From Elusimicrobia bacterium RIFCSPLOWO2_02_FULL_39_32 (GTDB lineage: Bacteria > Elusimicrobiota > Elusimicrobia > 2-02-FULL-39-32): DNA of 64,000 nt. Positions within the stretch are counted from its first letter, which is position 1. Each line of letters opens with the position of its first letter. This document shows positions 1 to 64,000 of this stretch, one piece after another. The position numbers and the translations under genes are program-made. The stretch lies in contig MGUU01000002.1 in NCBI GenBank assembly GCA_001800135.1, positions 2,388 through 66,387 of the forward strand, in the 5' to 3' direction. The notes below the pieces were generated by a model, which saw only the letters and a list, made by a program, of their open reading frames with translations, ran no database searches and was not told where the DNA came from.

Positions 1-1758
1 GGTTACTTTTATTAAACCATCCTGCACTAAGGTGCGCAAACCATTCTTAACCGCCACAGCTTTCACATCGTCATTTTTTATGCCTGGTTTACAAATATCT
101 CTTAAAGGGCCATTCATCACCATCAGTTCATGAATAGCGGTTCTGCCTTTCATTCCTTTGTTATTACATTTGGAACAACCTTTAATTTTCATAAAAGTTG
201 CTCCTTTGGCATCTATTCCAGACTCTTCAATAATTTTTAAGACTTCTGCGGAAGGATTTGGATCTGGCTCTTTACAAGATTTGCAAAGAGTGCGAATTAA
301 CCGCTGCGCTAAAACGCACTCTAAAGTAGATGCGATCAAGTAAGGGGCTACTCCCATTTCAGCTAAACGCGCGATCACAGACGTAGCGTCATTGGTGTGA
401 ATCGTGGAAAGCACAAGATGTCCTGTCATCGCGGCTTCACAGGCAACGTGACCAGTCTCTTCATCACGAATTTCTCCAACCATGATCGTATCTGGATCCT
501 GCCGTAAAAAGGATCTCAATGCCGCTGAAAAATCGAACTTTCTTCCATCTCCAAGAGAAAGGTCTGGATTCACCTGCACCTGAACCACGCCTTCCAAATT
601 ATATTCCACAGGATTTTCCGCTGTTAAGATTTTCTCTTCCGGGTCGCGCACAGCAGCTAGCGCCGCCATAAGAGTAAAAGATTTTCCAGAACCTGTGGGT
701 CCGCAAACTAAAATAAGTCCGTAAGGTTTGGAAAGAGATTCTAAAAAACGCTCTTGTGTGTCAGGTAAAAACCCAAGTTGATCTAAAGTAAGTTTTGCTC
801 CTGAACGGTCCAGAATTCGCATCACAGCGCTTTCTCCCATGACCGTTGGCACAACATTGACGCGAAATTCATAAGGTTTGCCTTTTACCTTGATTGCAAT
901 GCGTCCGTCCTGGGGGATGCGCCGTTCCGTAATATTCATTCCCCCCATAATTTTTACCTTTGCGATTAAAGCATTCTTAAAAGTAAATGGAACTTTAAAA
1001 GTGCTTTTTCTTAAAGCTCCATCTACCCGGTAACGGATTAATATTTTTTTTTCAAAAGGTTCAATATGAATGTCCGAAGCGCCCAAACGAATTGCCTCCA
1101 AAATAATGGCATTGATCAATTTTTCTACCACTGGCGCGGAAGCATTCACCTGCATAATGTCTTCTATGCTAAACTTATCAATTTCTACCTGACCTTTTTC
1201 TCCAGCTGGCGAACCTTCTAACCCTTGCAGCAATTGTTCTGTCATTTCCTGGGCGTCTTCCGCAAATTCCTCTTGAGAAATTTGAGGCCCCTGCTCCTCT
1301 TCAGATTCTTCCGCTTCTCCTGGAGCGGCATGAACTTTTGAAATCGCTTTTTGAATGTCGGAGGAAAGGGCAAAATGCGGTTTTATTTGAATGCCAAAGC
1401 GCAGACCAATGTCTTCCAAAACAAAACTGTCCTGCGGGTTACGCATGGCGAGTAAAACATATTCATCCTCTTTAGCATAAGGCACAACCATCTTTTCTTT
1501 GGCAAAATCTTTAGGCAGGAGTTTTCCAATTTCAGGGTCAATTTCCAATGCCGCTAAATCAATGCAGGGAACATCCATTTTCGTGGAAAGTGTCTCTAAA
1601 ATTTGATCCTTGGGGACCATGTTTAAATCCAATAAAACCTGGGGCGCGTCTTTCCCAGACTTATCACATTCTTCCATAACCTTTCCCGCCATTTCTGTGT
1701 CAATCAGCCCGCTGGCAGTAAAAAGTTCGCAAATCTCGCTAACAGTTGTATCCGCCAT
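1..1758 (-). CDS. Type II secretion / type IV pilus assembly ATPase (GspE/PilB family). The C-terminus is truncated by the window edge.
   Basis: Minus-strand translation from the ATG at 1756-1758 has an N-terminal GspII_E domain. It shows Walker A GPTGSGKS, Asp/His boxes, and a tetracysteine CKSC...CSKC. An AGGAAG RBS lies upstream. Confidence 0.85.
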   Translation of the reverse strand, partial: MADTTVSEICELFTASGLIDTEMAGKVMEECDKSGKDAPQVLLDLNMVPKDQILETLSTKMDVPCIDLAALEIDPEIGKLLPKDFAKEKMVVPYAKEDEYVLLAMRNPQDSFVLEDIGLRFGIQIKPHFALSSDIQKAISKVHAAPGEAEESEEEQGPQISQEEFAEDAQEMTEQLLQGLEGSPAGEKGQVEIDKFSIEDIMQVNASAPVVEKLINAIILEAIRLGASDIHIEPFEKKILIRYRVDGALRKSTFKVPFTFKNALIAKVKIMGGMNITERRIPQDGRIAIKVKGKPYEFRVNVVPTVMGESAVMRILDRSGAKLTLDQLGFLPDTQERFLESLSKPYGLILVCGPTGSGKSFTLMAALAAVRDPEEKILTAENPVEYNLEGVVQVQVNPDLSLGDGRKFDFSAALRSFLRQDPDTIMVGEIRDEETGHVACEAAMTGHLVLSTIHTNDATSVIARLAEMGVAPYLIASTLECVLAQRLIRTLCKSCKEPDPNPSAEVLKIIEESGIDAKGATFMKIKGCSKCNNKGMKGRTAIHELMVMNGPLRDICKPGIKNDDVKAVAVKNGLRTLVQDGLIKVT

Positions 1759-1902
1759 TTTAATTATCTACTTCCTGCTGATAAACTGTTTTCAAAACTT
1801 TTTGGAAACGAAAGTTTTTTAGATTAATCTCTTTCATATTGTTTAATTTTACTATAACCTGAATAGAAAAAATTGTCAACCCCATTTTATTTTTATATAT
1901 TG

Positions 1903-1947
1903 AACCCGAAGACTGCGCACTTTAAAACTTTGTGAAAAATTCGGGTT
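1903..1947. repeat. Mini palindromic element, copy A, related to the MITE-like family
   Basis: AACCCGAAG...TTTGTGAAAAATTCGGGTT. Same termini as the other copies. The TTTGTGAAAAA segment recurs inside copy C. Confidence 0.45.
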
Positions 1948-1954
1948 AAAGGTT

Positions 1955-2455
1955 ATGACGCTGAAAAAAAATATAAAAAAAATTTATAAAGAAACTTCCG
2001 CTGGAGGAATTGTTTTTGATTTTGAATCAAAAGAGCATGACTCTATTAAACTTTTAATGATTCAAGTAAAAAATTTAAAAAAAGAGATGGTCTGGACTTT
2101 TCCCAAAGGCCATATAGAAAAAAATGAATCTGAAACCGAAGCTGCTTTAAGAGAAGTATTGGAAGAAACCGGTTGGAAATGCAAAATCTTTAAAATCAAC
2201 AATAATAATTATTTAAAAAAAGTATTTTATCAATTTAAAAGAAACGAAAAATGGATTCATAAAAAAGTGGTCTGGTATTTAATGGTCCCTATTACAAAAG
2301 CAGGAAATAAAGATCCGGAAGAAGTGTTAGAAGTTAATTGGTTTAGTCCGGAAGAAGCGCAAAAAAAAGTAAAGTATCCTTCGGATAAAATTATCTTAAA
2401 ACTATTGGCAGGAATTAGAACTAAACTAAAAGAGAATAACCGCCGTCCGCAATAA
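1955..2455 (+). CDS. NUDIX hydrolase
   Basis: Nudix box GHIEKNESETEAALREVLEETGW (GX5EX7REUXEEXGU). Confidence 0.8.
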   Translation: MTLKKNIKKIYKETSAGGIVFDFESKEHDSIKLLMIQVKNLKKEMVWTFPKGHIEKNESETEAALREVLEETGWKCKIFKINNNNYLKKVFYQFKRNEKWIHKKVVWYLMVPITKAGNKDPEEVLEVNWFSPEEAQKKVKYPSDKIILKLLAGIRTKLKENNRRPQ

Positions 2456-3194
2456 TGGTTTGACCTACAATCCAACGCGCTTCCTCACTGCATAAAAATG
2501 AGACCACATTGGCTATATCCTGAGGATGGCCAATCCTGCCCACAGGGGTTTTTGTTTTTGCCAAATGAACCATCTCTTCATATCTGGGAATTTTTTTTAG
2601 GGATTCAGTCACCGTGGTTCCAGCCATCACCACATTCACATTGATCCCTTTAGGAGCAAGTTCCACGGCTAGATAACGACTTAAACATTCAATTCCAGAT
2701 TTTGCTAAACCCACCGCGGCATAATTAGGCAAACAGCGATTGGAGCCATGGCTTGAAATGGAAACTATTTTGCCGTGCCTTCCCTGCATCAAAGGCACAG
2801 CAGCCTTTGCGCAAATGAAAAGAGATTTTAAATTAATTTGCAGGGTTCTTTCCCATTCCTCATCCTTAAGGTCAAGAATAGGTTTTAAATCCCCAGTGGC
2901 CGCATTATGAATTAAGAAATCCAATTTACCGAATTTAAGTTTGACGGTTTCAAAAATGTTTGAAAGCTGTTCAACATTGCCCATGTTCGCTCTCAAAGGA
3001 AGCACCTGGATTCCATAAGAGGAAAGCTGTTGTTCAGCCTGCAAAGCATCCGAGCGGCTGCGCAAATAAGTAAAAACAATATGCGCTCCCTTTTTAGCAA
3101 ACTTTTCTGCAATCGCATATCCAATGCCTCGGGAACCGCCGCTAATCAAAGCGATTTTATCTTTAAAAGGTCTTAAAATATTTAACTCTTGCAC
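2421..3194 (-). CDS. Short-chain dehydrogenase/reductase (enoyl/3-oxoacyl-ACP reductase-like)
   Basis: N-terminal Rossmann motif ISGGSRGIGYAIA, the NAA motif, and a catalytic YxxxK context. Confidence 0.75.
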   Translation of the reverse strand: MQELNILRPFKDKIALISGGSRGIGYAIAEKFAKKGAHIVFTYLRSRSDALQAEQQLSSYGIQVLPLRANMGNVEQLSNIFETVKLKFGKLDFLIHNAATGDLKPILDLKDEEWERTLQINLKSLFICAKAAVPLMQGRHGKIVSISSHGSNRCLPNYAAVGLAKSGIECLSRYLAVELAPKGINVNVVMAGTTVTESLKKIPRYEEMVHLAKTKTPVGRIGHPQDIANVVSFLCSEEARWIVGQTIIADGGYSLLV

Positions 3195-3217
3195 GGATTT
3201 ATTTAATATAGCATAAT

Positions 3218-4690
3218 TTGAACACGCTTATGAATTATGAATGTGTCATTGGTTTAGAAGTGCATGTTCAGATCAATACTGAAAGCAAACTTTTCTGCTC
3301 ATGCCCCACTTTCTTTGGAGCCCCTCCGAATAGCCAGATCTGCCCGATTTGCGCAGGCTATCCGGGAGTTTTACCCGTGCTCAATAAAAAAGCGGTTGAA
3401 TCTTTAATAAAAACCGCTTTGGCTTTGGATTGCGCTGTAAATCAGGAATCTATTTTTGCCAGAAAACAATATTTTTACCCTGACCTTCCTAAAAATTATC
3501 AAATTTCCCAATATGAAAAACCTTTGGCGGAAAATGGAATTTTAATTCCTTTCTCTACAACCGGAGAAGATAAAAAAATAAAAATTAAAAGAATTCATTT
3601 GGAAGAAGATGCGGGAAAATTAATTCATACCATTGGAGCCACAGAGTTAGATTATTCTTTAGTGGATCTCAACCGCACAGGCATACCGCTCATGGAAATT
3701 GTCTCAGAGCCGGACATGAGTTCCGCAAAGCAGGCTCAGGACTATTTAACCACACTAAAGATGATCCTGGAATACTTAAAAGTTTCAGATTGTAATATGG
3801 AAAAAGGATCTCTCCGCTGTGATGCCAATATCTCAATTCGTCCAGTTGGAACCAAGACTTTAGGCAATCGAGTAGAACTAAAAAACATGAACTCTTTTCG
3901 AGGGGTGCACGATGCTTTAGTCTTTGAAATGGAACGACAAATACAAGCGCTTGAATCCGGCGGACGAATTGTTCAAGAGACTAGGCTCTGGGACACAGAT
4001 CGTAAACAGTCTGAATCCATGCGTTCCAAAGAAGAGGCGCATGACTACCGCTATTTTCCTGAACCAGATCTCCTGCCTTTAAAAGTCACAAGTCCTTGGA
4101 TTGAAGAGATCCGAGCCCAGCTGCCTGAGCTGCCTCATCAAAAACGTAAGCGTTTCATCCAAACCTACTCCCTTTCAGAATATGACACCATGGTGCTTAC
4201 ATCAAACCCTGAATTAGCTGAGTTCTATGAAAAATCCATATCATTTCTTCCCCAAAAAAAAGAGGCTGCTAAACTTATTTCTAATTGGTTAACCACTGAA
4301 CTCCTGGGCCGTTTAAACTCCTCTAATAAAACAATTTTAGAATCGCCGATTAACCCAGAAGCCTTAAGCGAACTAGTTAAACTGATTCTGGATGGCGTCA
4401 TCAGCGGTAAAATAGCTAAAAATGTGTTTGAGGAGATGTGGAAAGAACATAAAAAACCAAGCCATGTGGTGAAAGAAAAGGGCTGGGTGCAAGTACAAGA
4501 TGAAAAGGAGATTGAAAATTGGGTAACCCTTTCCATTGCCCAAAATCCTAAAGCTGTGGAAGAATTTATGAAGGGAAAAGAAAAAGCATTGGGAGCTTTA
4601 GTGGGCGCTGTCATGAAACTTTCTAAAGGGCAGGCGAATCCTGAGCTGGTGCATCAAATTTTACAGAAAAAATTAAAAAAAACTTTGTAA
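3218..4690 (+). CDS. gatB: Asp-tRNA(Asn)/Glu-tRNA(Gln) amidotransferase subunit B
   Basis: Starts YECVIGLEVHVQINTESKLFCSC and contains the GatB catalytic core. C-terminal YqeY-like tail. Confidence 0.9.
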   Translation: MNTLMNYECVIGLEVHVQINTESKLFCSCPTFFGAPPNSQICPICAGYPGVLPVLNKKAVESLIKTALALDCAVNQESIFARKQYFYPDLPKNYQISQYEKPLAENGILIPFSTTGEDKKIKIKRIHLEEDAGKLIHTIGATELDYSLVDLNRTGIPLMEIVSEPDMSSAKQAQDYLTTLKMILEYLKVSDCNMEKGSLRCDANISIRPVGTKTLGNRVELKNMNSFRGVHDALVFEMERQIQALESGGRIVQETRLWDTDRKQSESMRSKEEAHDYRYFPEPDLLPLKVTSPWIEEIRAQLPELPHQKRKRFIQTYSLSEYDTMVLTSNPELAEFYEKSISFLPQKKEAAKLISNWLTTELLGRLNSSNKTILESPINPEALSELVKLILDGVISGKIAKNVFEEMWKEHKKPSHVVKEKGWVQVQDEKEIENWVTLSIAQNPKAVEEFMKGKEKALGALVGAVMKLSKGQANPELVHQILQKKLKKTL

Positions 4691-4772
4691 TTAACCAGCC
4701 AATCAGCCAATAAAAAAAGGCATGAAAAGCGGTTGACAGGCTAAATATAAATTTGTATTTTAATCCAACTTT

Positions 4773-6197
4773 ATGATCCCTATTCGATTTGGAACCGCTG
4801 GCTGGAGAGCTATCATTGCAAAAGATTTTACCTTTGGCAATGTAAGAATTGTGGCGCAAGCGATTGCAGACTATCTGCGTTCAGAAAAATTGCATCATCG
4901 CCAACTTATTGTGGGATACGATTCCCGTTTTCTTTCAGAAGATTTTGCGCGAGCAGTGACTGAGGTTTTAACCGGCAACAGTATCCAAGTAATTCTTTGC
5001 AATCGAGATTCCCCAACGCCTGCAATCGCCTTAGAAATACTAAAGAGAAAAGCCGCAGGATCCATTAACATTACTGCCAGCCACAACCCACCGGAATATT
5101 CAGGAATTAAATTCTCTAGCGCCTGGGGCGGACCTGCTTTGCCGGAAGTCACTCGCTCCATTGAAGATCGTTGCGCCCTGCATATGAGCGATGGCAAAAA
5201 TTTGCCCAGGCTTTCCCTCAATGACGGGCGCAAAAAAAAATTAGTTGTAGATTTTGATCCTAAACCCAGTTACATAAAACAAATCTATAAACTCATAGAT
5301 TTTAAAGCTTTAAAACGGGCTAAACTTTCCTGTGTCTGCGACCTACAATACGGCACTGCCAGAGATTATCTGGATAGTCTTTTAGAAGATGCTGGCTGCA
5401 AGGTCACCATTCTGCATAACTACAGAGATGTTCTTTTTGGCGGCCATGCCCCAGATCCATCTCAAGAAAATTTAACGGAACTCATCTCGATCATGAAAAA
5501 ACAAAAATCTGACATTGGCCTTTCCACAGATGGGGATGCGGACCGATTTGGAATTATTGATTCAGATGGAACTTTTCTTACTCCTAATGAAATTTTGCCT
5601 CTTGTTTTAGATCACATTGTGCGCACCAGAAACTGGAAAGGGGTTGTTGCCAGATCCGTGATGACCAGCCATTTTCTGGATGCTGTGGCCAAAATGCATA
5701 ATATTGAAGTAAGAGAAACCCCGGTTGGATTTAAATACATTGCTGAAATTATGCTTAAAGAAAATTTTATTCTTGGCGGGGAAGAATCCGGAGGACTCAC
5801 GATTAATGGGCATATTCCGGAAAAAGATGGCATTTTAGCCTGCCTGCTTTTGGCTGAAGTAAGAGCTGTTTCCAAAAAACCTTTAAGACAATGTCTATTG
5901 GAACTCCAGAAAAAAGTAGGATCTTTCTTAACCCACCGTTTAAATTTCCATCTCATGCCTGAAAAAATGAATGCCTTAAAAGAAAAACTTTCCACACATC
6001 CCCCCACAAGCTTAGGGGATTTCACGGTCAGAAGAATAGTGGATTTAGATGGATTTAAATTTATTATGAAAGATCAATCCTGGCTGGGCATTCGCTTATC
6101 TGGAACTGAGCCTGTGGTTCGGCTTTATGCGGAAAGCGATTCTGAAAAAAAACTAAATCGTCTCGTTTCCCACGGTAAATCACTGGTCGGCGCTTAA
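4773..6197 (+). CDS. Phosphomannomutase/phosphoglucomutase (alpha-D-phosphohexomutase family)
   Basis: Active-site motif TASHNPPEYSGIKF. Metal-binding loop DGDADRFGIID. Sugar-binding motif GGEESGG. Confidence 0.85.
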   Translation: MIPIRFGTAGWRAIIAKDFTFGNVRIVAQAIADYLRSEKLHHRQLIVGYDSRFLSEDFARAVTEVLTGNSIQVILCNRDSPTPAIALEILKRKAAGSINITASHNPPEYSGIKFSSAWGGPALPEVTRSIEDRCALHMSDGKNLPRLSLNDGRKKKLVVDFDPKPSYIKQIYKLIDFKALKRAKLSCVCDLQYGTARDYLDSLLEDAGCKVTILHNYRDVLFGGHAPDPSQENLTELISIMKKQKSDIGLSTDGDADRFGIIDSDGTFLTPNEILPLVLDHIVRTRNWKGVVARSVMTSHFLDAVAKMHNIEVRETPVGFKYIAEIMLKENFILGGEESGGLTINGHIPEKDGILACLLLAEVRAVSKKPLRQCLLELQKKVGSFLTHRLNFHLMPEKMNALKEKLSTHPPTSLGDFTVRRIVDLDGFKFIMKDQSWLGIRLSGTEPVVRLYAESDSEKKLNRLVSHGKSLVGA

Positions 6198-6218
6198 CCC
6201 GAACAATTCAGTTGGATT

Positions 6219-7940
6219 GTGGGATTCGAATTATTAATGATTTGGTTTAACTCAAAATTAATCCATAAAAACCTACTATTCCTGTTTCTCTTAGTTCCCA
6301 CGCTTTTTTACACTGGGACTTACGATCCATTCATCATAAAAAAATTTCTGGCTCTCACCTTTATCTTCATGGGGAGTTGGCTCTGGATCATACGCCTATT
6401 AGAAAATAAGATTCCATTTCAAAAACCATCCCTGCTCATTCCTCTTACTCTGTTTTTAAGTTCAGTCATTCTTTCAGCAAAAAATGCTTTATACCCCGCG
6501 CTTATTTTTGACTATTTCCTCTGGACACTGGCTTTAAGTTTGCTTTATCTTTTAAGTTCGCAAATAAATAATCAAAAGTTTAAAGAAAATTTATTTTTTA
6601 CTATTGCTCTGGCCACCGCCATTTCCGGAATTTATGGCGCATTCCAACATTTTGGTTTTGATTTTGTTCCTTGGACAAAAAAATGGGATGCCCGTCCAGG
6701 CTCAACTTTTGGCAACCCAAACTTTGCCGCAGGATGGTGGATCCTCACAGCCCCTATTTTTCTTGCGCTCTCTCTGAAACAAATGCAAGAAAAACGCTCT
6801 TACTTATTCTTTAGCCTAACAGCCTTGATAGGTCTGTTAAATCTTTATTGGAGTAGAACCAAAGGCGCGTCCTTAGCTCTAGTCTTATCCCTTATTTTTG
6901 GAATTGGATTCTATCTCTATTATGTTAAAAAAGAAAAAAATAAATTTTTAATGCCTGCCTATTTTTTAATTTGCATTCTAATCTTATCCGGACTTAGCCT
7001 TTGGATAAGCCAAGAATGGAAAAAGCGCATGCAAGACCAATCGTTAAGAGAAAGAATCTTTAAATGGGAAACTGCCAAAGAGATTGTTAAAGCCAACCCT
7101 GTTTTTGGAGTGGGAGCTAACCACTTAAAAGTGCATTTTGCTCATTATCAGGCAGAAGTTAAAAAAAGAATGCGGATCCAACTAATCTCCACAAGCGAAT
7201 CAAACGTGCATAATGAATTCCTACAAATTTGGGCAGAGCTTGGGATACTTGGACTCTTCTCCTTTCTCCTCATCTTTATCCAATGGTTTTGGAAAATGAT
7301 TAAATCCTTAAATAATCAAAAAGAAAAACTGCTAGAAAATACAGGGCTTTTAACCAGTATTCTTTCATTTCTTTTTTATAGTCTTACTAACTTTCCTTTT
7401 CATCATGTTCCCACTGCCTGTCTATCCTTTTTTATTCTAGGAATAAGCGAATCTGCAATAAATGAACCGCCTTTAATCAAAACTGAAAAAACGATTTCCA
7501 AAAACATTTTTTTAAGAATAAGCGGAATCTTTTTATTTGGGCTGCTTTTTATTAAATGGATCCTGCCTGCTTTTAAAGCTGACCTTTTTCGCTTAAAAGC
7601 AGAGAATGCTTTTTTAAGCAAAGATTTTGAAACCGCAGTTCAATTTTATAAAAAAGCGATTCGCTTAGACTTTTATCATTCGGAAAGAACCGCCTACACC
7701 TTAGCTGAATCTTTAAGGGCCCAAGGCAAAATTAAAGAAGCTCTGGAAGCCTATCAAATCTCAGCGGCTTTAAGAAATTATGGAGAAGTTTACAATAATA
7801 TTGGAAATTGCTATTATCTTTTGCACAATAAAAATGCGGCGATCGAAAATTGGAAAAAAGCTATCCAACTTGGCTTACCAGATGAAAATGCTCAAAAACA
7901 AGCAGAAGAAAACCTTAAAATTATCATTGAAAACAATTAA
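6219..7940 (+). CDS. O-antigen ligase/polymerase-like (Wzy_C) polytopic membrane protein with C-terminal TPR repeats
   Basis: About 10 TM helices and a Wzy_C-like loop. C-terminal TPR motifs (AYQISAALRNYGEVYNNIGNCYY...). Confidence 0.65.
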   Translation: MGFELLMIWFNSKLIHKNLLFLFLLVPTLFYTGTYDPFIIKKFLALTFIFMGSWLWIIRLLENKIPFQKPSLLIPLTLFLSSVILSAKNALYPALIFDYFLWTLALSLLYLLSSQINNQKFKENLFFTIALATAISGIYGAFQHFGFDFVPWTKKWDARPGSTFGNPNFAAGWWILTAPIFLALSLKQMQEKRSYLFFSLTALIGLLNLYWSRTKGASLALVLSLIFGIGFYLYYVKKEKNKFLMPAYFLICILILSGLSLWISQEWKKRMQDQSLRERIFKWETAKEIVKANPVFGVGANHLKVHFAHYQAEVKKRMRIQLISTSESNVHNEFLQIWAELGILGLFSFLLIFIQWFWKMIKSLNNQKEKLLENTGLLTSILSFLFYSLTNFPFHHVPTACLSFFILGISESAINEPPLIKTEKTISKNIFLRISGIFLFGLLFIKWILPAFKADLFRLKAENAFLSKDFETAVQFYKKAIRLDFYHSERTAYTLAESLRAQGKIKEALEAYQISAALRNYGEVYNNIGNCYYLLHNKNAAIENWKKAIQLGLPDENAQKQAEENLKIIIENN

Positions 7941-7967
7941 AAGCGCTGGTCCTGGAGGCCATTTTTC

Positions 7968-9269
7968 ATGAACAAAATTCAATCAATAAAAGCGCGAGAA
8001 ATTTTAGACTCAAGAGGAAACCCCACAGTAGAAGTGGAAGTGGCGGTGGAAAAAAACAAATTTGGCAGGGCTGCTGTGCCCTCTGGAGCCTCTACTGGAG
8101 AGCATGAAGCAGTGGAATTAAGAGATGGAGACAAAACGCGTTTTAATGGGAAAGGGGTCACAAAAGCTGTAGCAAACATTCATCAAAAAATCGCTCCGGA
8201 ATTAGTTGGAATGGATGTATCCCAACAAATAGAAATTGACCAAAAACTAAAAAATTTGGATGGCACTGCCAATAAAAGCTCTTTAGGAGCCAACGCAATT
8301 TTAGGAGTTTCTTTGGCTCTCATGCGAGCATCCGCTAAAAGCCAAGAGATACCACTTTATGAAGCGATTCGCAGAGCTTATCATTTAAATCATAAAACCT
8401 ATGCGCTGCCTGTGCCCATGATGAATATCTTAAATGGAGGGGCTCACGCAGACAACAATGTGGACCTGCAGGAATTTATGATCATGCCTCTAGGATCAAA
8501 AAATTTTGCGGAAGCTTTGCGCTGGGGTTCAGAAATTTTTCATCAATTAAAAACCGTTCTGCATAAAAGAAAATTAAATACTGCGGTAGGGGATGAGGGC
8601 GGCTTTGCTCCAGACCTAAAATCAAATGAAGAAGCAGTGGAAGCTATTTTAGAAGCAGTTCGTCTTGCTGGATATAAAGCCGGCAGTGAAGTTGCCATTG
8701 CCTTAGATCCTGCAGCCAGCGAATTTTTTGAAAATAACAAATACCATTTAGAAGGAGAAACCAACGATCAAGTAAAAGATTCCCAGGCTATGGTCAAATT
8801 TTACGAAAACTGGACTAGTAAATATCCAATTGTTTCCATAGAAGATGGTGTAGCAGAAGATGACTGGGAGGGATGGAAAATTTTAACTGAAAGATTAGGC
8901 AAAAAAATACAACTGGTTGGGGATGATCTTTTCTGCACCAATACCGTGCGTTTATCTGAAGGCATCCGCAAAGGGATCGCTAATTCTATCCTGATTAAAC
9001 TAAACCAAATTGGCACTTTAAGTGAAACTGTGGAAGCGATTACCATGGCTCAAAATGCGGGTTACACCACTATTATTTCTCACCGCTCAGGCGAAACCGA
9101 GGATACTTTTATTGCGGATCTGGCGGTTGCCACCAATGCGGGGCAGATTAAAACAGGCTCTGCCTCGAGATCTGAACGCATTGCCAAATATAACCAGCTT
9201 TTACGCATAGAAGAACAACTAGGCTCCAAAGCTGAATATCCAGGAAAACAAGCGCTTCTTTTTAACTAG
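7968..9269 (+). CDS. eno: Enolase
   Basis: [17 protein letters not shown]-terminus. Enolase signature SHRSGETED. Confidence 0.95.
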
Positions 9270-9350
9270 CCCGAATCATTCATTTAGTTGTGAGAACCGA
9301 GATGAAAAAATGGCTGGATTTTTTATCGTCTTACACAATCTAAATGAATG
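9270..9350. repeat. MITE-like palindromic element, copy B (degenerate). It is inserted directly at the eno stop codon.
   Basis: It starts CCCGAAT and has an 11-bp perfect inverted repeat, CATTCATTTAG / CTAAATGAATG. Its internal core GAGAACCGAGATGAAAAAATGGCTGGATTTT is shared with the copy at 11931. Confidence 0.55.
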
Positions 9351-9378
9351 TTTTAGGCTAGGTTAATCTTTTACTTGG

Positions 9379-9669
9379 ATGAAGGAAATACCAGCTCGAT
9401 GGAAATGGATCGCTCTTGGTTTAATTTTATCTATTCTTTTTCTATCCAGCGACTCCACCCGCTCCTATTGGAAAAAAAGAAGATATTACAGCCATTTAAA
9501 AAAACAGCTGGAAGAAATAAAAACCAAAAACAAAAATTTAAAGATTGAGATTGAACGTTTAAAAAATGACCCTAGTTTAATTGGGGAAGTTGCGCGCAAA
9601 GAACTAAGAATGAGCAAGCCCGGAGAAATTGAATATCGTTTTGTGATTGAACCATCCTCTAAAAATTAA
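9379..9669 (+). CDS. ftsB: Septum formation initiator (FtsB/DivIC family)
   Basis: Single N-terminal TM helix and a coiled coil. C-terminal motif PSLIGEVARKELRMSKPGEIEY. The position downstream of eno is conserved. Confidence 0.6.
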   Translation: MKEIPARWKWIALGLILSILFLSSDSTRSYWKKRRYYSHLKKQLEEIKTKNKNLKIEIERLKNDPSLIGEVARKELRMSKPGEIEYRFVIEPSSKN

Positions 9670-9806
9670 ATGTATCTTCTTCGCACTTTGAGGCTATCCA
9701 ACGGAAATAAATTTTTAAAAAATTTTTTCTTTGGATGGCATATTTCATTCGACTAAAAAGATACAATCAATTTATATAGCCAATACTTCAAAATTAAGAT
9801 TATGCC

Positions 9807-10067
9807 ATGACACCTATAGAAACTATTGGAATGATTGCGGCAGTTGCCATGCCCTTTTGGAACATTCCTTTGATAATAAAAATTTGGAAAAGAAAATCCT
9901 CAGAAGATATTAGTTTAGTTTGGGTGATCGGGGTATGGGTTTGCATTTTACTGATGTTCCCTTCTGCCTTAACTTCTCAAGATTTAATTTTTAAAAGCTT
10001 TGGGATTGTCAACACGCTTCTATTTACCTGCGTTGTGATCGCAGTCGTCAAGTTTAGAAATCGTTAA
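9807..10067 (+). CDS. SemiSWEET / PQ-loop small sugar transporter (3 TM helices)
   Basis: 86 aa with 3 TM helices. The KRKSSEDISL motif aligns to the SemiSWEET TRSARDISL loop, and the C-terminus is KFR. Confidence 0.5.
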   Translation: MTPIETIGMIAAVAMPFWNIPLIIKIWKRKSSEDISLVWVIGVWVCILLMFPSALTSQDLIFKSFGIVNTLLFTCVVIAVVKFRNR

Positions 10068-10127
10068 TTAAATCCCAACTCTTGAACCATCCTACCCACT
10101 ATTATTTACGAATTCTACTCAATCAAG

Positions 10128-11231
10128 TTAAAATTGATTCAAGGCCCATAAAGCGTGTGTTTGAAGCATGGGGTCTGGATCTTCTTTAGCGATTTTTTCT
10201 AAATAAGGCACGGCTTCTTTAAATTTTTGATTGGCGCTCACAATACAGCTATTTCTCACTAAACCGCTTCTTTTTGCTCTTAAAATCGGCGAGCCTTCAA
10301 ATCTTTTTTTGAATTTCTCTTCACTTTCTATTTGCAAAACTTCTAAAAGAGACAAGTAAGGGCTTGCTCCAGATTCTGGCAAAAATTCTTTCCATTGGGT
10401 TTCTTTAGAAAGCCCGGTATAAGGGCAAACATCCTGACAAATATCACAGCCAAAAATCCAGTCCCCAATACTTGGACGAAAATTTTCTGGTATTTCCCCC
10501 CTATATTCTATGGTCCAATAAGAGATACATTTGCGCGCATCCAAATTTCTAGAATTTACTAAAGCTCCTGTAGGACATTCCACTAAACATTCCTTGCAGG
10601 AACCGCACTCATCTTTTGTGCTTATAGAACTCAAAACTTTTATTTCATCGCTTTCAAGTTCTAAATTAGTAAGAACTTCGCATAAAAAAATAAATGAACC
10701 TAGTTTTCTACTAATGAGTAAAGTATTTTTTCCCACAAAACCTAATCCTCCGCGCCTGGCAAAAGACCTTTCTAAAAAAGGGCTGGAATCTACTAAAATT
10801 TTATAATGAAGTTCTCCCATAATATTTTCTTGCAAAAGTTTTACCCATGCCTCTAATCTTTTTTTTAAAACAATATGATAATCCTTGCCCCAGGCATATC
10901 TTGCCACTCTTCCAAACCCAAATCTAGGCTCCATTTTCTTTGCTCCAGAAAAAAAATTAACGCCAAAAGTAATAACGCTTTTAACATCTACTAAAAGATC
11001 CTGCGGCATCCACCTTCTGGGAATAACTCTGGACATATACGACAATTCCGCGGCATGCCCTTGTTCAACCCAACTTTTATACCTTTCCTCATCTAAAGGA
11101 TCCGGATTTGCAGAGCTAATGGAAACTAGATCAAAACCAATTTGATAAGCTAACTTTTTTATCTCTTTTGTGGGCAGCATAAAAGTGATTTTTATTATAA
11201 CATACTCGCTGAATTCAGGGAGTAAAAGCAA
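10128..11231 (-). CDS. queG: Epoxyqueuosine reductase
   Basis: Two 4Fe-4S ferredoxin motifs, CGSCKECLVECP and CDICQDVCPY. C-terminal HEAT-like repeats. The track start is a TTG, and the true start may be the internal ATG near 11180. Confidence 0.8.
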   Translation of the reverse strand: MLLLPEFSEYVIIKITFMLPTKEIKKLAYQIGFDLVSISSANPDPLDEERYKSWVEQGHAAELSYMSRVIPRRWMPQDLLVDVKSVITFGVNFFSGAKKMEPRFGFGRVARYAWGKDYHIVLKKRLEAWVKLLQENIMGELHYKILVDSSPFLERSFARRGGLGFVGKNTLLISRKLGSFIFLCEVLTNLELESDEIKVLSSISTKDECGSCKECLVECPTGALVNSRNLDARKCISYWTIEYRGEIPENFRPSIGDWIFGCDICQDVCPYTGLSKETQWKEFLPESGASPYLSLLEVLQIESEEKFKKRFEGSPILRAKRSGLVRNSCIVSANQKFKEAVPYLEKIAKEDPDPMLQTHALWALNQF

Positions 11232-11291
11232 CAGCGGAATTTAAGACATTTTCTTGGTCTGTTATTAAGCCGAATATTATAAAATGATTTT

Positions 11292-11930
11292 ATGCAACTG
11301 ATTGAACATTATCTATCTCTGCAAGGAGAAGGGCTGCGTACAGGAAAATTAACCTATTTTGTCCGTTTCGCTCGATGTAATTTACGCTGCAGTTGGTGTG
11401 ACTCAACCTATACCTTTGGTAAAGGCAAACCTATTTCTTTTGAAGCAATTGCCCAAGCCATTAAAAAAAGCAAAGCCCACTATGTTTGCCTTACTGGGGG
11501 CGAACCTTTATTGCATACAAAAGATTGCATTGAACTCATCCGCCATTTTCCAAATCTGCATTTTGATGTTGAGACCAGCGGCTCTATTGCGATTCAGCCT
11601 GTACAGCTAAAGAATAGCTCTATCATCATGGATTGGAAACTGAACCACAGCAAAATGAGCCACAAGATGAAACAGGAAAACTTTAGCTGCCTGCGCAAAA
11701 ATCAGGATCTGCTTAAATTTGTTACCGACGGCTCAAAGGAAGAACAAATGGAAATTTTAAAGATTGAGAAAAAAACAAGAAAATTTGGATTTTTAATTTC
11801 CCTGCAACCTGTGTTTGGAACCAATCCAGAAAAATGCGCTAACTGGCTCATCTCTTTAAAAAATCCCAGGTTTCAATTTAATCTCCAACTCCACAAAACA
11901 ATCTGGTCTCCCACCCAAACCAGGGTTTAA
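11292..11930 (+). CDS. queE: 7-carboxy-7-deazaguanine synthase (radical SAM)
   Basis: CNLRCSWCDS cluster motif and the QueE fold. Divergent from queG. Confidence 0.8.
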   Translation: MQLIEHYLSLQGEGLRTGKLTYFVRFARCNLRCSWCDSTYTFGKGKPISFEAIAQAIKKSKAHYVCLTGGEPLLHTKDCIELIRHFPNLHFDVETSGSIAIQPVQLKNSSIIMDWKLNHSKMSHKMKQENFSCLRKNQDLLKFVTDGSKEEQMEILKIEKKTRKFGFLISLQPVFGTNPEKCANWLISLKNPRFQFNLQLHKTIWSPTQTRV

Positions 11931-12089
11931 CCCGAAGATTGCATTAGAAAATGAGAACCGAGACGGAAAAGATAGTCATTTTTTCGAAACAAAAAAGTGA
12001 GAGAATACTTGAAAGTATTCACGAACTTTTTTGTGAAAAAAAATGGCTAGATTTTCTGTCGAATTCCATTTTCTAATGCAATCTTCGGG
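11931..12089. repeat. MITE-like palindromic element, copy C (longest). It is flanked by 5-bp direct repeats TTTAA at 11926-11930 and 12090-12094.
   Basis: Inverted termini are CCCGAAGATTGCATTAGAAAATG ... CATTTTCTAATGCAATCTTCGGG. The internal core is GAGAACCGAGACGGAAAAGATAG, followed by a roughly 90-bp insert. It sits immediately after the queE TAA. Confidence 0.7.
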
Positions 12090-12140
12090 TTTAATTGTTG
12101 AAAAAAATGATGGATTCTGTTATAGTTTTCACACATTTAA

Positions 12141-12875
12141 ATGTCTACGAATAAATCAAAAATAGGTAAAATCGAATGGTTGTTTGCAATTGCCATCTTA
12201 AGCTTAGTGGCAGCTGTCTCAATCAATTGGGCCATGAAAGGAGCAATCCATTACAAAAAAGATATTGCGGTTCCGGATCTTGTGGGAAAATCATTAACTG
12301 AAGCCTTAGAGATTCTTTCCAGCTCTAATCTTGGTTTAAAAAAAGAGGGAGCGGAATTTAATGAAGCAGTTCCTCAAGGCACTATTTTACGTCAACAGCC
12401 TCCCAGCGGACTGACCGTAAGAGAGGGTAAAATTATACAAGTCATGGTTTCACAAGGCGGACAAACCATAACCATTCCAAACCTTGTAGGCCAATCCTTA
12501 AGAGCAGCGGAAATTTCCTTAAGAACAAATTTTCTTTCTCTAGGAGAAATCAATTCAAGACCTTCTTTAAAATTTCAAAAAGATACGATTGTGGAACAAC
12601 AACCTGAGGCAGGGGCTAAGACCACAAAAAATAGTCTGGTGCATATTACGCTTTCCAATGGACCGCCAAGCAATGGCACGATCTTAATGCCAGATTTTAT
12701 TGGCAAAAAGTGGGAGGATGTTCAAATTTGGGCAGAAAAATTATCCATAGAAACAGAACGGAACCAGGATCCTTCTAGCTCCATGGGACGAGATACGATT
12801 GTAAACCAAGAACCTATTCCAGACACACAACTCTCCTCTGACGCAAAAGTAAAATTTACAGTGGCAACCCGATAA
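12141..12875 (+). CDS. Membrane-anchored protein with three PASTA domains and no kinase or PBP domain
   Basis: N-terminal TM helix. Three repeats of about 70 aa, each starting PDLVGKSL / PNLVGQSL / PDFIGKKW. Confidence 0.7.
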   Translation: MSTNKSKIGKIEWLFAIAILSLVAAVSINWAMKGAIHYKKDIAVPDLVGKSLTEALEILSSSNLGLKKEGAEFNEAVPQGTILRQQPPSGLTVREGKIIQVMVSQGGQTITIPNLVGQSLRAAEISLRTNFLSLGEINSRPSLKFQKDTIVEQQPEAGAKTTKNSLVHITLSNGPPSNGTILMPDFIGKKWEDVQIWAEKLSIETERNQDPSSSMGRDTIVNQEPIPDTQLSSDAKVKFTVATR

Positions 12876-13546
12876 TGGATTCTAAAATTTTAATAGCTCC
12901 CTCTATCCTTTCTGCTGACTTTACCTGCTTAGGGAAAGAAATTAAAAGCGTGGAAAAAGCAGGCGCGGACTGGATTCATGTGGATGTGATGGACGGTCAT
13001 TTTGTGCCTAACTTAACTCTAGGCCCTGTGGTCTTGCATTGGATTCGGAAAGTAACCTCGCTTGTTTTAGACGTGCATCTGATGATTGATCAGCCTGAAA
13101 AATATGTTGAACCCTTTGCTAAAGCCGGGGCAGATAGCATCACTTTTCATTGCGAAGCGCCTTCTAATCCTAGAGAAGTAATAACCTTAATTAGAAAATA
13201 CGGCAAAAATGTAGGAGTTTCCTTGCGGCCAAAAACGCCTCTTTCCGCAATTGCTTCCTACTTACATAAAGTAGATTTAGTCTTAATCATGACGGTGGAA
13301 CCAGGTTTTGGCGGCCAAAAATTTATGCCAGAAATGCTCCCTAAAATAAAAGAGCTAAAATCTTTTATAAAAGAAAAAAATCTTTCTTGTAAAATTGAAG
13401 TGGATGGTGGAATTAACAAAGAAACAGGGATTTTAACAGTAAAAGAGGGGGCGGATATCCTAGTTGCAGGCAATTCCATTTTCAGCCAAAAGAGCCGCAG
13501 CAACGCGCTTAAAAAAATCCGATCGTCGGTTGACAAAAACGGGTAA
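12875..13546 (+). CDS. rpe: Ribulose-phosphate 3-epimerase
   Basis: IAPSILSADF...HVDVMDGHFVPNLT. Confidence 0.9.
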   Translation: MDSKILIAPSILSADFTCLGKEIKSVEKAGADWIHVDVMDGHFVPNLTLGPVVLHWIRKVTSLVLDVHLMIDQPEKYVEPFAKAGADSITFHCEAPSNPREVITLIRKYGKNVGVSLRPKTPLSAIASYLHKVDLVLIMTVEPGFGGQKFMPEMLPKIKELKSFIKEKNLSCKIEVDGGINKETGILTVKEGADILVAGNSIFSQKSRSNALKKIRSSVDKNG

Positions 13547-13622
13547 AATAAGTTATTATTGTTGTTTCCGTTTGGATTAAAAACCAAAAAGAAATTTATT
13601 AAAAATTCATTTATAAATTAAA

Positions 13623-13904
13623 ATGTCTGTACGATTACGCTTAAAAAGAGTTGGGATGACTAAACAGCCCGCTTATCGCCTTGTAGCAGTGGACCGTAGA
13701 ACTGCGCGCGATGGAGCAGAGCTGGAAATTTTAGGAACCTACAACCCTAAGGACAAAGAAAACCGTTTAATCATAAAAGAAGAAAGGATTAAATATTGGA
13801 TTTCTTGCGGTGCCGAACCTTCAGAGACTGTAAAATCTCTTTTAAAACGACATTCTAAAGTGTCAGCGCCTGCCCCAGTAGCTCTAAACAACGAAAAATC
13901 GTAA
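13623..13904 (+). CDS. rpsP: 30S ribosomal protein S16
   Basis: MSVRLRLKRVGMTKQPAYRLVAVD. Confidence 0.95.
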   Translation: MSVRLRLKRVGMTKQPAYRLVAVDRRTARDGAELEILGTYNPKDKENRLIIKEERIKYWISCGAEPSETVKSLLKRHSKVSAPAPVALNNEKS

Positions 13905-13924
13905 GCATTTTTTCTCTTAATAGC

Positions 13925-14656
13925 ATGAATCATTTAAAAATTGAACTCCTTACTTTATTCCCTAAAATGTTTGAGGGCCCGTTCCAAGAGAGCCTCATTG
14001 AAAAAGCTCAAACCAAAGGGCTGATCCAAATTACAATTCACAACTTAAGAGATTTTTCTGAAGATAAACATCACCAGGTGGACGACAAACCATTTGGCGG
14101 CGGAGCTGGCATGGTATTAAAGCTTGAGCCGGTTTTTAACGCTCTAAAAACTCTTGGAGCACTATCTAGCGACGGGGATAAAATAAAGGAAAGCAATTCT
14201 CCATGGGTTGTTTATCTTTCACCTCAAGGTGAAAATTTTAGCCAAAAAAAGGCTTTAGAACTTTCCAATAAAACACGCTTAATTTTAATTTGCGGCCATT
14301 ATGAAGGTATGGACGAAAGAGCCATGGATTGGATAGATGAAGAAATTTCTATTGGCGATTATGTTCTAACCGGCGGTGAGATTCCCGCCATGGTATTAAC
14401 AGACGCTATTGCCAGACTTATTCCCGGGGTAGTTAAAGAATGGGATTCTATCGTGCATGATTCTTTTTTTAGTTCCAAGCTGGATTATTCCCATTATACC
14501 CGGCCTCAAAAATTTTTAGAAAAAGAGGTTCCAGAAGTTTTAATCTCCGGCAACCACCAGGAAATAGATGAATGGAGAAAAAAAGATTCTCTTTCAAAAA
14601 CTTTAAAAAAAAGGCCTGATCTCCTAGATCAAAATTACTCTAATGAACCTGCATAA
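13925..14656 (+). CDS. trmD: tRNA (guanine37-N1)-methyltransferase
   Basis: SPOUT TrmD fold. Motifs LTLFPKMF and GGGAGMV. Confidence 0.9.
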
Positions 14657-15095
14657 AATTTTAAACACAGTAGAATCGCTTTATTACATTAAAACAGAAA
14701 TTCCCCATTTTCGTCCGGGAGACACGATCAAAGTACATGTAAAAGTAGTGGAAGGCGAATCAGAAAGAATTCAGCCTTTTGAAGGGGTTGTGCTCTATCG
14801 CAGAGGATCTGGTTTGTCGGAAACCTATTGCGTGAGAAAAGTTTCCTTTGGCGTAGGCATAGAACGCACCTTTCCGATGCACTCCCCTAGAATAGTTAAA
14901 ATAGAACTGCTGCGATCCGGCAAAGCCAGACGCGCGCGCCTCTATTATTTAAGAAAACTTTCTGGTAAAGCTGCCCGGCTTACAGAAAAAGAAACAGGAA
15001 CAAATGAATCTGGCTCCAACTCTATAAAAACCACTCAAGAAAAAAAATCTAAAACAGAAAAAAAAGATAGCCCTGAACCTGCCCTCTCCCTCTAG
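14643..15095 (+). CDS. rplS: 50S ribosomal protein L19 with a Lys/Ser-rich C-terminal extension
   Basis: L19 core [16 protein letters not shown]...GVGIERTFP. Confidence 0.9.
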
Positions 15096-15165
15096 CCTAA
15101 ACAGATGCTTAGAAAGTCATTTCTAATGCGAAAGCGCTTTCTAAACGTAAACTAAATAATTCCTT

Positions 15166-15816
15166 ATGGAAAGAGGAAAACCCCTCTTTACTTTTGATAA
15201 AAAATTAGCAAACCTTAGTAAAAATCTTTCTAAAAAATCCTGCATTATTGGCATTGATGAAGTTGGCCGCGGCCCTTGGGCCGGGCCTGTAGTAGCTTCT
15301 GCTATTTGCTTGTCGCCAGACTTTTTCCATCCCAAACTAAATGATTCTAAAAAATGCAGCCCTAAACTGCGTTTAGAGCTCTATCATCATCTTCAAAAAA
15401 AAGCGCGTTGGGGGCTGGGAGTGTGCGAGGTGGAAGTAATTGATTCCATTAACATCCTTCAGGCAACTTATCGGGCCATGAGAGCTGCTTTAGAAAAATT
15501 ATTATTAAAACATCCGGAAATCAAACCGGATTTAATTCTTGTAGATGGACGTTCTATTCCAAATTTTAAATTTCGACAAAAAGCGATTGTAAAAGGGGAC
15601 TCAAAAAGCGCGGCAATAGCCTCGGCCAGCATTATCGCAAAAGTGGAAAGAGACAAAATGATGGAATCTTTGGACAAACTCTATCCGCAATATGGTTTTG
15701 CCAGACATAAAGGTTATGGCACAAAAATCCATCAGGAAAATTTAGAAAAATATGGCCCTTGCCCAATCCATAGAAAAAGTTTTGCGCCTGTAGGCAAACT
15801 GCTCCTCTCCTCATGA
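15166..15816 (+). CDS. rnhB: Ribonuclease HII
   Basis: IGIDEVGRGPWAGPVV active site. DSK motif. Confidence 0.9.
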   Translation: MERGKPLFTFDKKLANLSKNLSKKSCIIGIDEVGRGPWAGPVVASAICLSPDFFHPKLNDSKKCSPKLRLELYHHLQKKARWGLGVCEVEVIDSINILQATYRAMRAALEKLLLKHPEIKPDLILVDGRSIPNFKFRQKAIVKGDSKSAAIASASIIAKVERDKMMESLDKLYPQYGFARHKGYGTKIHQENLEKYGPCPIHRKSFAPVGKLLLSS

Positions 15817-16187
15817 TGATAAAAAAAACAACGCGCCAAATTGGCCAGGAAAAAGAAAAAGAGGCGTTACATTTTTTTGAAGAAAAAGGCTGGAAACTGA
15901 TCGCTAAAAATGTGCTTTACCGCACAGGAGAAATTGATCTTATCTTAAAAGATCAAGAAAATACGATCATCTTTGTAGAAGTAAAATATCGTTCCAGCTT
16001 ATCCCACGGAGTTCCTCAGCTAACTGTTCTTCCCTATAAACAAAACCGCCTAATTAAAAGCGCTCTTACCTTTATTAAAAAAAACAAACTCCAAGGCCAT
16101 GATTTTCGCTTTGATGTGCTTGCCCTATTTCCCGCAGGAATAGAACATATTCCCAACGCATTCTCTTCCGCAAAATATAGTATTTAA
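15813..16187 (+). CDS. yraN: YraN-family endonuclease (UPF0102)
   Basis: GEIDLILKDQENTIIFVEVKYR. Confidence 0.8.
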   Translation: MMIKKTTRQIGQEKEKEALHFFEEKGWKLIAKNVLYRTGEIDLILKDQENTIIFVEVKYRSSLSHGVPQLTVLPYKQNRLIKSALTFIKKNKLQGHDFRFDVLALFPAGIEHIPNAFSSAKYSI

Positions 16188-16250
16188 TATCAGTGTAAGG
16201 AAGAGTGATAAAGAAATCCCTCAAAGAGGAGTTCTAAAATATTTATTTAA

Positions 16251-17789
16251 ATGAATGGGTTTAAGAATATTCTATCCGCTTCGGTTTATGGAATTAACGG
16301 CCACCTAGTGCATGTGGAGGTGGATATCTCAAGCGGCTTGCCTCATCTGTCCATTATTGGACTGCCAGATGCAACTGTAAGAGAAGCCAGGGATCGGGTG
16401 ATTTCTGCAATAAAAAATTCTGGGTACCAGTTCCCTACCAAAAAAATTATTGTGAATTTAGCCCCGGCAGAAATAAGAAAAGAAGGCTCTGCATTTGATT
16501 TGCCAATCGCTATCGGCATCCTAGCTGCCTCTGGGCAAATTAAAACAAAATCATTAGAAGAATGGTGCTTTATCGGAGAGTTAGCCTTAGATGGTCAATT
16601 AAGAGCTGTCAGAGGTATTCTGCCCATTGCAATGGAACTATCTGCTCAAAAAATAAAAAAATTGATTCTTCCATTTTCTAATTTAAAAGAAGCTGCAATT
16701 GTGCAAAGCATAGATTCTATAGGAATCCATTCCTTAAAAGAACTCATTCAGCTTTTGGAACAGGAATTCATTCCTCTTTCTAAAGAGCCTCTTCATTTTT
16801 CTCCTTATCAAGAAGATCCATTAAATTCTCTAGATTTCGCAGATGTTAAAGGCCAAAAATTTGCTAAAAGAGCTTTAGAAATTACAGCTGCCGGAGCTCA
16901 TAACCTGCTTTTGATCGGCCCTCCGGGCTCTGGAAAAACCATGCTCTCCAAAAGGATCGTAACAATTCTACCCCCTTTAAGTTTAGAGGAAGCGATAGAA
17001 ACCACAAAAATTCATTCAGTCATAGGATTATTTTCTTCAAAAAAAGGGCTCATGAGAATGCGCCCATTTAGAAATCCTCATCACACCATCTCAGATATCG
17101 CTTTAATTGGAGGAGGACAAAATCCAAAACCAGGAGAAATCTCTTTAGCCCATAATGGGGTTTTGTTTTTGGATGAACTGCCGGAATTTGAGCGCCATGT
17201 ACTGGAAGTCTTAAGGCAGCCTTTAGAATCAAGAGAAGTGGTCATTGCCCGCTCAAAAGATACGATTACCTACCCTGCAAATTTCATGTTGATCGCTGCC
17301 ATGAACCCATGCCCTTGCGGCTTTCTAGGACACCCTTTGCATGAGTGCGTTTGCACTCCTTACCAAATACAAAAATATATGGCTAAAATCTCTGGGCCTC
17401 TCTTAGATAGGATAGATCTTTTTCTGGAAGTCCCCTGCTTAAAAATTGAAGAATATGAGGAAGAAAACACAGAACCCTCTCAAACAATTTGCAAAAGAGT
17501 GATGGCAGCTAAAGAACAACAAAAAAAACGGTTTCAAAAAGAAAATATCCACTCTAATGCTGAGATGAACGCAAAACAGATTAAAAAATTCTGCAAATGT
17601 ACGCCGGAAGCTAAAAGTTTACTTAAAAACGCAACTGAAAAATTAAGGTTTTCTGCCAGAGCTTATGATAGAATATTAAAAGTTGCAAAAACCTTAAGCG
17701 ACATGCTGAATCAAGAAGAAATAGAGGCAACTCATATTGCAGAAGCTTTGCAATATAGAAGCCTGGATCGAATAAATTATTTAAATTGA
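16251..17789 (+). CDS. comM: YifB/ComM-family Mg-chelatase-like AAA+ ATPase
   Basis: N-terminal Lon-like domain, Walker A GPPGSGKT, and a C-terminal ChlI domain. Confidence 0.9.
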   Translation: MNGFKNILSASVYGINGHLVHVEVDISSGLPHLSIIGLPDATVREARDRVISAIKNSGYQFPTKKIIVNLAPAEIRKEGSAFDLPIAIGILAASGQIKTKSLEEWCFIGELALDGQLRAVRGILPIAMELSAQKIKKLILPFSNLKEAAIVQSIDSIGIHSLKELIQLLEQEFIPLSKEPLHFSPYQEDPLNSLDFADVKGQKFAKRALEITAAGAHNLLLIGPPGSGKTMLSKRIVTILPPLSLEEAIETTKIHSVIGLFSSKKGLMRMRPFRNPHHTISDIALIGGGQNPKPGEISLAHNGVLFLDELPEFERHVLEVLRQPLESREVVIARSKDTITYPANFMLIAAMNPCPCGFLGHPLHECVCTPYQIQKYMAKISGPLLDRIDLFLEVPCLKIEEYEEENTEPSQTICKRVMAAKEQQKKRFQKENIHSNAEMNAKQIKKFCKCTPEAKSLLKNATEKLRFSARAYDRILKVAKTLSDMLNQEEIEATHIAEALQYRSLDRINYLN

Positions 17790-19330
17790 CCACTCCCTAT
17801 ATAAAAATTTTTTTAACCCTTATTTTCTTCTCAGGCTGCGCTTATAATGTTACTGTTAAACATTACTCTACGCCTACTAAATTACCTCCAGACCAGATTT
17901 TCAGACCTTCCCGCACATTTTTAATCCTGCGAGTCCCACCCCTAGATGACCCAGAACAAAGCAGCTTTGGTAAAGCCTTGGATTTGATTGGATCTTTTTT
18001 ACCCAAAAAAACAAAACAAAGATATGATCTGCCTTTATCTAGAGCTAATCTGGATCAAATTGCAGAGCATACTGCAAAAACGTTTCGTGATTCTGGAAAT
18101 AAGGTAGTAGCCTTTCAAATTTCCTATAGTTCTCAGCCCCCGGTTTGGATGAACCAATTTACACCCACTAGCAGCCTTTGGATCAGCCCTTCTGATTTTG
18201 TTGTAAAACAGGAAGAATATGAAGTAACCACTAAAACAGAACAGGGAGAAAAAAAGGAAAAAAAATATAAGGTTAAAGTTGACTATGGCGTGTTTTGGTC
18301 TTTTTATGCAGAGCCAGAACATAAACTCTTAAGCGAAGGGAGCCTTGCAGGTTATGCGCCCATCCTAGAAGAAGAAAAAATGGCTCAAATCAATGACTTA
18401 GAGGAATATCTTAATCCTCAATTTTGGACCTTAGCTACAAAATTTTTGAATCCTTTAAAAGAAGAGATACTTCCTCACGAAGTCACTAAATACCGTCAAA
18501 TTAGTAAAGGTAAAGAAAAATTAGAGCTTGCATATAAAAAAATAGAAAGTAACCAGTGGCAGGAAGCGCAGAGCTTATGGCAAGAACTTCTTAAAACTGA
18601 TCCTAAAAACTGGGAAGCGCATTATAATTTAGGGGTTTCCTATGAAAGAGTTGCGGAATGGAATCAAGCAAAAAAAGAATATCTTCTTGCTGAGGAGCTT
18701 GCTCCAAATCCAAAGATAAGGAAAAAAATAGAAAAGATATTAATCGAGCTCAGCCGTTTAGTCAGCCCAGCCCAAAAAATTTCAAAATCTGAAAGCTATA
18801 ACTTCTATAAACAAAAAATTGCTGTTTTACCTTTTGCCAATGAAAGCATTGACTTAACTGGCCATGAATATTTACGCTTAAAAATAGCGGATTCTCTTTC
18901 TCATGCAGGGTATAGTCTTATCCCAATCCCCACGATTGATGCAAAGCTAAAAGAAAAAGGGATTGAAGAAGGAGGACAACTTAACCTGCTTTCCCCTAAA
19001 GCAATTGCAAAACATCTGGGGGGCGATCTCCTGCTTTATGGGACATTAGAAGAGTTTAAAGTTATAAATGTTGGCATCTATTATAAAAGGCAGGTGCGTC
19101 TAGCAGTGCAACTTCTGGATAAAGAGGGAAAAACTCTCTGGAAAACCACTGCTCAAACTATCAATCAAAGCGGTATAAAGCCAGAAGCGGTTGCGGAATC
19201 CTTTTTAATCAATCTGGCTACCACTCAATTAGAAAAAATTGTGAAGACCTACCTTAAAGCAGAATCGGATGAAACTGCTCATCGGGCTTTAGAAACATTG
19301 CCAAAACCTGTGGGCCAAACGTTAAAATGA
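17786..19330 (+). CDS. Hypothetical lipoprotein with TPR repeats and a C-terminal LpoB/CsgG-like domain
   Basis: Lipobox FFSGC. TPR repeats (WEAHYNLGVSYERVAEWNQA). C-terminal IAVLPFANES motif. Confidence 0.45.
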   Translation: MTTPYIKIFLTLIFFSGCAYNVTVKHYSTPTKLPPDQIFRPSRTFLILRVPPLDDPEQSSFGKALDLIGSFLPKKTKQRYDLPLSRANLDQIAEHTAKTFRDSGNKVVAFQISYSSQPPVWMNQFTPTSSLWISPSDFVVKQEEYEVTTKTEQGEKKEKKYKVKVDYGVFWSFYAEPEHKLLSEGSLAGYAPILEEEKMAQINDLEEYLNPQFWTLATKFLNPLKEEILPHEVTKYRQISKGKEKLELAYKKIESNQWQEAQSLWQELLKTDPKNWEAHYNLGVSYERVAEWNQAKKEYLLAEELAPNPKIRKKIEKILIELSRLVSPAQKISKSESYNFYKQKIAVLPFANESIDLTGHEYLRLKIADSLSHAGYSLIPIPTIDAKLKEKGIEEGGQLNLLSPKAIAKHLGGDLLLYGTLEEFKVINVGIYYKRQVRLAVQLLDKEGKTLWKTTAQTINQSGIKPEAVAESFLINLATTQLEKIVKTYLKAESDETAHRALETLPKPVGQTLK

Positions 19331-19345
19331 AAAAAATCAACCTAG

Positions 19346-20593
19346 CTATTTTTTTATGTCGCTAAATGTATGTTGTCTGGGAGGAATAGGAGCATCCAAT
19401 ATCCCAAACTGTTGCGCATAGTTTAGCCTCAATGGTTTTAAACTAAAAAATCCAAATTTTCGATTAATTTCATCCATTGTTGAATTTATCTTTTTCCTTT
19501 GCCTCATTGTTTCAAATAAAAATCCTTGAGAAGGCTCCCTAATCAGAGAAGAGACGCTAATGCCCAGAAGTCTTATGGGCTGTAAAAAAGGTTGAATTTT
19601 TTTTAAAATAGCAAAGCTGGTTGCAAAAATTTCATATCCATCATCGGTAGGCTCTTTTCTTTGAACCTGCCTTGTAAAAGTAGTGAAATCCTTATAACGC
19701 AGGGTCAAGACAACAGTTAACCCTTGATAACGCCCTTTCCTTAACCGCACCGCCACCTTCTCGCTTAAAAGCCTTAAAAAAGATTGTAAAATTTCCATGT
19801 CAGATGTGTCTTTTGGAAAAGTTGTAGAGTGTCCTATGGATTTTACAGTTTCCTGTTCTGTGCTTCTCCTTACTCGGCTTTCATCCTTGCCCTGCCCCAT
19901 TCTTTTTAAAATATTTCCCCAGAATCCAAAATAATTCTGTAGTTTTCCTAACTCCATATCCCCTAAATCTTTGCAGCTCCTAATCCCAAGCTGGTTTAAT
20001 TTTTGTTTTATCTTATCTCCAATGCCGCATAATTCATCCACAAGAGTTTCAGATAAAATTTTTTCTATTTCTTCCGGCAAAATAACTGTAAGACCATTTG
20101 GTTTCTTTTTTTCAGAAGCTAATTTTGCCAAAAGCTTATTTGGAGCCACTCCAATAGATGAAGAAAGACCCAAGACAGATTTTATTTTTTCCTGAACCAT
20201 TTTTGCTAGGCCAACCCCATCCTTTGCAAAACATTTTAGGCTGTGCGTTACATCTAAAAAAGCTTCATCGCAGGAGAACATCTCCACCTGGTCCGTAAAA
20301 GATTCTAAAATATTCACTAACTTTCTAGTTGAATCCAAATATTTTTCAGAACTGCCTTCTACCACAATTGCTTGAGGACAAAATTTCTTGGCTTCATACA
20401 AATTCATCCCTGTTTTAACGCCGAACTTCCTGGCAGGGTAAGAAGCAGTCATCACTACAGAACGCCTGCGAGAATCTGCCACCACAAGCACTGGCTTTTC
20501 CCTTAAAAATGGATTTGCCTTTTGCTCAATAGAAGCGAAAAAAGCATCCATATCCACATGTAAAATAACTCGATTTTTCTGATTCTGGTTCAT
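19346..20593 (-). CDS. dinB: DNA polymerase IV (Y-family)
   Basis: ILHVDMDAFFASIEQ. The SxDEAFLD palm motif. Confidence 0.9.
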   Translation of the reverse strand: MNQNQKNRVILHVDMDAFFASIEQKANPFLREKPVLVVADSRRRSVVMTASYPARKFGVKTGMNLYEAKKFCPQAIVVEGSSEKYLDSTRKLVNILESFTDQVEMFSCDEAFLDVTHSLKCFAKDGVGLAKMVQEKIKSVLGLSSSIGVAPNKLLAKLASEKKKPNGLTVILPEEIEKILSETLVDELCGIGDKIKQKLNQLGIRSCKDLGDMELGKLQNYFGFWGNILKRMGQGKDESRVRRSTEQETVKSIGHSTTFPKDTSDMEILQSFLRLLSEKVAVRLRKGRYQGLTVVLTLRYKDFTTFTRQVQRKEPTDDGYEIFATSFAILKKIQPFLQPIRLLGISVSSLIREPSQGFLFETMRQRKKINSTMDEINRKFGFFSLKPLRLNYAQQFGILDAPIPPRQHTFSDIKK

Positions 20594-20597
20594 TGCT

Positions 20598-21203
20598 TTA
20601 ACCTGAATATTTCCTAATCAAACCAACCACTTTACCCACAATCTCTGCTCCTTTTGCCAAAATAGGTTTGTATTTAGGATTTGCAGGAACTAAATAAAAC
20701 TCTTTTCCTTTTTTCTTAAAATATTTTACTGTTGTTTCATCCCCATATCGGGCCACTACAATTTCTCCATTCTCTGCAAATTGCTGAATTTTTACAACTA
20801 CAATATCTTTTTCAAAAATACCTGCCTCCTGCATGCTATCCCCCTTGACCTCCAAAGCAAAAACAGGACCTTTTGCCAAAGAAGAGTCCAGATCAATAAA
20901 GCGATCGTATTCTTCCAAAGCAAGCTGAGGCTCTCCTGCTGGAACCTGACCCAAAACCGGAATTCTAACAGCATTGGCAAACGGGGTTACCTCTTTTCTT
21001 AGTTCTATAGTTCTAAATTGACCTTTAGGACAGTGAAGGTATCCTTTTTTTTCAATCCTTTTAAGATGGTAATCAATGGTATTAGGGGATTTAAAGCCCA
21101 CCTGCTCTGCTAATTCTCTTTGGGAAGGGGTGTAACCATTCTTTCTAATAAAAGAAAGAATGCCATTAAAAATCTTTTTTTCTTGTTCAGTTAAAGGTTC
21201 CAT
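20598..21203 (-). CDS. lexA: LexA repressor
   Basis: Winged HTH (TPSQRELAEQVGFKSPNTIDYHL) plus an S24 peptidase domain (Ala-Gly cleavage site, Ser in GDSM, Lys). A 4-bp gap separates it from dinB. Confidence 0.9.
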   Translation of the reverse strand: MEPLTEQEKKIFNGILSFIRKNGYTPSQRELAEQVGFKSPNTIDYHLKRIEKKGYLHCPKGQFRTIELRKEVTPFANAVRIPVLGQVPAGEPQLALEEYDRFIDLDSSLAKGPVFALEVKGDSMQEAGIFEKDIVVVKIQQFAENGEIVVARYGDETTVKYFKKKGKEFYLVPANPKYKPILAKGAEIVGKVVGLIRKYSG

Positions 21204-21216
21204 TAATTGTAAGTAT

Positions 21217-21234
21217 ATAGGACATTTGTCCTAT
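21217..21234. promoter_or_regulatory. Putative LexA operator: the perfect palindrome ATAGGACA-TT-TGTCCTAT, 14-31 nt upstream of the lexA start
   Basis: An 8+2+8 perfect inverted repeat in the lexA promoter region. It does not match the classical CTGT-N8-ACAG or CGAAC-N4-GTTCG boxes. Confidence 0.5.
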
Positions 21235-21454
21235 TGTCAAATAAGAGCGATTTATTCTTTAATATTCATTGAGATATCTACGAACTTTAACCTCTCAAAT
21301 TTAACATTTGAATATTGTATGATTGTAAATAGTTCATGCTGATAAAGTCATTTCTCTTATGAAAACTTTTTATCAGCACGAACTAAATATAAAATTTTCC
21401 AAAATAATGCAGGTCTTCTTTTTAACCCATAAGGTCTGTAAGGAGGAGGTTTTT

Positions 21455-22450
21455 ATGGCTAAACAAAATAAGGTTCTCTTGTTTTCTCTACTTTATCTTT
21501 TCATTCTTTCTGTTTCTCCACTTTTAGCTGCAATGCCAAGAGCAGTGATTGATCTTATTGTTACGGAGGAAAAATCTGGAAAATATTTTCCAAATGTTAA
21601 AGTTTCCGGAACCTTTGAAGATGAATCTGGCGCCAAGAAAGATCTTGCAGAAAAAAATACGGATATTCGCGGCCAATATGAAGAGTTTGTAACAGTCAAT
21701 GGTAAATTTATTCTTACAGTTTCAGCTCCAGGATATCAAACTGAAATTGTGGAAGGCCAAGTAAAAGGAACTGATGTTAAAGTTTCAAGGCGCATAAGAA
21801 ATAAAATTACTTTAAAAAGAGCTGTTATAAAAAAAGAAGAGCCTAAAGAAACTCCTTTAATTCAAGAACAAAAGCCGCCTGCAATCACTCCTCAAACACA
21901 AACAGAATATAGTCCACAAATAGAAACTATTCCATATTCACCTCCCCCCATGACTTTAGGGGACATGACTGCTGAAACCGGATGGGACAAAAATCGAATT
22001 CATCGTCTTGCCTTAGAATCTCTTTTTGAAGGAGATATTCATTTTGGTTATGTTACACGCAAACTGTGCGAAGCCACTTTAACGCATCAGGAATCATTCT
22101 TAAAAGGTCTTTTAGAAATAGCAAAACAATATGTTTTAAGTAAAAACTTTTCGCAAGACTATCTGGAGATGCGCTCCAATTGGTTCGGCATAAAAGATAA
22201 TGTGGAGGATGCTAAGGTTCCTTTATCCGTAAATGAGCTGATTAAAAAAAGATTGCAGTGGTTCTTAGATGAATCTCTAAGCGTAGATTTTAATGCTGAA
22301 ACAACCAGCAAAGATTGTTGGGTAGTGTTTGTTAAAGAGGATTATGAAAAAAAGTCTAAGATCTGGAAAAAATGTTACCGGGCAGGACCGCGCCTTACAA
22401 AAATCGCAAGAGATTTCGCCACGGACTTGCTTAACACCTTAAAAAAATAA
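21455..22450 (+). CDS. Hypothetical secreted protein
   Basis: Strong RBS AAGGAGGAGG. Signal peptide MAKQNKVLLFSLLYLFILSVSPLLAA. No recognisable domain. Confidence 0.5.
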   Translation: MAKQNKVLLFSLLYLFILSVSPLLAAMPRAVIDLIVTEEKSGKYFPNVKVSGTFEDESGAKKDLAEKNTDIRGQYEEFVTVNGKFILTVSAPGYQTEIVEGQVKGTDVKVSRRIRNKITLKRAVIKKEEPKETPLIQEQKPPAITPQTQTEYSPQIETIPYSPPPMTLGDMTAETGWDKNRIHRLALESLFEGDIHFGYVTRKLCEATLTHQESFLKGLLEIAKQYVLSKNFSQDYLEMRSNWFGIKDNVEDAKVPLSVNELIKKRLQWFLDESLSVDFNAETTSKDCWVVFVKEDYEKKSKIWKKCYRAGPRLTKIARDFATDLLNTLKK

Positions 22451-22455
22451 AATCT

Positions 22456-23088
22456 ATGGCTACTATTGATATATCCATAGAAATAAAAAATGGCATGGTC
22501 CATTGGCCAGATAACCCACCTGTCTCCATTAAGCGGATCTTAGATTTAAAACGAAAAGATTCCTGCACACTCTCTTTAATCTCCATGGGTAGCCATACAG
22601 GAACTCATATGGATGCACCTGTCCATTTTTTAAAAAATGGACAGGGAATTGACAAAATGCCTTTAGATGCTGTGCTTGGCAAAGCGCGAGTAATTGAAAT
22701 CAAAGATCCAGAAGCGATTAAGGTTAAAGAATTAATAAAATATAAAATTCGTTCGGGAGAACGGATTCTTTTTAAAACAAGAAATTCTAAACAATGTTGG
22801 AAAACTAACAGCTTCATAAAAAATTTTGTTTACATTAGTAAAGAAGCTGCCCAATTTTTAGGTAAACTAAAAGTAAAAACTGTTGGAATTGACTATCTTT
22901 CTGTCGGAGGATATGCAAAGAATGGGGTTGAAATCCATCGCACTCTAATCTCTTCAAAAATTTGGATTATTGAAGGATTAAATCTTTCCAAAGTAAAACC
23001 AGGGAGATATGATTTAATCTGCCTCCCTTTAAAAATTTTAGATGGAGATGGAAGCCCTGCCAGAGCAATCTTAAAAACAACCTCTTAG
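22456..23088 (+). CDS. Cyclase-family protein (kynurenine formamidase-like)
   Basis: HTGTHMDAPVHF metal-binding motif. Confidence 0.75.
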   Translation: MATIDISIEIKNGMVHWPDNPPVSIKRILDLKRKDSCTLSLISMGSHTGTHMDAPVHFLKNGQGIDKMPLDAVLGKARVIEIKDPEAIKVKELIKYKIRSGERILFKTRNSKQCWKTNSFIKNFVYISKEAAQFLGKLKVKTVGIDYLSVGGYAKNGVEIHRTLISSKIWIIEGLNLSKVKPGRYDLICLPLKILDGDGSPARAILKTTS

Positions 23089-23228
23089 GAAAAACTTTGA
23101 GTTTAAAAAAATAAAACTCTATACATTCTTTGGATTATGATCGTAACTATAAAGTCTTAGAAGATTTAATCACTACGCTTATAAAGCTACTTCTTGCATT
23201 CAATCATAAAACAATATGCCTAAAATAA

Positions 23229-23783
23229 TTGATGAGTGAATCAAAATCAGACTCTGATATTATTCAGGAAATTAGAAATGGAGAGATTCAATCCTTTGCT
23301 GAAATTATTAAAAAATATCAAAATAAGGTTTTAAACCTTTGTCATTCAATTGTAGGCGAGTCCCATGCTGAAGATGCTGCCCAGGAAATCTTCATAAAAG
23401 CTTATCAATCTCTTCCTAATCTTAAAATATCATCCTTTTTTTCTACCTGGCTTTATAGAATCGCTTACAACCACTGCCTCAACATCCTTTCTAAACAAAA
23501 AATAAATAATACTGTATCTTTAGATGCTCTAGATCAGGAAATAGAGGGAATTGATCCTACTTTTCCATCCAAATTAGAAACCGAAGAAGCAAAAGAGCTG
23601 ATCCAAAAAGCTTTAGAACTTCTCCCCCCAGAGGCTCGAATGATTCTTACCCTTAGAGAAATGGAAGGTTTAAGCTATAAAGAACTCGCTCTATTACTTG
23701 AAATTCCTGTAGAGACCATCAAGGTTCGACTTTTTAGAGCAAGAAAATCACTGATCTTAGCCTTTAAAAAAATAGGCCTGTAA
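23229..23783 (+). CDS. ECF-type RNA polymerase sigma-70 factor
   Basis: Sigma-70 region 2 (FSTWLYRIAYNHCLN) and region 4 HTH (LSYKELALLLEIPVETIKVRL). Confidence 0.85.
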   Translation: MMSESKSDSDIIQEIRNGEIQSFAEIIKKYQNKVLNLCHSIVGESHAEDAAQEIFIKAYQSLPNLKISSFFSTWLYRIAYNHCLNILSKQKINNTVSLDALDQEIEGIDPTFPSKLETEEAKELIQKALELLPPEARMILTLREMEGLSYKELALLLEIPVETIKVRLFRARKSLILAFKKIGL

Positions 23784-23823
23784 CATTTCTCTTTTAATCT
23801 TGTCTAAATAAAGGAGATAAAAA

Positions 23824-24369
23824 ATGAAACATGAAGAAATAGAAGAACTCCTATCTGCCTTTTATGATGATGAACTAGAACCCCTGCAAAAAAATCTAAT
23901 AACCCACCATCTTCAATCTTGCCAGAACTGTCATTTAATCCTAGAATCTTGGAAAAAAATTAAACAAAGCGCTTTTTTACAGGTTCCACTTCAAATTAAG
24001 GAAAGTTTTGCAGAAAAAGTAATGGCTAGGATTGAAGAAAAACCTAATTCTGTTTCTTTCACTTTATTTAAACTTTCAGAAACTTTTACTTTTTCTGCCT
24101 TGAAAACCAGTTTTAATACTCATTGGAGGTCGCCAGACTTAAGGATTCAATGGAAAATTGCTTTAGCCTTATCTAGTTTGCTTTTTATCCTGCTTATTCC
24201 TTTGGAAAGAAACTCAGATATGCGGGAAGAACCTGACTCCAGCGAGATACTTCTAGGAAATATTGAAAACAACTCTTTGCAAGCTGAAAATTGGCTATTT
24301 TCTGAAAGCGAAGATCAAAAAGAAGATTTTATGGAAATGGTTTTTGAAAAGTACAATGAAAATATTTAG
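23824..24369 (+). CDS. Anti-sigma factor, zf-HC2 (ZAS) type, with a TM segment
   Basis: HLQSCQNCH (H-x3-C-x2-C) follows the sigma gene. One TM helix (IALALSSLLFILLIPL). Confidence 0.7.
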   Translation: MKHEEIEELLSAFYDDELEPLQKNLITHHLQSCQNCHLILESWKKIKQSAFLQVPLQIKESFAEKVMARIEEKPNSVSFTLFKLSETFTFSALKTSFNTHWRSPDLRIQWKIALALSSLLFILLIPLERNSDMREEPDSSEILLGNIENNSLQAENWLFSESEDQKEDFMEMVFEKYNENI

Positions 24370-24381
24370 GAGGAAATTTTA

Positions 24382-24774
24382 ATGAATCTTAAAAAAATTA
24401 TTGTATCTTTCCTGATAGGCCTTCTGGCAGGAGCAGCTCTCTATAAATGGTCTGCTTATTACTGCGGATTTCATTGTCATGGCAAGTGGGGATGGGGAAT
24501 GCATCGAGAATTTAAGACTGGTAAAATGCTGGAGAAATACACAAAAAAATTGAACTTAACTGATGACCAAAAACAAAAAATTGAAAAAATCTTAAATGAT
24601 AACTTTCAACAATTTAAAGAGTTAAAAAGTAAAGCGCGTCCTCAATTTGAAGAGCTTAAATCCAAAACCCACTTAGAGATTAAAAAAATTCTAAGCCCTG
24701 AACAAACTGTTAAGTTTGAAAAAATGATAGAGGAACGAAAGAAAAAAAGGAAAAAGAGGTTTGAAACCCATTGA
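24382..24774 (+). CDS. Spy/CpxP-family periplasmic stress protein
   Basis: Signal/TM helix. LTDDQKQKIEKIL (LTxxQ) motifs. Confidence 0.6.
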   Translation: MNLKKIIVSFLIGLLAGAALYKWSAYYCGFHCHGKWGWGMHREFKTGKMLEKYTKKLNLTDDQKQKIEKILNDNFQQFKELKSKARPQFEELKSKTHLEIKKILSPEQTVKFEKMIEERKKKRKKRFETH

Positions 24775-26027
24775 TTTTACTTTACTTATTAATAACCGCA
24801 ATGATTCCCGCTATTGCTTTTTCAGATGAAAAAGATTCAGATTCCATGAATCTAACTTGGGAACAGATTGTTCAAACTGCGGAAAAAAACAATCCAGACA
24901 TTCTAGCTGCGCGCTCAAACATTAAATCGTCAGAAGCAAAAATTAAAATTAATCTTAGCGATTTTTTTCCACAGTTATCTGGAAATGCTTCCTATTCTAA
25001 GTCCAAAACTCAAAGCAACATAAGTGAAGAGGATACTTCTCTTGGTTTAACTGCCCAGCAATCCATTTTTTCAGGATTCTCCTCTAAAGGAAATGTGGAT
25101 TCTGCCAAAGCTCTTTTTTTAAAAAGCAAAGCTAGCCTGTTAGAGACAGAATCGCGTGTATTGTACGAACTACGGTCTGCGTATATCAATGTCTTATATT
25201 CCCAAGAAAATAGTAAACTTCTTCAAAAAATTTTGGATCGTAAAGAGGATAACAAAAAATTAATTGAGCTGCGCTATCAGGGCGGGAGAGAAAATCGCGG
25301 ATCTTTCTTACGAGCCCAAGCTCAAGCTAGTCAATCCCAATTTGAACTAAAGCAGGCAGAACGTAATTTGCGTGTGGCTAAAAAAACTTTAAGCCGCGCT
25401 ATGGGAAAAGATTTAAACCCTTCTCAGAAAATTTTAGGATATTTTGAAGTTGAGATCCAAAACAACTCACCCGATTTTGAATTGTTAGCTAAACAAAACC
25501 CAACAGTTCGAAATAGTGAAGCTACTTTAATGAATGCTCAAAGCCTGCTGATTCAAGCCAGGTCCAATTTTTTTCCATCTTTGTCGCTTTCTGCCAGCGG
25601 AAAAAAGCAAGGTAAAAATTTAACACTGAATAATGATAGCTGGTCTATTGGAGGATCAATCTCTTACCCGTTTTTTGCCGGAGGGAGACATTATTATAAT
25701 GTGCTTGAGGCTAAAGCAGAAATAGAGCAAGCTCTAGCCCAACTAGAAAGCCAGGAACAAAAAATTAAAATTGCTTTAGAAGATGCTTATGTAAAATTCG
25801 AGAATGCGCTAGAGCAGGTTAAAATTCAAAAACAATTTTTGGAAGCTGCCCAAGAGCGGGCAAAAATTGCCCGCTCACAATATAATAACGGCATGCTTTC
25901 TTATCAAGACTGGGACTTAATTGAAAATGACCTTACCCTTACGGAAAAACAAACTCTAGAATCCTTACAGAGAGCAGCGCTGGCTGAAGCTGCATGGTTT
26001 GAAACCCAAGGGAAAAGTTTACATTAA
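24771..26027 (+). CDS. TolC-family outer-membrane efflux protein
   Basis: Signal peptide. Two OEP repeats. Confidence 0.8.
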   Translation: MILLYLLITAMIPAIAFSDEKDSDSMNLTWEQIVQTAEKNNPDILAARSNIKSSEAKIKINLSDFFPQLSGNASYSKSKTQSNISEEDTSLGLTAQQSIFSGFSSKGNVDSAKALFLKSKASLLETESRVLYELRSAYINVLYSQENSKLLQKILDRKEDNKKLIELRYQGGRENRGSFLRAQAQASQSQFELKQAERNLRVAKKTLSRAMGKDLNPSQKILGYFEVEIQNNSPDFELLAKQNPTVRNSEATLMNAQSLLIQARSNFFPSLSLSASGKKQGKNLTLNNDSWSIGGSISYPFFAGGRHYYNVLEAKAEIEQALAQLESQEQKIKIALEDAYVKFENALEQVKIQKQFLEAAQERAKIARSQYNNGMLSYQDWDLIENDLTLTEKQTLESLQRAALAEAAWFETQGKSLH

Positions 26028-26037
26028 ACCCAAATAT

Positions 26038-27033
26038 ATGAAAACTAAAAAAATCCTAAAAATAACTCTAATTCTAATTCTGATTGGAATTTGTTTGTTT
26101 TTCTGGAAAAAATTTAAGCGCAAAAATTTAAAAGAGAGATTTAAAACCATAGCTGTAGAAAAAGGAAATATTAAAATTACAGTGCAAGCTACTGGCACCC
26201 TGATGCCGCAAAATCGGCTGGAAATAAAACCACCTATTCCTGGAAGGATAGAGAACATCCGTGTTGAGGAAGGACAAACAGTTAAAAAAGGAGAGATTCT
26301 TGCCTGGATCAGCAGCACAGAAAGGGCCGCTCTCCTGGATGCAGCCCGCTCCAAAGGTGAAAAAGAACTTACCTACTGGAAGGATCTCTATAAGCCAACC
26401 CCATTAATATCTCCCATGGATGGAGTGATTATTGTGCGCAACATGCAGCCAGGCCAAAGCATTACAATTCAAGATGCTCCTCTTGTGTTATCGGACCGTC
26501 TAATTGTTAAAGCTCAGGTAGATGAAACGGATATTGGACAGTTGCTCCTTCAGCAAAAAGTAGAAATTATTTTAGATGCTTACCCAAATGTAAAGATTAA
26601 AGGCACAGTGAATCACATCGCCTATGAATCTAAAACCGTGAACAATGTGACGATGTACGAGGTGGAGGTATTGCCGGAAAAAATTCTAGATTTTATGCGC
26701 TCTGGCATGACTGCAAATCTTAAATTTACTATTCAAGAGAAAGAACATATTCTCATTATTCCACAGGAAGCTGTGAAAACCATGGATAACCAGACAACTG
26801 TGTTTGTTCCTTCTAAAGAAGAAAAAAATAAAAAAAACAGAATTCCAAAAACCATTGAAACTGGAATAACAGATGGAAAAAAAATTGAAATCCTTCAAGG
26901 TCTTTCTGAAGGCGAACCTGTCTTAGTTCCTGAAATAAGATTCCAAAACTTAAAATTAAAAAACAACGGGGTTAACCCATTTATGCCTGCAAGAAGAGGT
27001 TCAGGAAATAGAACAAGCGAAACAAAAAAATAA
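26038..27033 (+). CDS. macA: Efflux periplasmic adaptor subunit (MacA/HlyD family)
   Basis: N-terminal TM helix, then biotinyl/lipoyl-like and beta-barrel MFP domains. Start chosen at ATG 26038 (MKTKKILK). Confidence 0.8.
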   Translation: MKTKKILKITLILILIGICLFFWKKFKRKNLKERFKTIAVEKGNIKITVQATGTLMPQNRLEIKPPIPGRIENIRVEEGQTVKKGEILAWISSTERAALLDAARSKGEKELTYWKDLYKPTPLISPMDGVIIVRNMQPGQSITIQDAPLVLSDRLIVKAQVDETDIGQLLLQQKVEIILDAYPNVKIKGTVNHIAYESKTVNNVTMYEVEVLPEKILDFMRSGMTANLKFTIQEKEHILIIPQEAVKTMDNQTTVFVPSKEEKNKKNRIPKTIETGITDGKKIEILQGLSEGEPVLVPEIRFQNLKLKNNGVNPFMPARRGSGNRTSETKK

Positions 27034-27050
27034 TTTTTTAAAATTTCATT

Positions 27051-29039
27051 ATGCTAATCGAAATAAAAGGAATTAAAAAAACATACCAGATGGGTGAGAC
27101 CATGGTGCCAGCTCTTCGCAACATTAACTGTTCCATTGATTCAGGAGAATTTGTAGCGATTATGGGCCCTTCCGGATCAGGAAAATCCACGCTCATGCAC
27201 ATCCTGGGACTTCTGGACACCCCAGACTCTGGTTCCTACAGGTTAGCTGAACAGGAAATTTCAGGTTTAACTGAAGATGAACTCTCCCGATTGCGCGGAA
27301 AAATAATCGGATTTGTCTTTCAACAATTCAATCTCATTCCAAGAACATCCGCTTTAGAAAATGTTGCTCTGCCCTTGCTTTACACACAATCTAAAGATCA
27401 TAAAACATTTCCAAAACATCTATTAGAACAGGTAGGACTTGAAGGAAGAATAAACCACAAGCCCAATGAACTCTCCGGAGGGCAGCAACAAAGAGTTGCC
27501 ATTGCCAGAGCTCTTGTGAACCAGCCAAGAATCATTTTTGCAGATGAACCAACCGGCAATCTTGATTCAAAATCTCAAAATGAGATCATGCATATTTTTA
27601 AAAAACTAAATGAACAAGGACTGACTATTATTTTAGTGACTCATGAAGAAGAAGTAGCGGCTAATGCTAACAGGATCATTAAAATGCGAGATGGAATGAT
27701 CCTCTCAGATGAAATCCGCTCAGAACTAGAAAAATTTAACACTGTCCGAACAATAACAAAACCCGCTATAAAAACCCTTGAGGCGCTCTTTCCACAAACA
27801 AAAAATAGTCCTTCCTATTCTCTTTTTGAAGCCTCTGAACATTTTAAACAGGCATGGCGCTCATTATCCATCAATAAAGTGCGCACAGGACTTTCCATGC
27901 TTGGAATCCTGATTGGGGTGGGAGCAGTGATCAGCATGCTCGCGTTAGGTCAAGGCGCAAAAGAAACCCTTGAAAAGCAGTTATCTTCCCTGGGGTCTAA
28001 CCTTTTAGTTTTGCGGCCTGGTTCCATGAGAGCAAGAGGAGTTGCTTTACAAACCGGAGAAGTCACAAAATTTACTATCCAAGATGCTGAAGAAATTAAA
28101 AAAAATATTCCCATGGTAAAAGATGTCTCACCTTCAGTGACTGGGCGTGGCCAAATCGTAGTTGGAAATAAAAATTGGAACAGCCAAATTTTAGGCGCAT
28201 CTCCTCAATACGCTTCCATGCGAGCATCCTCCCCTTATCTTGGCAGATTTTTTACTCATGATGAAGACCGCCAAAGGGCTCGCGTTGCAGTTTTAGGACA
28301 AACCATTGTTAGGGAACTTTTTTTAAACTCTAACCCTATTGGAGAAATGATTAAAATTAATAAAATTAATTTTCAGGTGATCGGTATCTTGCCGGAAAAA
28401 GGAGCCACTTCTTGGCGTGATCAAGATGACATTGTAGTGATCCCACTCAATACTGCAATGCGCCGGGTTTTAGGAAAAGATTTTGTGGATTCCATAGACA
28501 TAGAGATCATGGATGCAAACAGCATGGAAGATTCCCAAGAACAAATTAAAAACCTAATCATTCAGAACCATCGGATCCCTGCTTCCCAACAAGAATCTTT
28601 TGAAATACGAAATTTAGCGGAAATCCAGGCTGCGCTTTCTGAAACCAGCAGAACCATGTCCTTGCTTTTAGGATCAATCGCTTTGATTTCTCTAATTGTA
28701 GGCGGGATTGGTATTATGAACATTATGCTGGTTTCTGTCACTGAGAGGACCCGAGAGATTGGCCTGCGTAAAGCTGTGGGAGCAAAACAGTTTGATATCC
28801 TTAGCCAATTTTTGATTGAAGCAGTGGTGGTCAGTTGTTTAGGAGGATTGGCAGGGATAGTATTAGGCGCTTCTATTTCCTTTACTATTACCCAGCTAGC
28901 AGGTTGGACCACAAATATATCCTTAGAATCAATACTAATCGCTCTGCTTTTTTCTTTAGGAGTCGGAATAGGATTTGGTCTTTGGCCAGCTAAAAAAGCA
29001 GCTTCTCTTAATCCTATTGACGCTTTGCGTTACGAATAA
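27051..29039 (+). CDS. macB: MacB-type ABC transporter, fused ATPase-permease
   Basis: Walker [25 protein letters not shown], a periplasmic MacB_PCD domain and a C-terminal FtsX domain. Confidence 0.9.
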
Positions 29040-29187
29040 AAATCTATTGATCCTTTCTCCAAATAAAAAAATCAGAATTGCGCTTGTTTAGGGCGCAGCC
29101 ATATTTAATCACCTAAAAAATCTCTGTAAGATTCTCCAAAACTTGACGACTAAGGGGTAGAAGCTGTATTGTAAAGGAGAATCTTTC

Positions 29188-30297
29188 ATGAGCATAAGTG
29201 TCTTCATTTTATTTGCTGGACTCTTTTTATCTTATTCAAACGGAGCGAACGATAATTTTAAAGGAGTAGCGACTTTGTTTGGAAGCGGAGCTTCCAATTA
29301 TAAACGCGCTCTCTATTGGGCAACGTTCACAACTTTCCTTGGATCTTTGGCTGCTTTATTTTTTTCAAAAGGGTTAGTTGCAGTTTTTAGTGGAAAGGGG
29401 TTGGTGCCAAACTTAAGTACAGAGATGCCCTTGTTTTTATTCTCTCTTGGTTTAGGGTCAGCGCTCACTATTTATCTCGCTACTGTGACAGGTTTCCCCA
29501 TCTCTACAACTCATGCTCTTGTTGGCGGACTGATCGGCGCAGGCCTTGCAGTAGGACAAAACATTCAGATCGAAAAACTCTGGAACATTTATCTATTACC
29601 ACTCCTATTTTCTCCTCTAATCTCTCTAATTCTAACTCGAGCTTTCTATCCTTTATTTCAATCTCTAAGAGAAGTGTGTGGCATCAATGGCCAAACCTGT
29701 TTTTGTATTAATGGTAAAGAAGAGATTGTGGAAGTAACACCAGGAGGAGCTGCAATATTAAAATCATCTGGTATTACTTTAACAATAGATCAGGTCTCTG
29801 TGTGCCAAACCCGCTACATGGGCACGCTTTTAGGTTTGAGAGCACAGACTGTTCTTGACCGGGTTCATTATCTCAGCGCAGGCGCAGTGAGCTTTGCCCG
29901 AGGACTGAATGACGCCCCTAAGATAGCGGCTTTGATGATTGGCGCTAAAATTTTTGGAATTAATAATGCCATCTTGTGGGTTGGGAGCCTTATGGTTTTG
30001 GGAGGATTACTCAATGCGCGCAAAGTAGCTCAAACCATGAGCAAAAAAATTACTCCGATGAACCACGGTCAAGGCTTTACAGCCAATTTAGTTTCTGCGA
30101 TTCTTGTGACTACAGCATCATTTTTTAGTCTTCCTGTTTCAACCACGCATGTGACCTGCGGCGCGATTTTTGGAATTGGCATGGTAAGCCAGAAAGCTGA
30201 TTGGAGGATGATTAGAAATATTTTAATCTCTTGGCTAATTACGCTGCCGGTTGCCGGAATATTATCGGCATCAATTTTATTATTACTGAAAAATTAG
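29188..30297 (+). CDS. PiT-family inorganic phosphate (potentially arsenate) transporter
   Basis: GANDNFKGVATLFGSG and duplicated PISTTH / PVSTTH signature motifs of the PHO4/PiT family. Confidence 0.8.
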   Translation: MSISVFILFAGLFLSYSNGANDNFKGVATLFGSGASNYKRALYWATFTTFLGSLAALFFSKGLVAVFSGKGLVPNLSTEMPLFLFSLGLGSALTIYLATVTGFPISTTHALVGGLIGAGLAVGQNIQIEKLWNIYLLPLLFSPLISLILTRAFYPLFQSLREVCGINGQTCFCINGKEEIVEVTPGGAAILKSSGITLTIDQVSVCQTRYMGTLLGLRAQTVLDRVHYLSAGAVSFARGLNDAPKIAALMIGAKIFGINNAILWVGSLMVLGGLLNARKVAQTMSKKITPMNHGQGFTANLVSAILVTTASFFSLPVSTTHVTCGAIFGIGMVSQKADWRMIRNILISWLITLPVAGILSASILLLLKN

Positions 30298-30449
30298 GGG
30301 AAAAATATGACCGAGCTTCAGCGACTGGAGGTGACGTCCCAAAGGGACTGTCCCTTCCTAATAAAAAATTTTTTAAGAGGAGGGACGAAGTCACACTCTC
30401 GTCCTTTAGGAAGGAATGGTTGTTCATTGATCTGTTTTAGGAGAAAACC
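30298..30449 (+). promoter_or_regulatory. Structured intergenic leader: stem-loops with alternative pairings upstream of the radical-SAM/ArsM gene
   Basis: Hairpins AAGGGA-CTG-TCCCTT and GGACGA...TCGTCC. GTGACGTCCC can also pair with GGGACGAAGTCAC. A strong RBS AGGAGAAAACCATG follows. Confidence 0.35.
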
Positions 30450-32966
30450 ATGACTGAAGAGATTAAAAATTCCACTATTTTTTATAAACCTAATTTAGAG
30501 ACATGGGGAAAAAATGAGTTTCAGTTTTTTTTAGATGGCGATTCACCCAACTGGATCGCTGTAGATGAGAGAGGATCCCAGATTCTTCAATGGGTGAATG
30601 GGCAAAGGAACTTTGGTGAGATCCTGCGACTCTACAGCCAAACTCAAATGTTTGATTTTGCAAAATCCTGGCTCCATTGTCACACTTTTCTAAAAGAGGC
30701 ATTGCAGCGAGGGATTATTTCTCTCCAACCTTTTGAAACATCCCCCTATCTAGGCAGAAGCCATTATCTTAAAACCGAAAAGCTAAAAGAATTTTGGATT
30801 CATTTAACTCAAACCTGCAACCTCGCCTGCACCCATTGTTTGGTTTCTTCCGGCCCCCAAGGAGAGAAAGGAATGAATACAGAATTTTATATCCGCGCCA
30901 TTGACGAAACTAGCGGTTTAGGCGTTGAACGCTATTACTTTACCGGCGGGGAACCTTTCGCTCGTCCGGATATTTTTGAACTTATTCGATATACAACAGA
31001 AACAAAACAAAAAGAATTAATTATTCTAACGAATGCAACCCTTTTTACCAATGCGCGGATTGAACAGCTTAAAAAACTGAGTCGAGAAAAAGTGAAATTT
31101 CAGGTGAGCATAGATGGAACGACTGCTCTAACAAACAATGCTATCCGGGGAACAGGTGTTTTTGAAAAGGCATGTCAGGGACTACGCGCCTTAAGCGAAC
31201 TTAGGTTTGAAACTTCTTTAACTGCCGTGGTCACAAAAAAGAATATAAAGGAACTAGAAAACTTGCCCAAGCTTGCCAAGGAACTGGGAGCCAAATCTAT
31301 TCACCTCATGTGGCTCCATAAAAGAGGCCGAATTTTGGAATCTGCGGATTCTTCTTTTCCAACCACAGCGGAACTTTTGCATTTGGCAAAAAGTGTAAAG
31401 CTCTCCTCAGAAAATTTAGGAATTGTTTTTGATAATATGGAATCTCTTAAACTTCGTATAAACGGTCAACCTAATGTTAAATACGATTTAGGAATGATGG
31501 GTTGGGAAAGTTTGTGCCTCTATCTCAATGGGGAGCTCTATCCTTCTGCTGCAATGGCTGGTCACACGGATTTAACTCTTGGCGCTCTCAATGGCAAAAC
31601 AATTCAAGAGCTTTGGCTTAAAAGCGATTTAGCGGATCGCATCCGCAATTTAAGCGTGATTCAAAAAGTTTCAACCCTGAAGAATCCTTTTCAGTTTCTA
31701 ACAGGCGGCGGAGACATTGAACATAGTTATTTTTTCTCTGCCAATGGACAGCAAGGAAACTTTCTCGCGCCAGATCCTTATTACGAAATTTATGTTGAAC
31801 TGATAAAAGAGATCATGCTAGATTTAGCAGTTCAAAAAAAAGAAACGATTAATCAAAAATCTGGGTTCAATGCTCCAGTTATTTTCCATTCCATGGGAGA
31901 AGATGCTATCACTTGCAGTGAAGATGCTTTAGGCTGGTTAAATTCAAACGAATTGCCAACAGTGCGCTTGCTCCATTCTAACTGCGTCCTTTCCTTTGAT
32001 GTAGAAAAACCATATAAAGCGGTACAAAAATTTTATGGAAAAGCTGCTGAAAAACCGCAGGAAGAGCTTTGCTGCCCAATAAAATATGACGACCATGAGA
32101 TCAGCCACATTCCACAAGAGGTGCTTGATCGTTTTTATGGGTGCGGCTCCCCCATTTCCCTTTCTCAAGTAAAAGAAGGAGAAACAACTCTGGATCTAGG
32201 TTCTGGCGCTGGCATAGACTGTTTTATAGCGGCAAAAAAAGTAGGCGCTTTGGGAAAAGTGATTGGCATTGACATGACAGATCAAATGCTTGAAGTTGCA
32301 AATCGCTGCAAAGAAACAGTAACAAAAAATCTTGGGTACGATGTAGTGGAATTTAAAAAAGGGTATCTGGAAAAAATTCCTGCGCCAGACCGATCTATAG
32401 ACTTAGTCACTTCTAACTGCGTAATCAATTTATCCCCAAATAAAAAAAAGGTGTTTGCGGAAATTTGGCGCATCTTAAAAGATACCGGCCGTTTTGTGGT
32501 GGCAGATATAGTCTCTGACATATCTGTGCCAATTTCTCTGCAAGCTCACCAAGAGCTTTGGGGGGAGTGTATTTCCGGCTCTTTATCGGAAGATGAATTT
32601 CTCGCTCAGCTCCAAAAAGCGGGGTTCTACGGGATTTCGCTTCTAAAAAAAACATTCTGGAAAGAGGTGGAAGGCGTAAAGTTTTACTCCATCACAGTGC
32701 GCGGATTCAAATTTGAAAAAAAGGAAGGATGTAAATTTATAGGACAAAAAGCGATCTATCTTGGTCCCTACCAATCCATAATGGATGAAGAAGGTCACCT
32801 CTTCCCTCGTGGAGAAGCAGTAGAGATTTGCACAGATACCGCTGCCAAACTACAAGCAGAACCGTACATGAACCAATTTCATATTCTAGAGCCCAGAAAT
32901 CAAACAAAAATTAAATTTGAAGTTAAAGAGAACAGTTCAAACTGTTGTGGTCCAAGCTGCTGCTGA
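30450..32966 (+). CDS. Fusion protein: PqqD-like (RRE) domain, then radical SAM domain, then ArsM-type As(III) S-adenosylmethionine methyltransferase with a Cys-rich tail
   Basis: N-terminus [27 protein letters not shown] is PqqD-like. CNLACTHC is a radical SAM cluster motif. The C-terminal half aligns to ArsM ([40 protein letters not shown]). All four As-binding Cys equivalents are present: LCCP, GCGSP, SNCV, WGECISG. It ends NCCGPSCC. Confidence 0.8.
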
Positions 32967-33141
32967 AGGGACATTTTTGCATCATTATTCTTAAAAGGAA
33001 TGCGCGTAGAATGATCTTGTGAGCTCAGGACTTGTGGAAGCGGGCCATATGGTAGACGCGCTTTTAGAAGAACTAGCGAATCAACTTAAAGAAAGTCAGG
33101 TAGAATTGGCGACTTTTACAAAGAATAACTGAGGATTTATC

Positions 33142-34248
33142 ATGAAAGCGATTGCTATTTTTCCGGGAAAAATTGGGAGCGCTCATTTAAGGGAAATTCC
33201 TAAACCTAAAGTAGAAGATGCCGCCAACGGACGAGGAGTATTAGTAAAGGTCTTGCGGGTTGGAGTTGACGGAACGGACAAAGAAATAGACGCGGCTGAA
33301 TATGGAACTGCTCCAAAAGGTTCTGATTTTCTTGTCACAGGACACGAAAGTTTTGGGATTGTGGAATCGGTTGGGAAAAATGTGAGCGAGTTTGTGCCGG
33401 GCGATTTTGTGGTGGCAACAGTGCGCAGACCCGGGAATAGTATTTATGACAGAATCGGAACCTACGACATGACTTTAGATGAAATTTACTATGAACGGGG
33501 AATTAATCTTTTACATGGATATCTCACGGAATATTATGTGGACGAACCAGAATATATTGTAAAAGTGCCGCAAGGATTAAAAGAAGTTGGAGTTCTGCTG
33601 GAACCCACCAGCGTGATAGAAAAAGGGATTGCTCAGGCCTACGAAATCCAAAGAAGGTTAAAAGTTTGGCAGCCAAAAAGAGCAGCTGTTTTGGGAGCAG
33701 GAACCATTGGTTTGTTGGCAACAATCGCGCTTCGCTTAAGAGGGATTGAAGTTTGCGCCTTTGCCAGAACCAAACCTCCGTATCTTAATTCCAATTTAGT
33801 CAAAAAAATTGGCGGCTGCTATCATAGCCTGCAAGAAATTTCCCTTACCGAATCTTCCAAAAATCATGGGCCTTTTGATCTGATTTTTGAAGCGACAGGT
33901 TTTGCTCCACTCGCTTTTGAGGCGATGAATGTTCTTGGAAAAAATGGAGTGTTAGTTCTTTCCAGTGTCACTGGAGGAGGGCGAAATATCCAAATTCCTG
34001 CGGACCAAATTAACCTTGGATTTGTTCTTGGAAACAAGGTAATGGTGGGAACAGTAAATGCCAACCGAGAATATTTTGAGATGGGCGTCAAAGATCTTTC
34101 TCAGGCGGAGCTTACCTGGCCCGGCTGGCTTAACAAACTCTTAACCCATCCTATTCAAGGATTAGAAAATTATAAACAGTTAATTGAAACGTTAAAGGGA
34201 AAAAAGGAAGCGATAAAAGTTTTTTGTGAGGTGGCGCCTCTACCATGA
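33142..34248 (+). CDS. Zn-dependent medium-chain dehydrogenase (archaeal-type glucose 1-dehydrogenase-like)
   Basis: [12 protein letters not shown] Zn motif. Rossmann motif GAGTIGLLA. Confidence 0.7.
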
Positions 34249-36941
34249 AAACCGAAGAAGAAAAAAGGCTAAAAGAGTCCCGAGATCAAACAGCCCACTG
34301 GAAACGATGGGGCCCATACGTTAGTGACAGGCAATGGGGCACGGTTAGAGAAGATTACAGCGCCCATGGAACGGCATGGGACTATTTTCCCCACGATCAT
34401 GCACGTTCGCGAGCGTACCGATGGGGCGAAGATGGAATCTTTGGCATTTCGGATAATCACCAAAAACTTTGTTTCGCTTTAGCTTTGTGGAATGGGGAAG
34501 ATCCTATTTTAAAAGAGAGATTCTTTGGACTCTCCGGAACCGAAGGGAATCATGGGGAAGACGTAAAAGAGTATTATTTCTATTTAGACAATACCCCCAC
34601 CCATTCCTATATGAAAGCTCTCTACAAGTATCCCCAATCTGCGTTCCCCTATTCTTGGCTCGTACAAGAAAATAGAAAGCGAGGCCGCCAAAAACCTGAG
34701 TTTGAATTGTTGGGTACAGGTCTCTTTAATGAAGATCGGTACTTCGATGTCTCTGTAGAATATGCGAAGAGCTCTCCGGAAGAAATTTGTATTCGCATTC
34801 AGGTAACGAACCGTGGACCGGAAGAAAAAACAATACATCTGCTGCCAACACTTTGGTTCCGCAACACATGGTCGTGGAAAGAAAACTCAAACAAACCACT
34901 ATTGAAAGCAGTGGGAACAAAAGCCAATGTTAAAGTGATTGAATCTGAACATCTCACCCTTGGCAAACGCTGGCTCTACTGCGAAGGAAATCCAGAACTC
35001 CTCTTTACAGAGAACGAAACAAACTTTAGCCGACTCTATGGAACACCTAACCCATCGCCCTATGTAAAGGACGGAATTAACGAAACTATCGTCCAAGGAA
35101 ATAAGAACGCGGTCAACCCGGATCGCACAGGGACAAAAGCTTCCGCCTATTATTTAATCAATGTCGCGCCTCAAGGAACTAAGACGATACAACTCGTTTT
35201 AACTCCTCAAACAAAATCCCGTCCCTTTGGCGCCGCGTTTAAAAAAACTTTTGAACTGCGTCAAAGGGAAGCGGACGACTTTTATAAAAATCTTTGTCCC
35301 TATCCTATGATGGAAGATATGAAGAATGTTCAAAGACAAGCATTCGCAGGAATGCTTTGGACAAAACAATTCTATCATTATGTTCTGGAAGATTGGTTAA
35401 AGGGGGACCCAACTCAACCTGCTCCTGCGCCGCAACGTAAGAACGGCAGAAATGGGGATTGGAAACATCTTTATAGTGAAGATATTCTTTCCATGCCGGA
35501 CAAATGGGAATACCCTTGGTTTGCTTCGTGGGACTTGGCGTTTCACCTTATTCCTTACGCCATGATTGATCCGGACTTCGCTAAACACCAACTCCAATTG
35601 CTTACGCGCGAATGGTACATGCACCCGAATGGGCAAATCCCCGCGTACGAGTGGGCCTTTGGCGATGTGAATCCCCCGGTTCATGCCTGGGCAGCATTAC
35701 GAATCTATCGAATAGAAAAAAAGATGACAGGGAATTCCGACCGACAATTTCTGGAAAGAGTGTTCCAAAAGCTTCTGCTTAATTTTACATGGTGGGTCAA
35801 TAAAAAAGATACCGAAGGAAAAAATATATTTGAAGGCGGATTCCTTGGGCTAGACAATATTGGAATATTTGATCGCAGCAAACCCCTTCCTAACGGAAGA
35901 TTCATTGAGCAGTCGGATGGCACCAGTTGGATGGGCATGTATTGTTTAAATATGCTTCAAATTGCTTTAGAACTTGCAAAAGAAAATTCTTCCTATGAAG
36001 ACATTGCCAGCAAGTTCTTTGAACATTTTCTTTATATTGCCGACGCCATGAACCATCGTGGAGGTGAAGAATTAGAACTTTGGGATGAGGAAGATGGTTT
36101 TTATTATGACGTTCTTCACTATAAAGGCGGACGCCACACTCCCATAAAAATTAGATCCATGGTAGGGCTTATCCCGCTTTTTGCAGTGGAAACTTTAGAG
36201 CCGGAAATCATCAATCGTTTTCCCGGATTCAAAAAGAGAATGGAATGGTTTATTAAAAATAGGCCCGACCTTGCGCGGAATATTGCCAGCATGGAAAAGC
36301 CCGGAATGGGCGAGCGCAGGCTTTTATCTATTGTAAACCAAGAAAAGTTGAAGCGTATCCTCGAAAAAATAGTAGATGAATCAAGATTCCTAGGAAAACA
36401 TGGTGTGCGCGCCGTGTCTAAAATTCATCAGAATAACCCTTATGTTTTTAGCATGGATGGCTTTGAGGCGCGCATTGACTACGAACCTGCGGAGTCGTCT
36501 AGTGGGCTCTTTGGCGGCAACAGCAATTGGCGTGGACCCATTTGGTTTCCTCTAAACTTTTTATTGATAGAATCTCTTCAGAAATTTCATCACTATTTAG
36601 GAAACGAGTATAAAATTGAGTGCCCTTCGGGTTCAGGGAAACAGGCTACGCTTTGGGAAGTGGCCGCAGAAATTTCTCACCGCTTAATTGGTATATTCTT
36701 GAAGGATGAGTCTGGGGATAGACCTGTTTATGGGGATGTAGAAAAGTTTCAAAAGGATCCTCATTGGAAAGATCACATTTTATTCTACGAATATTTTCAC
36801 GGCGACAATGGCTCTGGGATTGGAGCCAGCCACCAAACAGGCTGGACCGGCATCATCGCCAAACTTTTGCAACAGTGCGCAGAATACTGTGGTCAACACA
36901 AACCGCCCCGGCTGTTGAAGGAGTCAAAAATTGAAAACTAA
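34245..36941 (+). CDS. Glycoside hydrolase, GH63-like (alpha/alpha)6-barrel (glucosyl-/mannosylglycerate hydrolase or processing alpha-glucosidase family)
   Basis: Length and motifs ([35 protein letters not shown]) match the GH63/MGH family. It overlaps the upstream gene by 4 nt. Confidence 0.6.
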
Positions 36942-37665
36942 ATTTTTTATTTATGCTGTTGGGGTATTCCTAGCGGGATTCTTTGGGAATGAAAGAGTAT
37001 ATGCAGAATTTGTGATTGATCGTTTTTCTTCTCAAACCGAAAGTAACGGAATTCCCAAGGGTTGGGAAGAGCTTACATTTAAAAAAATCCCAAACCATAC
37101 CCGATATACGGTAGTTCAAGAAGGAAACAATTTTGTTCTTCAAGCGGTAAGTAGAAACTCTTCTTCCGGAATCCTAAAAAAAGTACCTCTAAATCCGAAA
37201 GATTATCCCATTCTTAAATGGCAGTGGAAAGTGGAAAATATCTTAAGCAAAGCAGACGCAAAGAAAAAGTCCGGAGACGATTATCCTGCTCGAATTTATG
37301 TGGCGTTTAAATATGACCCAACCCAAGCGAGCCTGTTAGAAAAAGCAAAATATGGGACGGTGAAAAAACTTTACGGAGAATATCCTCCTCAAGGAGCTTT
37401 AAACTACATTTGGGATAACCGGCTTCCTGTTGGAACCGCTCTGGATAACGCCTACACAGACCGGGCGAAAATGATCGTGGTAGAGAGCGGGCGAGACAAA
37501 ATAGGACAGTGGGTTTCCGAAGAAAAAAATATTTATGAAGATTACAAAAGGATATTCGGTTCCGAACCCCCGGAAATAGAATTTATTGCCGTTATGAGCG
37601 ATACCGATAACACGGAAGATTTCGCTGTGGCTTACTTTGATAACATTGTTTTGGAGAATAAATGA
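36931..37665 (+). CDS. DUF3047-family secreted protein
   Basis: Signal peptide. Conserved YPARIYVAF / NYIWDN blocks. Confidence 0.55.
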
Positions 37666-38366
37666 AAAATAAATTAAATTCCACACTTAAAGGGATCATT
37701 GTTTTTAGCGCAATAGCTCTTTTAATTGTTGCCGCAAATAAATTCAATGTTCAAGAGCTTTTAAAAAATTCTTTAGACAAAATTCAAGAGCTTGGGATAT
37801 TAGGAATAGGACTCTTTATTCTCATTTATCTTCTAGCTTGCGTTTTGTTTCTCCCGGGTTCTATTTTAACTCTGGGAGCAGGAGCGATCTTTGGTGTCAT
37901 CAAAGGTTCCGTTATTGTTTCTTTGAGTTCTACCCTTGGAGCCACTTGCACTTTTCTTATTGGAAGGTATCTTGTAAGACATTGGGTGGAATCTAAAATT
38001 GAAGGGAACCCAAAATTTAAAGCCGTGGACGAAGCTGTGGCAAAAGAGGGGTGGAAAATTGTGGGGCTCACCCGTCTATCTCCTATCTTTCCATTTAATC
38101 TGCTTAACTACGCCTATGGGGTAACCAAGGTAACGATACGGGATTATATTCTTGCATCCTGGATCGGCATGATGCCGGGAACGGTAATGTACGTTTATAT
38201 CGGTTCTCTCGCAGGAGACATAGCCACACTTGGGTCAAGAGCAACCACCGGAGCCGTGAGTTCGGTACAGTGGACAATAAGAATTATAGGATTCATTGCC
38301 ACAGTGCTTGTGACAGTTTATGTAACGCGAGTAGCCAAGAAAGCCCTCAATGAAAAAATTTCTTGA
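37662..38366 (+). CDS. DedA / TVP38-TMEM64 family membrane protein
   Basis: VLFLPGSILTLGAGAIFG motif. Confidence 0.8.
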   Translation: MKNKLNSTLKGIIVFSAIALLIVAANKFNVQELLKNSLDKIQELGILGIGLFILIYLLACVLFLPGSILTLGAGAIFGVIKGSVIVSLSSTLGATCTFLIGRYLVRHWVESKIEGNPKFKAVDEAVAKEGWKIVGLTRLSPIFPFNLLNYAYGVTKVTIRDYILASWIGMMPGTVMYVYIGSLAGDIATLGSRATTGAVSSVQWTIRIIGFIATVLVTVYVTRVAKKALNEKIS

Positions 38367-38416
38367 AAGATGGGAAATTAGTGACTGCCCCCCATTTCCT
38401 AAGGAGGAATTCGTTT

Positions 38417-39955
38417 ATGCCATTAACTAAAGATATTGTAACCATCCCCCCCATGGACAAGCACAACCAAACCCTTGTTTCCAACGTGCATCCATCCAAC
38501 TGGGAAAATCCAACCCCTACAGAAGTCTATAACTTAGTTGTGATTGGAGGAGGTACTGCCGGGCTGGTTACCGCGATTGGGGCAGCAGGTCTGGGAGCAA
38601 AGGTAGCCCTCATAGAAAAACATTTAATGGGCGGAGACTGCTTAAACGTGGGCTGCGTTCCTTCTAAGGCGATAATTCGTTCTTCCCGAGTAGTCGCAGA
38701 AATTCGTGAAGCCTCTTCCTATGGAGTCCGAGTTCCGGATGGGACCGAAGCTAACTTTGCAGCAGTCATGGAGCGGGTGCGTAAGCTCCGAGCTGGCATT
38801 AGCCACCACGACTCTGCGGAAAGATATAAAAATTTAGGTATAGATGTATTTCTTGGGGAAGCGCAATTTAAAACAAGTTATAGCGTTGAAGTAAACGGAA
38901 AAATTCTAAAATTTAAGAAGGCGGTTATTGCCACCGGAGCCAGAGCCGCTCACCCACCTATTCCGGGACTTCCAGAAGCGGGGTTTCTTACTAACGAAAC
39001 TGTTTTCAATCTTACCTCTCTACCAAAAAGATTTCTCATTGTTGGCGCAGGTCCCATCGGCTGTGAGTTAGCCCAAGCATTTAGTCGTTTAGGATCCGAA
39101 GTCCATCTTTTTGAGGCGATGCATGGATTTCTTCCCAGAGAGGATCAGGATGCGGCAGGAATTTTAAAGAATGGTTTTGATAAAGAGAAAATCCATTCCC
39201 TTTGCTGCTGCAATATTTTAAAGGTAGAAAAGCGCGGGATGGAAAAGATTGTACATTTCACGGCGAAACACGAGGGGGAAAAACCTCAAGAAATTGCGGT
39301 AGATGAAATTTTGATTGGGGTAGGACGAATTCCTAATGTAACCGGTTTGAACCTTGAAACCGTCGGAGTAAAATATGATTCGAAGTCCGGAGTTCAAACG
39401 AACGATTATCTCCAAACGACCAACCCCAACATTTATGCCGCCGGTGACATCTGTCTTAAATATAAGTTTACTCACACTGCGGATGCAACAGCTCGCATTG
39501 TGATACAAAATGCTCTTTTCTTTAACAGTAAAAAAGTAAGTTCTCTAATTGTTCCCTGGTGCACTTACACAGACCCGGAAATCGCGCACGTTGGTCTCTA
39601 TGAACAGGAAGCGAAAGAAAAGGGAATTGAAGTTGAAACTTTTACGCGTGAATTTAAAGAAGTGGACCGAGCGATCCTAGACGGAGAAACAGAAGGCTTT
39701 GTGAAAGTGCATGTAAAAAAAGGGACAGATACAATTCTGGGATCCACGATTGTTTCCCGCCACGCGGGAGACATGATTAGCGAAATCACTTTAGCGATGA
39801 CCGCAAAAGTGGGGCTAGGAACCATTGCAAACGCAATTCATCCTTACCCAACACAAGCCGAAGCGATTAAACAGGTTGCAGATGCCTACAATCGTACCCG
39901 ACTCACCCCAACCATTAAAAAAATAATTTCCAATTGGCTTGTCTGGAGAAGGTAG
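38417..39955 (+). CDS. FAD-dependent pyridine nucleotide-disulfide oxidoreductase (class I; dihydrolipoamide dehydrogenase / MerA-like core without the C-terminal Cys pair)
   Basis: GGGTAGLVTA FAD motif. Redox disulfide GGDCLNVGCVPSK. NAD motif and dimerisation domain. RBS AAGGAGG precedes the ATG at 38417. Confidence 0.8.
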   Translation: MPLTKDIVTIPPMDKHNQTLVSNVHPSNWENPTPTEVYNLVVIGGGTAGLVTAIGAAGLGAKVALIEKHLMGGDCLNVGCVPSKAIIRSSRVVAEIREASSYGVRVPDGTEANFAAVMERVRKLRAGISHHDSAERYKNLGIDVFLGEAQFKTSYSVEVNGKILKFKKAVIATGARAAHPPIPGLPEAGFLTNETVFNLTSLPKRFLIVGAGPIGCELAQAFSRLGSEVHLFEAMHGFLPREDQDAAGILKNGFDKEKIHSLCCCNILKVEKRGMEKIVHFTAKHEGEKPQEIAVDEILIGVGRIPNVTGLNLETVGVKYDSKSGVQTNDYLQTTNPNIYAAGDICLKYKFTHTADATARIVIQNALFFNSKKVSSLIVPWCTYTDPEIAHVGLYEQEAKEKGIEVETFTREFKEVDRAILDGETEGFVKVHVKKGTDTILGSTIVSRHAGDMISEITLAMTAKVGLGTIANAIHPYPTQAEAIKQVADAYNRTRLTPTIKKIISNWLVWRR

Positions 39956-39965
39956 TGGTTCACAC

Positions 39966-40463
39966 CTATTTTTCCTCAAAAGAATTTAATCGTTCCAAAT
40001 CTTGAAGATCCTGATATCTTCCTGCAAGTTTTTTTAACTTGATCAGTAAATCTTTAGAAATGAAATAGGCTGGCTCACCAAAAAATTCTCCTAAGACTTT
40101 CTTTCCCCATGCTTCGTCAAATTCTACTCCTTCGAGGTAAGTCATCATTTCTATTTTAAATTCTCCACTCCCAATTTCAATTCTCTGTTTAGGCGCCATG
40201 ATTGTTTCTATAGATAGTTTAGAACCTGAAAATTCCATAACAGCGTTGGAAACGCGTTGACCATTTTCATAAGATTGCCTAATCCAAAAATCCATATCCT
40301 TACTAGAACGAGCAAAATGTCCATGAAACATGGACGCGTGAGCGCCTATAATGAGATACTCTACTTCATGTTTATTCAAAACTTTTAAAAATACGGCGTA
40401 ATCGTCTTGGAGAGGTAAATTTTCCATTCTAAAAAACGAGGAATCTAACCTTACTACGATCAA
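39966..40463 (-). CDS. Hypothetical protein, possible pol-beta-type nucleotidyltransferase
   Basis: G-x(14)-DMD motif (IIGAHASMFHGHFARSSKDMDFW). Confidence 0.4.
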   Translation of the reverse strand: MIVVRLDSSFFRMENLPLQDDYAVFLKVLNKHEVEYLIIGAHASMFHGHFARSSKDMDFWIRQSYENGQRVSNAVMEFSGSKLSIETIMAPKQRIEIGSGEFKIEMMTYLEGVEFDEAWGKKVLGEFFGEPAYFISKDLLIKLKKLAGRYQDLQDLERLNSFEEK

Positions 40464-40620
40464 TACGGATAGATTTAGGATCCATTTTCAATATTCCTAC
40501 ATAACTATTCCGCATAATAAAAGCCCACGATCTTAAAACATCAGAATAAGATTTTTCTTTCAAGTCCTGTGGAGCGTTCCAAGGCACTATTTTTATTTCA
40601 AAGCGACTATCCATAACCAT
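40429..40620 (-). CDS. Small hypothetical ORF overlapping the downstream nucleotidyltransferase-like gene by 35 nt
   Basis: ORF only. Possible antitoxin-like partner or frameshifted N-terminus. Confidence 0.25.
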   Translation of the reverse strand: MVMDSRFEIKIVPWNAPQDLKEKSYSDVLRSWAFIMRNSYVGILKMDPKSIRIDRSKVRFLVF

Positions 40621-40740
40621 TCTCCTTCCGCTTTAAATAGATTACATAAATCATTATAACATGAGAACTTAAGAACTTGCGATCAAAAATTTACAAAAAA
40701 TTTGAAAGAAGGGTTTTGCTAGATTACAATTTTCATAAAA

Positions 40741-40774
40741 TCTGTTTACTATGATTATACTTGTTTACCAAAAA
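40741..40774. repeat. Direct repeat copy 1 (TCTGTTTACTATGATTATACTTGTTTACCAAAAA)
   Basis: Near-identical to 41728-41766. It contains TATAAT on the minus strand. Confidence 0.6.
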
Positions 40775-40852
40775 TCCTGACTTTCGCAAAACTGGGATAA
40801 ATTGTTAGTGCAATGTGCAAATTGCATTGATAAATCAATGGGACATATCTAT

Positions 40853-41119
40853 CTAATATTTTGATTTACGCAGATGCAATTTGATCTGAGATTTTTTTTC
40901 TTGAGAAAGGTTTATGTTAGAGACTAAACTGACTGTATGATCTGCCCAGCCTTTAAGGACTCGGCGCAAAAAATCAAGTTGCCTCATGTAAGTTGGGCAG
41001 ACTTTACACATGGCAAGATGGATTTTAAGAGAAACTTTTTCCCAAAAAGGAATGGCATGATCCATTGATTCTGAGATCAATTTAGAAGCTTCTTCACAAG
41101 AGATCATTCTTAAACTCAT
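40853..41119 (-). CDS. Anti-sigma factor, zf-HC2 (ZAS) type, soluble
   Basis: HLAMCKVCPTY motif. Immediately downstream of the ECF sigma. Confidence 0.65.
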   Translation of the reverse strand: MSLRMISCEEASKLISESMDHAIPFWEKVSLKIHLAMCKVCPTYMRQLDFLRRVLKGWADHTVSLVSNINLSQEKKSQIKLHLRKSKY

Positions 41120-41125
41120 ATTTTT

Positions 41126-41737
41126 CTACTTATTAAACCAATTCTTTTCTAAACAACTTTTAAGGCGGTTGCGAATCCGATAAAGCATGACCCATAGATT
41201 GGTCGTTGTGACATTAAAAATCTTACAAAGCTCGTCGCTTTCCACTTCGCTGATCTCGCGCATGAGGAAAAGTTGCTTTGCCTTTTCCGGCAGATGATCT
41301 AAACAATTTTGAAGAGTTTCTCTAAAGCTAAGTTCCTCTACAATCTTTTCTGGAGAAAGTTCCCATTCTTTCACTAAAATTTTTTGAGGTCGTGGACCAC
41401 TTGACTCCTCATCCGCATTTAAACAAGCAAAACTTGTCTCTTCCAAAGAAATTGTTTTCTTTTGAGATCTAAAATGATCCATGATCTTGTGCTTTAAAAT
41501 TCCAATGAGCCATGTTTTTGGAGAGGATTGGTTACGAAAGGAATCTATAGATTTTAGCGCAGCAACAAATGTGTCCTGCACAAGATCCTCTGCAATAGTA
41601 GAATTTTGAACACGAACTAATGCAAAGCGATACAAAACATCTGAATGGTCGTCAACCCAAAGGTCAAAAAGCGCATTTTGTCCGTTATTATCTATTGAAT
41701 CAGATTGTTTTTGTTCTTCGCCTTCACTCTGTTTCAT
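41126..41737 (-). CDS. ECF-type RNA polymerase sigma factor
   Basis: Region 2 (DLVQDTFVAALKS) and region 4. The track start at 41761 is a TTG. The ATG at 41735-41737 is the likelier start. Confidence 0.85.
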   Translation of the reverse strand: MKQSEGEEQKQSDSIDNNGQNALFDLWVDDHSDVLYRFALVRVQNSTIAEDLVQDTFVAALKSIDSFRNQSSPKTWLIGILKHKIMDHFRSQKKTISLEETSFACLNADEESSGPRPQKILVKEWELSPEKIVEELSFRETLQNCLDHLPEKAKQLFLMREISEVESDELCKIFNVTTTNLWVMLYRIRNRLKSCLEKNWFNK

Positions 41738-41766
41738 GCTATGATTATACTTGTTTACCAAAAAAA
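41728..41766. repeat. Direct repeat copy 2 (TCTGTTTCATGCTATGATTATACTTGTTTACCAAAAAA). It spans the sigma start codon and the divergent promoter region.
   Basis: Identical to copy 1 except for a 4-nt indel. Confidence 0.6.
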
Positions 41767-41787
41767 TATCTGTAAGGAGGAGGAATC

Positions 41788-42021
41788 ATGTCCAAACAGA
41801 ATGCCCCATACGTTATTCAGGAACAACCAGGGAAAAAAGCATGGTGTGCCTGCGGAGAATCGGAAATGCAACCCTACTGCGATGGTTCCCATGCAAGAAA
41901 AAATACAGGAAAAAAGCCTATAGTCGTTGAGATCACCGAAGCTAAAACAGTTGCATGGTGCGGCTGTAAAGAGTCAGGCAATAAACCATACTGTGATGGT
42001 ACGCATGCTAAGCTAAAATAG
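41788..42021 (+). CDS. CDGSH iron-sulfur domain protein (two CDGSH motifs)
   Basis: CACGESEMQPYCDGSH and CGCKESGNKPYCDGTH. RBS AAGGAGGAGG. Confidence 0.8.
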   Translation: MSKQNAPYVIQEQPGKKAWCACGESEMQPYCDGSHARKNTGKKPIVVEITEAKTVAWCGCKESGNKPYCDGTHAKLK

Positions 42022-42036
42022 GAAAGGAATCAAATC

Positions 42037-43059
42037 TTGTCTGAGCTAAGACAAAACTTATGCAGCAAAGAATGGGTGGTGATCGCTCCCAAAAGGAGAG
42101 AAAAGCCTAATGCTCTAAAAACAAAAATAAAGTCAGTCCCTCTTTCCACTGAATCTTATAGTTCAAAGTGCCCATTTTGTCCAAATAATGAGAAACTGTT
42201 CCCATTAGAGGAAAAGATGAGGATTCAGAATTCGAACGGGGAGTGGGTGACGAGAGTCATAGAAAATAAATATAAAATTCTGGACTCCTATGATTCTTGT
42301 CCAACTGTCACACAGCCTTTTGATAAAGAAGGAATCTACCAGAAATTAAAAGGGTGCGGCAGCCACGAACTTGTGATAGATTCTAACCGTCATGACAAAA
42401 ATATTTTGAACATGTCTCCTATAGAGATACGAAATATTCTTGAAGCTGCATTACAAAGGGCAGTTGCGCTTAAAAAAAATCCAAATAACCTCATCACCCT
42501 CATCTTTAAAAATTACGGAGCGATGTCTGGACAAACCCAACTTCATTCTCATACCCAAATTGTAGGAAGTAGGGTTGTGCCTTCCTATATTCGAACGCTC
42601 CTCCATGAAGCAGAAAAACATTTTGATTCATTTGGCAGCTGTGTTTTTTGCGATATGATTGTCTATGAAATAGGCGAGGGGGTACGCTTAATTACTCAAA
42701 ACGAAAATTATGTTTCTTTTGTCCCTTTTGCCGCTGGTACAGAACATGAAACTTGGATCTTACCTAAATTTCATGCTGCTGGCTTAGAAGAGATCGTAGA
42801 AAAAAAATTGGAGGATCTTGCGAAAATTCTACAATCTATCTTTCAACGATTTCATCAGAAGATCGAAAACCCAGATTTTAATTTTGTCATCCGATCTGCG
42901 CCTTATCCTTTATCTAACGTTCCCTACTACCATTGGCACATCCAACTCCTTCCCCGCACAAAAATCATAGGCGGATTTGAGGTTGGAACAAGAATCCAAG
43001 TGAACACGATCCTCCCGGAAGATTCAGCCAAGCTGTTGCGGGAATGCTCTCATTTCTAG
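42037..43059 (+). CDS. GalT-like HIT-family nucleotidyltransferase/phosphorylase
   Basis: CPFCPNNE zinc motif. HSHTQ in place of HPHGQ. Confidence 0.65.
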   Translation: MSELRQNLCSKEWVVIAPKRREKPNALKTKIKSVPLSTESYSSKCPFCPNNEKLFPLEEKMRIQNSNGEWVTRVIENKYKILDSYDSCPTVTQPFDKEGIYQKLKGCGSHELVIDSNRHDKNILNMSPIEIRNILEAALQRAVALKKNPNNLITLIFKNYGAMSGQTQLHSHTQIVGSRVVPSYIRTLLHEAEKHFDSFGSCVFCDMIVYEIGEGVRLITQNENYVSFVPFAAGTEHETWILPKFHAAGLEEIVEKKLEDLAKILQSIFQRFHQKIENPDFNFVIRSAPYPLSNVPYYHWHIQLLPRTKIIGGFEVGTRIQVNTILPEDSAKLLRECSHF

Positions 43060-43136
43060 TTCTAAAAAGTTATCCAACATTTTGCCTTCCTAAAAAACTT
43101 ATCCGACCTTTTGTGAAAAATTTTATAAAATAAGTC

Positions 43137-43168
43137 TTGACTCTATACCATAGTATAGGGTTTATACT
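43137..43168 (+). promoter_or_regulatory. MerR-type promoter: -35 TTGACT, a 20-bp spacer containing the dyad CTATAC-CATA-GTATAG, then -10 TATACT
   Basis: The long spacer carries a perfect 6-bp inverted repeat between -35 and -10, as in MerR-family operators. It lies 24 nt upstream of the merR ATG. Confidence 0.55.
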
Positions 43169-43191
43169 TTAACTGGCGCTATCCTACTTTT

Positions 43192-43611
43192 ATGAATGAA
43201 CTAACCATTGGACAAATTGCAAAAAAGGCTGACGTAAACGTTCAAACGATCTATTTCTATGAACGTAAGAACTTAGTAACGCCCGTGAAACGAAGGGATA
43301 CGGCTATTTCTCATTCTGGTTATAGGATTTATAGTGAAGCAGAGGTTCAAAAAATCCGGTTTATTAAAAACGCGCAAGAGCTTGGATTTAGCCTAAAAGA
43401 AATTTCCGAATTACTTCACTTGCGTATTTCTACAAAAGCTCAGTGTGGTCTGGTTCAGTTAAAAGCTGAAAAAAAACTTAAAAGCATTGAGGAAAAATTG
43501 AAATCTTTAAGTCAGTTAAAAAAAGTTCTAGGAAATTTACTGAATGTTTGCAGGAATCGTAAAACTACAGATGCTTGTCCTATTTTAAAAAGTTTACAAA
43601 AAAGGAGGTGA
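43192..43611 (+). CDS. merR: MerR-family transcriptional regulator with Hg(II)-type metal-binding cysteines
   Basis: N-terminal HTH. Cys85, Cys120 and Cys129 give spacings of 35 and 9, identical to the spacing of the three metal-binding cysteines in canonical MerR. Confidence 0.85.
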   Translation: MNELTIGQIAKKADVNVQTIYFYERKNLVTPVKRRDTAISHSGYRIYSEAEVQKIRFIKNAQELGFSLKEISELLHLRISTKAQCGLVQLKAEKKLKSIEEKLKSLSQLKKVLGNLLNVCRNRKTTDACPILKSLQKRR

Positions 43612-43617
43612 AATAAA

Positions 43618-43740
43618 ATGAAACAGATCATGATAGTTCTGGGATTGCTAACCTTAGTAAGCGGAGGGATTTGGGCATATTCCACTTTAGGTAATGTTTG
43701 CTGCGGCAACCCTTCAGCGCTGTGCTGCCCTTTAAAATAA
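43618..43740 (+). CDS. Unannotated 40-aa single-TM peptide with a CC-x6-CC tail (MKQIMIVLGLLTLVSGGIWAYSTLGNVCCGNPSALCCPLK)
   Basis: AGGAGG RBS 9 nt upstream. Located between merR and merTP. Below the 60-aa cutoff of the ORF track. Confidence 0.55.
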   Translation: MKQIMIVLGLLTLVSGGIWAYSTLGNVCCGNPSALCCPLK

Positions 43741-43754
43741 GGAAGTTTTCTAAA

Positions 43755-44336
43755 ATGAAAAAAATATTTCTTGCAGCGGGAGCAGTTGTATCCTCAGCTC
43801 TGGCGTCGGTCTGTTGTCTAGGACCTATCGTTCTTTTAGGCTTAGGAGTGGGGGGTGTTGGTTTTGCGGCTGTGTTAGCAAAATATCGTCCTCTCTTTTT
43901 AGGTTTGACTTCAATTCTTTTAGGGATTGCATTCTATCTAACCTATAGAAAAAGAGAAGTTGCTTGCGAAGATGGCAGCTGTGAACTTCAATCAGGAAGT
44001 AAACCTATGAAGAGGGCTTTATGGATTGTTACAGTTGCAGCGCTTGGATTCGCTACGTTCCCCAACTGGTCCACTTTTGCTTTGAAAAGAGCTCCTCCGG
44101 TTGAGCAATCAAATATGGAAACTATTCGATTATCCATTGCCGGCATGAGCTGTACCGCCTGCGCTGTGAGCATACAGAAGTCCCTCAAGAAAGTGCCGGG
44201 CGTGGAGATTGCATCCGTAGATTTCGAAAAGTCCGAAGCTGTGGTTCAAATTCACCCGGGAAAAATCGAAAATGATGCGTTGATTCGAGCTGTTCAAACA
44301 GCCGGCAGCTATACAGCAAAAATAAAAGAGAATTAA
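43755..44336 (+). CDS. merT: MerT-MerP fusion: mercuric-ion transport membrane protein fused to an HMA metallochaperone domain
   Basis: ALASVCCLGPIVLLGLG and KYRPLFLG match MerT TM1/TM2. A second Cys pair (CEDGSC) is present. The C-terminal HMA domain carries GMSCTAC. Confidence 0.85.
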   Translation: MKKIFLAAGAVVSSALASVCCLGPIVLLGLGVGGVGFAAVLAKYRPLFLGLTSILLGIAFYLTYRKREVACEDGSCELQSGSKPMKRALWIVTVAALGFATFPNWSTFALKRAPPVEQSNMETIRLSIAGMSCTACAVSIQKSLKKVPGVEIASVDFEKSEAVVQIHPGKIENDALIRAVQTAGSYTAKIKEN

Positions 44337-44347
44337 GGAGAAACTCT

Positions 44348-44815
44348 ATGTCTCAACCCATTCAGTCTCATGAAGAATGCTGCAAGATATCAACCACTTT
44401 ATGCCCCTGCCCAGTCTGCGGGAATATGGGAAGGAGAGTGACGCCTCGAACTCTAGACAACCATGTGCCAAGCCCTTTGAGAGAATCAATAGGAGATGAT
44501 GCCACTTTCTGTACGAATCCTGACTGCAAAGTTGTTTATTGCAATCCCAAAAAGATGGTGGTTCTAAGGGGCGAAACCAAATTCCCTGTAACCATTAAGG
44601 ACTCTGGAGATGATGTGTACGTCTGCTACTGTTTCCAACATAAACGCAGAGATCTGCGGCGGGATCTTAAAGAAAAAGGAACCACAGATATTCCAGATAG
44701 AATCCGAAAGTGCGTTAAAGAGGGTATGTGCGATTGCGAACGTAAAAATCCACAGGGAGCCTGCTGTTTAGGAAACATGACTAACGCCATTAAAAGCATC
44801 CAAGAGGGACGTTAG
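44348..44815 (+). CDS. Cysteine-rich (14 Cys) putative metal-binding protein
   Basis: CC, CPCPVC, CTNPDC, CYC, CDC and ACC motifs. No recognised family. Confidence 0.55.
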   Translation: MSQPIQSHEECCKISTTLCPCPVCGNMGRRVTPRTLDNHVPSPLRESIGDDATFCTNPDCKVVYCNPKKMVVLRGETKFPVTIKDSGDDVYVCYCFQHKRRDLRRDLKEKGTTDIPDRIRKCVKEGMCDCERKNPQGACCLGNMTNAIKSIQEGR

Positions 44816-44823
44816 TTATTTAA

Positions 44824-47199
44824 GTGCAATTTTTAATAATTAAAAATCGTTTTATTTTCATAGGAGCTGTTTTTTTTGTAGGATTGTTCTGGAACTTATC
44901 TTCCAACAATCATGGAAATGGTAAAGACAATCCTGTGAAAACCAATACAGCAAACCTCCTCATTCACGAAAAAAGTCCATACCTTTTACAGCATGCCTAT
45001 AACCCAGTGAATTGGTATCCTTGGGGAGAGGACGCGTTTAAAAAAGCAAGAAAAGAAAACAAACCTATTTTTCTCTCTATTGGCTATGCAACTTGCCACT
45101 GGTGTCATGTGATGGAAAAAGAATCTTTTTCAAATCCAGAGATCGCAGCTGTGATGAACGAACACTTTGTATCCATCAAGGTGGATCGTGAAGAAAGACC
45201 GGATGTGGACAAGATTTACATGACCGCAGCTCATGCCGCAGGATGGGGAGGCGGCTGGCCTTTATCCATGTGGCTTACTCCAGAATTAAAACCATTCTTT
45301 GGTGGCACCTACTTCCCTCCCAATGAGCGCTGGGGCAATCCAGGATTTAAACAAATCTTGCTCCGACTCTCTGAACTATGGAAGACAAAACAAAAAGATA
45401 TAGCCTTAAATGCTGATCGCATGGAACAAGAATTAAAACAATATTCTCAGGTAGAGGGTAGATTTGGCGCGCTTGATACAGAATCTTTGGATAAAGGATT
45501 TGCTGCCTTTAAAGGAGACTTTGTGCCCTCTAAAGGTGGGTTTGGTGGAGCGCCGAAGTTTCCCATGCCAGTTAACCAAAACTTTCTATTGCGTACCTAT
45601 GCAAGAAGCAAGGAGAAAAAAGCGTTAGAAATGATCACGCATACGCTGCATGAAATTTCAAAAGGAGGGATCTACGACCAGATCGGTGGAGGTTTTCATC
45701 GCTATTCCACTGATGAAAACTGGCATATTCCCCACTTTGAAAAGATGCTTTATGACAATGCGCAACTGACAATGAACTATCTTGAAGCCTATCAAATCAC
45801 CAAAGAAAAAGAATTTGCCAGAATTGCCCGGGAAACTTTAGATTATATCTTGCGTGACATGACTCATAGAGAGGGAGGGTTTTATTCCGCAGAAGATGCG
45901 GATAGCCTGCCGACCGAGTTTCAGCGACAGGAGGCGTCGCAGACGCACTCAGCGAAGCAGTCCCCTTTGGGGGCTCGTCCTTTAGGAGGAAGTGCCGTCT
46001 CCAAAGATGTTATAGGCAAGCGGCCGACCGAGTTGAAAGGTAAAATTGAAGATACTAGCCATGAACATGGTTCCGAAGGCGCTTTCTATATCTGGGAAAA
46101 AAGAGAGATTATGGAAATTTTAGGAAAGGAATCTGGTGAAATCTTCAGCTACCGATATGGCGTAGAAGAGAATGGTAACGCCAAGTCCGATCCACAGGGT
46201 GAATTCATAAATAAAAACATTCTTTACCTTGCTCATTCTATTGGAGAAACAGCTAAAAAATTTGGAAAAAAAGAAGAGGAAATCCAAAAAGTTTTAGATG
46301 AATCTAGAGATAAACTTTTGTCCGTGCGTTCTAAACGTCCTAGACCACAACTGGATGATAAAATTCTAGTGGATTGGAACGGACTAATGATTTCAGCTTT
46401 TGCTAAAGCAGCTCAAGTGTTGGCTGACCCAGAATATCTAAAAGCTGCAGAGAAAGCCGCGCTTTTTCTAAAAAACCATCTCTATGATGATAAAGACAAT
46501 CGTCTTTATCATCGCTGGAGGGAAGGAGATAGAAATATTCCTGCTTTATCCTTAGATTATGCGCTTTTAACCCAAGGAGTTATTGATCTCTACGAAACAT
46601 CCCTAAATGTAGAATGGCTCATATGGGCAATTGAACTAACAGAAACAGAAATCAAACTTTTTTATGACAAAGAAAAAGGTGGATTCTTTATGACCAGTCC
46701 TGATCATGATAAGAACCTCCTTGTGCGAGCCATGGATGATACAGACAATGTTATTCCTTCAGAAAGTTCTGTGACTGCTCTTAATCTTTTGCGCTTGTCG
46801 CAATTTACTAGTCAAGAGGAGTATCGAAAAGCAGCAGAAAAAACCCTTATGCGATTTGGAGCCCAGATGAAACAACAACCCAGATCTCTCCCACAAATGT
46901 TAGTGGCCCTAGATTATGCGCTATCTAAACCAAAAGAAATTATTATAGCAGGCGATCCAAAATCAGCTGATACAATTAAAATGGTGCAGGAGGTTCATCG
47001 TCGATTTATTCCCAACAAGATCCTCATGGTTATAGATGAAGGAAAAAATCGTGAATCCCTAACTCATTTTTTACCATTTCTGGAAGGGATTAGACGTATT
47101 AAGGGGAAGTCCACAGCCTATGTCTGCATCAATTACGCCTGTGAGCTGCCAACCAATGATCTTCAAATATTGCAAAAAATATTGGATGAAAATCGCTAA
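44824..47199 (+). CDS. Thioredoxin-domain (DUF255) protein with a C-terminal six-hairpin glycosidase-like domain (YyaL/SSP411-like)
   Basis: [20 protein letters not shown] motif. Contains a low-complexity insertion. Confidence 0.8.
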
Positions 47200-47201
47200 A
47201 A

Positions 47202-47471
47202 TTATGCCGCTCGAAGATCGCTTTTAGCCTCATATAAATCTATTGCATTTTGCAGGTTCATCCAAAATTCAGGGGTTGTTTTAAGTATTTTAGACAAAAG
47301 AATCGCAGTTTCTGCAGTAACGCCTCTCTTTCCATTAATGAGGGTATTAATCCGCTGAATTGGAATATTCATTCGCCTTGCTAACTCAAGCTGGCTCATT
47401 CCCATGGGTTTAAGGAACTCAATTAAAAGTATTTCACCGGGATGAGTGGGTCTTCTCTGTTTTGGAATCAT
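47202..47471 (-). CDS. higA: HigA-family antitoxin (XRE HTH)
   Basis: HTH_XRE. Position downstream of higB. Confidence 0.8.
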   Translation of the reverse strand: MIPKQRRPTHPGEILLIEFLKPMGMSQLELARRMNIPIQRINTLINGKRGVTAETAILLSKILKTTPEFWMNLQNAIDLYEAKSDLRAA

Positions 47472-47481
47472 GTCAATTCTC

Positions 47482-47775
47482 CTAATCGTGATAATCTAAA
47501 ATTCTAACACCGTCGATATTGTTGTTCATCCATTTAAAGACAATTCGATATTGATCGTTGATTCGAATGCTATAGAATCCTTTCATGTTTCCCTTGAGGA
47601 GTTCGAGTCTGTTTCCCGGAGGAGCAAGCAAATCCTGTAAGGCATGCGCTGTATTAATCATATCAAGTTTTCTTGTAGCAACTTTCCAAAGCTGCAAAGG
47701 AATCCTTCTTGCCTCTTTAGAGTTGATTCCATGGTAGATATCTTCAGTTGTCTTGTCTCCAAAGCTCGTAATCAC
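47482..47775 (-). CDS. higB: HigB-family toxin (RelE/ParE superfamily)
   Basis: 97 aa plasmid-maintenance killer-like protein. Toxin-first order. Confidence 0.75.
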   Translation of the reverse strand: MITSFGDKTTEDIYHGINSKEARRIPLQLWKVATRKLDMINTAHALQDLLAPPGNRLELLKGNMKGFYSIRINDQYRIVFKWMNNNIDGVRILDYHD

Positions 47776-47846
47776 CGCTTAATGATAACACATTAACGTT
47801 ATCTGTGCAAGTGTTAAAATAAAGAAGTTGATGAAGAGAATCCGCT

Positions 47847-50800
47847 TTAGGCTTGCTGCTTATAGAGCTGGGATATTTTTTGTTCTTCATCCTTAGAAGG
47901 CGGTTCCAGTGGAACTCCTTGGATGGTCAGACGATCTCCTATAATTTCCACTCCTCGTTCCCCCTTTAAGCCCTCTGCCCAGTCTCTTAACCCTGAATTC
48001 CTTGCCCCCATCTCTATTAAGCTTAAGCTCACTTCTTCACTAATATCTAGAACTTGCGGAATCAAAATCTTGATATTCCATTCTTGAGCCTCTTTTCCTA
48101 AAAGGTTTGTCCATACCATTGAACTCTTCTCTGTGGTAACAATCCTTAAGGAGAAAGATTCGATCATGGCTATTCTCTTTAACTCAATCACCGCTTCTTC
48201 CGCGCTTTCTAAAATAGCTATTCTCCCCCTTATGCCCAATGCTTTTTCTATCTCTCCAATGGCTGCGCCATTCTTATTCACAAAAAGATACTGAACTTTC
48301 TTAAATGGATGCTTCTTTTTCTCTTCTTCAATCTGCTGAATGGTTCTTAATTGCAGTAAACGATCGTTCTCAGTCTTTGCGCTCTTAAAATCTATCAGAC
48401 AAATCTCTATCTGATTCACCTCTGCGCTCCAAAATTGAAAAACTTTATCTAGCGCAGAGGAATAAGAGAATTCGGTTTGCAATAGAAGTTCCTTAATCTT
48501 ATCTGTTGAATCCCCCAAAGCTTGGGCTACTTGTACAATTCCTTGAAGGTTAGGATTGATTCCCCTTTCAATTCCAGCAAAAGTTTTTGAAACATTCGTA
48601 AGGTAATGAACGATTACGGAAGCAGCTAAGAGTAGAGGAAATGAAATCCAGAAGGGAACAGGAATAATTAGTTGGATAATACCTAAAAGCAAGTTGATGC
48701 GAGCGATCTTTTTTGCAGATTCAAGAAATTGTGGTGGAGCACGGGAATCAAAACGATTAGCGATCCATTCTTTGTGACCTTCCACAAATACGCGCACACT
48801 AGAAAAGAAAGAGACTTGCAGCGCTACTTGAAAATTGCTCCCTGTCAAAATATAAGTTAAAAGCCCGATAGACAACGCACTCAAGCCAAAAGAGATCACA
48901 TCCTCTAACAACGCCCACTTCCGATTGTACTCCTCTAGGGTAAGATCAGGGAAGAAATGTTTTCTAAGCAACTTATATAACCATAACCAGTTGCCGCCAC
49001 CAGAAAAGTCATCAGCGTGATTAGAAGGAAATTCTCCTAATATTTGTTGTATTCTGACCGACTCTACAAGGAATGCGGCATGTGGATAGCTATTTTTAAT
49101 TTCGTCGCATATTTTTGAATAAAGATCATTTTGAGGGGTGTAAATATCAACAGAACTTACTCGCTGAGTCATCACTACATTATTGATCACATCAGCAAAA
49201 AATCTGGCTAGAATTCTCATCTCCCAAGATAAAAGGCGGGATGGAACATTAAATGAAAAAGTGTGAGTATTATCATTAGCGTGAATCAATATTGTTATTT
49301 TTTCATTTTGATCTGGAATCGCTGACTCTGTCAACCTTCTTCCCACATCCACTATGTTTCCAGACTTTTCTACAACGCTAATTGGAAGCGGGCTTCGCCT
49401 GCCATATTTTATCGCCTCATCAATCTCATGAATTTTGGTTTCTAAATCATTGAGACCATCTGGTCCCAATGTTCTAAACGACCACACGCCCAAATTTTCT
49501 GCTGGCTCAACATCTTTTAAATAATCATTCCCAACATAAACAATTTGACTGGGACTCACTCCAAGCGCTGCCAAGACCCTTTCATAAAAAATTGGTTCTG
49601 GTTTAGAGGCTTTTACCCGATCTCTGGTAATAAGAAGCGACGGATCAAAACATTCCTCAATGCCAATGATTTGCAATATTCTTTTAACCACCTCTTTGCC
49701 ACTATTAGTTGCTATCGCTAAAGTATAACCCTGTTGTTTAAGATGGTCTAAGAACTCTTTTAGCTTTGGATTAGGCTTTATCAAATCGAACGGCATATGC
49801 TTCAGTTCTCCTATTTCTTTTCCTCCCCAACTGATGCTGAATTCAAGGGATAATTGGTTGCTGCTTACCGCGCCTTTGTTTGAAAGCTCATCACTTTTAT
49901 TTTGGATTACCTCTCTGGCTGTTTCGATTGAGACATTATTTCTTTCAGCATAGGTTCGTACAAGCGCTTCCCTATACATAGCCTCGAACTCTGGAGCATG
50001 GTAAAGAGTTCCATCCAAATCAAATAAAATCAATTTAATTTTTTCATTGCTGCTGGAATGTGTGTCGGTTCTATCCTGAACTTGACCTTGCGCTTTAGTT
50101 TTTGACTCTTTTAGGAGGGCACGAACAGGAGGATGATTGGAGATACCATCAGCAAGGCTTGCTAGGATTGTGCCGCCGGCAGTGGTACGCTGAATAGCAG
50201 GGTTTAACTCGCGGCCACCCCAATCCTTTTCACGAACCTCATTCACAGCCTTGAGCATATCACCACCAACCAGAAAGACTGGAACTCCGGCTCCCCTTGC
50301 TTTCTCTAGTTTTTCTAAAAGTTGCCGTGTGGCTGTACGCCCGTCATTCCGTTCAAAAACTCCAGTACCGCCATTGGCGATAATCCAGCCATCGCCATTA
50401 TTTTTATGGCGCTCTATGATCTTATCAATCTCTACAAGTATTACATCCAGTGTCTTAGAACCAATGTCTATCGCTTTTTGCTCAATACCAATCCGATCGA
50501 CAAGTTCTGCTGTGTCCTCGTCCCGCACAATGACTCTATGATCTATAGGTAACAATAACTTCATATCGTTCTCTTGCGCTCTCTCTCTAATTTTGGAAAT
50601 AGCTTTTTCAACCTTGAGCGCCGCTTCCCCCTTTGGCAGCCTTGACTTACCTATGGACTGATCTGCCTGTTTAAGGAAAGGATATGCTAAGGCTCCTACA
50701 ACGACCATGATATCCCCAGCATGTTGTTGCCCACTCGACACATATTTGAGCAAATGTTTGTATATCTTATCTGGTTTAGTTCCTCCCCAAATAATAAGTC

Positions 50801-53800
50801 CTGCACCACGAGCTTCCGCTTCAAACTCAAGCTTTTTGTTGACTTCTTTAACAAATGAAATTCCAGCTGCCCGTGCCTCTACAGGAAAATGGTTTACCAT
50901 TCGCACTGTTGCATCCGTGTTGTGACTTTCTATCGCCTCATTAATATAAGCTGCAGGATGACCTAATGCGTTAAGAAGTCGTTCAATAAATTTGTCCTGA
51001 TCTTCAGGAATCGGCTGTGAACCAGAATAATAACTGCTCTCCTCTGGATAGAAACGGCTGTTGGGTAACATAAAGACAATCTTTTTATTTTGATATACCT
51101 TACGCGCAGATTCAATGGCAGCGGGAATTGCGTCAATATCTTCTGGAAGCATAACGATTCCAGCGTCAATGCCTATTTCCATCATACGCTTTTCGGCTAT
51201 TGGAAGCACTCTTCTTTCAACATCAAACTTCTCTCGCGTAACGGAATCATCAAGCTCTTCTTTACTGGGTCGTCCAAGATGGGTACAGATAAAAAGTTCG
51301 TCAAATTTTTCTAAGGCACTTTTAACGGTTTCCACAGTCTGCACGATCTTTGTATCCCCATCTCCCGGATCCTCTCCAATATCCCAGTTAATCTTGAGAA
51401 ATGCAGATATCCCATCAGGTAAATCCTCTATGGTTCGTATTGCCCCGGACTGATCAGATGATGTAAGAAAAATCTTTTCTGATTCTGGAGCTGGAGACGG
51501 TTCGTATGCGTCACCTCCGCCACTGCTTGTGCCAGATATTTGATGAGGACCATGATCCTTTGGTAAATTCTTGTCTAACCCCCGACTCTTTATTTCATTC
51601 TGATAATTCATCCGCCCTAAAGTGAGCGCCATGGAAATCTTAAGATTGACATCTTTTGTTTCATTCAGCCATTCAATAAGCATATCCTTATTGAATAAAT
51701 AATTCCCGCGTTCCGTTTGTATAACTTCAAATTCATCCCACGCGGGCACAATATTTCGTACTTCTAAAACTTGATCTTCACGATCCTTGAATAATTTTTC
51801 AGATTCATGGATGATGGACTCTTCAATGGATTCACCCTTAGTCTTAGCCAAAAATTCTGGACCCCACTTAGGTTTTACAAGTTCCTTAGCGGAAATTTTT
51901 CCGGTTTCCGCTAGATTTAAATTGTTATCTGCGGCATTAGCAGTGCTATTTTCTTGAAACCGCCTCATGAGATACTTGAGCGCCTTCTCGATTCCTCCCT
52001 TGATGACAAAAGGCACATAAGAATAGACGCGGGGAAGAGCCTTATCTTCTCCCCAAAAAAATCTAAAAATTTCCTGAAGAGCTCGTTTCAAATTTTCCGT
52101 CATTCCAAACAAGGATTGAAATTCCAAATGTTGTGGATCCACATCCAATTTCTTTGCCCACAATAGAGCGCTTACAATAGTTCTCGCATCATGACTGGCG
52201 ATCCCGATTCTTTGGATGAGTTTATGTTTTCTAAATAATAGTCGCACTATTTCCAAATAGTTTTCGTCGGTTTTCCAATTTCCCATCCAAACAGGAATTG
52301 GATCACCACGCTCTTCTGCATCGCGAACCTCCTGCGAATGATAAGCTCCCTTAACAGGACGGATGGCGATAGGCATTGGATCCTCAGGATCCTTTTCCAT
52401 CCAGTTTATGAGCCCCTCAACTTCAGCCAATGAATCTACAAAATAGGCTTGTACCACCATCCCGACGTCCGGAATACGCCTGCCGTTTTCTCGCACCATC
52501 TTCAAATTTGGATCTAACTGATTTTCAAGCTCTTCCAGAACAGTCTGGATTACTTCATTAGCAACATCACGATAAATGTACTCTTCTTTATCAACCCAGA
52601 CAATTGCTCCCATCTGTCCTGCTCTTTTAACTTCACGCACTTTTGCCACTATCTTTTTGTAATTCTGAACAGCCAAATTGAATCCTTCTCTTCTCACAGA
52701 TTCAACTTCACTATCCAGCCAACTTTGCGGTGTAAGATTAGTTACCTTTGAGGAAATATTAGGTTCTAGACCATAGGACGCCATTTTTTCAATAAGATCC
52801 ACACAAGCTTGAGCATTTTCCATAGCTTCTTGTTCCGTATGAATTCCTTCACCCAAAATGTCTGCTATAGATAAAACAGGTCTGGACTCGGACTTCCCAT
52901 CTCTTACAACCCGTATCCCTTTAGCCGCCATTTCTCGTATAACTTTTTCTACCGCCTTTTCTTGTGAGAGATTTTTCATGGATTTAAGTGCTTCATCCTC
53001 AGTGTCTCCCACAATATACTGCGCTGTCATAAAAAACAATAACTTGCGCAGCCATTCCTTAAAAATTTCCGGTGTCCTATCAGACTGGATGATTTTATCA
53101 GCCAAATCTACACTCCCAGTTAAGAGTTTTGCAAACCAAGGGGTGGGGTACATTTTTAAAATGAACTTTGTGATTCCGTTTCTTAAGAGCTCTAGTACAT
53201 TTAAGTTCCGTTCTCTTTCTTGTCGGATTAATTTGGATGCTTCCACGAGTCTTTCTGTCTCACGAACGATTTCAGACTCCGGTATTCCCCATCCGCTATT
53301 ATCCTCTTCTATCTCGTCTCCATTTTGGAAATGCGTTTGGGGTTTACTAGGTTGAAAACGGGGACGTTTCACATTTCCCTCTAAATTAGAAACGTCCTTG
53401 TTTTTCCTTAATATGTCACTCAAGTCTGTTGGGCCCAGAGCAAAAAATAGATTGGCGAGGATCGCCGCAACTGCTGTAGGTATGGTTAGCCAGTGAAATC
53501 CAGCCACTGCAAAGATGGCCACAGCCGCAACTAAATTTGCATAAATGCCTGAACTTCCATGAGCTCCCGGAACTGTTAAGCGAAAACCCAAAACCTTTTG
53601 CAAACCCGGCGGCCAATCATCAAAAGCAATCACGCCTTTTGTGTCAAACTTGGGCCAACTCCATTCTTTAAATGGTTTTTTCCAGTTGACCTCAATCATG
53701 TGGCCAACCTCATTGATAACAATGGCAAGAAAAACAGCGGAAATTGCGCTGCCCCAAAGAGAATTAGCGTCAACTACAATGCCGAAAAATCCTGCTAAAA

Positions 53801-55196
53801 CGATCGCGGATAGATAAGTAACGACTGGAACAACAAATGGAAGAGCAATTAGATCGCTCGCATTTTCCAAATGAGCTTTGTCCGGATCATATTCGCCGAT
53901 CACTCTCATATTGACCCGTGTGGGATCTACTAAGATTTCTGATAATTTATCATGGGATCCTTTAGAGTAAAGATATTCTTTTACAATTCCTCTAATCCCC
54001 CATTTCTCTATATCAAGCGATTTAAAAGTTTCATTAAACGATATGAGTTCGAACAAATGCTGGATTGGATCCCAAGCTAACCAAGTAACCGGGGCGGGAG
54101 GATTACTTTTTTCATCGAACCATTGCCGACGAAAATGCTCTACAACCCTTTCCCTCCCAATTTTCAATACTTCTTTTAGCGATCCATAAAAGGTTCTTTC
54201 TAATATTTGCCCTGGCACAAGAGGGTGTCTCCTACTCCCAAAATGGTAAGCCACAACTCTTTCCCCACGATACAAGCGATTAAGCAATTCCTCTTCTGAT
54301 TTAATCTCTTCCATTCTAATTAATGGAGCGCTGGCAAGTGATTCCTGGGGTATGGATTTAAGAGATAGTTCGACTTCATAAAGATACGCCGCTTTAAATG
54401 CCCGCGGATAAAAAAATATAGAACGTGCCCGTGAGAGAGGAGTTCTCACATTAGGTGAAAGTTCTGGAGACATGTTAGAATTAAGTGAGGTGTCTCCAAT
54501 CTTTCTACCGCCTGACTTGCCATCTTTCTTTCTTCCAGACATTGCGGATAAATGTGGACTTAAAACATTATCTTTTTTCTGTCTAAAGATGTTGGCTAAT
54601 GAGGAGGTTTTGGATCGGCTCTTCCTATTCATGGTCATTGCAACATAGAACTTACGCGCTTTTTTAACGCGTCGGTTCATGAGATTAGATAAATCAATGT
54701 TAACAGGTATAAGAGACGGGGTTTTCAAAAAAATCTGTCTCAAAAGTTCTAAGCTGTCTTCCCAATCTTGAGAGATCTTCTCTTCAACTTTGTAATAGCA
54801 TTGTACCGCGTAATCTAAAACTGTTTCAAAAATCTTCACTGATTTTTCACGGATCAGATCAAATTCCTCTTTTGCATTATTCAGAATAGAGTTAGAAAAT
54901 CCCATATTTCGGTCTAATGGCTGGAGATTAGAATTTTGAGGAATATATTTGTTAAGCACTACTTGCTGTTCCGTCGGTGATTTTACAGAAAGAGGTCTTC
55001 CCCGAAATTGAAAACTCTCGGCTTTGGAGGAAGAAGTTTGTTTGGCTTGGGCAAAGGGCGGGAGGATAATAGAAATCAACAAAGCGCCGACAACGACGAG
55101 CGCGGTGCTCTGTTTAAAAAACCTGATGATTTTTTTATTCCAAAAGTTGTGCATATCACGAACGCGCATTACGCGTATATAAAAATAATTATACAA
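47847..55196 (-). CDS. Giant (2449 aa) multidomain protein. Domain order: signal peptide, Ser/Lys-rich low complexity, TM bundle, proline-dehydrogenase-like TIM barrel, phosphoglycerate-kinase-like domain, HAD phosphatase, TM segments, C-terminal domain.
   Basis: Uninterrupted ORF. Signal peptide MHNFWNKKIIRFFKQSTALVVVGALLISIILPPFAQA, so the probable start is the internal ATG near 55154. PRODH signatures: RPVKGAY and YVPFVIKGGIEKALKYLMRRFQEN. PGK-like motifs: ICTHLGRPSKEE, NSRFYPEE, IANGGTGVFER, GGDMLKAV. HAD motif I: LILFDLDGTLY, followed by the YVGND motif. Confidence 0.8.
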   Translation of the reverse strand: MYNYFYIRVMRVRDMHNFWNKKIIRFFKQSTALVVVGALLISIILPPFAQAKQTSSSKAESFQFRGRPLSVKSPTEQQVVLNKYIPQNSNLQPLDRNMGFSNSILNNAKEEFDLIREKSVKIFETVLDYAVQCYYKVEEKISQDWEDSLELLRQIFLKTPSLIPVNIDLSNLMNRRVKKARKFYVAMTMNRKSRSKTSSLANIFRQKKDNVLSPHLSAMSGRKKDGKSGGRKIGDTSLNSNMSPELSPNVRTPLSRARSIFFYPRAFKAAYLYEVELSLKSIPQESLASAPLIRMEEIKSEEELLNRLYRGERVVAYHFGSRRHPLVPGQILERTFYGSLKEVLKIGRERVVEHFRRQWFDEKSNPPAPVTWLAWDPIQHLFELISFNETFKSLDIEKWGIRGIVKEYLYSKGSHDKLSEILVDPTRVNMRVIGEYDPDKAHLENASDLIALPFVVPVVTYLSAIVLAGFFGIVVDANSLWGSAISAVFLAIVINEVGHMIEVNWKKPFKEWSWPKFDTKGVIAFDDWPPGLQKVLGFRLTVPGAHGSSGIYANLVAAVAIFAVAGFHWLTIPTAVAAILANLFFALGPTDLSDILRKNKDVSNLEGNVKRPRFQPSKPQTHFQNGDEIEEDNSGWGIPESEIVRETERLVEASKLIRQERERNLNVLELLRNGITKFILKMYPTPWFAKLLTGSVDLADKIIQSDRTPEIFKEWLRKLLFFMTAQYIVGDTEDEALKSMKNLSQEKAVEKVIREMAAKGIRVVRDGKSESRPVLSIADILGEGIHTEQEAMENAQACVDLIEKMASYGLEPNISSKVTNLTPQSWLDSEVESVRREGFNLAVQNYKKIVAKVREVKRAGQMGAIVWVDKEEYIYRDVANEVIQTVLEELENQLDPNLKMVRENGRRIPDVGMVVQAYFVDSLAEVEGLINWMEKDPEDPMPIAIRPVKGAYHSQEVRDAEERGDPIPVWMGNWKTDENYLEIVRLLFRKHKLIQRIGIASHDARTIVSALLWAKKLDVDPQHLEFQSLFGMTENLKRALQEIFRFFWGEDKALPRVYSYVPFVIKGGIEKALKYLMRRFQENSTANAADNNLNLAETGKISAKELVKPKWGPEFLAKTKGESIEESIIHESEKLFKDREDQVLEVRNIVPAWDEFEVIQTERGNYLFNKDMLIEWLNETKDVNLKISMALTLGRMNYQNEIKSRGLDKNLPKDHGPHQISGTSSGGGDAYEPSPAPESEKIFLTSSDQSGAIRTIEDLPDGISAFLKINWDIGEDPGDGDTKIVQTVETVKSALEKFDELFICTHLGRPSKEELDDSVTREKFDVERRVLPIAEKRMMEIGIDAGIVMLPEDIDAIPAAIESARKVYQNKKIVFMLPNSRFYPEESSYYSGSQPIPEDQDKFIERLLNALGHPAAYINEAIESHNTDATVRMVNHFPVEARAAGISFVKEVNKKLEFEAEARGAGLIIWGGTKPDKIYKHLLKYVSSGQQHAGDIMVVVGALAYPFLKQADQSIGKSRLPKGEAALKVEKAISKIRERAQENDMKLLLPIDHRVIVRDEDTAELVDRIGIEQKAIDIGSKTLDVILVEIDKIIERHKNNGDGWIIANGGTGVFERNDGRTATRQLLEKLEKARGAGVPVFLVGGDMLKAVNEVREKDWGGRELNPAIQRTTAGGTILASLADGISNHPPVRALLKESKTKAQGQVQDRTDTHSSSNEKIKLILFDLDGTLYHAPEFEAMYREALVRTYAERNNVSIETAREVIQNKSDELSNKGAVSSNQLSLEFSISWGGKEIGELKHMPFDLIKPNPKLKEFLDHLKQQGYTLAIATNSGKEVVKRILQIIGIEECFDPSLLITRDRVKASKPEPIFYERVLAALGVSPSQIVYVGNDYLKDVEPAENLGVWSFRTLGPDGLNDLETKIHEIDEAIKYGRRSPLPISVVEKSGNIVDVGRRLTESAIPDQNEKITILIHANDNTHTFSFNVPSRLLSWEMRILARFFADVINNVVMTQRVSSVDIYTPQNDLYSKICDEIKNSYPHAAFLVESVRIQQILGEFPSNHADDFSGGGNWLWLYKLLRKHFFPDLTLEEYNRKWALLEDVISFGLSALSIGLLTYILTGSNFQVALQVSFFSSVRVFVEGHKEWIANRFDSRAPPQFLESAKKIARINLLLGIIQLIIPVPFWISFPLLLAASVIVHYLTNVSKTFAGIERGINPNLQGIVQVAQALGDSTDKIKELLLQTEFSYSSALDKVFQFWSAEVNQIEICLIDFKSAKTENDRLLQLRTIQQIEEEKKKHPFKKVQYLFVNKNGAAIGEIEKALGIRGRIAILESAEEAVIELKRIAMIESFSLRIVTTEKSSMVWTNLLGKEAQEWNIKILIPQVLDISEEVSLSLIEMGARNSGLRDWAEGLKGERGVEIIGDRLTIQGVPLEPPSKDEEQKISQLYKQQA

Positions 55197-55374
55197 CGGA
55201 AGGGGCTATCGGCGTCTCAAACTTTTTGTAACAAATTTGCAACAATTTTGTAAAGTTTCAAAACTCCAAAAACTAAAATTGTATATCCAGCCAATTCTAG
55301 AACCAAAAAGCGACATCAGTTAATTGCAGGGTCAACCATCGCTTAAGCCATTTGTGATAGAATATCGCAATGCT

Positions 55375-55959
55375 ATGAATAGGTTTGGCGAGGCGCGTTA
55401 TTTAAAGTCCATATATAATCCTATGGAACTTGGGGATTGTGAGGCTGAAGTGGCTTTTGTGGGACGGTCTAATGTAGGGAAAAGTACTGTCTTGAACGTG
55501 ATTTGCGGCAATAAAAATCTTGCGCGGACTTCCCAGACCCCTGGGATGACCCGTACGATCAATGTGTTTCTTATTGGTAAAAATAAATGGATCGTTGATC
55601 TGCCGGGATACGGATTTGCGGCGGGGCCAAAAAATGATCTGCATAAATTTAAAGAAATGATTAAAGGTTATCTGCTAAGCCGTCCAACATTGCGCATGGC
55701 GCTCATGCTGGTGGATGGGAATGTCGGCGTTACTAAACTTGACGAACATATGGCTATGTGGCTCCAGCTCAATAATATTCCTTATTATGTCATTGTAAAC
55801 AAATGCGACAAGATCAATTCTTCTAAACAGCAGAATCGCCGTATGGAAATAGCCCATAAACTAGGGATGACTCCTGAAAAACTACGTTGGGTAAGCGCTG
55901 AAAATGGTATGGGAATGAGCGCGCTTAGAAATGAAATTGCGGAACTACTTGAGCTTTAA
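55375..55959 (+). CDS. engB: Ribosome biogenesis GTP-binding protein YihA/EngB
   Basis: G1 GRSNVGKST, G3 DLPG, G4 NKCD. The track ORF starts at a TTG at 55324. The ATG at 55375 is chosen. Confidence 0.85.
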   Translation: MNRFGEARYLKSIYNPMELGDCEAEVAFVGRSNVGKSTVLNVICGNKNLARTSQTPGMTRTINVFLIGKNKWIVDLPGYGFAAGPKNDLHKFKEMIKGYLLSRPTLRMALMLVDGNVGVTKLDEHMAMWLQLNNIPYYVIVNKCDKINSSKQQNRRMEIAHKLGMTPEKLRWVSAENGMGMSALRNEIAELLEL

Positions 55960-55974
55960 TTAAAAAAAAGGATT

Positions 55975-57795
55975 ATGAAAAATCAAATTCTTGAAACATT
56001 GACAAAATACTGGGGATATACCAGCTTCCGCTTGTTTCAGGAAGAGGCCATTCTCTCTATCCTTGAGGATCGGGACACTCTTACCGTACTGCCCACGGGC
56101 GGAGGAAAGTCTGTCTGTTTCCAACTGCCAGCGCTTATTTCCGATGGGACGGCTGTTATTATTTCCCCTCTAATATCGCTAATGAAAGACCAAGTGGATT
56201 ATCTAAAAGATTTAGGGATTGACGCTGAATGCCTAAACTCCAGCCTCTCCTCTTCAGATCAATTCACAGTGATTGAAAAAATCAGGGCAGGAGGATTAAA
56301 ACTTCTTTATCTGTCGCCGGAACGACTGATGTTTGAGCAGACCACAGAACTTCTTAAAAGTGTTAAACTTTCATTCTTTGTGATTGATGAAGCGCACTGC
56401 ATTAGCCATTGGGGACACAATTTCCGCGAAGAATATCGGCAATTAGGATTCATCAAAAAAGAATTTAAAAATATTGGAGTCCATGCTTTTACCGCCACTG
56501 CCACGCTTGAGGTGCAACAGGATATTGTAAAGCAGTTGAATCTGGACGCGCCCCATCTGTATATCGGAAATATTGATCGTCCCAATCTAAACTATCGCAT
56601 TTTGCCGCGTTCAAGCCATCTCCTCGGACAGATTGTAGAGGTCATAAAAAAACATCCGAATGATCCGGGGATAATCTATTGTCTTAGGCGCGCGGATGTT
56701 GACGAACTCTCAAAAAAACTTAACGACATCGGCTACCAAAACCTGCCTTACCATGCCGGACTTTCAGATGAGGAACGCAAAAAAAATCAGGACGAATTTT
56801 CTTCAGAAAGAATTAACATTATCGTGGCAACCATTGCTTTTGGGATGGGAGTTGACTGCTCAAATATTCGCTACGTCATACATTCTGCCATGCCTAAATC
56901 AATAGAACACTATCAGCAAGAAACAGGCCGCGCCGGTCGAGATGGTCTAAGCGCGGACTGCACTCTCTTTTATTCCGGCGGTGATTACCGAACATGGGAA
57001 ACTATGCTGCGCGACTCATCCGACAAGGAAATGCTTCTTTCAAAACTAAAGGCGATGTACAACTTTTGCGTAAGGCCTGAATGCAGACACCGAACCCTTG
57101 TCAACTACTTTTCGCATACATATGAAAATAATAATTGCGGGGCCTGCGATGTTTGTCTGGGCGAGGTGGAGATGGTGCAAGAGCCGCTCGTCATTGGACA
57201 AAAAATCATTTCTTGTGTAGCGCGAGTACAGCAAAGGTTCGGCGCGGACCATATATCAGATATCCTGAAAGGGAACCGCACCGCATCCATCGAGAGATGG
57301 GGACACGAAAAACTTTCAACATTCTCCCTGATGAACTCTGAAACAAAAGTTTTCATTCGGTTCATGATCGAACAGCTTCTTGGTCAGGGTTTTCTGCGTC
57401 GGGAAGGTGAATACTTAACAATTGCCATCACCGGGTTAGGACAAAACCTTCTTAAAGGTGAAGCGGTTCCCGTGCTGGCAAAACCAATTGTGGCAGTAAA
57501 AAAGAAAGAAATAGAAATAAAGCGCAGATCAAAGCGCACCCAGGAATGGGAAGGATTGGATGAAAAACTTTTTAACGCATTGCGCGCCAAACGCGCGGAA
57601 CTCGCGCAGAGCAAAAGCGTTCCCGCCTATATCATATTTAGCGATAAAACCCTCAAAGATATGACCCTGACCAGTCCAAAAACCATTGAGCAATTCGCCA
57701 ACGTATTCGGCGTAGGCGCTACCAAACAAAAACAATATGGCCAAATATTTATTGACGTCATCAAAAAATATGAAGGGACTAATGGTCAGGGTTAA
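55975..57795 (+). CDS. recQ: ATP-dependent DNA helicase RecQ
   Basis: DEAH motif, RecQ zinc-binding cysteines, RQC and HRDC domains. Confidence 0.9.
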   Translation: MKNQILETLTKYWGYTSFRLFQEEAILSILEDRDTLTVLPTGGGKSVCFQLPALISDGTAVIISPLISLMKDQVDYLKDLGIDAECLNSSLSSSDQFTVIEKIRAGGLKLLYLSPERLMFEQTTELLKSVKLSFFVIDEAHCISHWGHNFREEYRQLGFIKKEFKNIGVHAFTATATLEVQQDIVKQLNLDAPHLYIGNIDRPNLNYRILPRSSHLLGQIVEVIKKHPNDPGIIYCLRRADVDELSKKLNDIGYQNLPYHAGLSDEERKKNQDEFSSERINIIVATIAFGMGVDCSNIRYVIHSAMPKSIEHYQQETGRAGRDGLSADCTLFYSGGDYRTWETMLRDSSDKEMLLSKLKAMYNFCVRPECRHRTLVNYFSHTYENNNCGACDVCLGEVEMVQEPLVIGQKIISCVARVQQRFGADHISDILKGNRTASIERWGHEKLSTFSLMNSETKVFIRFMIEQLLGQGFLRREGEYLTIAITGLGQNLLKGEAVPVLAKPIVAVKKKEIEIKRRSKRTQEWEGLDEKLFNALRAKRAELAQSKSVPAYIIFSDKTLKDMTLTSPKTIEQFANVFGVGATKQKQYGQIFIDVIKKYEGTNGQG

Positions 57796-57817
57796 TTTGA
57801 TTTAGATGATGAACTCA

Positions 57818-59041
57818 TTAAAAATAAATTAATGTTTCATTCGGATGATCCAGAGAAAGAAAGAGCAGCATGTATTCCCTTAGATGGCGGGTAAGAAGAA
57901 AGTTATTCCGCACCTGTTCCCTTCCGTTATCCCCAAGTTTTTTTGCGTACTCTGGATTTTGCAGAAGCTGTTTTAGCCAGTGAGCGGTCCCTTCAATAGA
58001 GTGCGTCAGAATGCCAGAATATTTGTGGGTAATTTGTAAGGGAATGCCTCCTACAGAGCTGGCTATAACTGGTTTCCCTTTCCAAAGCGCTTCCGAGACT
58101 GTAAGTCCAAAACCTTCTTTGAGCGATTTCTGTAAAATAACTGTGGATGCTCGTTGTAACGCGTTGATCTCAATATGACTAGTAGGAGGCAAACAAAGAA
58201 TATGAATGTCGGGATCTTCTCCTGCTTTTTGACGCACCTCCGCCAGCACTTTAACTCCCTCAGGATCATCATCCGCTGAACCGCCTGCTAGCACAAGCTG
58301 ACAATTCACATATTGTTTTACAAGTTTGTATGCCTCAATCACTCCTACAGGGTCTTTAAGATAATCAAACCTAGAAATTTGTGTGACAATGGGACGCTCC
58401 GCGTCAATTTTAAAACGAGAAAGAACCTCATCTATTGTTTGTCGCGGCAATTCCTTATTTTTATCGCTTAAAGGATCAATAGAAGGCGGGATCAACATCT
58501 GCCGATGGAGAAGTCCCTGAGTGAACGAGGGGGCGGAAAAAACCGAGGCATCATATTGTTCAATCATCGGCTTTAAAAAATTCCAAAGATTTTCGTCTCT
58601 TTGCGAAAGATCAATGTGGCATCTCCAAATCCAGCGGTTTTTATATTTGTTTCTTTCAAGCACCAAAGCAGCGGGTTGAGGGTCGTGGATAAAGAGGATG
58701 TCCGCATCCAACGATAAACTTAAGACATTATCCCGAACCGTATCCAAATACAATTCAAAATCTTCTTTACTCAACTGTTCTTTTTTCCCATGCAAGGCAT
58801 TATGAAACTTTTTAGTAATGATAAAAAACTTCTCCCCGCCTTTAATGCATTCCCACCGAACATTCACACCCATATCTTTTAAAAGCGGAACCATCCGGTT
58901 TAAAATCTCAGCCACTCCTCCTCCTATGGAGGTTGAATTAATATTGACAATGGATTTGCCTCTTAATTTTTCTGAGATCAATCTCAATTCCGATATTTCA
59001 TTTTCCCCTACGATGGAAATATAATCATCCAGATTAAACAC
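57818..59041 (-). CDS. treT: Trehalose glycosyltransferring synthase (TreT, GT4)
   Basis: Strong match to archaeal TreT. Motifs VNSTSIGGGVAEIL, HDPQPAAL, WRCHIDLS, PPSIDPLS and EGFGLTVSEALWKGKPVIAS. Confidence 0.8.
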   Translation of the reverse strand: MFNLDDYISIVGENEISELRLISEKLRGKSIVNINSTSIGGGVAEILNRMVPLLKDMGVNVRWECIKGGEKFFIITKKFHNALHGKKEQLSKEDFELYLDTVRDNVLSLSLDADILFIHDPQPAALVLERNKYKNRWIWRCHIDLSQRDENLWNFLKPMIEQYDASVFSAPSFTQGLLHRQMLIPPSIDPLSDKNKELPRQTIDEVLSRFKIDAERPIVTQISRFDYLKDPVGVIEAYKLVKQYVNCQLVLAGGSADDDPEGVKVLAEVRQKAGEDPDIHILCLPPTSHIEINALQRASTVILQKSLKEGFGLTVSEALWKGKPVIASSVGGIPLQITHKYSGILTHSIEGTAHWLKQLLQNPEYAKKLGDNGREQVRNNFLLTRHLREYMLLFLSLDHPNETLIYF

Positions 59042-59708
59042 GCATCATCTCCTGTATTCTTCTTTCAACAAGATGAATCACTTGCTGTCTTAATCCTTCC
59101 AAAGTGTGCGTGTAGGGGTCCATTTTAGCAACATCTTTGGCGAGCTTAGTTTCTCCCAAAGCAGTTTCAAACCAATTGGAAAAATCATTGATCCCAAGAG
59201 GCGGACGAATTCTCGCTTCAAAAATATGGTGATAAAGAGAATTGATGCTTACTTTTTTTAGCGCTTTGGCAAATTCACTTAAATTCCACGCCTCATAAGG
59301 CGTTGGCAACACAAAGCTGATAGATTGCTTAAAGTAAAATTCATCTCCTTCAGGCGCATCATGGTAATTGTTATATGAAATAAGATGGTTCTCAATCGTT
59401 TGAATGATTTTCTCTCTAATGTCTCGAATAGTCGGAAAACGGATGGTGTCTATCGCAAATAGCTTTTCCGCCAATTTTTCATCCTGCAAGGCAGTGTCCA
59501 CCCAATAGGCAAAATCGTTGGGGGGCTCAGGCGATAAGAACTGATGCTGTTTTAGAAATCGGTGGGTGTGATGATAAATTACCGAACCTGGGACTTCCTT
59601 TAGACAGCTGAGAAGTTCATGGATATTTTTTGCTTTCCAATGAGTAATTTGAGTAATGCTAATTTGGGTTACAAATCTAAATGGCGCGCTTGCCATTTTA
59701 AGTTCCAT
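59034..59708 (-). CDS. Hypothetical protein (tandem ~90-aa repeats) between treT and otsB
   Basis: Overlaps treT by 8 nt. Internal duplication (FAYWVDTALQDEKLAEKLFAIDT / FSNWFETALGETKLAKDVAKMDP). Confidence 0.45.
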   Translation of the reverse strand: MELKMASAPFRFVTQISITQITHWKAKNIHELLSCLKEVPGSVIYHHTHRFLKQHQFLSPEPPNDFAYWVDTALQDEKLAEKLFAIDTIRFPTIRDIREKIIQTIENHLISYNNYHDAPEGDEFYFKQSISFVLPTPYEAWNLSEFAKALKKVSINSLYHHIFEARIRPPLGINDFSNWFETALGETKLAKDVAKMDPYTHTLEGLRQQVIHLVERRIQEMMRV

Positions 59709-59709
59709 T

Positions 59710-60546
59710 TTAACTCCCTATCTGGAATTGTTGCTTACCTGTATTTGCCAATGTAACTAAAAATTTTTCAACCTCAGGAACATTTTTTAAAAAATATTGA
59801 GCAGCAGAGCTTTTCTTTCGACCCACTCGAATGGAGACTCCTTTAGAAGCAAGCGCCTTAAACGCCGATTCATCAGTAACGTCGTCCCCAATAAAGATTG
59901 GGAAGGTTTCTTTAGGATGCCGAGCTAAAATCCATTTTACTGCCTTTCCTTTGTCCCAAAGGATGGGAGGGAGCACTTCCCATCCTTTTTTTATCTCTAA
60001 AACGTGAATCTTTTGACCCTTAACCCAAGGATCAATTCGCTCAAAAAATTCTGTCTTAATTCTTGAATACAAACTCGGATTTGTCAACCTGTAATGATAA
60101 GCAAGTGAAATTTTTTTATCTTCAAGAAAGGAGCCAGGGAATTTTTCTTGGAGAGGTTTAAGCTCTTGTTTCATCTCTTTAATTCTGTATTTAAATCCCT
60201 CAGCGAGATTGTACCGATCCTTTAATTTCGGACTCCATAACTGAAGACCATGGTTTCCCCCAATGATTACTTTTTTCAAGCCTAGCAAACGCTTTATCTG
60301 TTGTACAGATCTTCCCGTAATAATCCCAATGGTAAATCGTGAATTTTTTGTCAACGCTTTTAAAACAGTTTGGGTGGAACTCTTTAACCGCGCCTCTTGC
60401 GGTGTGGACACAATTGGAGATAAAGTTCCATCATAGTCCAGTAAAAGCAAAATATGGGAAGAGCATTGAATCTTCTCGACAATTTTTTTTTGAAGAGAAG
60501 CGCTAAAATAGCGCATTTTTAGCTTAACTCTATAAACCAAAAACAA
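59710..60546 (-). CDS. otsB: Trehalose-6-phosphate phosphatase (HAD-IIB)
   Basis: LLLLDYDGTLSP motif I. GDDVTDE. Confidence 0.85.
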   Translation of the reverse strand: MFLVYRVKLKMRYFSASLQKKIVEKIQCSSHILLLLDYDGTLSPIVSTPQEARLKSSTQTVLKALTKNSRFTIGIITGRSVQQIKRLLGLKKVIIGGNHGLQLWSPKLKDRYNLAEGFKYRIKEMKQELKPLQEKFPGSFLEDKKISLAYHYRLTNPSLYSRIKTEFFERIDPWVKGQKIHVLEIKKGWEVLPPILWDKGKAVKWILARHPKETFPIFIGDDVTDESAFKALASKGVSIRVGRKKSSAAQYFLKNVPEVEKFLVTLANTGKQQFQIGS

Positions 60547-60557
60547 TGAAAATAGAG

Positions 60558-62861
60558 TTAAGCCATGGGTTCATGAGCAATTTCCTCCGAAGGTATGGAC
60601 TCTTTGGGAACGGATTCTATTTGAGAAATCGCAGTAATTATGTTGGCCGCCCACCGATAGATATTTCTATCCTGAACAATAGCGCGCATCTGTTTCATTC
60701 TTCTTGATCTTTCTACCGAATCCATCATCAAAGCAAGGCGAATTGATTCTGCCACTTCTTCTATATCGTATGGGTTTACAATCAACGCCTCTTTAAGTTC
60801 ACGGCTGGCTCCTGTAAATTGGCTTAAGATCAGTACCCCATCCTCATCGCCTCTAGTGGCAATAAATTCTTTAGCAACTAAGTTCATGCCGTCATGCAAA
60901 GAGGTCACCAAACATAAATCAGCCGCTTTATAAAAAGGGAGAATTTCTTCGTGGCTGTGGTGCGCTTTTAGAAAAAGGATGGGTTTCCACTCCTTTGTTT
61001 GAAGCTTCCAGTTAATTTCATCCACGGTTTTTTCAACTTCCGCAATGAAATCGTGATATTTCTGAATATGTGTTCTTGAGGGAGCGCCCAACTCAATAAA
61101 AGTAAATTTCCCAATATATTGTGGGTATTTAGCAAAGAACCTCTCGACCGCTTTAAAGCGTTCCACGATCCCTTTGGTATAATCCAGACGATCCACTCCC
61201 ACTCCAATAGTTTCCGTATGAATCCCATAATCTTTGGAAAGAGATTCCAATATTCTTGCTTTATTTGTTTCCGGAGAAACTTCACCTTGAGTGAAAGAGG
61301 TTTCCATGGGTGAAGATACACTAATGGGAAATGGTTTGACAGAAGTCGTGTGTCCTAATCTTTGAACGGAAAAATTTTCCCAATTCACTTTTGATTCCAA
61401 AACATTGTCAACCGTATCTAAAAAATTGTTGCAATGAAATTGAATGTGAAATCCAAGAATATCTGCGCCTAACATTCCTAACAATATCTCTTGTTTCCAA
61501 GGACAAATGCTGAAAGATTCTGGGTTAGGCCATGGAATATGCCAAAAAACAGCGATATGTACATCTGGCCGTTTCTTCCGAATGAGAAGGGGAAGCAGCG
61601 CAAAGTGATAATCTTGGATTAAAATGAGCGGGCATTCTTCGTTTTTTATCTCTTCCAAAAGAGTGTCTGCAAATTTTTGGTTCACTTTCTGATATTGAAT
61701 CCAATCTTCCAGACGAAATGTGGGTCTTGTGTGAGTAATATGACAAAGCGGCCAAAGTCCCTCATTAGAAAAACCATAGTAGTGACCGTCTTCTTCTTCT
61801 TTGCTAAGCCAGATCCGTTTAAGAGTGTAAGCAGGTTCGTTTGGCGGAACTTTAAGTTTATCTTGTGAATCGCAAACTTCACGGTCACTATCGCCTGCTC
61901 CATGAGCAATCCATATTCCTCCGCAAGCTCGCATCACTGGCTCTAAAGCAGTCACTAACCCACTTGCAGGAACAATACATTCAACCTTTCTTTTTTGTTT
62001 TACATGCATGTATGGCTCTCGGTTAGAAATTAAAAATAGAGTTTTTTCTCCTAACTTATTGCGAACATGTTCTTTCAACTTTTCTGGGGTCCATACCGAT
62101 TCAGAAGAAAGTCTAAGCCGAGCCTCCTGTTCTGCTGCTGCCCGCGCTGTTGTAAGACTCTTTGCCAACTGTCTCACTTCAGAAGCCAAAGGCCCTAAAA
62201 CATCCCCCCTAGGCAAATGAGTTAACTGATTATTTTCTCCCAACCTTAATTCTTTAATCCAATCTGCAATTTGGGCGATGGGGCCGGTAATACTCCAGCG
62301 AACAACAATGAGAGTTGTGATCACAATCAGAAAAGACAAAATAAGAAGGCGAATAAAATTGTTTCCCCAAATCTCTTTTATTCGAGTGTCAATGTAGGCG
62401 GAATCATGCAAAAGCATAAGAGCTCCTGAAACACTGCTATCTTCATCCTGAACAATGGGAGTAATATGATAGTAGATATGCCTTTGCTCAATTTTTTTAA
62501 AAAAACTTTTATTTTGACCCTCTTGTATTGCTTGAATAATTTCAGAAGAAAGTTGCTTGAAACTTTCAGGCAAACCTGAAGTTTGGGAAAGAATTTGACT
62601 GTCCGCATTATAAATAATAACTCCCAACAACCGCTCTCGGTTACCAAACCGATCCACTAATTTAGTTAGCTTTGATGGGTTATTGCTTTTTAGAATAAGC
62701 AAAACAGATTCTTTCAAACTTTCCGACAAAACAATATTCTTACGTTCTAACTCATCTACTAAACGTTTCTTCTCAGCTCTAGCTTGTAAGAATGAAAAAA
62801 GCGCTGCCACAGAAGCAGCGACAATGATAAGGGATATAATCAACCGCAGGGTAATTTTCAT
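60558..62861 (-). CDS. otsA: Trehalose-6-phosphate synthase (GT20) with an N-terminal ~280-aa two-TM sensor-like/HAMP extension
   Basis: OtsA core (FSNEGLWPLCH, GT20 motifs). N-terminal TM1, a periplasmic-like domain, TM2 and an amphipathic HAMP-like helix (TGPIAQIADWIKELRLG). Confidence 0.85.
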   Translation of the reverse strand: MKITLRLIISLIIVAASVAALFSFLQARAEKKRLVDELERKNIVLSESLKESVLLILKSNNPSKLTKLVDRFGNRERLLGVIIYNADSQILSQTSGLPESFKQLSSEIIQAIQEGQNKSFFKKIEQRHIYYHITPIVQDEDSSVSGALMLLHDSAYIDTRIKEIWGNNFIRLLILSFLIVITTLIVVRWSITGPIAQIADWIKELRLGENNQLTHLPRGDVLGPLASEVRQLAKSLTTARAAAEQEARLRLSSESVWTPEKLKEHVRNKLGEKTLFLISNREPYMHVKQKRKVECIVPASGLVTALEPVMRACGGIWIAHGAGDSDREVCDSQDKLKVPPNEPAYTLKRIWLSKEEEDGHYYGFSNEGLWPLCHITHTRPTFRLEDWIQYQKVNQKFADTLLEEIKNEECPLILIQDYHFALLPLLIRKKRPDVHIAVFWHIPWPNPESFSICPWKQEILLGMLGADILGFHIQFHCNNFLDTVDNVLESKVNWENFSVQRLGHTTSVKPFPISVSSPMETSFTQGEVSPETNKARILESLSKDYGIHTETIGVGVDRLDYTKGIVERFKAVERFFAKYPQYIGKFTFIELGAPSRTHIQKYHDFIAEVEKTVDEINWKLQTKEWKPILFLKAHHSHEEILPFYKAADLCLVTSLHDGMNLVAKEFIATRGDEDGVLILSQFTGASRELKEALIVNPYDIEEVAESIRLALMMDSVERSRRMKQMRAIVQDRNIYRWAANIITAISQIESVPKESIPSEEIAHEPMA

Positions 62862-63234
62862 TTTTTGGGAGAACTTTGATCCTTCTCTTTATTTTTTCTG
62901 CCGCTAATGGCAACGTATAGGACAAACCAGAGGAAGACTCCAATCAGAACAAAAACTGGCCATTCTTGAGAAAAATTAAAATGCATTCTTTTATTCCTCC
63001 AATGAAGCCCTTTTATTTTTCTACAAAAAATAAAAAAGCCGCTCACCTTAAGGCAACTCAAAACCTTAAAGTGATGGCGGCCCGACCATCTTATTGTTTA
63101 ACCTCCAAGAACTTGAACTTAAATTCTTGGACCCTTTTCCTAACCTAATTTATAGCATGGTTTCTCTAGAATTACAACCCTATTCTTTCTCTTTGATGTC
63201 GCATTGGATTCTGATGAAGTGAGGAAAACTCCCT

Positions 63235-63573
63235 CTAGCTTTTGTTAGCGCGGTACATGACAACATTCACGCTTTCCAACGTAATAAGGCCTTCTTGCAC
63301 CATTGAATCTAAGGAGGGTAAAAAACGGTTTATTTTTTCTTCGCTATCTACAATTTCTATGATGATAGGTAAATCTTCTGACAAACGCAGTAACTTAGCT
63401 GTATGCATGTGGCTTTTGCAGCCAAATCCCATGAAACCTTTAATCGCAGTGGCTCCGGCCATCCCTTCTTTTTTTGCTAAATGAATAAGCGCTTCATAAA
63501 GAGGCTGACTTTGCCACACGTCTCTTTCCCCTATAAATATTCTTAAAAGTTTTCCATTCGATGGTATTTTCAT
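63235..63573 (-). CDS. DUF190 (PII-like) protein, of the type typically associated with crcB/fluoride response
   Basis: LLRIFIGERDVWQSQPLYEALI...GATAIKGFMGFG. Confidence 0.75.
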   Translation of the reverse strand: MKIPSNGKLLRIFIGERDVWQSQPLYEALIHLAKKEGMAGATAIKGFMGFGCKSHMHTAKLLRLSEDLPIIIEIVDSEEKINRFLPSLDSMVQEGLITLESVNVVMYRANKS

Positions 63574-63600
63574 TCCTTATTTACCTCCATAAAGGTTCTA

Positions 63601-63670
63601 CCCGAAACTTGCATTAGAAAATGAGAACTGAGACGGAAAAGATAGCCAATTTCTAATGCCAACATTCGGG
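63601..63670. repeat. MITE-like palindromic element, copy D (minimal 70-bp form). It is flanked by 5-bp direct repeats TTCTA at 63596-63600 and 63671-63675.
   Basis: Termini CCCGAAACTTGCATTAGAAAATG ... TTTCTAATGCCAACATTCGGG. Core GAGAACTGAGACGGAAAAGATAG. The right-hand repeat overlaps the crcB stop codon. Confidence 0.7.
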
Positions 63671-63672
63671 TT

Positions 63673-64000
63673 CTATACTAATTCAGCCGCAATTTGTCCA
63701 AGATAAAATAAAAATAGCCCGAACACAAAACTTCCCATCCCATTTAGAATCGCTTTCAATAATTCCCCATCTTTAAGGAGATTAACAGTTTCTAAAATAA
63801 GAGTAGAAAATGTGGTGAAGGCGCCGCAAAATCCAACCATGAGTAAAATTCTTGCATTTGGGTTCAATAAAAATTTTACTTCAGCCAAAGCATTCAAAAA
63901 ACCAATCAGAAAACATCCGGATAAATTTACCGCTAATGTGCCATAAGGAAAATTGCTGCCAAAAAATTTGTAAACTAATCCCGCTAGCACATAACGGGAA
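63673..64000 (-). CDS. crcB: Fluoride ion channel CrcB/Fluc. The 5' end may lie beyond the window, since the in-window start is a GTG at 63990.
   Basis: GTLAVNLSGCFLIGFL and FCGAFTTFSTL motifs. Confidence 0.8.
   Translation of the reverse strand, partial: SRYVLAGLVYKFFGSNFPYGTLAVNLSGCFLIGFLNALAEVKFLLNPNARILLMVGFCGAFTTFSTLILETVNLLKDGELLKAILNGMGSFVFGLFLFYLGQIAAELV

Follow-up and report, generated by a model that had tools for sequence, protein, structure and literature searches.

A variant mer operon in an Elusimicrobia bacterium, with a Zn/Fe-S protein and a 40-residue cysteine peptide in the local place of the mercury reductase

The analysed window, a stretch of 64,000 nucleotides from Elusimicrobia bacterium RIFCSPLOWO2_02_FULL_39_32, contains an operon arranged in the order MerR-type promoter, merR, pep40, merT-merP fusion and Cys-rich copZN, followed by DUF255, with 6–14 bp between the genes. 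The layout proposed in a preliminary description of the sequence was recovered in full, with the promoter and all ORFs at the coordinates listed below. Upstream of the operon, the list includes a membrane protein gene and a flavoprotein gene, the latter located 3.2 kb from the cassette in a separate transcription unit. The window neighbourhood also encodes a rSAM-ArsM-like fusion and a PHO4 transporter.

37662..39955, + strand: VTT/DedA-type membrane protein (37662–38366) and MerA-like flavoprotein disulfide reductase (38363/38417–39955), NF004991
43137..43168, + strand: MerR-type promoter/operator, read directly from the sequence
43192..43611, + strand: merR, MerR-family metal sensor, first gene of the operon (Pfam MerR_1 and MerR-DNA-bind)
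43618..43740, + strand: pep40, 40-aa microprotein with a strong RBS (AGGAGGTG), missed by gene callers
43755..44336, + strand: merTP, MerT permease fused to a C-terminal MerP-like HMA domain (PF02411 and PF00403)
44348..44815, + strand: copZN, cytosolic CopZ N-terminal-like protein of 155 aa (PF18423, NF047645, PDB 2HU9)
44824..47199, + strand: DUF255 protein, thioredoxin-like CHWC and alpha/alpha-barrel (PF03190, 255 bits)

The promoter consists of a -35 element TTGACT (43137–43142) and a -10 element TATACT (43163–43168) separated by a spacer of 20 bp, and its 9-4-9 operator dyad ACTCTATAC-CATA-GTATAGGGT (43140–43161) has no second copy anywhere in the window. This arrangement fits the firmicute MerR signal, described as the palindrome ACCGTGTAC-(4)-GTACAGGGT within a 20-bp spacer, and is unlike the ZntR, CadR and PbrR signals described in the same work (PMC1526738). 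In 30 of 80 related loci merR is preceded by the same promoter, and the GC content of these loci ranges from 38 to 70%.

The merR product of 139 aa carries Cys85, Cys120 and Cys129 in C-x34-C-x8-C spacing, aligned with C82, C117 and C126 of Tn501 MerR, and the C...C-x8-CPIL motif is kept in every cassette-linked MerR. The spacing had been put forward as that of Hg(II)-sensing MerR; it is present, but it cannot alone identify a Hg sensor, since the lead sensor PbrR691 aligns with the same spacing. The top NCBIfam model was TIGR02051 MerR with 123.4 bits, under the cutoff of 150.85, the ZntR model scored 105 bits, and the top solved structure was Tn501 MerR (5CRL, 94.9 bits), with PbrR at 65.9, CadR at 61.7 and CueR at 55 bits.

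The second gene, pep40, encodes the CC-x6-CC membrane peptide noticed earlier, with one N-terminal hydrophobic helix (TM segment at residues 4–20) and a C-terminal tail CCGNPSALCCPLK having Cys at positions 28, 29, 36 and 37. Relatives were found in L017, L087/L089, L100, L101 and P0244, every one within a merT/copZN cassette, and a generic pattern scan across all sequence examined returned the pep40 family as the sole match. In the 13-codon tail, the codon differences were 8 synonymous versus 1 nonsynonymous. The gene is missing from the closest relative L007, which is seen as a 116-bp indel. As a real microprotein, pep40 evolves under purifying selection, and it is confined to these cassettes.

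MerTP matched PF02411 with 59.2 bits (cutoff 32.9) and PF00403 with 43.2 bits, and fell short of the cutoff of the MerTP_fusion model NF033556 (106.6 versus 180 bits). It has a CC pair at residues 20–21 in TM1, the loop cysteines Cys71 and Cys76, and the HMA motif GMSCTAC at residues 131–137, including Cys133 and Cys136.

The Cys-rich protein, which had been considered novel and to contain 14 cysteines, has 15 and belongs to the CopZ N-terminal (CopZ-NT) Zn/[2Fe-2S] family, according to PF18423 (49.5 bits), NF047645 (103.1 bits, above the cutoff of 100) and a sequence match to PDB 2HU9 (E = 1.8e-12). Its AlphaFold model (pLDDT 87.4) aligned with 2HU9 at a Foldseek TM of 0.80. By match to CopZ-NT, the Zn(Cys)4 site is formed by C21, C24, C55 and C60, and the [2Fe-2S] ligands are C93, C95, C130 and C139/140. 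In Archaeoglobus fulgidus CopZ, this domain is fused to a HMA copper-chaperone domain; the fold, all eight metal-ligand cysteines and the functional coupling to a HMA domain are shared, whereas in the window the HMA domain is at the far (periplasmic) end of the MerT permease and CopZN is free-standing, in other phyla being fused to the cytoplasmic N-terminus of MerT. CopZN furthermore differs by an additional conserved Cys128 and an N-terminal CC arm (C11-C12) predicted to be disordered (pLDDT <50 for residues 1–16), and by being under a MerR(Hg)-type sensor and not part of a CopA system. The N-terminal CC was present in 24/24 stand-alone Elusimicrobia-type proteins and in 0/6 fusions. CopZN may act as metal acceptor, sequestrant or reductase.

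Vicinal CC pairs were enriched (9 in 5 proteins versus about 2 expected). The CCG(N)P-type motif, proposed to be shared by three proteins in the window, does not reflect homology, and in A. fulgidus CopZ-NT the counterpart of the CC in QGACCLGN is the CC of the [2Fe-2S] subdomain region.

The conserved unit is merR-merT(P)-copZN, found in 21 of 23 Elusimicrobia-type loci. Among all 80 loci, MerR was adjacent in 34, MerT in 33 and a merO-like promoter in 30, each of these in 21/23 of the Elusimicrobia-type loci. In Planctomycetota and Verrucomicrobiota, CopZN-MerT-HMA occurs as single polypeptides, and in L041, L071 and L032 one ORF encodes zf_CopZ-MerT-HMA with CopZN on the N-terminus of MerT. 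The dN/dS values of 0.16 (merR), 0.17 (merTP) and 0.11 (copZN) indicate purifying selection. The ORFs of the 64-kb window include neither MerA nor MerB, as previously noticed, and this is not a local accident: MerA is absent within ±10 kb of the unit in nearly all related loci, with a canonical merA nearby in just one of the 23 Elusimicrobia-type loci. Recurrence of the unit without MerA together with purifying selection makes the non-classical downstream handling suggested earlier plausible.

The window operon is a variant of the bacterial mercury-resistance (mer) operon, real and widely conserved. With the Gram-positive mer operon (Bacillus RC607/B. megaterium type) it has in common merR as the first gene, co-transcribed with transport genes, the firmicute-type 9-4-9 palindrome in a 20-bp spacer, a three-Cys MerR, and a MerT-family importer with a HMA (MerP-like) domain. 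The Gram-positive operon has merA, which is lacking here together with merB, whereas in the window MerT and MerP are fused and the regulator is only about 35–45% identical to characterised MerRs. Also added are the CopZ-NT-like Zn/[2Fe-2S] protein and the 40-aa four-Cys peptide, neither of which is included in published mer gene lists (PMC3466566).

The evidence at sequence level favours Hg(II) as the metal of the cassette, on the basis of the kind of operator, the true MerR proteins paired with copZN, and one locus where the cassette is divergent from a canonical merA. In Brevibacillus and Paenibacillus (L056 and L050), the MerR directly upstream of CopZN scored 183 and 177.5 bits with TIGR02051 (cutoff 150.85) and was 79–84% identical to B. 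megaterium MerR, and the adjoining CopZN scored 127.7 bits with NF047645. Plasmids of Stenotrophomonas and Peribacillus carry merR-copZN pairs annotated by PGAP as ‘Hg(II)-responsive’, and Stanieria a MerR-MerF-CopZN unit. In the Elusimicrobia locus L025, merO-merR-merTP-copZN is divergent from a canonical MerA (TIGR02053 465.5 bits, cutoff 454.45; C-terminal SCCVE). The different thiophilic substrate suggested in the preliminary description is accordingly not favoured.

Homology and the kind of operator suggest that Hg(II) is the most likely signal, bound by MerR at Cys85, Cys120 and Cys129, and that MerR would then activate the promoter with the 20-bp spacer. The metal would be captured by the periplasmic HMA domain of MerTP, possibly with the membrane-anchored four-Cys tail of pep40, and, following the MerT/MerP paradigm, would pass to the CC pair in TM1 and to the Cys pair of the cytoplasmic loop. 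Gene order and fusions suggest hand-off from MerT to cytosolic CopZN, probably via the disordered Cys-Cys arm; CopZN would then play the role of NmerA and the C-terminal Cys pair in MerA, to which the CopZN-MerT-HMA fusions lend support. The final detoxification step would lie outside the operon, the candidates being the flavoprotein upstream, the Fe-S protein itself, or a reductase encoded at another place in the genome, such as a canonical MerA like that of L025. The reading of merR-pep40-merTP-copZN as a mercury-type operon variant with a firmicute-type MerR promoter, this mechanism included, is held with moderate confidence.

E. coli with MerT/MerP and without MerA is hypersensitive to Hg(II), and an importer without a reductase had been judged suicidal. 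Against the latter argument stands the pbr lead-resistance operon of Cupriavidus metallidurans, in which PbrR is accompanied by the importer PbrT and the binding protein PbrD, and which likewise joins regulated import to binding in the cytosol, not to reduction. Its MerR-family sensor likewise has C-x34-C-x8-C spacing; yet MerT and PbrT are of different transporter families, no P-type ATPase or phosphatase is present here, and for both operator and regulator the nearer match is MerR, not PbrR.

The flavoprotein had been dismissed as the missing reductase. As the only flavoprotein disulfide reductase (FDR) in the window it indeed has no C-terminal Cys pair, but it is statistically linked to the cassette and has Tyr at the position of MerA Y605, where GR and LipDH have His. 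It scored 827.8 bits with NF004991 (cutoff 620), and its family has invariant CxxxxC and H-x-Y-P-T motifs and C-terminal CC in 0/121 members. Orthologues (≥50% identity) were present within 11 kb in 10/42 MerR/MerT-linked loci versus 0/38 unlinked loci (p = 0.0012), and in L037, L039, L041 and L071, which are loci from other phyla, they directly adjoin CopZN/MerT genes co-directionally. The flavoprotein is thus significantly co-localised with the cassette and a candidate partner. The family includes cyanobacterial members named ‘mercuric reductase’ (about 67% identity). In Synechocystis, the MerR-like Slr0701 and the MerA-like Slr1849, a protein not classed with the canonical MerAs, are encoded at separate loci, and Slr1849 has been reported to act as a Hg(II) reductase with MerR-like control (PMC6741143, PMC8261052). 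The pairing of a MerR-type regulator with a MerA-like flavoprotein at separate loci is alike, although MerT/MerP and CopZN are not reported there and no MerR box precedes the flavoprotein gene in the window. That this protein (PRK06370.1-3 family, VTT/DedA partner) is the missing reductase, with CopZN supplying a mobile Cys-Cys arm in trans, is nevertheless a tentative proposal. The equivalent of MerA Y264 is Ser, and the TIGR02053 MerA score (390 bits) is under the cutoff of 454.45. The family is far more widespread and conserved than the cassette (66–70% identity across phyla, >8000 matches), which suggests a housekeeping role, and co-localisation in Elusimicrobia may largely be inherited synteny. 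Other FDRs adjoin CopZN in Halobacterium and on B. cereus plasmids, but these are His-type, LipDH-like proteins of another family.

Somewhat less probable is that the cassette serves another thiophilic metal or metalloid (Cd(II), Pb(II), Zn(II), Cu or As(III)), with CopZN as a general soft-metal chaperone or buffer for exporters. The spacing identical to PbrR691, the MerR score below the equivalog cutoff and the ZntR score are compatible with this, as are the rSAM-ArsM-like fusion and the PHO4 transporter nearby. CopZN homologues moreover come after CadC-CadA on plasmids of Enterococcus and B. cereus, lie beside ars operons (L027, L055, L064, L068 and L076) and are near CopA-type ATPases (L013 and L025), and a second merO-like box in L025 sits before a CopA-type P1B-1 ATPase. 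These contexts suggest that the family, founded on the copper chaperone CopZ of A. fulgidus, may be of general soft-metal type. However, the operator fits the MerR signal and not those of ZntR, CadR or PbrR, MerR(Hg) structures rank as the best matches to the regulator, MerRs above the equivalog cutoff stand immediately before CopZN, the L025 cassette is divergent from a canonical merA, and the transporter is of MerT/MerF type, which makes another metal unlikely.

Of the operon components proposed initially, merR-merT(P)-copZN stood as a conserved unit and DUF255 did not. DUF255 begins 8 bp past copZN on the same strand with no intervening terminator, and is probably co-transcribed with the cassette as a co-directional neighbour. 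Its N-terminal TM segment, a membrane anchor, and CHWC thioredoxin motif would suit a role in keeping the periplasmic cysteines of the HMA domain and pep40 reduced, and in L007 it is found 6.4 kb further downstream in the same island, behind CcdA and TlpA of a periplasmic reducing pathway. Such a functional membership is nonetheless improbable: DUF255 is within 10 kb of CopZN in just 3/80 loci and adjacent in the window only, where it adjoins copZN because of a recent deletion of about 6.4 kb relative to L007, the scar joining the copZN 3′-end to the DUF255 start and altering both the C-terminus of CopZN and the start codon of DUF255. DUF255 came to lie beside the cassette recently and does not belong to its conserved set of genes.

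That a classical mer operon has lost merA here and is decaying, its remains being non-functional or harmful, could be read from these local rearrangements (the deletion after copZN and the indel at pep40) and from the Hg(II) hypersensitivity of E. coli noted above, but this is disfavoured as very improbable by the dN/dS values of 0.11–0.17, the intactness of all ORFs, the retention of every metal-ligand Cys, and the occurrence of the same MerA-less triad in 21 of the 23 Elusimicrobia-type loci and, in fused form, in other phyla.

In the mer operon variant described here, a small Zn/Fe-S protein and an unannotated 40-aa Cys peptide locally stand in place of the usual mercury reductase, and the variant may therefore reveal by what route certain microbes deal with mercury when they lack the classical enzyme.

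Behind a MerR-type promoter, the Elusimicrobia metagenome-assembled genome from which the window derives carries five tightly spaced, co-directional ORFs (gaps of 6-14 bp), and identical loci were found on contig MGUN01000014.1 of GCA_001799945.1 as well as in several metagenomes. By reading of the sequence and by ORF and domain scans, all the operon parts and the promoter named in the preliminary description were found, as follows.

43137-43142, +: promoter -35 element TTGACT, read from the sequence
43140-43161, +: operator dyad ACTCTATAC-CATA-GTATAGGGT, within the 20-bp spacer
43163-43168, +: promoter -10 element TATACT, 20 bp from the -35 element
43192-43611, +: merR, 139 aa
43618-43740, +: 40-aa ORF (pep40), with the strong ribosome-binding site AGGAGGTG ahead
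43755-44336, +: merTP, with MerT and HMA domains
44348-44815, +: gene for a Cys-rich protein (copZN), zf_CopZ / CopZ_Nterm_CC
44824-47199, +: DUF255 gene, PF03190

The unit ends at 47199, because the downstream genes (HigBA) are on the other strand. Directly downstream of the operon, these genes encode a HigB-like toxin paired with an HTH antitoxin (47202-47775, -). In a giant 2449-aa ORF at 47847-55196 (-), a proline dehydrogenase, a phosphoglycerate kinase and a HAD hydrolase domain occur together with several hydrophobic segments, an unusual architecture.

The operator dyad corresponds to the MerR-type pattern of a palindrome with 4-bp centre in a promoter with a 19/20-bp spacer, its core being ATAC/GTAT versus the GTAC of that pattern, and its right arm matches the firmicute consensus GTACAGGGT at 8/9 positions. 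A standard promoter scan, in which spacers of 16-18 bp only were allowed, missed this promoter and flagged the dyad as 'terminator-like'. Searched through the window with up to 2 mismatches, CTATAC-N4-GTATAG matched 43143-43158 only, thus giving no second MerR operator, and no MerR box upstream of the VTT-flavoprotein genes.

The Cys-rich protein, initially regarded as novel and as containing 14 Cys, has 15 Cys and belongs with a known family, as it matches Pfam zf_CopZ (PF18423, 49.5 bits, cutoff 28.4) and NCBIfam CopZ_Nterm_CC (NF047645, 103.1 bits, cutoff 100), the latter described as 'putative iron-sulfur cluster-binding metallochaperone'. In sequence it matches 2HU9, the N-terminal Zn/[2Fe-2S] domain of CopZ from A. 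fulgidus (E = 1.8e-12), and its predicted fold (pLDDT 87.4) is similar to the same structure (Foldseek, E = 3e-8, TM 0.80). The Cys ligands of Zn(Cys)4 and of the [2Fe-2S] cluster are conserved, and the other family features, including the C-terminal CC motif, are present. On the basis of sequence and model, the protein is assigned to the CopZ N-terminal Zn/[2Fe-2S] family, with predicted metal ligands. An additional Cys11-Cys12 pair, situated in a disordered arm (pLDDT <50), is kept in 24/24 stand-alone Elusimicrobia-type proteins and in 0/6 of the proteins with CopZN covalently tethered to MerT. A CCG(N)P-type motif shared by three proteins had also been noted; in copZN the CC is part of the conserved Fe-S subdomain, and pep40 and the ArsM-like protein each end in a short Cys clamp whose surroundings could not be aligned, so homology through this motif was rejected. 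A literature search gave no paper tying 'Copz family protein' to mercury and none for 'CopZ-NT'.

With one genome scanned per species, 122 stretches with CopZN relatives were obtained, and 80 loci were analysed. The gene order merR-merT(P)-copZN, here called the cassette, was present in 21/23 Elusimicrobia-type loci, and among all 80 loci MerR was adjacent in 34, MerT in 33, and a merO-like promoter in 30. In Planctomycetota, Phycisphaerales and Limisphaerales, CopZN, MerT and HMA form one polypeptide, an order in which CopZN sits at the N-terminal, cytoplasmic end of MerT, and the fusion argues for direct cooperation of CopZN and MerT. In comparison to the closest relative, locus L007, dN/dS was 0.16 for merR, 0.17 for merTP and 0.11 for copZN, and the operon is not decaying. 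The corresponding dS values of merTP, copZN and the upstream flavoprotein gene (0.64-0.77) were about threefold those of merR, DUF255 and galT (~0.22), which suggests a mosaic or recombinant history of the metal genes.

The DUF255 protein, previously included among the operon components, combines a thioredoxin-like domain, with CHWC at residues 91-94, and an alpha/alpha-barrel with a membrane anchor at the N-terminus (PF03190, Thioredox_DsbH, 255.1 bits versus the cutoff of 27). Its gene is located within 10 kb of copZN in only 3/80 loci. In L007 (~90% nucleotide identity) the two genes lie 6.4 kb apart, separated by genes for periplasmic CPFC-HMA, outer-membrane, DsrE-like, TlpA-like and transglutaminase-like proteins, CcdA and TlpA, and at the junction in the window the copZN 3' end is fused with the DUF255 start. 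Since HMA and OMP genes follow copZN in other Elusimicrobia loci as well, the adjacency in the window is a secondary deletion relative to L007, and DUF255 was rejected as a cassette member on these comparative grounds.

Further genes were observed at the CopZN loci. A small class I SAM-dependent methyltransferase gene adjoins copZN in several Elusimicrobia loci and on a Stanieria plasmid (L009 10912-11571, L011 10414-11172, L016 4789-5391 (-), L097 4404-5036), and its products reach no specific NCBIfam family cutoff. In Paenibacillus and Effusibacillus loci, ORFs of ~60 aa that start with MNLNWFAAE and end with ACCxxxCC lie a few kb from CopZN (L064 15914-16096, L065 956-1144 (-), L076 6044-6223 (-)). 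On plasmid CP036351.1 of Planctomycetes bacterium K2D, a gene annotated 'merA: Mercuric reductase' (L091 5965-7200) encodes just 412 aa, with an N-terminal end matching CopZN and a length equal to the CopZN-MerT-HMA fusions of L041 and L071; the HMA domain has probably led to a wrong annotation.

The merR product contains exactly three Cys (positions 85, 120 and 129), which align with the Hg ligands C82, C117 and C126 of Tn501 MerR (5CRL, 4UA1). Its best-scoring NCBIfam family was TIGR02051 (123.4 bits, under the equivalog cutoff of 150.85), and among solved structures Tn501 MerR 5CRL was the best match (94.9 bits), ahead of B. megaterium MerR (74.9), PbrR691 (65.9), CadR (61.7) and CueR (~55 bits). 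The C-x34-C-x8-C spacing, which had been read as that of a Hg(II) sensor, is indeed present and aligned with the Hg ligands; by itself it is not diagnostic, because PbrR691 has the same spacing in the alignment. The protein is a predicted MerR-family metal sensor. In MerTP, the MerT domain (PF02411, 59.2 bits versus the gathering score of 32.9) has a CC pair at residues 20-21 within TM1 (4-22) and a loop pair, Cys71 and Cys76, between TM2 and TM3, and the MerP-like HMA domain (PF00403, 43.2 bits) has the loop GMSCTAC, i.e. GMxCxxC, with Cys133 and Cys136. With 106.6 bits for MerTP_fusion (NF033556), under the equivalog cutoff of 180, it is a putative MerTP fusion of retained architecture and divergent sequence.

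Several independent lines, read from the sequences compared, tie the putative metal cassette to mercury. The promoter upstream of merR is near-invariant base for base across genomes of 38-70% GC, and its architecture is that of the firmicute MerR signal (9-4-9 palindrome, GTACAGGGT-like arms, 20-bp spacer), with none of the ZntR, CadR or PbrR signals (compared with PMC1526738). The C...C-x8-CPIL arrangement is kept in all cassette-linked regulators. In Brevibacillus and Paenibacillus (L056, L050, L064), the regulators encoded immediately ahead of a CopZN homologue share 79-84% identity with B. megaterium MerR, and the two that were scored pass the TIGR02051 cutoff (L056, 183 bits; L050, 177.5 bits); no MerT or MerA was found within 10 kb of the three. 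In RefSeq, a 'Hg(II)-responsive transcriptional regulator' stands beside a '(2Fe-2S)-binding protein' on Stenotrophomonas and Peribacillus plasmids, and a MerR-MerF-CopZN-methyltransferase unit is present in Stanieria. In L025, an Elusimicrobia locus and among the related loci the only one with canonical merA within 10 kb, MerA (7262-8947, -; TIGR02053 465.5 bits versus the cutoff of 454.45; C-terminal SCCVE; without NmerA domain) is divergent from merO-merR-merTP-copZN, and two merO boxes were located:

8972-9003, +: first merO box of L025
11146-11177, +: second merO box of L025, near-identical to the first

Other contexts count against a strictly mercurial role: the second L025 box fronts a DF-family/MerC-like fusion and a CopA-type P1B-1 ATPase, on plasmids of Enterococcus and B. 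cereus, CopZN homologues are found 3' of CadC-CadA, and they stand beside ars operons in several genomes. Because the mercury lines stand against these cad, ars and CopA-type contexts, Hg(II) is most likely the effector of the cassette, yet not established as such.

CopZN homologues are paired with other genes at plasmid loci (L099 4001-5826, L093 3487-6405, L092 3427-6414). In Halobacterium the homologue overlaps a His-type 'lpdA', 2 kb from merA-merB; the order is cadC-cadA-DLDH-transporter-CopZN on the B. cereus plasmid and CadC-CadA-CopZN in Enterococcus, so that the family repeatedly accompanies flavoprotein disulfide reductases and Cd efflux. Within the window, a PHO4-family transporter gene (29188-30297, +) precedes an 838-aa fusion of radical-SAM/SPASM and ArsM-like methyltransferase (30450-32966, +), which ends with NCCGPSCC and scores under the cutoffs of ArsM families. 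A PiT-like transporter and a large methyltransferase ORF, clustering with the window pair, recur near the merR cassette in L008, L012, L016, L023, L026, L029 and L032, which suggests a broader thiophilic metal(loid) island.

As first reported, neither MerA nor MerB was found among the window ORFs by Pfam and NCBIfam scans, and the merA in operon or locus that characterises classical mer operons is lacking there. Elusimicrobia entries were absent among the matches listed in the supplementary tables of the MerA survey, a weak indication that merA may also be lacking elsewhere in the genome. The premise that a Hg(II) importer without a reductase would be suicidal is weakened, since the pbr system gives a precedent for import combined with cytosolic binding, and the cassette is clearly under selection.

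The sole flavoprotein disulfide reductase in the window (38363/38417-39955, +), beside a VTT/DedA-type membrane protein gene, belongs to NF004991 (827.8 bits), a very widespread and highly conserved family often named 'mercuric reductase', and its MerA score (TIGR02053) of 390 is under the cutoff of 454.45. The redox-active CxxxxC (C207/C212 in RC607 numbering), here GGDCLNVGCVPSK, is invariant in 121/121 family members. The MerA C-terminal Cys pair (C628/C629) is missing, in agreement with the earlier reading: the terminus is ...NWLVWRR, and CC occurs in the last 15 residues of 0/121 relatives. With regard to Tyr264 and Tyr605, the MerA criteria quoted in PMC8261052, the Y605 equivalent is Tyr (H-x-Y-P-T, here HPYPT, invariant), at the position of the catalytic His in glutathione reductase and lipoamide dehydrogenase, and the Y264 equivalent aligns to Ser; the combination of both Tyr with an equivalog score is accordingly absent. 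Flavoprotein orthologues were found within ~11 kb in 10/42 MerR/MerT-linked loci versus 0/38 unlinked loci (Fisher p = 0.0012), and adjoin CopZN-MerT genes co-directionally in four loci of other phyla; the Elusimicrobia part of this co-localisation may in part be inherited synteny. A MerR-regulated, non-canonical 'MerA-like' Hg(II) reductase of Synechocystis is described in PMC6741143 and PMC8261052, and could by analogy serve as a precedent for the flavoprotein. Conserved in the family are the motif D-x-HN-x2-LVSNVHP-x-DW-x-NP at the N-terminus and the tail WLAW(T/R)R at the C-terminus, and in some organisms the flavoprotein is fused to its VTT/DedA neighbour (780-aa database sequence P0216), features that point to a function at the membrane.

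The four-Cys ORF pep40, with the C-terminal tail YSTLGNVCCGNPSALCCPLK, is uncalled by gene callers in every identical contig. Homologues were found in L017, L087/L089, L100, L101 and the database sequence P0244, with the consensus M[KR]K-hydrophobic helix with SGG[IV]W-...CCG[NE]P[STG]APCCP[LV][KR], and a merT/copZN cassette surrounds the gene in 5/5 homologues with readable context. Its position is between merR and merT in the window and L100, 3' of copZN in L017 and L101, and ahead of a small MerT-like CC membrane protein in L087/L089. Compared with the window, L017 and L087 each show 8 synonymous codon differences and 1 nonsynonymous one over the 13-codon tail. A generic scan for a hydrophobic N-terminus with C-terminal CC-x-CC matched this family alone over the sequence examined. 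L007 is without pep40 owing to a 116-bp indel, with a duplicated RBS/start region at its flanks. The peptide is near-absent from protein databases, where 5.8 billion clusters contained only an identical copy and 1.84 billion representatives yielded three small relatives. Pep40 is a genuine accessory microprotein, though a rare one, and one may speculate that it captures metal for MerT at the periplasmic face.

By homology, dyad-bound MerR would activate the 20-bp-spacer promoter once Cys85 and Cys120'/Cys129' bind metal, and the periplasmic HMA of MerTP, perhaps with pep40, would hand metal to the TM1 Cys-Cys pair and from there to the cytoplasmic loop Cys pair. CopZN would then accept the metal, which might be sequestered, passed to a reductase, being either canonical MerA elsewhere (as in L025, with MerA lacking NmerA) or the MerA-like flavoprotein, or reduced via the [2Fe-2S] cluster. 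A further-reaching reading is improbable in our estimation: that the CopZ-NT-like protein, alone or with the flavoprotein, acts as terminal Hg(II) reductase in a MerR-inducible, MerA-independent mer pathway, with MerT delivering Hg(II) to the Cys-Cys arm and electrons arriving via [2Fe-2S], that the cassette underlies merA-independent Hg(II) reduction of anaerobes, and that pep40 is a new periplasmic/membrane mercury-capture family.

The finding is not categorically new, because all large proteins are in named families and databases already place MerR beside a '(2Fe-2S)-binding protein'. In the literature searched, the MerA-less merR-merT(P)-copZN cassette, its fusion forms, the link to the MerA-like flavoprotein and the pep40 family appear undescribed. 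Since merA has served as the anchor in surveys of genes for mercury resistance (PMC3466566, PMC8261052), a MerR-controlled MerT-CopZN cassette without merA would be missed. For anaerobic Hg(II) reduction that does not depend on merA, the enzymatic site is still an open question (PMC12282025), and the cassette, distributed in Elusimicrobia, Planctomycetota and Verrucomicrobiota, is a concrete, testable candidate for MerA-independent mercury handling in anaerobes. To this, pep40 adds an unannotated four-Cys microprotein family confined to merT/copZN cassettes. Pairs of merR and copZN extend to Paenibacillus and Brevibacillus chromosomes and to Peribacillus and Stenotrophomonas plasmids, and the distribution speaks for CopZ-NT-type Fe-S proteins as a so far unrecognised part of the mercury regulon.

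Follow-up and report, generated by a model that had tools for sequence, protein, structure and literature searches.

The 64,000-nucleotide stretch of DNA analysed here (hereafter, the window), from Elusimicrobia bacterium RIFCSPLOWO2_02_FULL_39_32, carries a mer-like operon in which the interval between the gene for a MerR-family regulator and that for a MerT-type transporter is occupied by an open reading frame of just 40 codons. The original prediction took this ORF for an unannotated transmembrane micropeptide with two vicinal cysteine pairs, possibly a new class of metal-shuttling peptide occupying a position like that of the mer transport accessories MerE and MerF. The locus raises two questions: whether so short an ORF is a gene at all and, if so, what a protein of this size might do next to a metal importer. 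The features of the operon described below all lie on the plus strand and are given in window coordinates.

A 40-codon ORF embedded in a MerA-less mer-like operon

The micropeptide gene is an ATG-initiated ORF of 40 codons at 43618-43740, with the 40-residue product MKQIMIVLGLLTLVSGGIWAYSTLGNVCCGNPSALCCPLK. Reading of the sequence agreed in every respect with the arrangement originally predicted: the Shine-Dalgarno sequence AGGAGG (43603-43608) is embedded in the last codons of merR and is followed by a 9-nt spacer (43609-43617) and the ATG at 43618. The stop codon TAA (43738-43740) overlaps the AAGGAAG Shine-Dalgarno sequence of merTP, whose ATG lies at 43755. The ORF thus takes up the whole 143-nt interval from merR to merTP, and the genes of this polycistron are tightly packed. 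Residues 1-20, MKQIMIVLGLLTLVSGGIWA (43618-43677), would serve either as a single membrane anchor or as a Sec signal peptide that might be cleaved after IWA. The cysteines are confined to the core CCGNPSALCCP (C28-P38; 43699-43731), in which 6 residues separate two vicinal pairs; the C-terminus beyond it is basic. No Rfam model matched the region and its predicted RNA fold is not unusual (z = 0.71), so that a reading as an RNA element was dropped.

The view of the ORF as unannotated stood in part: no source names the peptide, but some metagenome gene callers list an anonymous product of 39-42 aa. The gene is not called in an NCBI MAG (L213) nor on the Logan contigs L082 and L210, and the micropeptide is a concrete case of an apparently functional small gene that several annotation pipelines skip.

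Upstream of merR, a candidate MerR-type promoter/operator (43137-43168) comprises a -35 element, TTGACT (43137-43142), and a -10 element, TATACT (43163-43168), separated by a 20-nt spacer; the perfect dyad CTATAC-N4-GTATAG (43143-43158; inverted repeat I8) is predicted to form a stem. The combination of a long spacer and a dyad is typical of MerR-family promoters, and it is from this architecture that we infer a MerR operator. The whole stretch is 100% identical in L002, the closest relative.

The first gene of the operon encodes a MerR-family regulator of 139 aa (43192-43611, stop TGA at 43609-43611; PF13411 and PF09278). Its best NCBIfam match, TIGR02051 MerR, reaches 123.4 bits, under the cutoff of 150.85, and its best match among solved structures is Tn501 MerR (5crl, E = 4e-26), in which cysteines, the Hg-liganding residues of Tn501 MerR, align with all three cysteines of the query. 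The inducing metal is not fixed by these matches, because the regulator also matches its CadR, PbrR and CueR relatives; the cysteine triad of MerR is shared by cadmium and lead sensors.

Downstream of the micropeptide gene, merTP (43755-44336) encodes a 193-aa MerT-HMA (MerTP-like) fusion (PF02411 and PF00403) that scores 106.6 bits against NF033556 MerTP, under the cutoff of 180. The fusion has the motif SVCCLGP in its first transmembrane (TM) helix, a loop cysteine pair (C71/C76) and GMSCTAC in its HMA domain; across the MerTP alignment, C20 and C21 do not vary. The next gene (44348-44815) encodes zfCopZ, a cysteine-rich putative Fe-S/Zn metallochaperone of the CopZ N-terminal type (155 aa; PF18423 zf_CopZ, 49.5 bits) that matches NF047645 with 103.1 bits, over the cutoff of 100. 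Starting 9 nt past the zfCopZ stop codon, a gene for a 791-aa DUF255 thioredoxin-domain protein with a hydrophobic N-terminus (44824-47199; PF03190, 255 bits) may be the last member of the operon; this linkage is weak, because the DNA downstream of zfCopZ is not conserved in L002.

MerA is absent from the operon as delineated here (merR, the micropeptide gene, merT-HMA, zfCopZ and DUF255). An FAD oxidoreductase encoded at 38363-39955 was considered as MerA and rejected, given that it scores 390 against a cutoff of 454.45, matches NF004991 and has no C-terminal CC pair. Among the canonical mer hallmarks, the MerR cysteine triad and the CC pair in MerT helix 1 are present and MerA is missing, so that Hg(II) would be imported without an obvious detoxifying endpoint. 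Moreover, because the matches to MerR and to MerTP/MerT all fall under the equivalog cutoffs, the metal may not be mercury, the candidates being Hg, Cd, Pb and Cu. The micropeptide and its relatives, described next, help to characterise such MerA-less merR-merTP-zfCopZ clusters of groundwater Elusimicrobiota.

The micropeptide belongs to a conserved family

A word-indexed protein search with the single peptide retrieved an identical copy alone, on an ENA contig; the locus L001 is 100% identical to the window over 1720 nt. Taken by itself, the word-indexed result would wrongly suggest a lack of conservation, and it was exhaustive HMMER and profile searches that found relatives. The HMMER search returned three peptides of 39-42 aa (E = 7e-12 to 1e-7), to which the profile search added more. 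Homologous ORFs were present at the equivalent site on two short contigs carrying MerT genes 70-77% identical to that of the window, and six-frame scans of the retrieved loci revealed uncalled copies in two NCBI Elusimicrobia MAGs (L003 and L213) as well as in L210-212. When metagenome contigs were searched with a degenerate DNA pattern for CCGxPxAxCCP, the true members among the matches listed were L100 and L181, both identical to P0132, and nearly all the other listed matches were off-frame, high-GC noise.

Altogether, scanning 217 retrieved loci yielded 11 distinct homologous sequences across 18 loci, from MAGs and metagenomes. The family HMM separates the members, all scoring at least 73 bits, from the remainder of 36,182 six-frame segments, where the next best score is at most 24.6 bits. 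So far, the family occurs in Elusimicrobiota MAGs and unassigned metagenome contigs alone.

The members are 39-42 aa long, their host contigs span 39-67% GC, and the frame stays open in all 18 loci. Each begins with basic residues, continues through about 17 hydrophobic ones, closed in most cases by GG[IV]WA, and reaches the cysteine core by way of a short, variable linker. The family consensus is MKKxLLALALLTxxSGGVWAYxxxICCGNPSAPCCPLKK, with putative cleavage between VWA and Y. In the 11-sequence alignment, the invariant columns are M1, G17, C28, C29, G30, P32, A34, C36, C37 and P38; accordingly, both vicinal cysteine pairs of the predicted CC-x6-CC arrangement are retained throughout, within an invariant core CCGxPxAxCCP followed by K or R. 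Ten members are preceded by a GGAGG-type Shine-Dalgarno sequence, and L210 has a weaker, AAGGTGG-like site before an inferred GTG start.

Pairwise Nei-Gojobori comparisons gave pS values of 0.36-1.0, saturated at 0.5-1.0 (0.03 for the near-identical pair L087/L089), and pN values of 0.07-0.39 among family members, with dN/dS of 0.08-0.42 where computable, mostly about 0.1-0.2. Given that the protein is kept while synonymous sites are saturated and hosts range from 39% to 67% GC, it is the frame rather than the DNA that is conserved. Absence of such conservation had been named beforehand as grounds for giving up the original prediction; what we found was its opposite. On this comparative evidence, the micropeptide ORF is a genuine protein-coding gene under purifying selection, with a predicted translated product.

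Searches of Pfam, NCBIfam (E <= 10) and PDB profiles with the window peptide returned nothing. MerF (cutoff 50 bits) was absent from the NCBIfam matches of all 9 members scanned, and no family member matched MerT or MerE in Pfam. For other members, weak matches were restricted to the N-terminus, namely, to LPAM_1 (four members, E = 8e-4) and to residues 1-18 of the PhrK precursor; the best score against MerP (TIGR02052) was 14.7 bits (E = 0.034), covering profile positions 1-39, against a cutoff of 92.55. The family has no CxxC motif and thus no GMTCxxC. A tblastn search of 72,556 plasmids gave nothing better than E = 3, and our literature search found no description of such a peptide. An hhalign comparison of the family with MerT aligned M1...CCGNP in register with M1...CCLGP (E = 0.0045, probability 7.7%), and BLASTP of the micropeptide against MerTP found nothing; homology to MerT helix 1 is, on these alignments, a lead only. 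Judged by its sequence and apparently mer-accessory-like context, the micropeptide is the founder of an undescribed family of small proteins. Of the proposed new class of metal-shuttling peptide, the novelty of the family is borne out against Pfam, NCBIfam and PDB, and the claimed distinctness from MerE and MerF holds for homology, size and number of helices alike.

Two other classifications were examined and set aside. The LPAM_1 matches might indicate a lipoprotein, but the lipobox cysteine is missing, the residue before the first cysteine being I, V or K. A ribosomally synthesised precursor of the RiPP or radical-SAM-modified type was likewise rejected, no maturase, protease or exporter genes adjoining the micropeptide gene in any context examined.

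Linkage to MerT/MerP-type modules in three genomic layouts

The family members occur in three layouts. In the first, found in the window, L001, L082, L083 and L210-212, the order is merR, peptide, merT(P), zfCopZ. In the second (L003, L085 and L213-215), the peptide gene comes last, after merR, merTP and zfCopZ. The third begins with genes for an ECF sigma factor and a multi-TM zf-HC2 anti-sigma factor, followed by the peptide gene and by genes for a 124-aa membrane protein, a 174-aa protein and an outer-membrane barrel of the Phenol_MetA_deg type; it is complete in L086-L088 and L100, and is shared by L089 and L090 as far as their contigs reach. At L087 and L090, a zfCopZ gene, or a MerT-HMA gene together with a methyltransferase gene, lies upstream.

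The 124-aa protein of the third layout has no Pfam match but is collinear with MerT (hhalign E = 1e-3), its LLCCALP motif aligning with VCCLGP of MerT, CCxxP included, and the loop cysteine pair being aligned too. The 174-aa protein combines a signal peptide with an HMA domain containing CPFC (92% probability). The order peptide, MerT-like protein, HMA protein therefore occurs with two transporter lineages. Within the first layout, the MerT proteins of L082 and L083 stop before any HMA domain (at 111 and 108 aa), which makes the peptide the only candidate for an exported thiol component at these loci. The peptide is always found in soft-metal clusters and is genetically tied to MerT/MerP-type modules in three layouts. 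The anti-sigma factor of the third layout itself carries a QCCFLP motif.

This linkage is not obligatory. About 7/10 of the loci whose MerTP is at least 56% identical to that of the window have the peptide and about 3/10 are without it, and the family HMM found no member in the more distant retrieved Elusimicrobia loci L005-L016. The gene is also absent from L002 (JACPBF01), from an Elusimicrobia groundwater MAG, which is syntenic with window positions 39257-44802 at 83-93% nucleotide identity. In this locus, merR abuts merTP, window positions 43623-43738 are missing, and the rest of the operon is kept. The missing unit, 137 nt holding the micropeptide gene, corresponds to the segment between two direct copies of a 31-nt translation-initiation region (repeat D1; 43598-43628 upstream and 43735-43765 downstream, the latter including the Shine-Dalgarno sequence and ATG of merTP) that are 74% identical and spaced 137 nt apart. 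Positions 3985-4005 of L002 align to both copies, one hybrid copy having been kept. Since the gene is still found here in the more distant loci L082, L083 and L210, the parsimonious account is that L002 lost it through a deletion between the repeats. With L002 and about 3/10 of the loci with close MerTP proteins lacking it, the micropeptide is an accessory, dispensable and not essential for the transporter.

Predicted topology of the micropeptide

The TM helix of the original prediction is one interpretation of a single hydrophobic stretch, about 17-19 residues long, that fits a cleavable signal peptide equally well. In five members, 18-19 uncharged residues lie between the flanking basic residues; the segment includes S/T/A-G-G as a conserved element, and its usual end is [IV]WA, L003 being without VWA. 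MerP precursors from the retrieved proteobacterial loci are 91 aa long and begin with MKKLFASLALAAVVAPVWA followed by ATQTV. The 19-residue MerP presequence is known to be removed. Mature MerP has 72 aa (PMC5500634). The micropeptide N-terminus resembles the MerP presequences in length, charge, hydropathy (19-residue Kyte-Doolittle means of 1.4-2.1 in the family vs 1.5-1.7 in MerP presequences) and the VWA end. Furthermore, the weak N-terminal matches (LPAM_1, PhrK residues 1-18 and MerP positions 1-39) are all to signal-peptide models.

AlphaFold2, run on a 7-sequence alignment, modelled one helix over residues 2-30 (pLDDT 60-78) and a coil tail, with a mean pLDDT of 68.6. In most members, the tail equals or exceeds the N-terminus in positive charges, and R or K often occupies position +2 relative to the presumed point of cleavage (YR, SR), a basic residue at this position disfavouring Sec export. 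Separately, the vicinal thiols could become oxidised in the oxidising periplasm, which would speak against a tail on that side. On balance, we consider it somewhat more likely than not that the cysteine tail is periplasmic, whether cleaved or anchored, and rather unlikely that it is cytoplasmic.

A candidate thiol relay peptide and its alternatives

In the classical mer pathway, Hg(II) passes from the CxxC motif of MerP to the CC pair in MerT helix 1 and then to cytoplasmic thiols by thiol-to-thiol exchange (PMC5500634, PMC3466566). Vicinal CC pairs, which typify MerT and MerF, reportedly favour Hg(II) (PMC5500634). The micropeptide probably takes part in handling a thiophilic metal such as mercury. 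Our best reading, held tentatively and somewhat short of probable, is that of an exported or anchored thiol peptide that captures a metal of the Hg(II) kind and delivers it to MerT. The MerR-controlled operon, with the peptide as its second gene, would be co-induced by a thiophilic metal, and the N-terminus of the peptide would direct Sec export. The cysteine-rich tail would then reach the periplasmic face, either released by cleavage at [IV]WA as a free peptide of about 20 residues or, if left uncleaved, tethered to the membrane, and its four thiols would capture Hg(II) or a similar soft metal. From there, the metal would go to the vicinal cysteine pair in MerT helix 1, the hand-off that is classically the role of MerP. 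The micropeptide would thus be an extra thiol station on the mer relay, most likely a periplasmic one, acting as a MerP-like scavenger or donor.

The main competitor of this reading, unlikely but deserving serious consideration, is a membrane-anchored miniature of MerF, in which the TM helix stays uncleaved and a cytoplasmic cysteine tail takes the metal from the loop pair of MerT and passes it to zfCopZ, or, in a variant, the micropeptide is part of the translocation path together with MerT. The peptide has two vicinal cysteine pairs with a basic tail after the second, and a CCxxP motif that occurs in MerF and, as CCLGP, in MerT helix 1 of the window. The in-register hhalign alignment with MerT, the excess or parity of positive charges in the tail, the single long helix of the AlphaFold2 model and the gene for a cytoplasmic zfCopZ partner in most peptide-bearing loci all point the same way, and both cysteine pairs of MerF are reported to face the cytoplasm (PMC5500634). 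On the other hand, the uncharged span of just 18-19 residues in five members, with its conserved SGG break, is short for such an anchor, MKK at the N-terminus would need to be moved across the membrane, and the HMMs of MerF, MerE and MerT go unmatched, with the low hhalign probability and the empty BLASTP result noted above; the confidence of the AlphaFold2 model is low as well. A role outside metal transfer is distinctly less probable. Here, an exported, disulfide-stabilised peptide would serve as an envelope-stress or redox signal for the ECF/anti-sigma pair, or as a signalling or antimicrobial peptide. Consistent with such a role, the gene is the first after the sigma/anti-sigma pair in L086-L088 and L090, the same peptide is carried by L100, CC-x6-CC could form two cross-disulfides, the N-termini of Phr pheromone precursors show a weak resemblance, and the gene is dispensable in L002. 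Against it, the Phr match covers the signal peptide alone, most of the sufficiently long contexts also hold MerT-like, HMA or zfCopZ genes, and maturase, exporter or receptor genes do not consistently adjoin.

The remaining two alternatives, both highly improbable, dispense with a functional protein product. The tight packing between merR and merTP, the duplicated initiation regions and the four cysteine codons could suggest a cis-acting leader, whether a uORF rich in cysteine codons or a leader RNA, that would adjust merTP translation with no product acting in trans. However, the gene follows the last operon gene in L003, L085 and L213-215 and stands in front of another gene in L086-L090, purifying selection acts on the amino-acid sequence over its whole length, and neither Rfam nor the predicted fold of the region points to an RNA leader. 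An unconstrained uORF at a fixed position was rejected outright, since the gene lies before merT, after zfCopZ or after the anti-sigma gene, depending on the locus, and its sequence is under constraint. The other alternative holds that the ORF is a degenerating remnant, kept open by chance, of a partial tandem duplication at the 5' end of merT, as the 31-nt initiation-region repeat flanking the unit missing in L002 and the weak alignment with the MerT N-terminus might indicate. Conservation in distant hosts and at different positions with dN/dS of ~0.1 argues against decay, and, with the gene kept at the equivalent site in L082 and L083, more distant than L002, loss in L002 is more parsimonious than a recent gain.

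Returning to the thiol peptide that feeds MerT, its most specific form, which we consider doubtful at this point, has a mature product of about 20 residues, YSTLGNVCCGNPSALCCPLK, that would reside in the periplasm as a minimal, fold-less replacement or booster of MerP and feed Hg(II) or another soft metal to MerT-type importers. If this is true, YSTLGNVCCGNPSALCCPLK, with its two vicinal cysteine pairs, would be the smallest known dedicated metallochaperone. The micropeptide would also provide a tractable synthetic peptide for studies of the hand-off of Hg(II) and other soft metals.

Comparison with known mer proteins

Transport of the mer type is a textbook case of metal relay from thiol to thiol. 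The carriers known from it are built either with 2-4 TM helices or on an HMA fold (PMC3466566), and a conserved protein of 40 residues with two vicinal cysteine pairs would be a much smaller player among them. MerF (NF033565) is similar to the micropeptide in being a small mer-operon protein with two vicinal cysteine pairs, the first in CCxxP and the second near a basic C-terminus. It differs in having 81 residues and two TM helices, with the cysteine pairs about 50 residues apart, and in being sufficient for Hg(II) uptake alone (PMC5500634, PMC3466566); the micropeptide, in contrast, has 40 residues and one hydrophobic segment, its cysteine pairs are 6 residues apart, and it does not match the MerF HMM.

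MerP (TIGR02052), like the micropeptide, is encoded beside MerT, starts with a presequence of 19-20 residues consisting of MKK, a hydrophobic stretch and a VWA-type end, and relies on thiol chemistry. Mature MerP, however, is a 72-residue HMA fold with GMTCxxC, whereas the micropeptide, if cleaved as predicted, would be cut down to about 20 residues that carry two CC pairs but lack an HMA fold. With MerT helix 1 (PF02411), the family shares [VI]CCxxP after an N-terminal hydrophobic stretch, but in MerT there are three TM helices in all and another cysteine pair on the cytoplasmic side. MerE, with 78 residues, resembles the micropeptide as a small cysteine-containing accessory of mer operons. 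Unlike the micropeptide, which does not match the MerE HMM, it has two TM helices (PMC3466566); its cysteines are described as one pair in the first TM region (PMC5715351) and as a CxC-type motif (PMC5500634).

A parallel in genomic position comes from Bacteroidetes MAGs, where unnamed, cysteine-rich ORFs of 54-55 aa lie between merR and merTP (L019, 3745-3912; L023, 3716-3880). Neither matches the family HMM or Pfam, their sequences are unrelated to that of the micropeptide, and they have six cysteines (CPLC...C...C...CCK); like the micropeptide, they have a signal-peptide-like N-terminus and a cysteine-rich tail, in their case ending in CCK. By analogy, this recurrence suggests that the mer-like operons of uncultivated bacteria encode a wider, overlooked class of thiol micropeptides that may be exported.

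Probable repeat-mediated loss of the micropeptide gene

On both sides of the 40-aa Cys-rich micropeptide gene lies a duplicated translation-initiation region of 31 nt (43598-43628 and 43735-43765). In the closest genome, a groundwater Elusimicrobia MAG (L002), the 137-nt unit carrying the peptide gene is absent and one hybrid copy of the repeat is found at positions 3985-4005. A single hybrid repeat copy together with a missing 137-nt unit is the signature of repeat-mediated deletion.

The neighboring merT gene also varies. The window and L002 encode a MerT-HMA fusion, and the close relatives L082 and L083, in which the peptide gene lies between merR and merT, encode a stand-alone MerT of 108–111 aa (L082 805-1140; L083 367-693) to which no HMA domain is fused. 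Because MerT is fused in one pair and stand-alone in the other, the HMA domain has been gained or lost within the clade that comprises these four loci.

A distinct Cys-rich ORF at the same operon position

Two Bacteroidetes MAGs also carry a Cys-rich ORF of 54–55 aa between merR and merTP (L019 3745-3912; L023 3716-3880), one of which reads MKHKLMLILSILGLSLSAIAFTASKPESKQGNCPLCSGQRPSCSNSNCITSCCK. This ORF is conserved between both MAGs, is unrelated in sequence to the window peptide, and combines six Cys residues with a signal-peptide-like N-terminus; no Pfam match was found for either ORF. Its features suggest a second exported micropeptide rich in Cys, independent of the one in the window.

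Genomic neighborhood

The window contains a trio encoding a DUF3047 protein, a VTT/DedA protein and a MerA-like FAD oxidoreductase (36931-39955), the last of which matches NF004991 and lacks a C-terminal CC. On independent contigs (L216 213-2489; L217 520-2082; L213 7255-8576), merTP-zfCopZ likewise has a VTT-oxidoreductase pair, or a Pyr_redox gene, no more than a few kb away, and this recurrence suggests a possible functional link of these genes to the reductase-less mer-like operon. Elsewhere in the window are an 838-aa fusion of radical-SAM and ArsM-like arsenite methyltransferase domains (30450-32966, +), for which every match fell under the equivalog cutoffs and whose C-terminus bears another pair of vicinal Cys pairs, and, after the DUF255 gene, a single ORF of 2449 aa (47847-55196, -).

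Genes for an ECF sigma factor (PF04542, PF08281) and a small soluble zf-HC2 anti-sigma factor are found 1.4 kb upstream of merR, beside a divergent gene for a CDGSH iron-sulfur protein with two domains (40853-41761, -; 41788-42021, +). At four other loci, a zf-HC2 anti-sigma factor is encoded upstream of the peptide gene (L086 816-1655; equivalents in L087, L088 and L090); these proteins are multi-TM, with QCCFLP within a hydrophobic stretch, and may be membrane thiol metal sensors controlling an ECF sigma factor. The CCxxP motif in QCCFLP is shared with MerT (CCLGP) and is also known from MerF.

Follow-up and report, generated by a model that had tools for sequence, protein, structure and literature searches.

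A CopZ N-terminal-domain protein with a Cys-Cys arm, encoded beside MerT in an Elusimicrobia mer-like operon, as a candidate cytoplasmic acceptor of Hg(II)

A mer-like operon without MerA raises the question of where the metal brought in by its transporter would go. Such an operon is present in the 64,000-nt stretch of DNA analysed here (referred to as the window), which derives from Elusimicrobia bacterium RIFCSPLOWO2_02_FULL_39_32, and the gene next to its transporter gene encodes a small protein that is very rich in cysteine. An earlier sequence-only reading could not assign this protein to a family and suggested that it may be a metallochaperone, a metal sink, or a redox partner replacing MerA function.

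The protein (155 aa) is encoded on the forward strand at 44348-44815, with an ATG start, a TAG stop, and an AAGGAG Shine-Dalgarno sequence 7 nt upstream, which confirm the ORF exactly as it had been delimited. It contains 15 cysteines and not 14 as counted earlier; C65 and C122, which lie outside the listed motifs, complete the total. Cysteine thus makes up 9.7% of the protein, while its share in the remaining 43 long ORFs is 1.02% (binomial P = 9e-11). All motifs that had been listed were located in the translation, namely CC (residues 11-12), CPCPVCG (19-25), C-x4-C (55-60), CYC (93-95), CDC (128-130), and ACC (138-140).

Family, fold, and cofactor sites of the 155-aa protein

The 155-aa protein belongs to the CopZ N-terminal domain family, in the form that carries a Cys-Cys arm (CC type), and has 120 close homologs. 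It matches the Pfam model zf_CopZ (PF18423) with 49.5 bits against a cutoff of 28.4 over residues 21-73, narrowly passes the NCBIfam model CopZ_Nterm_CC (NF047645; 103.1 bits against a cutoff of 100), and matches the sequence of a solved structure, the N-terminal domain of A. fulgidus CopZ (AF0346, PDB 2HU9; E = 1.8e-12), which is reportedly the work of Sazinsky et al. in JBC in 2007. The view that no family could be assigned is overturned by these three matches. The architecture of the protein is identical to that of PF18423, NF047645, and cd10141, the CDD model of the same family; the family function is putative, NF047645 being described as "putative iron-sulfur cluster-binding metallochaperone". 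The family is known already from a crystal structure and from models in Pfam, NCBIfam, and CDD, while its biology has hardly been studied, a single paper dealing with one archaeal, copper-linked member. The CC-type group comprises 1,223 clusters at 50% identity (E <= 1e-10). The nearest database homologs share 89% identity and come from Elusimicrobia MAGs, and close homologs are labelled "copper chaperone CopZ family protein" or "(2Fe-2S)-binding protein" in GenBank. In the 155-aa protein, the Pfam scan returned no HMA (PF00403, scanned to E <= 1), MerB, MerC, or ArsD match, in agreement with the earlier exclusion of all four.

A Foldseek search with an AlphaFold2 model, a check that the sequence-only reading had suggested, recovered the 2HU9 fold. 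The model shows an ordered two-subdomain fold (pLDDT 87.5) that matches 2hu9_B with E = 4.4e-8 and a TM score of 0.81 by target and 0.68 by query. At a sequence identity of ~30%, all nine cysteines of 2HU9 pair with cysteines of the 155-aa protein in the alignment.

The cysteines fall into three groups. The zinc-ribbon subdomain (residues 21-60; 44408-44527, forward strand), delimited by the zf_CopZ match and the alignment to 2HU9, contains C21, C24, C55, and C60, which align to 2HU9 C4, C7, C38, and C43; in an alignment of 57 homologs (A2), C55 and C60 are invariant and C21 and C24 are at least 90% conserved. The BFD-like [2Fe-2S] subdomain (residues 93-140; 44624-44767, forward strand) was delimited by the alignment to 2HU9 and a weak Bfd similarity and contains C93, C95, C128, C130, C139, and C140. 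All of these are invariant in A2 except for C139, which is at least 90% conserved, and C93, C95, C130, C139, and C140 align to 2HU9 C75, C77, C109, C118, and C119. In 2HU9, zinc is presumably bound by C4, C7, C38, and C43, and the [2Fe-2S] cluster by C75, C77, C109, and C119; by this correspondence a putative Zn(Cys)4 ribbon and a putative [2Fe-2S] site can be placed in the 155-aa protein. The third group is the vicinal pair Cys11-Cys12 (codons at 44378-44383, forward strand), which has the consensus H-E-A-C-C, is at least 90% conserved in A2, and lies on a disordered N-terminal tail (pLDDT 48-58 in the model). In most of the 80 species-level loci surveyed below, the CC pair of the homolog likewise sits on a terminal tail or a linker. 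Altogether, 12 of the 15 cysteines are kept in the 57 homologs (four in the zinc ribbon, six around the [2Fe-2S] site, and the CC pair), whereas C19 and C65 are variable and C122 is found in the protein of the window alone, so that the conservation asked of homologs in the earlier reading holds for these 12 and fails for the other three.

The only characterised relative, A. fulgidus CopZ, uses its [2Fe-2S] domain to reduce Cu(II) (PMC7558416). That protein handles copper and carries a C-terminal, Cu(I)-binding HMA domain, whereas the 155-aa protein has no HMA domain and stops 15 residues past the cluster motif; relative to A. fulgidus CopZ, it adds the N-terminal CC arm, the invariant C128 by the cluster, and a mer-like operon. 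The same domain layout is also found in NF045877 (Csac_0668 family 2Fe-2S (seleno)protein, CopZ_Nterm_CU), whose match spans residues 10-149. With 64.8 bits against a cutoff of 190, membership in this subfamily was rejected. Relatives that are selenoproteins carry CU and GxUC motifs (PMC13188914; NF045877). The CU motif of NF045877 corresponds most simply to C11-C12, where the 155-aa protein has Cys and not Sec, and across the 80 loci the CC and GxCC positions showed no Sec (TGA) codon. The C-terminal half of the protein is weakly similar to Bfd (PF04324; PDB 6E6R and 4E6K), with a Foldseek probability of about 0.3 that is below significance, and weak Fer2_BFD matches were found in six relatives. 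Bfd itself functions in iron release and lacks both the zinc ribbon and the CC arm.

The mer-like operon around the gene

The operon is mer-like, with a MerR-type promoter and a three-Cys MerR followed by MerT-HMA and then the CopZ-type protein, all on the forward strand and with intergenic gaps of 6-14 nt. The promoter/operator, read from the sequence, spans 43137-43168 and consists of TTGACT (43137-43142) and TATACT (43163-43168) at a 20-nt spacing, with a perfect dyad, CTATAC-CATA-GTATAG, inside the spacer at 43143-43158. A terminator-like match at 43139-43162 is this operator dyad and was rejected as a terminator. The promoter/operator stretch recurs in a relative locus (L001), and 29 of 40 related loci have the same architecture upstream of their merR gene. 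The regulator (43192-43611, 139 aa; Pfam MerR_1 and MerR-DNA-bind) has TIGR02051 MerR as its top NCBIfam match with 123 bits, under the cutoff of 150.85, and the ZntR, CadR, and CueR models score not far behind. Its cysteines, Cys85, Cys120, and Cys129, have the spacing of 35 and 9 of those in Tn501 MerR, which we take to be C82, C117, and C126.

The transporter gene (43755-44336) encodes a fusion of MerT with a C-terminal MerP-like HMA domain (Pfam MerT, 59.2 bits; HMA, 43.2 bits; both over the Pfam cutoffs), which scores 106.6 bits on the NCBIfam model MerTP_fusion, under the cutoff of 180. It contains a CC pair in TM1 (C20, C21), a cytoplasmic-loop pair (C71, C76), and the HMA motif GMSCTAC (C133/C136). 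Thus, the three-Cys MerR, the dyad operator, and the MerT/MerP cysteine pairs of a canonical mer operon are all present, but MerA is missing; none was found in the operon or elsewhere in the 64-kb window, and no P-type ATPase or Cu-ATPase was found among the scanned ORFs of the window. Between the regulator and the transporter lies a 40-aa ORF (43618-43740, forward strand) with a hydrophobic N-terminus, a CCGNPSALCCPLK tail, and a strong AGGAGGTG Shine-Dalgarno sequence, which is probably a small accessory membrane or exported Cys peptide. A relative is conserved in another mer-like locus (L015:3519-3653), none is present in locus L001, and a database search with the peptide returned its self-match alone.

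As had been noted earlier, the gene of interest lies between merTP and a thioredoxin-fold protein; the latter is a DUF255/Thioredox_DsbH protein of 791 aa with an N-terminal hydrophobic segment (44824-47199, forward strand; Pfam PF03190, 255 bits), whose gene closes the co-directional cluster in the window. As a functional partner it was rejected, since just three of the 80 species loci have a DUF255 gene within 6 kb of the family gene; in locus L001 it is set 6.4 kb further downstream. Another candidate is encoded upstream at 37662-39955 (forward strand), where profile matches identify a VTT/DedA membrane protein and a MerA-like FAD oxidoreductase (NF004991). The flavoprotein (38363-39955) has the CxxxxC site and has neither a C-terminal Cys pair nor NmerA. 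It was rejected as MerA, with 390 bits on TIGR02053 against a cutoff of 454 and the C-terminal CC missing. In seven of the 80 species, the VTT and flavoprotein pair is encoded no more than 6 kb from the family gene, and it abuts the module in two loci (L048 and L051), from which we infer that it is a candidate downstream partner.

Linkage and fusion with MerT, MerA, and MerB across relatives

The gene neighbourhood of the family gene was surveyed in 80 species-level loci. MerT adjoins the family gene in 45 of these, and MerT or MerR in 56; among the 28 Elusimicrobia-type loci, MerT and MerR are each found in 25. The remaining 22 loci, e.g., in Paenibacillus, contain no MerT, MerR, or recurring neighbour family, which indicates that the family is not exclusively coupled to MerT. 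Fusions are also frequent: the best 150 family clusters include 48 long proteins, of which 31 have MerT fused, and one cluster has MerB fused (P0234). Three loci (L038, L050, and L051) encode a CopZNT-MerT-HMA protein, and in P0179 the domain sits inside the TM2-TM3 cytoplasmic loop of MerT, with QDCC and SDCC on its flanks. Every fusion topology puts the CopZ-type domain in the cytoplasm. The phylogenetic profile versus merT, which had been suggested as a check, is therefore strongly positive, both in adjacency and in fusions.

True MerA without NmerA adjoins the family gene (+/-6 kb) in three of the 80 loci (L030, L060, and L025) and scores 465-531 bits on TIGR02053 against the cutoff of 454; in L030 the gene order is merR-merTP-merA-copZNT. 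In the 45 MerT-linked loci, the three genes downstream are mixed (TonB receptors, ECF sigma factors, HMA proteins, methyltransferases), and MerA, MerB, and P-type ATPases are absent from their 25 commonest Pfam families. Judged by these gene orders and fusions, the CC-type family has a conserved, predicted role as the partner of the mercury importer MerT in the cytoplasm, and most of the operons concerned do not contain MerA. A literature search on zf_CopZ, on MerT/CopZ/2Fe-2S, and on merA/merT in Elusimicrobia found no report of this pairing.

A proposed acceptor of Hg(II) from MerT and its alternatives

We consider it probable that this stand-alone cytoplasmic Zn/[2Fe-2S] protein, co-transcribed with MerT-MerP, is the dedicated acceptor of MerT and takes Hg(II) on its CC arm. 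The analysis shows that the protein belongs to the family, that its cofactor-ligand cysteines are conserved, that its CC pair lies on a disordered arm, that a MerR-type operator precedes the operon, and that linkage and fusion to MerT are conserved; that it handles Hg(II), in which order the metal is passed on, and where it ends up are what we infer beyond this. In the proposed route, Hg(II) would be caught by the CxxC of the periplasmic HMA domain, passed to the CC pair in TM1 of MerT, and then moved to the cytoplasmic-loop Cys pair, from which the Cys11-Cys12 arm would lift it. The arm would then bring the metal beside the [2Fe-2S] site, near the extra conserved thiols C128 and C139. From there a flavoprotein reductase may receive it, which would be true MerA in loci that have one and perhaps the MerA-like enzyme (NF004991) in the window; alternatively, the metal may be reduced through the cluster. 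The 155-aa protein would in this way be analogous in function to NmerA and to the CC arm at the C-terminus of MerA, with the proposed role of a cytoplasmic dithiol passing the Hg(II) of MerT to a redox centre. The folds are unrelated, as the 155-aa protein has no HMA match, has the 2HU9 fold, and carries predicted Zn and Fe-S sites.

Several points count against this proposal, among them the 22 loci with neither MerT nor MerR and the absence of MerA from the 64-kb window. Exposed Fe-S clusters are damaged by Hg(II), and a protein with such a cluster would be an odd carrier of mercury. In addition, the regulator and the transporter score under the NCBIfam MerR and MerTP cutoffs, so mercury is a presumed inducing metal, and the sole characterised relative handles copper and not mercury. 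For the suggestions of the sequence-only reading, the consequences differ. The direction of a metallochaperone or redox partner appears right, given the family's annotation as a putative Fe-S metallochaperone and the reduction of Cu(II) by a relative. MerA function may be replaced, an idea weakened by the three loci with true MerA beside the gene. The metal sink is the least supported of the three guesses because the cysteines occupy defined cofactor sites in an ordered fold.

Four other explanations were weighed against the acceptor role. The protein might be a self-sufficient, MerA-independent mercuric reductase, in which a [2Fe-2S] cluster recharged by ferredoxin or another donor reduces Hg(II) held on the CC arm and the cluster-proximal thiols, so that the merR-merTP-X module alone would detoxify mercury. 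Under canonical mer logic, import of Hg(II) under a MerR-type activator would be sensible only with intracellular detoxification, and true MerA is found within +/-6 kb in just three of the 80 loci, with no MerA or MerB in the 25 commonest downstream Pfam families of the 45 MerT-linked loci. In A. fulgidus, the homologous domain serves to reduce Cu(II) (PMC7558416), and the selenocysteines of relatives, at the arm and beside the cluster, are typical of redox-active sites (PMC13188914). Nevertheless, we regard this explanation as rather unlikely: the gene is kept beside true MerA in L030, L060, and L025, which suggests a helper and not a substitute; reduction of Hg(II) to Hg(0) takes two electrons and a [2Fe-2S] cluster supplies one; MerA may be encoded elsewhere in these genomes; and a MerA-like flavoprotein recurs nearby. 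An unlikely reading as well is that of a chaperone for copper or another soft metal that would also reduce Cu(II), as A. fulgidus CopZ does, with the MerT-like and MerR-like parts serving Cu, Ag, Au, or Cd. CueR has a two-Cys pattern and Hg-MerR a three-Cys one, and the regulator here has the three-Cys arrangement of the latter; the 155-aa protein has no HMA domain, no P-type Cu-ATPase is encoded in the window or found among the 25 commonest downstream Pfam families, and family members are fused to MerB or lie beside true MerA. What speaks for the copper reading is Cu(II) reduction as the sole biochemistry reported for the fold (PMC7558416), the "copper chaperone CopZ family protein" label on close homologs in GenBank, and the scores of MerR and MerTP under the equivalog cutoffs, with ZntR, CadR, and CueR not far behind.

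Maintenance of thiol redox state would make the protein an Fe-S disulfide/selenenylsulfide reductase, comparable in logic to ferredoxin:thioredoxin reductase, that keeps the MerT cysteines or Hg-thiol adducts reduced and does not carry metal. Thioredoxin reductase carries a GCUG arm, and a CC or CU pair on a flexible arm by a redox cofactor parallels it; moreover, thioredoxin, DsbD, and peroxiredoxin genes lie close to the family gene in some loci. Such neighbours are not consistently conserved (two to three members each), however, and it is to MerT specifically that the domain is fused, with CC motifs in place of the metal-relay Cys pair of the loop in P0179, so that metal hand-off fits better and this explanation seems improbable. 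Even more improbable is a metallothionein-like sink that sequesters the imported metal on many thiols: while the 9.7% cysteine content and the lack of an obvious downstream enzyme in the operon would suit it, the fold is ordered (pLDDT 87.5) with conserved cysteines at the cofactor-ligand positions of 2HU9, about four thiols at most would be free, and the three non-conserved cysteines argue against selection for thiol number.

The acceptor role would offer a candidate explanation for the handling of Hg(II) by NmerA-less MerA enzymes or in MerA-less operons, and would bring an Fe-S protein into the mer gene repertoire. The reductase reading would go further. If it were true, merR-merT(P)-copZNT(CC) would be a self-contained, flavin-independent mercury detoxification system in which the Zn/[2Fe-2S] protein accepts Hg(II) and reduces it with low-potential electrons, and the 155-aa protein would be the long-sought enzyme of merA-independent Hg(II) reduction. 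We hold such a system to be doubtful, yet the protein is a concrete candidate for this activity, and under the same reading the module would be widespread in uncultured, apparently mostly anaerobic phyla (Elusimicrobia, Planctomycetota, Ignavibacteria, Chlorobi, Verrucomicrobia). CC-type members are tied to MerT by operon order, MerR-type operators, and repeated fusions, and occasionally to MerA and MerB; the "copper chaperone" names that these genes bear in databases probably mislead metagenome annotation for mercury cycling.

Family membership and candidate cysteine ligands of the copZNT product

The gene at 44348-44815 on the forward strand, here referred to as copZNT, has an ATG start, a TAG stop and a Shine-Dalgarno sequence (AAGGAG) 7 nt 5' of the start. 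It encodes 155 aa and is flanked by merTP (43755-44336) and a gene for a DUF255/Thioredox_DsbH protein (44824-47199). The sequence-only reading was right about the coordinates, length, placement and every Cys motif it listed, but its count of 14 cysteines falls one short of the 15 found (positions 11, 12, 19, 21, 24, 55, 60, 65, 93, 95, 122, 128, 130, 139, and 140). Cysteine thus makes up 9.7% of the protein, versus 1.02% of the other 43 long ORFs in the window (binomial P = 9e-11).

The protein had also been assigned to no known family, which is contradicted by Pfam, NCBIfam, and PDB sequence and fold matches. Pfam PF18423 (zf_CopZ) matches residues 21-73 (49.5 bits, cutoff 28.4), and residues 9-144 match NCBIfam NF047645 (CopZ_Nterm_CC; 103.1 bits, cutoff 100), titled "putative iron-sulfur cluster-binding metallochaperone"; NF045877 (Csac_0668, CopZ_Nterm_CU), the selenoprotein sister family in NCBIfam, scores under its cutoff. 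The sole PDB sequence match (E = 1.8e-12, residues 20-142) is to the CopZ N-terminal domain from Archaeoglobus fulgidus (2HU9). An AlphaFold2 model based on 57 homologs (pLDDT 87.5, pTM 0.78) is of low confidence only in the first ~19 residues (pLDDT 48-58), and the Foldseek search that had been suggested as a check gave 2HU9 as the top PDB match (E = 4e-8, TM 0.81 by target), the remaining PDB matches being weak and to the [2Fe-2S] ferredoxin Bfd only. Close homologs number 120, and most come from MAGs of Elusimicrobia; the nearest, at 89% identity, bears the database name "copper chaperone CopZ family protein" or "(2Fe-2S)-binding protein". On every testable criterion, the copZNT product belongs to the CC subtype of the CopZ N-terminal-domain family. 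A copper chaperone of the A. fulgidus type was rejected, as both the HMA domain and a CopA context are lacking, and so were MerA, HMA-protein and metallothionein identities.

All nine cysteines of 2HU9 pair with copZNT cysteines in the alignment. C21, C24, C55, and C60 correspond to C4, C7, C38, and C43 of 2HU9, which reportedly form a Zn(Cys)4 site, and C93, C95, C130, C139, and C140 correspond to C75, C77, C109, C118, and C119, of which C75, C77, C109, and C119 are said to ligate the [2Fe-2S] cluster. Across the 57 aligned homologs, C55, C60, C93, C95, C128, C130, and C140 are invariant, and conservation is 90% or higher for C11, C12, C21, C24, and C139. Many relatives have Ala or Tyr in place of C19, Phe replaces C65 in A. 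fulgidus and many relatives, and C122 is Gly in all other aligned sequences. Based on the 2HU9 alignment and this conservation, 12 cysteines are functional candidates, namely, the C11-C12 pair, four putative Zn ligands, four putative cluster ligands, and two additional thiols beside the cluster (C128 and C139). For the cd10141 family, two selenocysteine forms with the motifs "CU" and "GxUC" have been reviewed (PMC13188914). We infer that these map most simply to C11-C12 and G137-A-C139-C140, in which case C12 and C139 would be reactive rather than structural residues. Nearly all relatives have a vicinal CC on a terminal tail: for most of the 80 loci analysed it is N-terminal, and where it is missing there, a CC is found in a C-terminal extension or linker instead.

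The mer-like operon in the window

A MerR-type promoter/operator (43137-43168) precedes merR; in it, TTGACT (43137-43142) and TATACT (43163-43168) are separated by a 20-nt spacer with the perfect dyad CTATAC-CATA-GTATAG; an overlong spacer with a dyad operator inside is the hallmark of MerR-activated promoters. The stretch also occurs in L001, the closest related locus, and the same architecture precedes merR in 29 of 40 related loci from several phyla. The regulator gene (43192-43611) has TIGR02051 MerR as its best NCBIfam model, at 123 bits and thus under the cutoff of 150.85, with ZntR, CadR, and CueR scoring lower. The regulator contains exactly three cysteines (C85, C120, and C129), spaced identically to those which we take to be C82, C117, and C126 of Tn501 MerR. 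MerTP, a MerT fused to a MerP-like HMA domain, carries a CC pair in TM1 (C20, C21), a cytoplasmic-loop pair (C71, C76), and GMSCTAC in the HMA domain; its NCBIfam equivalog score is likewise under the cutoff. Intergenic gaps are 6-14 nt, with no terminator between genes. No gene for MerA, MerB, or a P-type ATPase was found among the scanned ORFs of the 64-kb window. With regulator, operator, MerT, and MerP present and MerA absent, the system is a mer-like operon.

Between merR and merTP lies a 40-aa ORF (43618-43740, forward strand) with a very strong Shine-Dalgarno sequence (AGGAGGTG). The N-terminus of the peptide is hydrophobic, forming either a TM helix or a signal peptide, and its tail reads CCGNPSALCCPLK. 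It is absent from L001, where a ~116-bp segment is missing, and a search of the peptide against 5.8 billion proteins returned no match except itself; a conserved relative (…CCGNPSAPCCPLKR) directly follows the copZNT gene in another locus (L015:3519-3653). The peptide might act as a miniature metal relay resembling MerE/MerF.

Linkage across genomes and proposed role

A pattern scan with one genome per species yielded 258 loci with relatives, of which the best 80 were analysed. The proposed profile against merT bore out a link: within 1.5 kb of copZNT, MerT is found in 45 of these 80 loci, MerR in 39, and either one in 56. In Elusimicrobia-type loci, MerT and MerR are each adjacent in 25 of 28, usually in the order merR-merTP-copZNT. 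The genes downstream vary, and MerA, MerB, and P-type ATPases are not among their 25 commonest families. For the 22 loci without MerT or MerR, e.g., in Paenibacillus and Cohnella, no recurring neighbour was found.

An exhaustive profile search gave 1,997 clusters (50% identity) at E <= 1e-3 and 1,223 at E <= 1e-10. The best 150 clusters include 48 proteins longer than 215 aa, with MerT in 31, HMA in 21, and MerB in one. CopZNT, MerT, and HMA form one polypeptide in L038, L050, and L051, and the linker in the latter two contains an acidic CC motif. In protein P0179, the domain is inserted in the TM2-TM3 cytoplasmic loop of MerT, at the site of the cytoplasmic Cys pair in canonical MerT, with QDCC and SDCC on either side; in P0128, it precedes TM1 of MerT. 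P0234 has an N-terminal extension followed by CopZ-NT and a MerB alkylmercury lyase domain, and in L048 CopZ-NT is fused to a Cys-rich domain that is YHS/TRASH-like by eye. Every fusion topology places the domain at the cytoplasmic face of MerT.

True MerA (TIGR02053, 465-531 bits, cutoff 454) adjoins copZNT in L030 (3646-5671; order merR-merTP-merA-copZNT), L060 (502-2694), and L025 (3265-6492), in each case with the C-terminal CC and lacking the N-terminal HMA domain (NmerA). The window contains a translationally coupled pair of VTT/DedA protein and NF004991 FAD oxidoreductase genes (37662-39955, forward strand); the oxidoreductase (828 bits) is MerA-like, with a CxxxxC site and lacking both the C-terminal Cys pair and NmerA. 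Such a pair lies within 6 kb of copZNT in 7 of 80 species, the other loci listed being L010, L026, L029, L031, L048, and L051. It abuts the module in two distant phyla, at L048 (Planctomycetota) and L051 (Limisphaerales); an ECF sigma/anti-sigma (zf-HC2) pair lies between in L026 and L031 (Elusimicrobia), and only a sigma match in L029.

The copZNT product is predicted to be cytoplasmic, having no signal peptide and only cytoplasmic fusions, and to comprise a Zn-ribbon and a [2Fe-2S] subdomain. Its disordered CC arm would take a thiophilic metal off the cytoplasmic thiols of MerT and then carry it to the cluster-proximal thiols. This metal is most likely Hg(II), since sensor and operator are of MerR type, MerT and MerP are present, one family member is fused to MerB, and MerA adjoins the gene in three loci. 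In this capacity, the protein is proposed to be functionally analogous to NmerA and to MerA's C-terminal CC arm; the CC/CU arm of the family, lying beside a redox centre, is also reminiscent of the GCUG arm in thioredoxin reductase. A literature search found no publication on the MerT-CopZNT pairing, and the protein's putative part in mercury transport, as a widespread Fe-S accessory, merits experimental work.

Fe-S clusters are vulnerable to Hg(II), which counts against a mercury acceptor, as do the sub-cutoff equivalog scores of MerR and MerTP and the third of the family unlinked to MerT. As for the step after capture, the fact that copZNT is retained next to MerA lacking NmerA speaks for transfer to a flavoprotein reductase, and the NF004991 flavoprotein may be a reductase that uses the CopZ-NT CC arm in trans. 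Metal reduction by the cluster itself is kept alive by the many loci, the majority, without MerA, and by the Cu(II)-reducing activity of the A. fulgidus CopZ domain (PMC7558416). Pure metal sequestration and thiol-redox maintenance are less likely than either.

Comparison with the closest relative and neighbouring genes

L001 belongs to an Elusimicrobia groundwater MAG (GCA_016180425.1) and is collinear with the window at 83-94% identity. The merTP-copZNT segment (43739-44802) is only 83% identical at the nucleotide level, versus 92-94% in its flanks (merR, galT-like, DUF255), which suggests recombination or faster evolution confined to merTP and copZNT. Between copZNT and DUF255, L001 carries a 6.4-kb, 10-gene block (8456-14900, against 44816-44829 in the window) that is missing in the window and includes an HMA protein (176 aa), a 314-aa unknown, DsrE, AhpC/Redoxin, transglutaminase-core, DsbD_TM, and thioredoxin. 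The operon tail is therefore plastic and the DUF255 adjacency in the window secondary; DUF255 was rejected as a conserved copZNT partner, being near the gene in only 3 of 80 loci.

Directly upstream of the operon are genes for a two-repeat CDGSH iron-sulfur protein of 77 aa (41788-42021) and a GalT/HIT-like nucleotidyltransferase (42037-43059), both on the forward strand; they are syntenic in L001 and found in only 1 of 80 species loci. Convergent on the end of the DUF255 gene are a HigB-like toxin (97 aa) and an HTH_3 antitoxin (89 aa) on the reverse strand (47202-47775). The same strand carries a giant ORF of 2,449 aa (47847-55196), an odd multi-enzyme fusion with several hydrophobic stretches, in which the proline dehydrogenase domain spans residues 769-1086, the phosphoglycerate kinase domain residues 1281-1658, and the HAD hydrolase domain residues 1720-1904. 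On the forward strand, 30450-32966 encodes an 838-aa protein in which a radical-SAM domain is fused to a Methyltransf_31-type methyltransferase, and Methyltransf_31 proteins also occur downstream of three MerT-linked loci.

Follow-up and report, generated by a model that had tools for sequence, protein, structure and literature searches.

The reverse strand of the window (the whole stretch of DNA that we analysed, 64,000 nucleotides from Elusimicrobia bacterium RIFCSPLOWO2_02_FULL_39_32) encodes, in a single intact open reading frame, a giant leader-bearing protein with proline dehydrogenase (PRODH), phosphoglycerate kinase (PGK)-like and HAD phosphatase domains on one chain. Our favoured reading, which we hold with slightly better than even confidence, is that of an array of enzymes, tethered to the membrane but each acting independently, in a mosaic of the type seen in the multi-enzyme giants of Omnitrophota.

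An intact reading frame and its layout

The frame holds 2449 codons and a stop, a stop-free run far above chance, so the single intact ORF of the initial annotation stands, but its length of 2449 aa probably does not. Gene calls in databases place the start at M10 (55169) or M15 (55154), and the true start is probably one of these two ATG codons, giving a protein of ~2435–2440 aa, while we distrust the TTG at 55196 because a -10-like box (TGTATAAT) overlaps it. Scanning for promoters and terminators returned counts equal to the shuffled expectation.

We see a vanishingly small chance that the gene is an artefact, either a chimeric assembly or a decaying pseudogene. One of two forms could be mis-assembled given an ortholog 1,700 aa longer, and the gene is called in fragments in some ENA assemblies, but the identical 2,435–2,449 aa product recurs on >10 contigs from independent assemblies in NCBI, JGI, ENA and Logan, the long form of the ortholog is present in three independent assemblies, and internal stops are absent. 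The copies include a 100% identical protein from Elusimicrobia RIFCSPHIGHO2_02_FULL_39_36 (OGR80366.1, NCBI) as well as OGR93660.1/OGS00481.1, found on 10 contigs of which the longest is 216 kb. Against the 90%-identical L005 ortholog, dN/dS ranged from 0.13 to 0.28 in 11/11 segments, values well below 1 throughout, from which we judge every segment of the giant protein to be under purifying selection. The identical protein across assemblies and these ratios together rule out the assembly chimera that the initial annotation had named as a risk. Database records for homologs carry automatic names only (‘phosphoglycerate kinase’, ‘proline dehydrogenase family protein’) and include no characterised homolog, bearing out the expectation that none with the same architecture had been characterised; the name ‘phosphoglycerate kinase’ on a giant protein would mislead metabolic reconstructions.

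The domain order first read from the sequence (leader, TM clusters, PRODH, PGK-like, HAD, further TM helices, unknown C-terminus) was confirmed by Pfam, with Pro_dh at 6e-45, PGK at 1e-33 and HAD at 1e-23 on one chain, and by hydropathy, which placed the leader at aa 31-49, cluster 1 with 3-4 helices at aa 449-590 and cluster 2 at aa 2092-2211. All of the motifs quoted at that stage are present in the translated ORF, namely AQA-KQ at aa 49-53, RPVKGAY at 946, YLMRRFQEN at 1075, LGRPSKEE at 1307, NGGTGVFE at 1608, GGD at 1644, DLDGT at 1726 and YVGND at 1887.

Table 1. Features of the giant-protein gene, with window coordinates and the evidence for each.
Feature	Coordinates	Strand	Evidence and remarks
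Whole ORF	47847..55196	(-)	Sequence; identical proteins in databases (2449, 2440 and 2435 aa)
Sec-type leader, aa 10-51	55044..55169	(-)	Basic n-region FWNKKIIRFFK, hydrophobic core, PPFAQA-KQ; sequence and hydropathy
N-terminal region, aa 52-448	53853..55043	(-)	No Pfam or PDB sequence match; dN/dS 0.20-0.25
TM cluster 1, aa 449-590, 3-4 hydrophobic helices	53427..53852	(-)	Hydropathy; 85% identity to ortholog, dN/dS 0.17
PRODH module, aa 640-1110	51867..53279	(-)	PutA-like N-terminal arm and FAD (beta-alpha)8 barrel; Pfam core aa 769-1086
Linker, aa 1111-1250	51447..51866	(-)	Partly low-complexity; least conserved segment
PGK-fold kinase domain, aa 1251-1700	50097..51446	(-)	Pfam 1e-33; yeast PGK 3e-12; residue table; fusion-protein clade
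HAD-IA phosphatase domain, aa 1717-1910	49467..50048	(-)	D1726/D1728, T1830, K1865, D1891/D1895
Post-HAD alpha/beta domain, aa 1916-2090	48927..49451	(-)	Accompanies HAD module in P0009
TM cluster 2, aa 2092-2211	48564..48923	(-)	Four helices predicted (AlphaFold model, hydropathy)
C-terminal domain, aa 2212-2449	47850..48563	(-)	Rossmann-like beta-alpha core in model; 75% identity with P0003

Outside the enzyme domains, the leader with its PPFAQA(K/G)Q site is kept in P0166, P0003 and P0004, and the N-terminal region behind it (net charge +15 over aa 52-448) divides into a lineage-shared module to ~aa 170, a Ser/Lys/Arg-rich linker at ~175-260 and an unannotated domain at 234-445. The linker between the PRODH and PGK-like modules has 77% identity to the ortholog, dN/dS of 0.27 and indels of 13 and 32 residues. 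The post-HAD domain is 43% identical to the region adjoining the HAD of P0009, and the TM cluster 2 module occurs in two copies in P0003. Sequence searches of the PDB with aa 221-445, 1905-2095 and 2205-2449 gave no match at E<0.1 (weak receiver-domain matches had E of 0.2-0.4), and Foldseek against the PDB with a low-confidence AlphaFold model of aa 2090-2449 (pLDDT 52) gave none at E<=0.001. A metagenome scan with the C-terminal alignment recovered nothing beyond the contig of P0003 and a piece of the window gene; a word-index search with the C-terminal 410 aa produced 8,000 candidates, scored 0 of them and missed the known relatives too. A universal C-terminal sorting domain was rejected because hhalign found no relation to the C-terminal modules of Omnitrophota fusions and P0005 (probability <1%).

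Catalytic residues of the enzyme domains

The PRODH module matches Pro_dh (PF01619) at 154.4 bits against a cut-off of 27 over aa 769-1086, with the NCBIfam PutA alignment spanning aa 688-1108 and a PDB match to PutA 5ur2 at 4e-24. Alignment to PutA structures revealed the contacts K817, D869, QAY 916-918, R946/K949/Y952, Q1027/L1029, Y1058/Y1060, Y1075, R1078-R1079 and E1082, with a single motif change in which ASHD replaces (A/T)(S/T)HN. The substrate and FAD contacts of E. coli PutA we take to be K329, D370, Q404, R431, Y437, L513, Y540, Y552, R555, R556 and E559. Apart from the ASHD change, the substrate and FAD contact motifs are, by this alignment and by motif position, conserved, which settles positively the check on FAD contacts that had been proposed for this domain. 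Like PutA and monofunctional PRODH (PF01619; Bdellovibrio PutA 5ur2, Geobacter PutA 4nm9), the module combines an FAD (beta-alpha)8 barrel with an N-terminal arm, and it resembles PutA in a membrane association of the kind needed for electron transfer. Unlike PutA, the window protein has neither a P5C dehydrogenase (ALDH) nor a DNA-binding domain (Pfam found no Aldedh match at E<=1 on the chain, and NCBIfam PutA models scored 75 bits against a cut-off of 747), its PRODH has a 10-residue insertion ahead of the last strand, and it is tethered covalently by TM helices whereas PutA is bound peripherally.

Over aa 1281-1658 the PGK-like domain matches PF00162 at 117.1 bits against a cut-off of 27, and it shares with PGK (yeast 3pgk) the two-lobed fold signature and the GGxK, NGGxGxFE and GGD nucleotide/phosphoryl-transfer motifs. 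Checking its catalytic residues gave a divided answer: the ATP/phosphoryl-transfer residues are kept (5/5; K213, K217, N334, E341 and D372 in yeast numbering), as are H62, R65 and R121 among the 3-phosphoglycerate contacts, but four such contacts are lost or changed (D23N, N25D, R38K, and R168 absent with H/T instead). These four changes are limited to the subclade of the window protein, P0001 and P0005 (elsewhere named window, P0166 and P0005), whereas of the 20 remaining clade members 18 retain D23, N25 and R168, and 19 retain R168. The domain scores ~49 bits to canonical PGKs versus 100-185 bits to a clade of fusion proteins, and the sole PGK model among the NCBIfam matches listed, PGK/TIM NF010569, reached 69.6 bits against an equivalog cut-off of 883. 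Because of the changed contacts, the low canonical score and the missed equivalog cut-offs, the domain is probably not a 3-phosphoglycerate kinase; its remodelled acceptor site suggests another substrate and makes the subclade a candidate for a new kinase specificity. Because a canonical standalone enolase is encoded elsewhere in the window (7968-9269), the organism would not depend on a fusion protein for that step of glycolysis, in keeping with the PGK-like domain as an additional, diverged copy. Natural fusions such as the bifunctional Thermotoga PGK-TIM protein (NF010569) already show that PGK tolerates enzyme fusion.

The HAD domain matches Pfam HAD/HAD_2 at 85 bits over aa 1720-1904, and motifs I-IV (DxDxT, S/T, K, DxxxD) on a Rossmannoid core with a C1 cap place it in subfamily IA. 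It falls below the curated cut-off of every named equivalog, the best being TIGR02253 (99 bits versus 170), with phosphoglycolate phosphatase (PGP) at 60 versus 180. Set beside HAD-IA small-molecule phosphatases (TIGR02253 ‘CTE7’, phosphoglycolate phosphatase, PH1655 2hoq and XMP phosphatase 7ef7), it differs as well in the conserved 175-residue accessory domain that follows it and in sitting inside a membrane protein. Loss of catalytic residues in all three domains, which the initial annotation had considered as a way for its reading to fail, is not what we found: PRODH and HAD are intact, and the PGK-like domain keeps its ATP side.

Shared cassettes, topology and competing explanations

The combination is rare: among 1.84 billion representatives, an exhaustive HMMER search found no second protein with matches to two or more of the three domains, and so no other representative with both PRODH and PGK. 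The PRODH/PGK-like/HAD trio is kept in both species that have it; the sister-species ortholog, at 4,131 aa, has ~1,740 extra residues because of two extra in-frame blocks (~1,270 and 470 aa), the second of which holds an enoyl-CoA hydratase (ECH_1/ECH_2). P0003 and P0004 share the leader of the window protein and carry unrelated cargo (SNF2-helicase and HTH domains in P0004), and P0003 additionally shares TM cluster 2 and the C-terminal module. The best 20 matches to the PGK-like domain are nearly all leader-bearing proteins of 1,200-2,800 aa. A contig scan with the PGK-domain alignment placed 11/11 distant genomic loci in Omnitrophota MAGs, whereas the same scan with the whole protein as query found no relatives. 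The nearest relatives of each module are other leader-bearing mosaics with unrelated partners, their cargo including PGK+GAPDH+TIM+enolase, PGK+TIM, CofD+PGK, PRODH+Glucosamine_iso+HD, NUDIX+PRODH+sigma70_r4, HAD+HD+RelA_SpoT and HAD+ROK+Ribul_P_3_epim. From these comparisons we conclude that the modules are gained, lost and shared as cassettes.

As we picture it, the product would be one long inner-membrane protein of a groundwater Elusimicrobiota bacterium, put into the membrane by its Sec-type leader, with the basic N-terminal region (~400 residues) on the outer side, TM cluster 1 crossing an odd number of times so that the chain is back in the cytoplasm, ~1,500 residues of enzyme modules hanging off the membrane, and a four-helix TM bundle and C-terminal alpha/beta domain ending the protein. 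We infer that the modules most likely face the cytoplasm because selection acts on the FAD- and ATP-dependent domains yet the leader has no twin-arginine (Tat) motif. Charges are -4 (acidic) before and +3 (basic) after TM cluster 1, and the loop inside the four-helix cluster 2 is basic (+3); the mildly basic 50-residue loop in cluster 1 is at odds with this model. The modules would be separate tethered catalysts in no single committed pathway, an independence that we argue from their shuffling. The FAD-dependent PRODH, competent by its residues and lying at most ~170 residues from the membrane, may pass electrons to quinone as in PutA; the PGK-fold module would be an ATP-dependent kinase, its remodelled acceptor site accommodating something other than 3-phosphoglycerate, and the third a small-molecule HAD-IA phosphatase with an accessory domain. 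Shuffling of such cassettes among leader-bearing polypeptides would be the same evolutionary phenomenon as in the Omnitrophota multi-enzyme giants.

The initial annotation had instead proposed a self-contained oxidise-phosphorylate-dephosphorylate pathway, which is not supported in that form, since the modules are shuffled with unrelated partners and no domain is there to link the PRODH product to an acyl-phosphate. That, at the membrane, PRODH, the PGK-like kinase and HAD process a single metabolite in successive steps, perhaps in making or recycling a solute or head group derived from proline or glycerate, we hold to be decidedly unlikely. The retention of the trio under purifying selection in both carrying species would agree with it, as would the remodelling of the acceptor site specifically in this subclade, whose only other member, P0005, also has a HAD-like DxDxT segment, so that some kinase-phosphatase coupling is possible. 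The gene does sit, as first described, beside a HigBA module (HigB and an HTH antitoxin at 47202-47775) and a trehalose locus (TreT, DUF5752 and TPP at 57818-60546, with an OtsA-like gene by NCBIfam at 60558-62861). The trehalose genes would agree with such a pathway too, as would the further sugar/solute genes of the window, one of them for an MGH1-like mannosylglycerate-hydrolase-type protein. Synteny held in part, trehalose genes lying within ~10 kb of the giant gene in both species but the intervening genes differing between them. Against the pathway, passing from P5C/glutamate-semialdehyde to a carboxylate kinase needs a phosphorylating aldehyde dehydrogenase, of which Pfam detected none; each of the three modules has unrelated partners in related proteins, and the ortholog has the enoyl-CoA hydratase and 1,400 further residues inserted. 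A version centred on the altered PGK-fold domain as a new ATP-dependent kinase, acting on a substrate other than 3-phosphoglycerate and working with HAD and possibly PRODH as a membrane unit for a phosphorylated proline- or glycerate-type metabolite tied to compatible solutes, strikes us as quite improbable; if true, a real pathway, as yet undescribed, would be preserved in the fusion.

Were the signal peptide cleaved and cluster 1 to cross the membrane four times, the enzyme array would be periplasmic. An exported product, with domains periplasmic, surface-facing or delivered to another cell, is unlikely but has points to recommend it: the leader is of the classical n-h-c kind with a conserved AQA-K site, the hydrophobic segments of cluster 1 may be counted as four, related Omnitrophota fusions run straight from the leader into enzyme domains and lack any other TM helix, and an extracellular role has been discussed for Omnitrophota giants (10.1101/2023.11.21.568195). 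However, purifying selection that keeps FAD/ATP cofactor sites intact would be hard to understand for domains lying outside the cytoplasm, and a leader lacking a Tat motif does not suit their export; we found no dedicated secretion system adjoining the gene in the window, the SNF2-helicase and HTH behind the same leader in P0004 argue for a cytoplasm-facing role, and the free-living-type gene neighbourhood lends no support to injection into prey. The chain might also be a polyprotein, cut after insertion into separate enzymes so that fusion is a mode of co-expression only. Omnitrophota giants have been suggested to undergo autoproteolytic processing (10.1101/2023.11.21.568195), and the inter-module linkers are the least conserved and indel-rich parts (dN/dS 0.27, a 32-residue indel), but those linkers remain under purifying selection, Pfam detected no peptidase domain anywhere in the protein, and TM clusters at both ends look made for holding an array at the membrane; we rate this very unlikely.

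A probable small relative of the Omnitrophota giants

Giant membrane proteins of Omnitrophota, among them the ‘Archaeovorins’, have been described (10.1101/2023.11.21.568195); of the long proteins in that phylum, defined by a threshold of >=10,000 aa, 94% bear TM helices or a signal peptide, three architectures are distinguished, ‘multi-enzyme metabolic clusters’ being one, and HAD recurs as one of the common domains (10.64898/2026.06.07.730766). The claim that no described protein resembles the window protein holds for this domain combination but not for membrane-anchored multi-enzyme giants as such, already described in Omnitrophota (10.1101/2023.11.21.568195; 10.64898/2026.06.07.730766). 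A look through the literature, keyword searches of the Omnitrophota giant-protein papers included, returned nothing specific on PRODH or PGK fusions in giant proteins.

Like those giants, the window protein has a signal peptide as well as TM helices, carries several unrelated metabolic Pfam domains on one chain, with HAD again among them and modules shared, and is a sequence-unique protein of shuffled architecture; the nearest relatives of its PGK-like module lie in Omnitrophota MAG proteins. It differs in phylum, its host being recorded as Elusimicrobia/Elusimicrobiota, and in length (2.4 kaa, or 4,131 aa in the ortholog, versus 10-147 kaa), being four times below the 10,000-aa threshold. Pfam detected none of the repeats, dockerins or scaffolding HEAT arrays of the Omnitrophota giants in it, and its C-terminal module is unrelated to that of the Omnitrophota fusions. 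We therefore interpret it as probably a small relative of the Omnitrophota mosaics and not as a demonstrated new pathway. On this interpretation, the habit of concatenating enzymes would extend beyond Omnitrophota to groundwater Elusimicrobiota and down to sizes of 2.4-4.1 kaa. Two close species that differ by clean in-frame cassettes, together with proteins sharing the leader or C-terminus, give a direct view of mosaic evolution, and at ~270 kDa with three recognisable, apparently active enzymes, the protein would be a far more tractable model than those of 10-147 kaa for locating catalytic domains, following chain processing and asking how tethering benefits the cell.

Reading frame and domain layout

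Evaluating the giant gene, we found the single 2449-aa ORF proposed in the initial annotation to be uninterrupted, with a TTG start (55196) that overlaps a TGTATAAT box, and database gene calls beginning instead at M10 (55169) or M15 (55154). The full sequence is identical to OGR80366.1 (2449 aa, named 'phosphoglycerate kinase', from Elusimicrobia bacterium RIFCSPHIGHO2_02_FULL_39_36) and, from M15, to OGR93660.1/OGS00481.1 (RIFCSPLOWO2_02_FULL_39_32); the latter product is encoded on 10 contigs of up to 216 kb, and the sequence also recurs exactly in Logan, ENA and JGI assemblies. NCBI taxonomy places the organism under unclassified Elusimicrobiota. A second groundwater Elusimicrobia MAG, in a 659-kb contig, and two Logan assemblies carry an ortholog that is 4,131 aa long (MBI2118492.1, named 'proline dehydrogenase family protein'). 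Codon alignment with this ortholog gave dN/dS of 0.13-0.28 in 11 of 11 segments (dS 0.16-0.50), linkers, TM clusters and unannotated domains included, so the entire reading frame is under selection. Such constraint, together with exact recurrence across independent assemblies, effectively excludes an assembly or sequence artefact, including the chimera considered at annotation.

Features of the giant protein and its surroundings (residues numbered from the TTG; nucleotide positions are of the window unless a locus is named)
Feature	Position	Basis or remark
Giant gene	47847..55196 (-)	2449 codons
Leader	aa 31-49	hydropathy; N-terminal, ends PPFAQA|KQ
Conserved leader motif	55044..55169 (-)	
TM cluster 1	aa 449-590	hydropathy
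Pro_dh	aa 769-1086	Pfam, 154 bits (cut-off 27)
PGK	aa 1281-1658	Pfam, 117 bits
HAD/HAD_2	aa 1720-1904	Pfam, 85 bits
TM cluster 2	aa 2092-2211	hydropathy; four helices in AlphaFold model
Unannotated regions	aa 52-448, 1111-1250, 1916-2090, 2212-2449	zero Pfam matches
Short/long form comparison	~54500..54606; L005 1214..13609	window vs ortholog locus
P0007 gene	L007 9806..15886	MCX7927234.1, Ca. Omnitrophota MAG
Enolase	7968..9269 (+)	Pfam, 448 bits; standalone, canonical
HigB + HTH antitoxin	47202..47775 (-)	directly 3' of giant gene
TreT, DUF5752, trehalose phosphatase (TPP), OtsA-like	57818..62861 (-)	5' of giant gene
CrcB + DUF190	63221..64000; L001 4031..4752	window vs ortholog locus
Other sugar/compatible-solute genes	4773..6197 (+), 33142..36941 (+), 42037..43059 (+)	
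Radical SAM/SPASM-ArsM-type protein	30450..32966 (+)	838 aa
Metal/redox handling cluster	38363..39955 (+), 43698..47199 (+)	

Pfam placed all three enzyme domains predicted at annotation (PRODH-like, PGK-like and HAD), and NCBIfam agreed at superfamily level with no equivalog cut-off reached; the motifs quoted earlier were all present, and hydropathy recovered an N-terminal leader and two hydrophobic clusters. PDB sequence searches with aa 221-445, 1905-2095 and 2205-2449 returned no significant match, nor did a fold search with the predicted C-terminal model. The leader (M..FWNKK..RFFKQS-hydrophobic-LPPFAQA|KQ) is highly conserved in the window protein, its ortholog (P0166) and two proteins with entirely different cargo (P0003 and P0004), while a looser version (M..FFKK..F.R.I...) opens Omnitrophota fusion proteins; it may be a lineage-specific targeting signal.

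Enzyme modules and their mosaic relatives

An exhaustive HMMER search with aa 715-1914 against 1.84 billion representatives matched 3,599 proteins, none of which, outside the window protein's own cluster, matched two or more of the domains; the PRODH, PGK and HAD trio is thus confined to this lineage. In Pfam scans, related proteins proved to be mosaics of ordinary enzymes, such that each of the three modules has its nearest relatives within other mosaics, with partners that differ every time: PGK+GAPDH+TIM+enolase (P0007), PGK+TIM (P0012), CofD+PGK (P0005), Glucosamine_iso+PRODH+HD (P0025), NUDIX+PRODH+sigma70_r4/HTH (P0047), HAD+HD+RelA_SpoT (P0065), HAD+PMI+ROK (P0139) and HAD+ROK+ribulose-phosphate epimerase (P0009). 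Lower-glycolysis enzymes are joined on one chain after a Sec-like leader in four Omnitrophota proteins (P0007, P0010, P0011 and P0012), with P0007 holding PGK, GAPDH_C, TIM and enolase in 2,026 aa. Such fusions are apparently not described in the three Omnitrophota giant-protein studies consulted; if they are the sole glycolytic copies in their genomes, then the leader does not direct export, or else glycolysis has an unusual location.

The closest solved structures to the PRODH module are PutA proteins (5ur2, 4e-24; 4nm9/7na0, 1e-17). Mapping the proline and FAD contacts known from PutA structures (E. coli numbering), we found every mapped residue kept: the beta1 lysine K817, D869, QAY (916-918), R946-x-x-K949-G-A-Y952, Q1027/L1029, Y1058-x-Y1060-VPF and Y1075-LM-R1078-R1079-FQ-E1082. 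The FAD-contact residues singled out at annotation are therefore conserved, the sole motif change being ASHD for (A/T)(S/T)HN. As Pfam found no aldehyde-dehydrogenase domain in the window protein, the module is PutA-type but without the second PutA activity.

The PGK-like module scored only ~49 bits against canonical PGKs and fell in a distinct clade (100-518 bits in the HMMER search), whose members nearly all have 1,200-2,800 residues and a Sec-like leader; scanning genomes with the clade alignment recovered the ortholog and 11 loci, all 11 in Candidatus Omnitrophota MAGs. In an alignment of 23 relatives and yeast PGK (yeast numbering), H62, R65 and R121 are near-universal, and the nucleotide and phosphoryl-transfer residues (K213, K217, N334, E341/D, D372) are kept throughout, so that the domain is very likely still a kinase. 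The 3-phosphoglycerate contacts D23, N25 and R168 are kept in 18 of 20 other clade members (R168 in 19 of 20), and the window protein, its ortholog and P0005 carry D23N, N25D and R38K and lack R168. Thus the catalytic site flagged at annotation stands on its ATP and phosphoryl-transfer side but is altered at D23, N25, R38 and R168, and this remodelling of the acceptor site points to a substrate different from 3-phosphoglycerate, potentially one new enzymatic specificity. In the window organism, unlike the Omnitrophota carriers of PGK fusions, at least one glycolytic enzyme, the standalone enolase, is encoded unfused by an ordinary gene, consistent with the PGK-like domain being an additional, diverged copy.

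Cargo exchange and proposed membrane topology

Compared with the window protein, the ortholog carries two extra in-frame blocks (~aa 185-1458 and ~aa 1490-1962), the second holding ECH_1/ECH_2 (enoyl-CoA hydratase). P0003 (2,564 aa, with only a weak APH-like match) has in common with the window protein only the leader region (47% identity), TM cluster 2, which occurs twice in P0003, and the C-terminal domain (75%), and P0004 (2,610 aa; methyltransferase, SNF2 helicase and HTH domains) only the leader. The blocks and this sharing are clear evidence for cassette evolution; the architecture is one of constant ends around swappable cargo. The blocks (~1,270 and ~470 aa) are clean, and between them 30 residues (SSLANIFRQKKDNVLSPHLSAMSGRKKDGKS) persist as an island.

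Giant, mostly membrane-anchored proteins are described in three Omnitrophota studies, two of them preprints (10.64898/2026.06.07.730766; 10.1101/2023.11.21.568195; PMC10066038), with size thresholds of 10-30 kaa or ORFs >=20 kb. The 2026 preprint sets out 'multi-enzyme metabolic clusters' as a class and reports a signal peptide or TM helices in 94% of long proteins and HAD hydrolases among their frequent domains (10.64898/2026.06.07.730766); that of 2023 takes up association with the membrane, enzyme domains that may be extracellular and possible autoprocessing (10.1101/2023.11.21.568195), and Seymour et al. emphasize that functions are unknown (PMC10066038). Keyword look-ups found neither PRODH or PGK fusions nor Elusimicrobia as carriers in the three sources. 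The window protein is smaller and from a different phylum, and so counts as a small form of an already described giant-protein type, not as categorically new; being tractable, it could help settle topology and processing questions of its far larger counterparts.

On balance, we lean towards an array of enzymes that act independently of one another and are tethered to the membrane on its cytoplasmic side. The N-terminal 400 residues would lie outside, followed by three passes, ~1,500 catalytic residues inside, four more passes and a cytoplasmic C-terminus. PRODH has to pass electrons to a membrane quinone, as established for PutA, so tethering makes direct sense for this module. Topology, electron acceptor, kinase and phosphatase substrates and module independence are all what we infer, and the array is favoured by intact FAD- and ATP-dependent sites under selection, by the charges flanking TM cluster 1 (acidic before, -4; basic after, +3) and by the basic loop (+3) and even helix count of TM cluster 2. 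Export of a folded flavoprotein needs a twin-arginine motif, which the leader lacks, and an exported or effector array, although it would account for the textbook signal peptide and for TM cluster 1 being countable as four helices, is at odds with the cofactor requirements and seems unlikely.

The initial annotation had instead proposed a self-contained oxidise-phosphorylate-dephosphorylate pathway, with which the conserved trio, the remodelled kinase pocket and the trehalose and other solute genes loosely nearby in both species would agree; no chemical link leads from the PRODH product to a carboxylate kinase, however, and the modules are shuffled among related proteins, leaving this proposal distinctly improbable. 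A new metabolite shared by kinase and phosphatase would make the protein far more interesting. Cleavage of the chain after synthesis, as a polyprotein, is very doubtful given that the window protein has no peptidase domain.

Gene neighbourhood

Both neighbours named at annotation, the trehalose locus and the HigBA module, were recovered, with opposite-strand genes for RecQ and an EngB-type GTPase separating the giant gene from the trehalose genes. The HigB/HTH pair, probably inserted recently, has no counterpart at the ortholog loci; the gene called next there (L001) is an oppositely oriented ORF of 61 aa. In the ortholog, the giant gene has CrcB and DUF190 immediately upstream; the window shows them displaced past the trehalose genes, with RecQ and EngB inserted adjoining the giant gene, a local rearrangement around a conserved neighbourhood. 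Sugar and compatible-solute genes are abundant, the trehalose genes being joined by an MGH1-like (mannosylglycerate-hydrolase-type) 898-aa protein, a glucose-dehydrogenase-like protein, phosphoglucomutase and a GalT-like gene. Elsewhere, a radical SAM/SPASM domain is joined to an ArsM-type arsenite methyltransferase domain, and the metal/redox cluster comprises a MerA-like FAD oxidoreductase, a MerT-HMA fusion, a CopZ zinc-finger protein and a 791-aa DsbH/thioredoxin (DUF255) protein.
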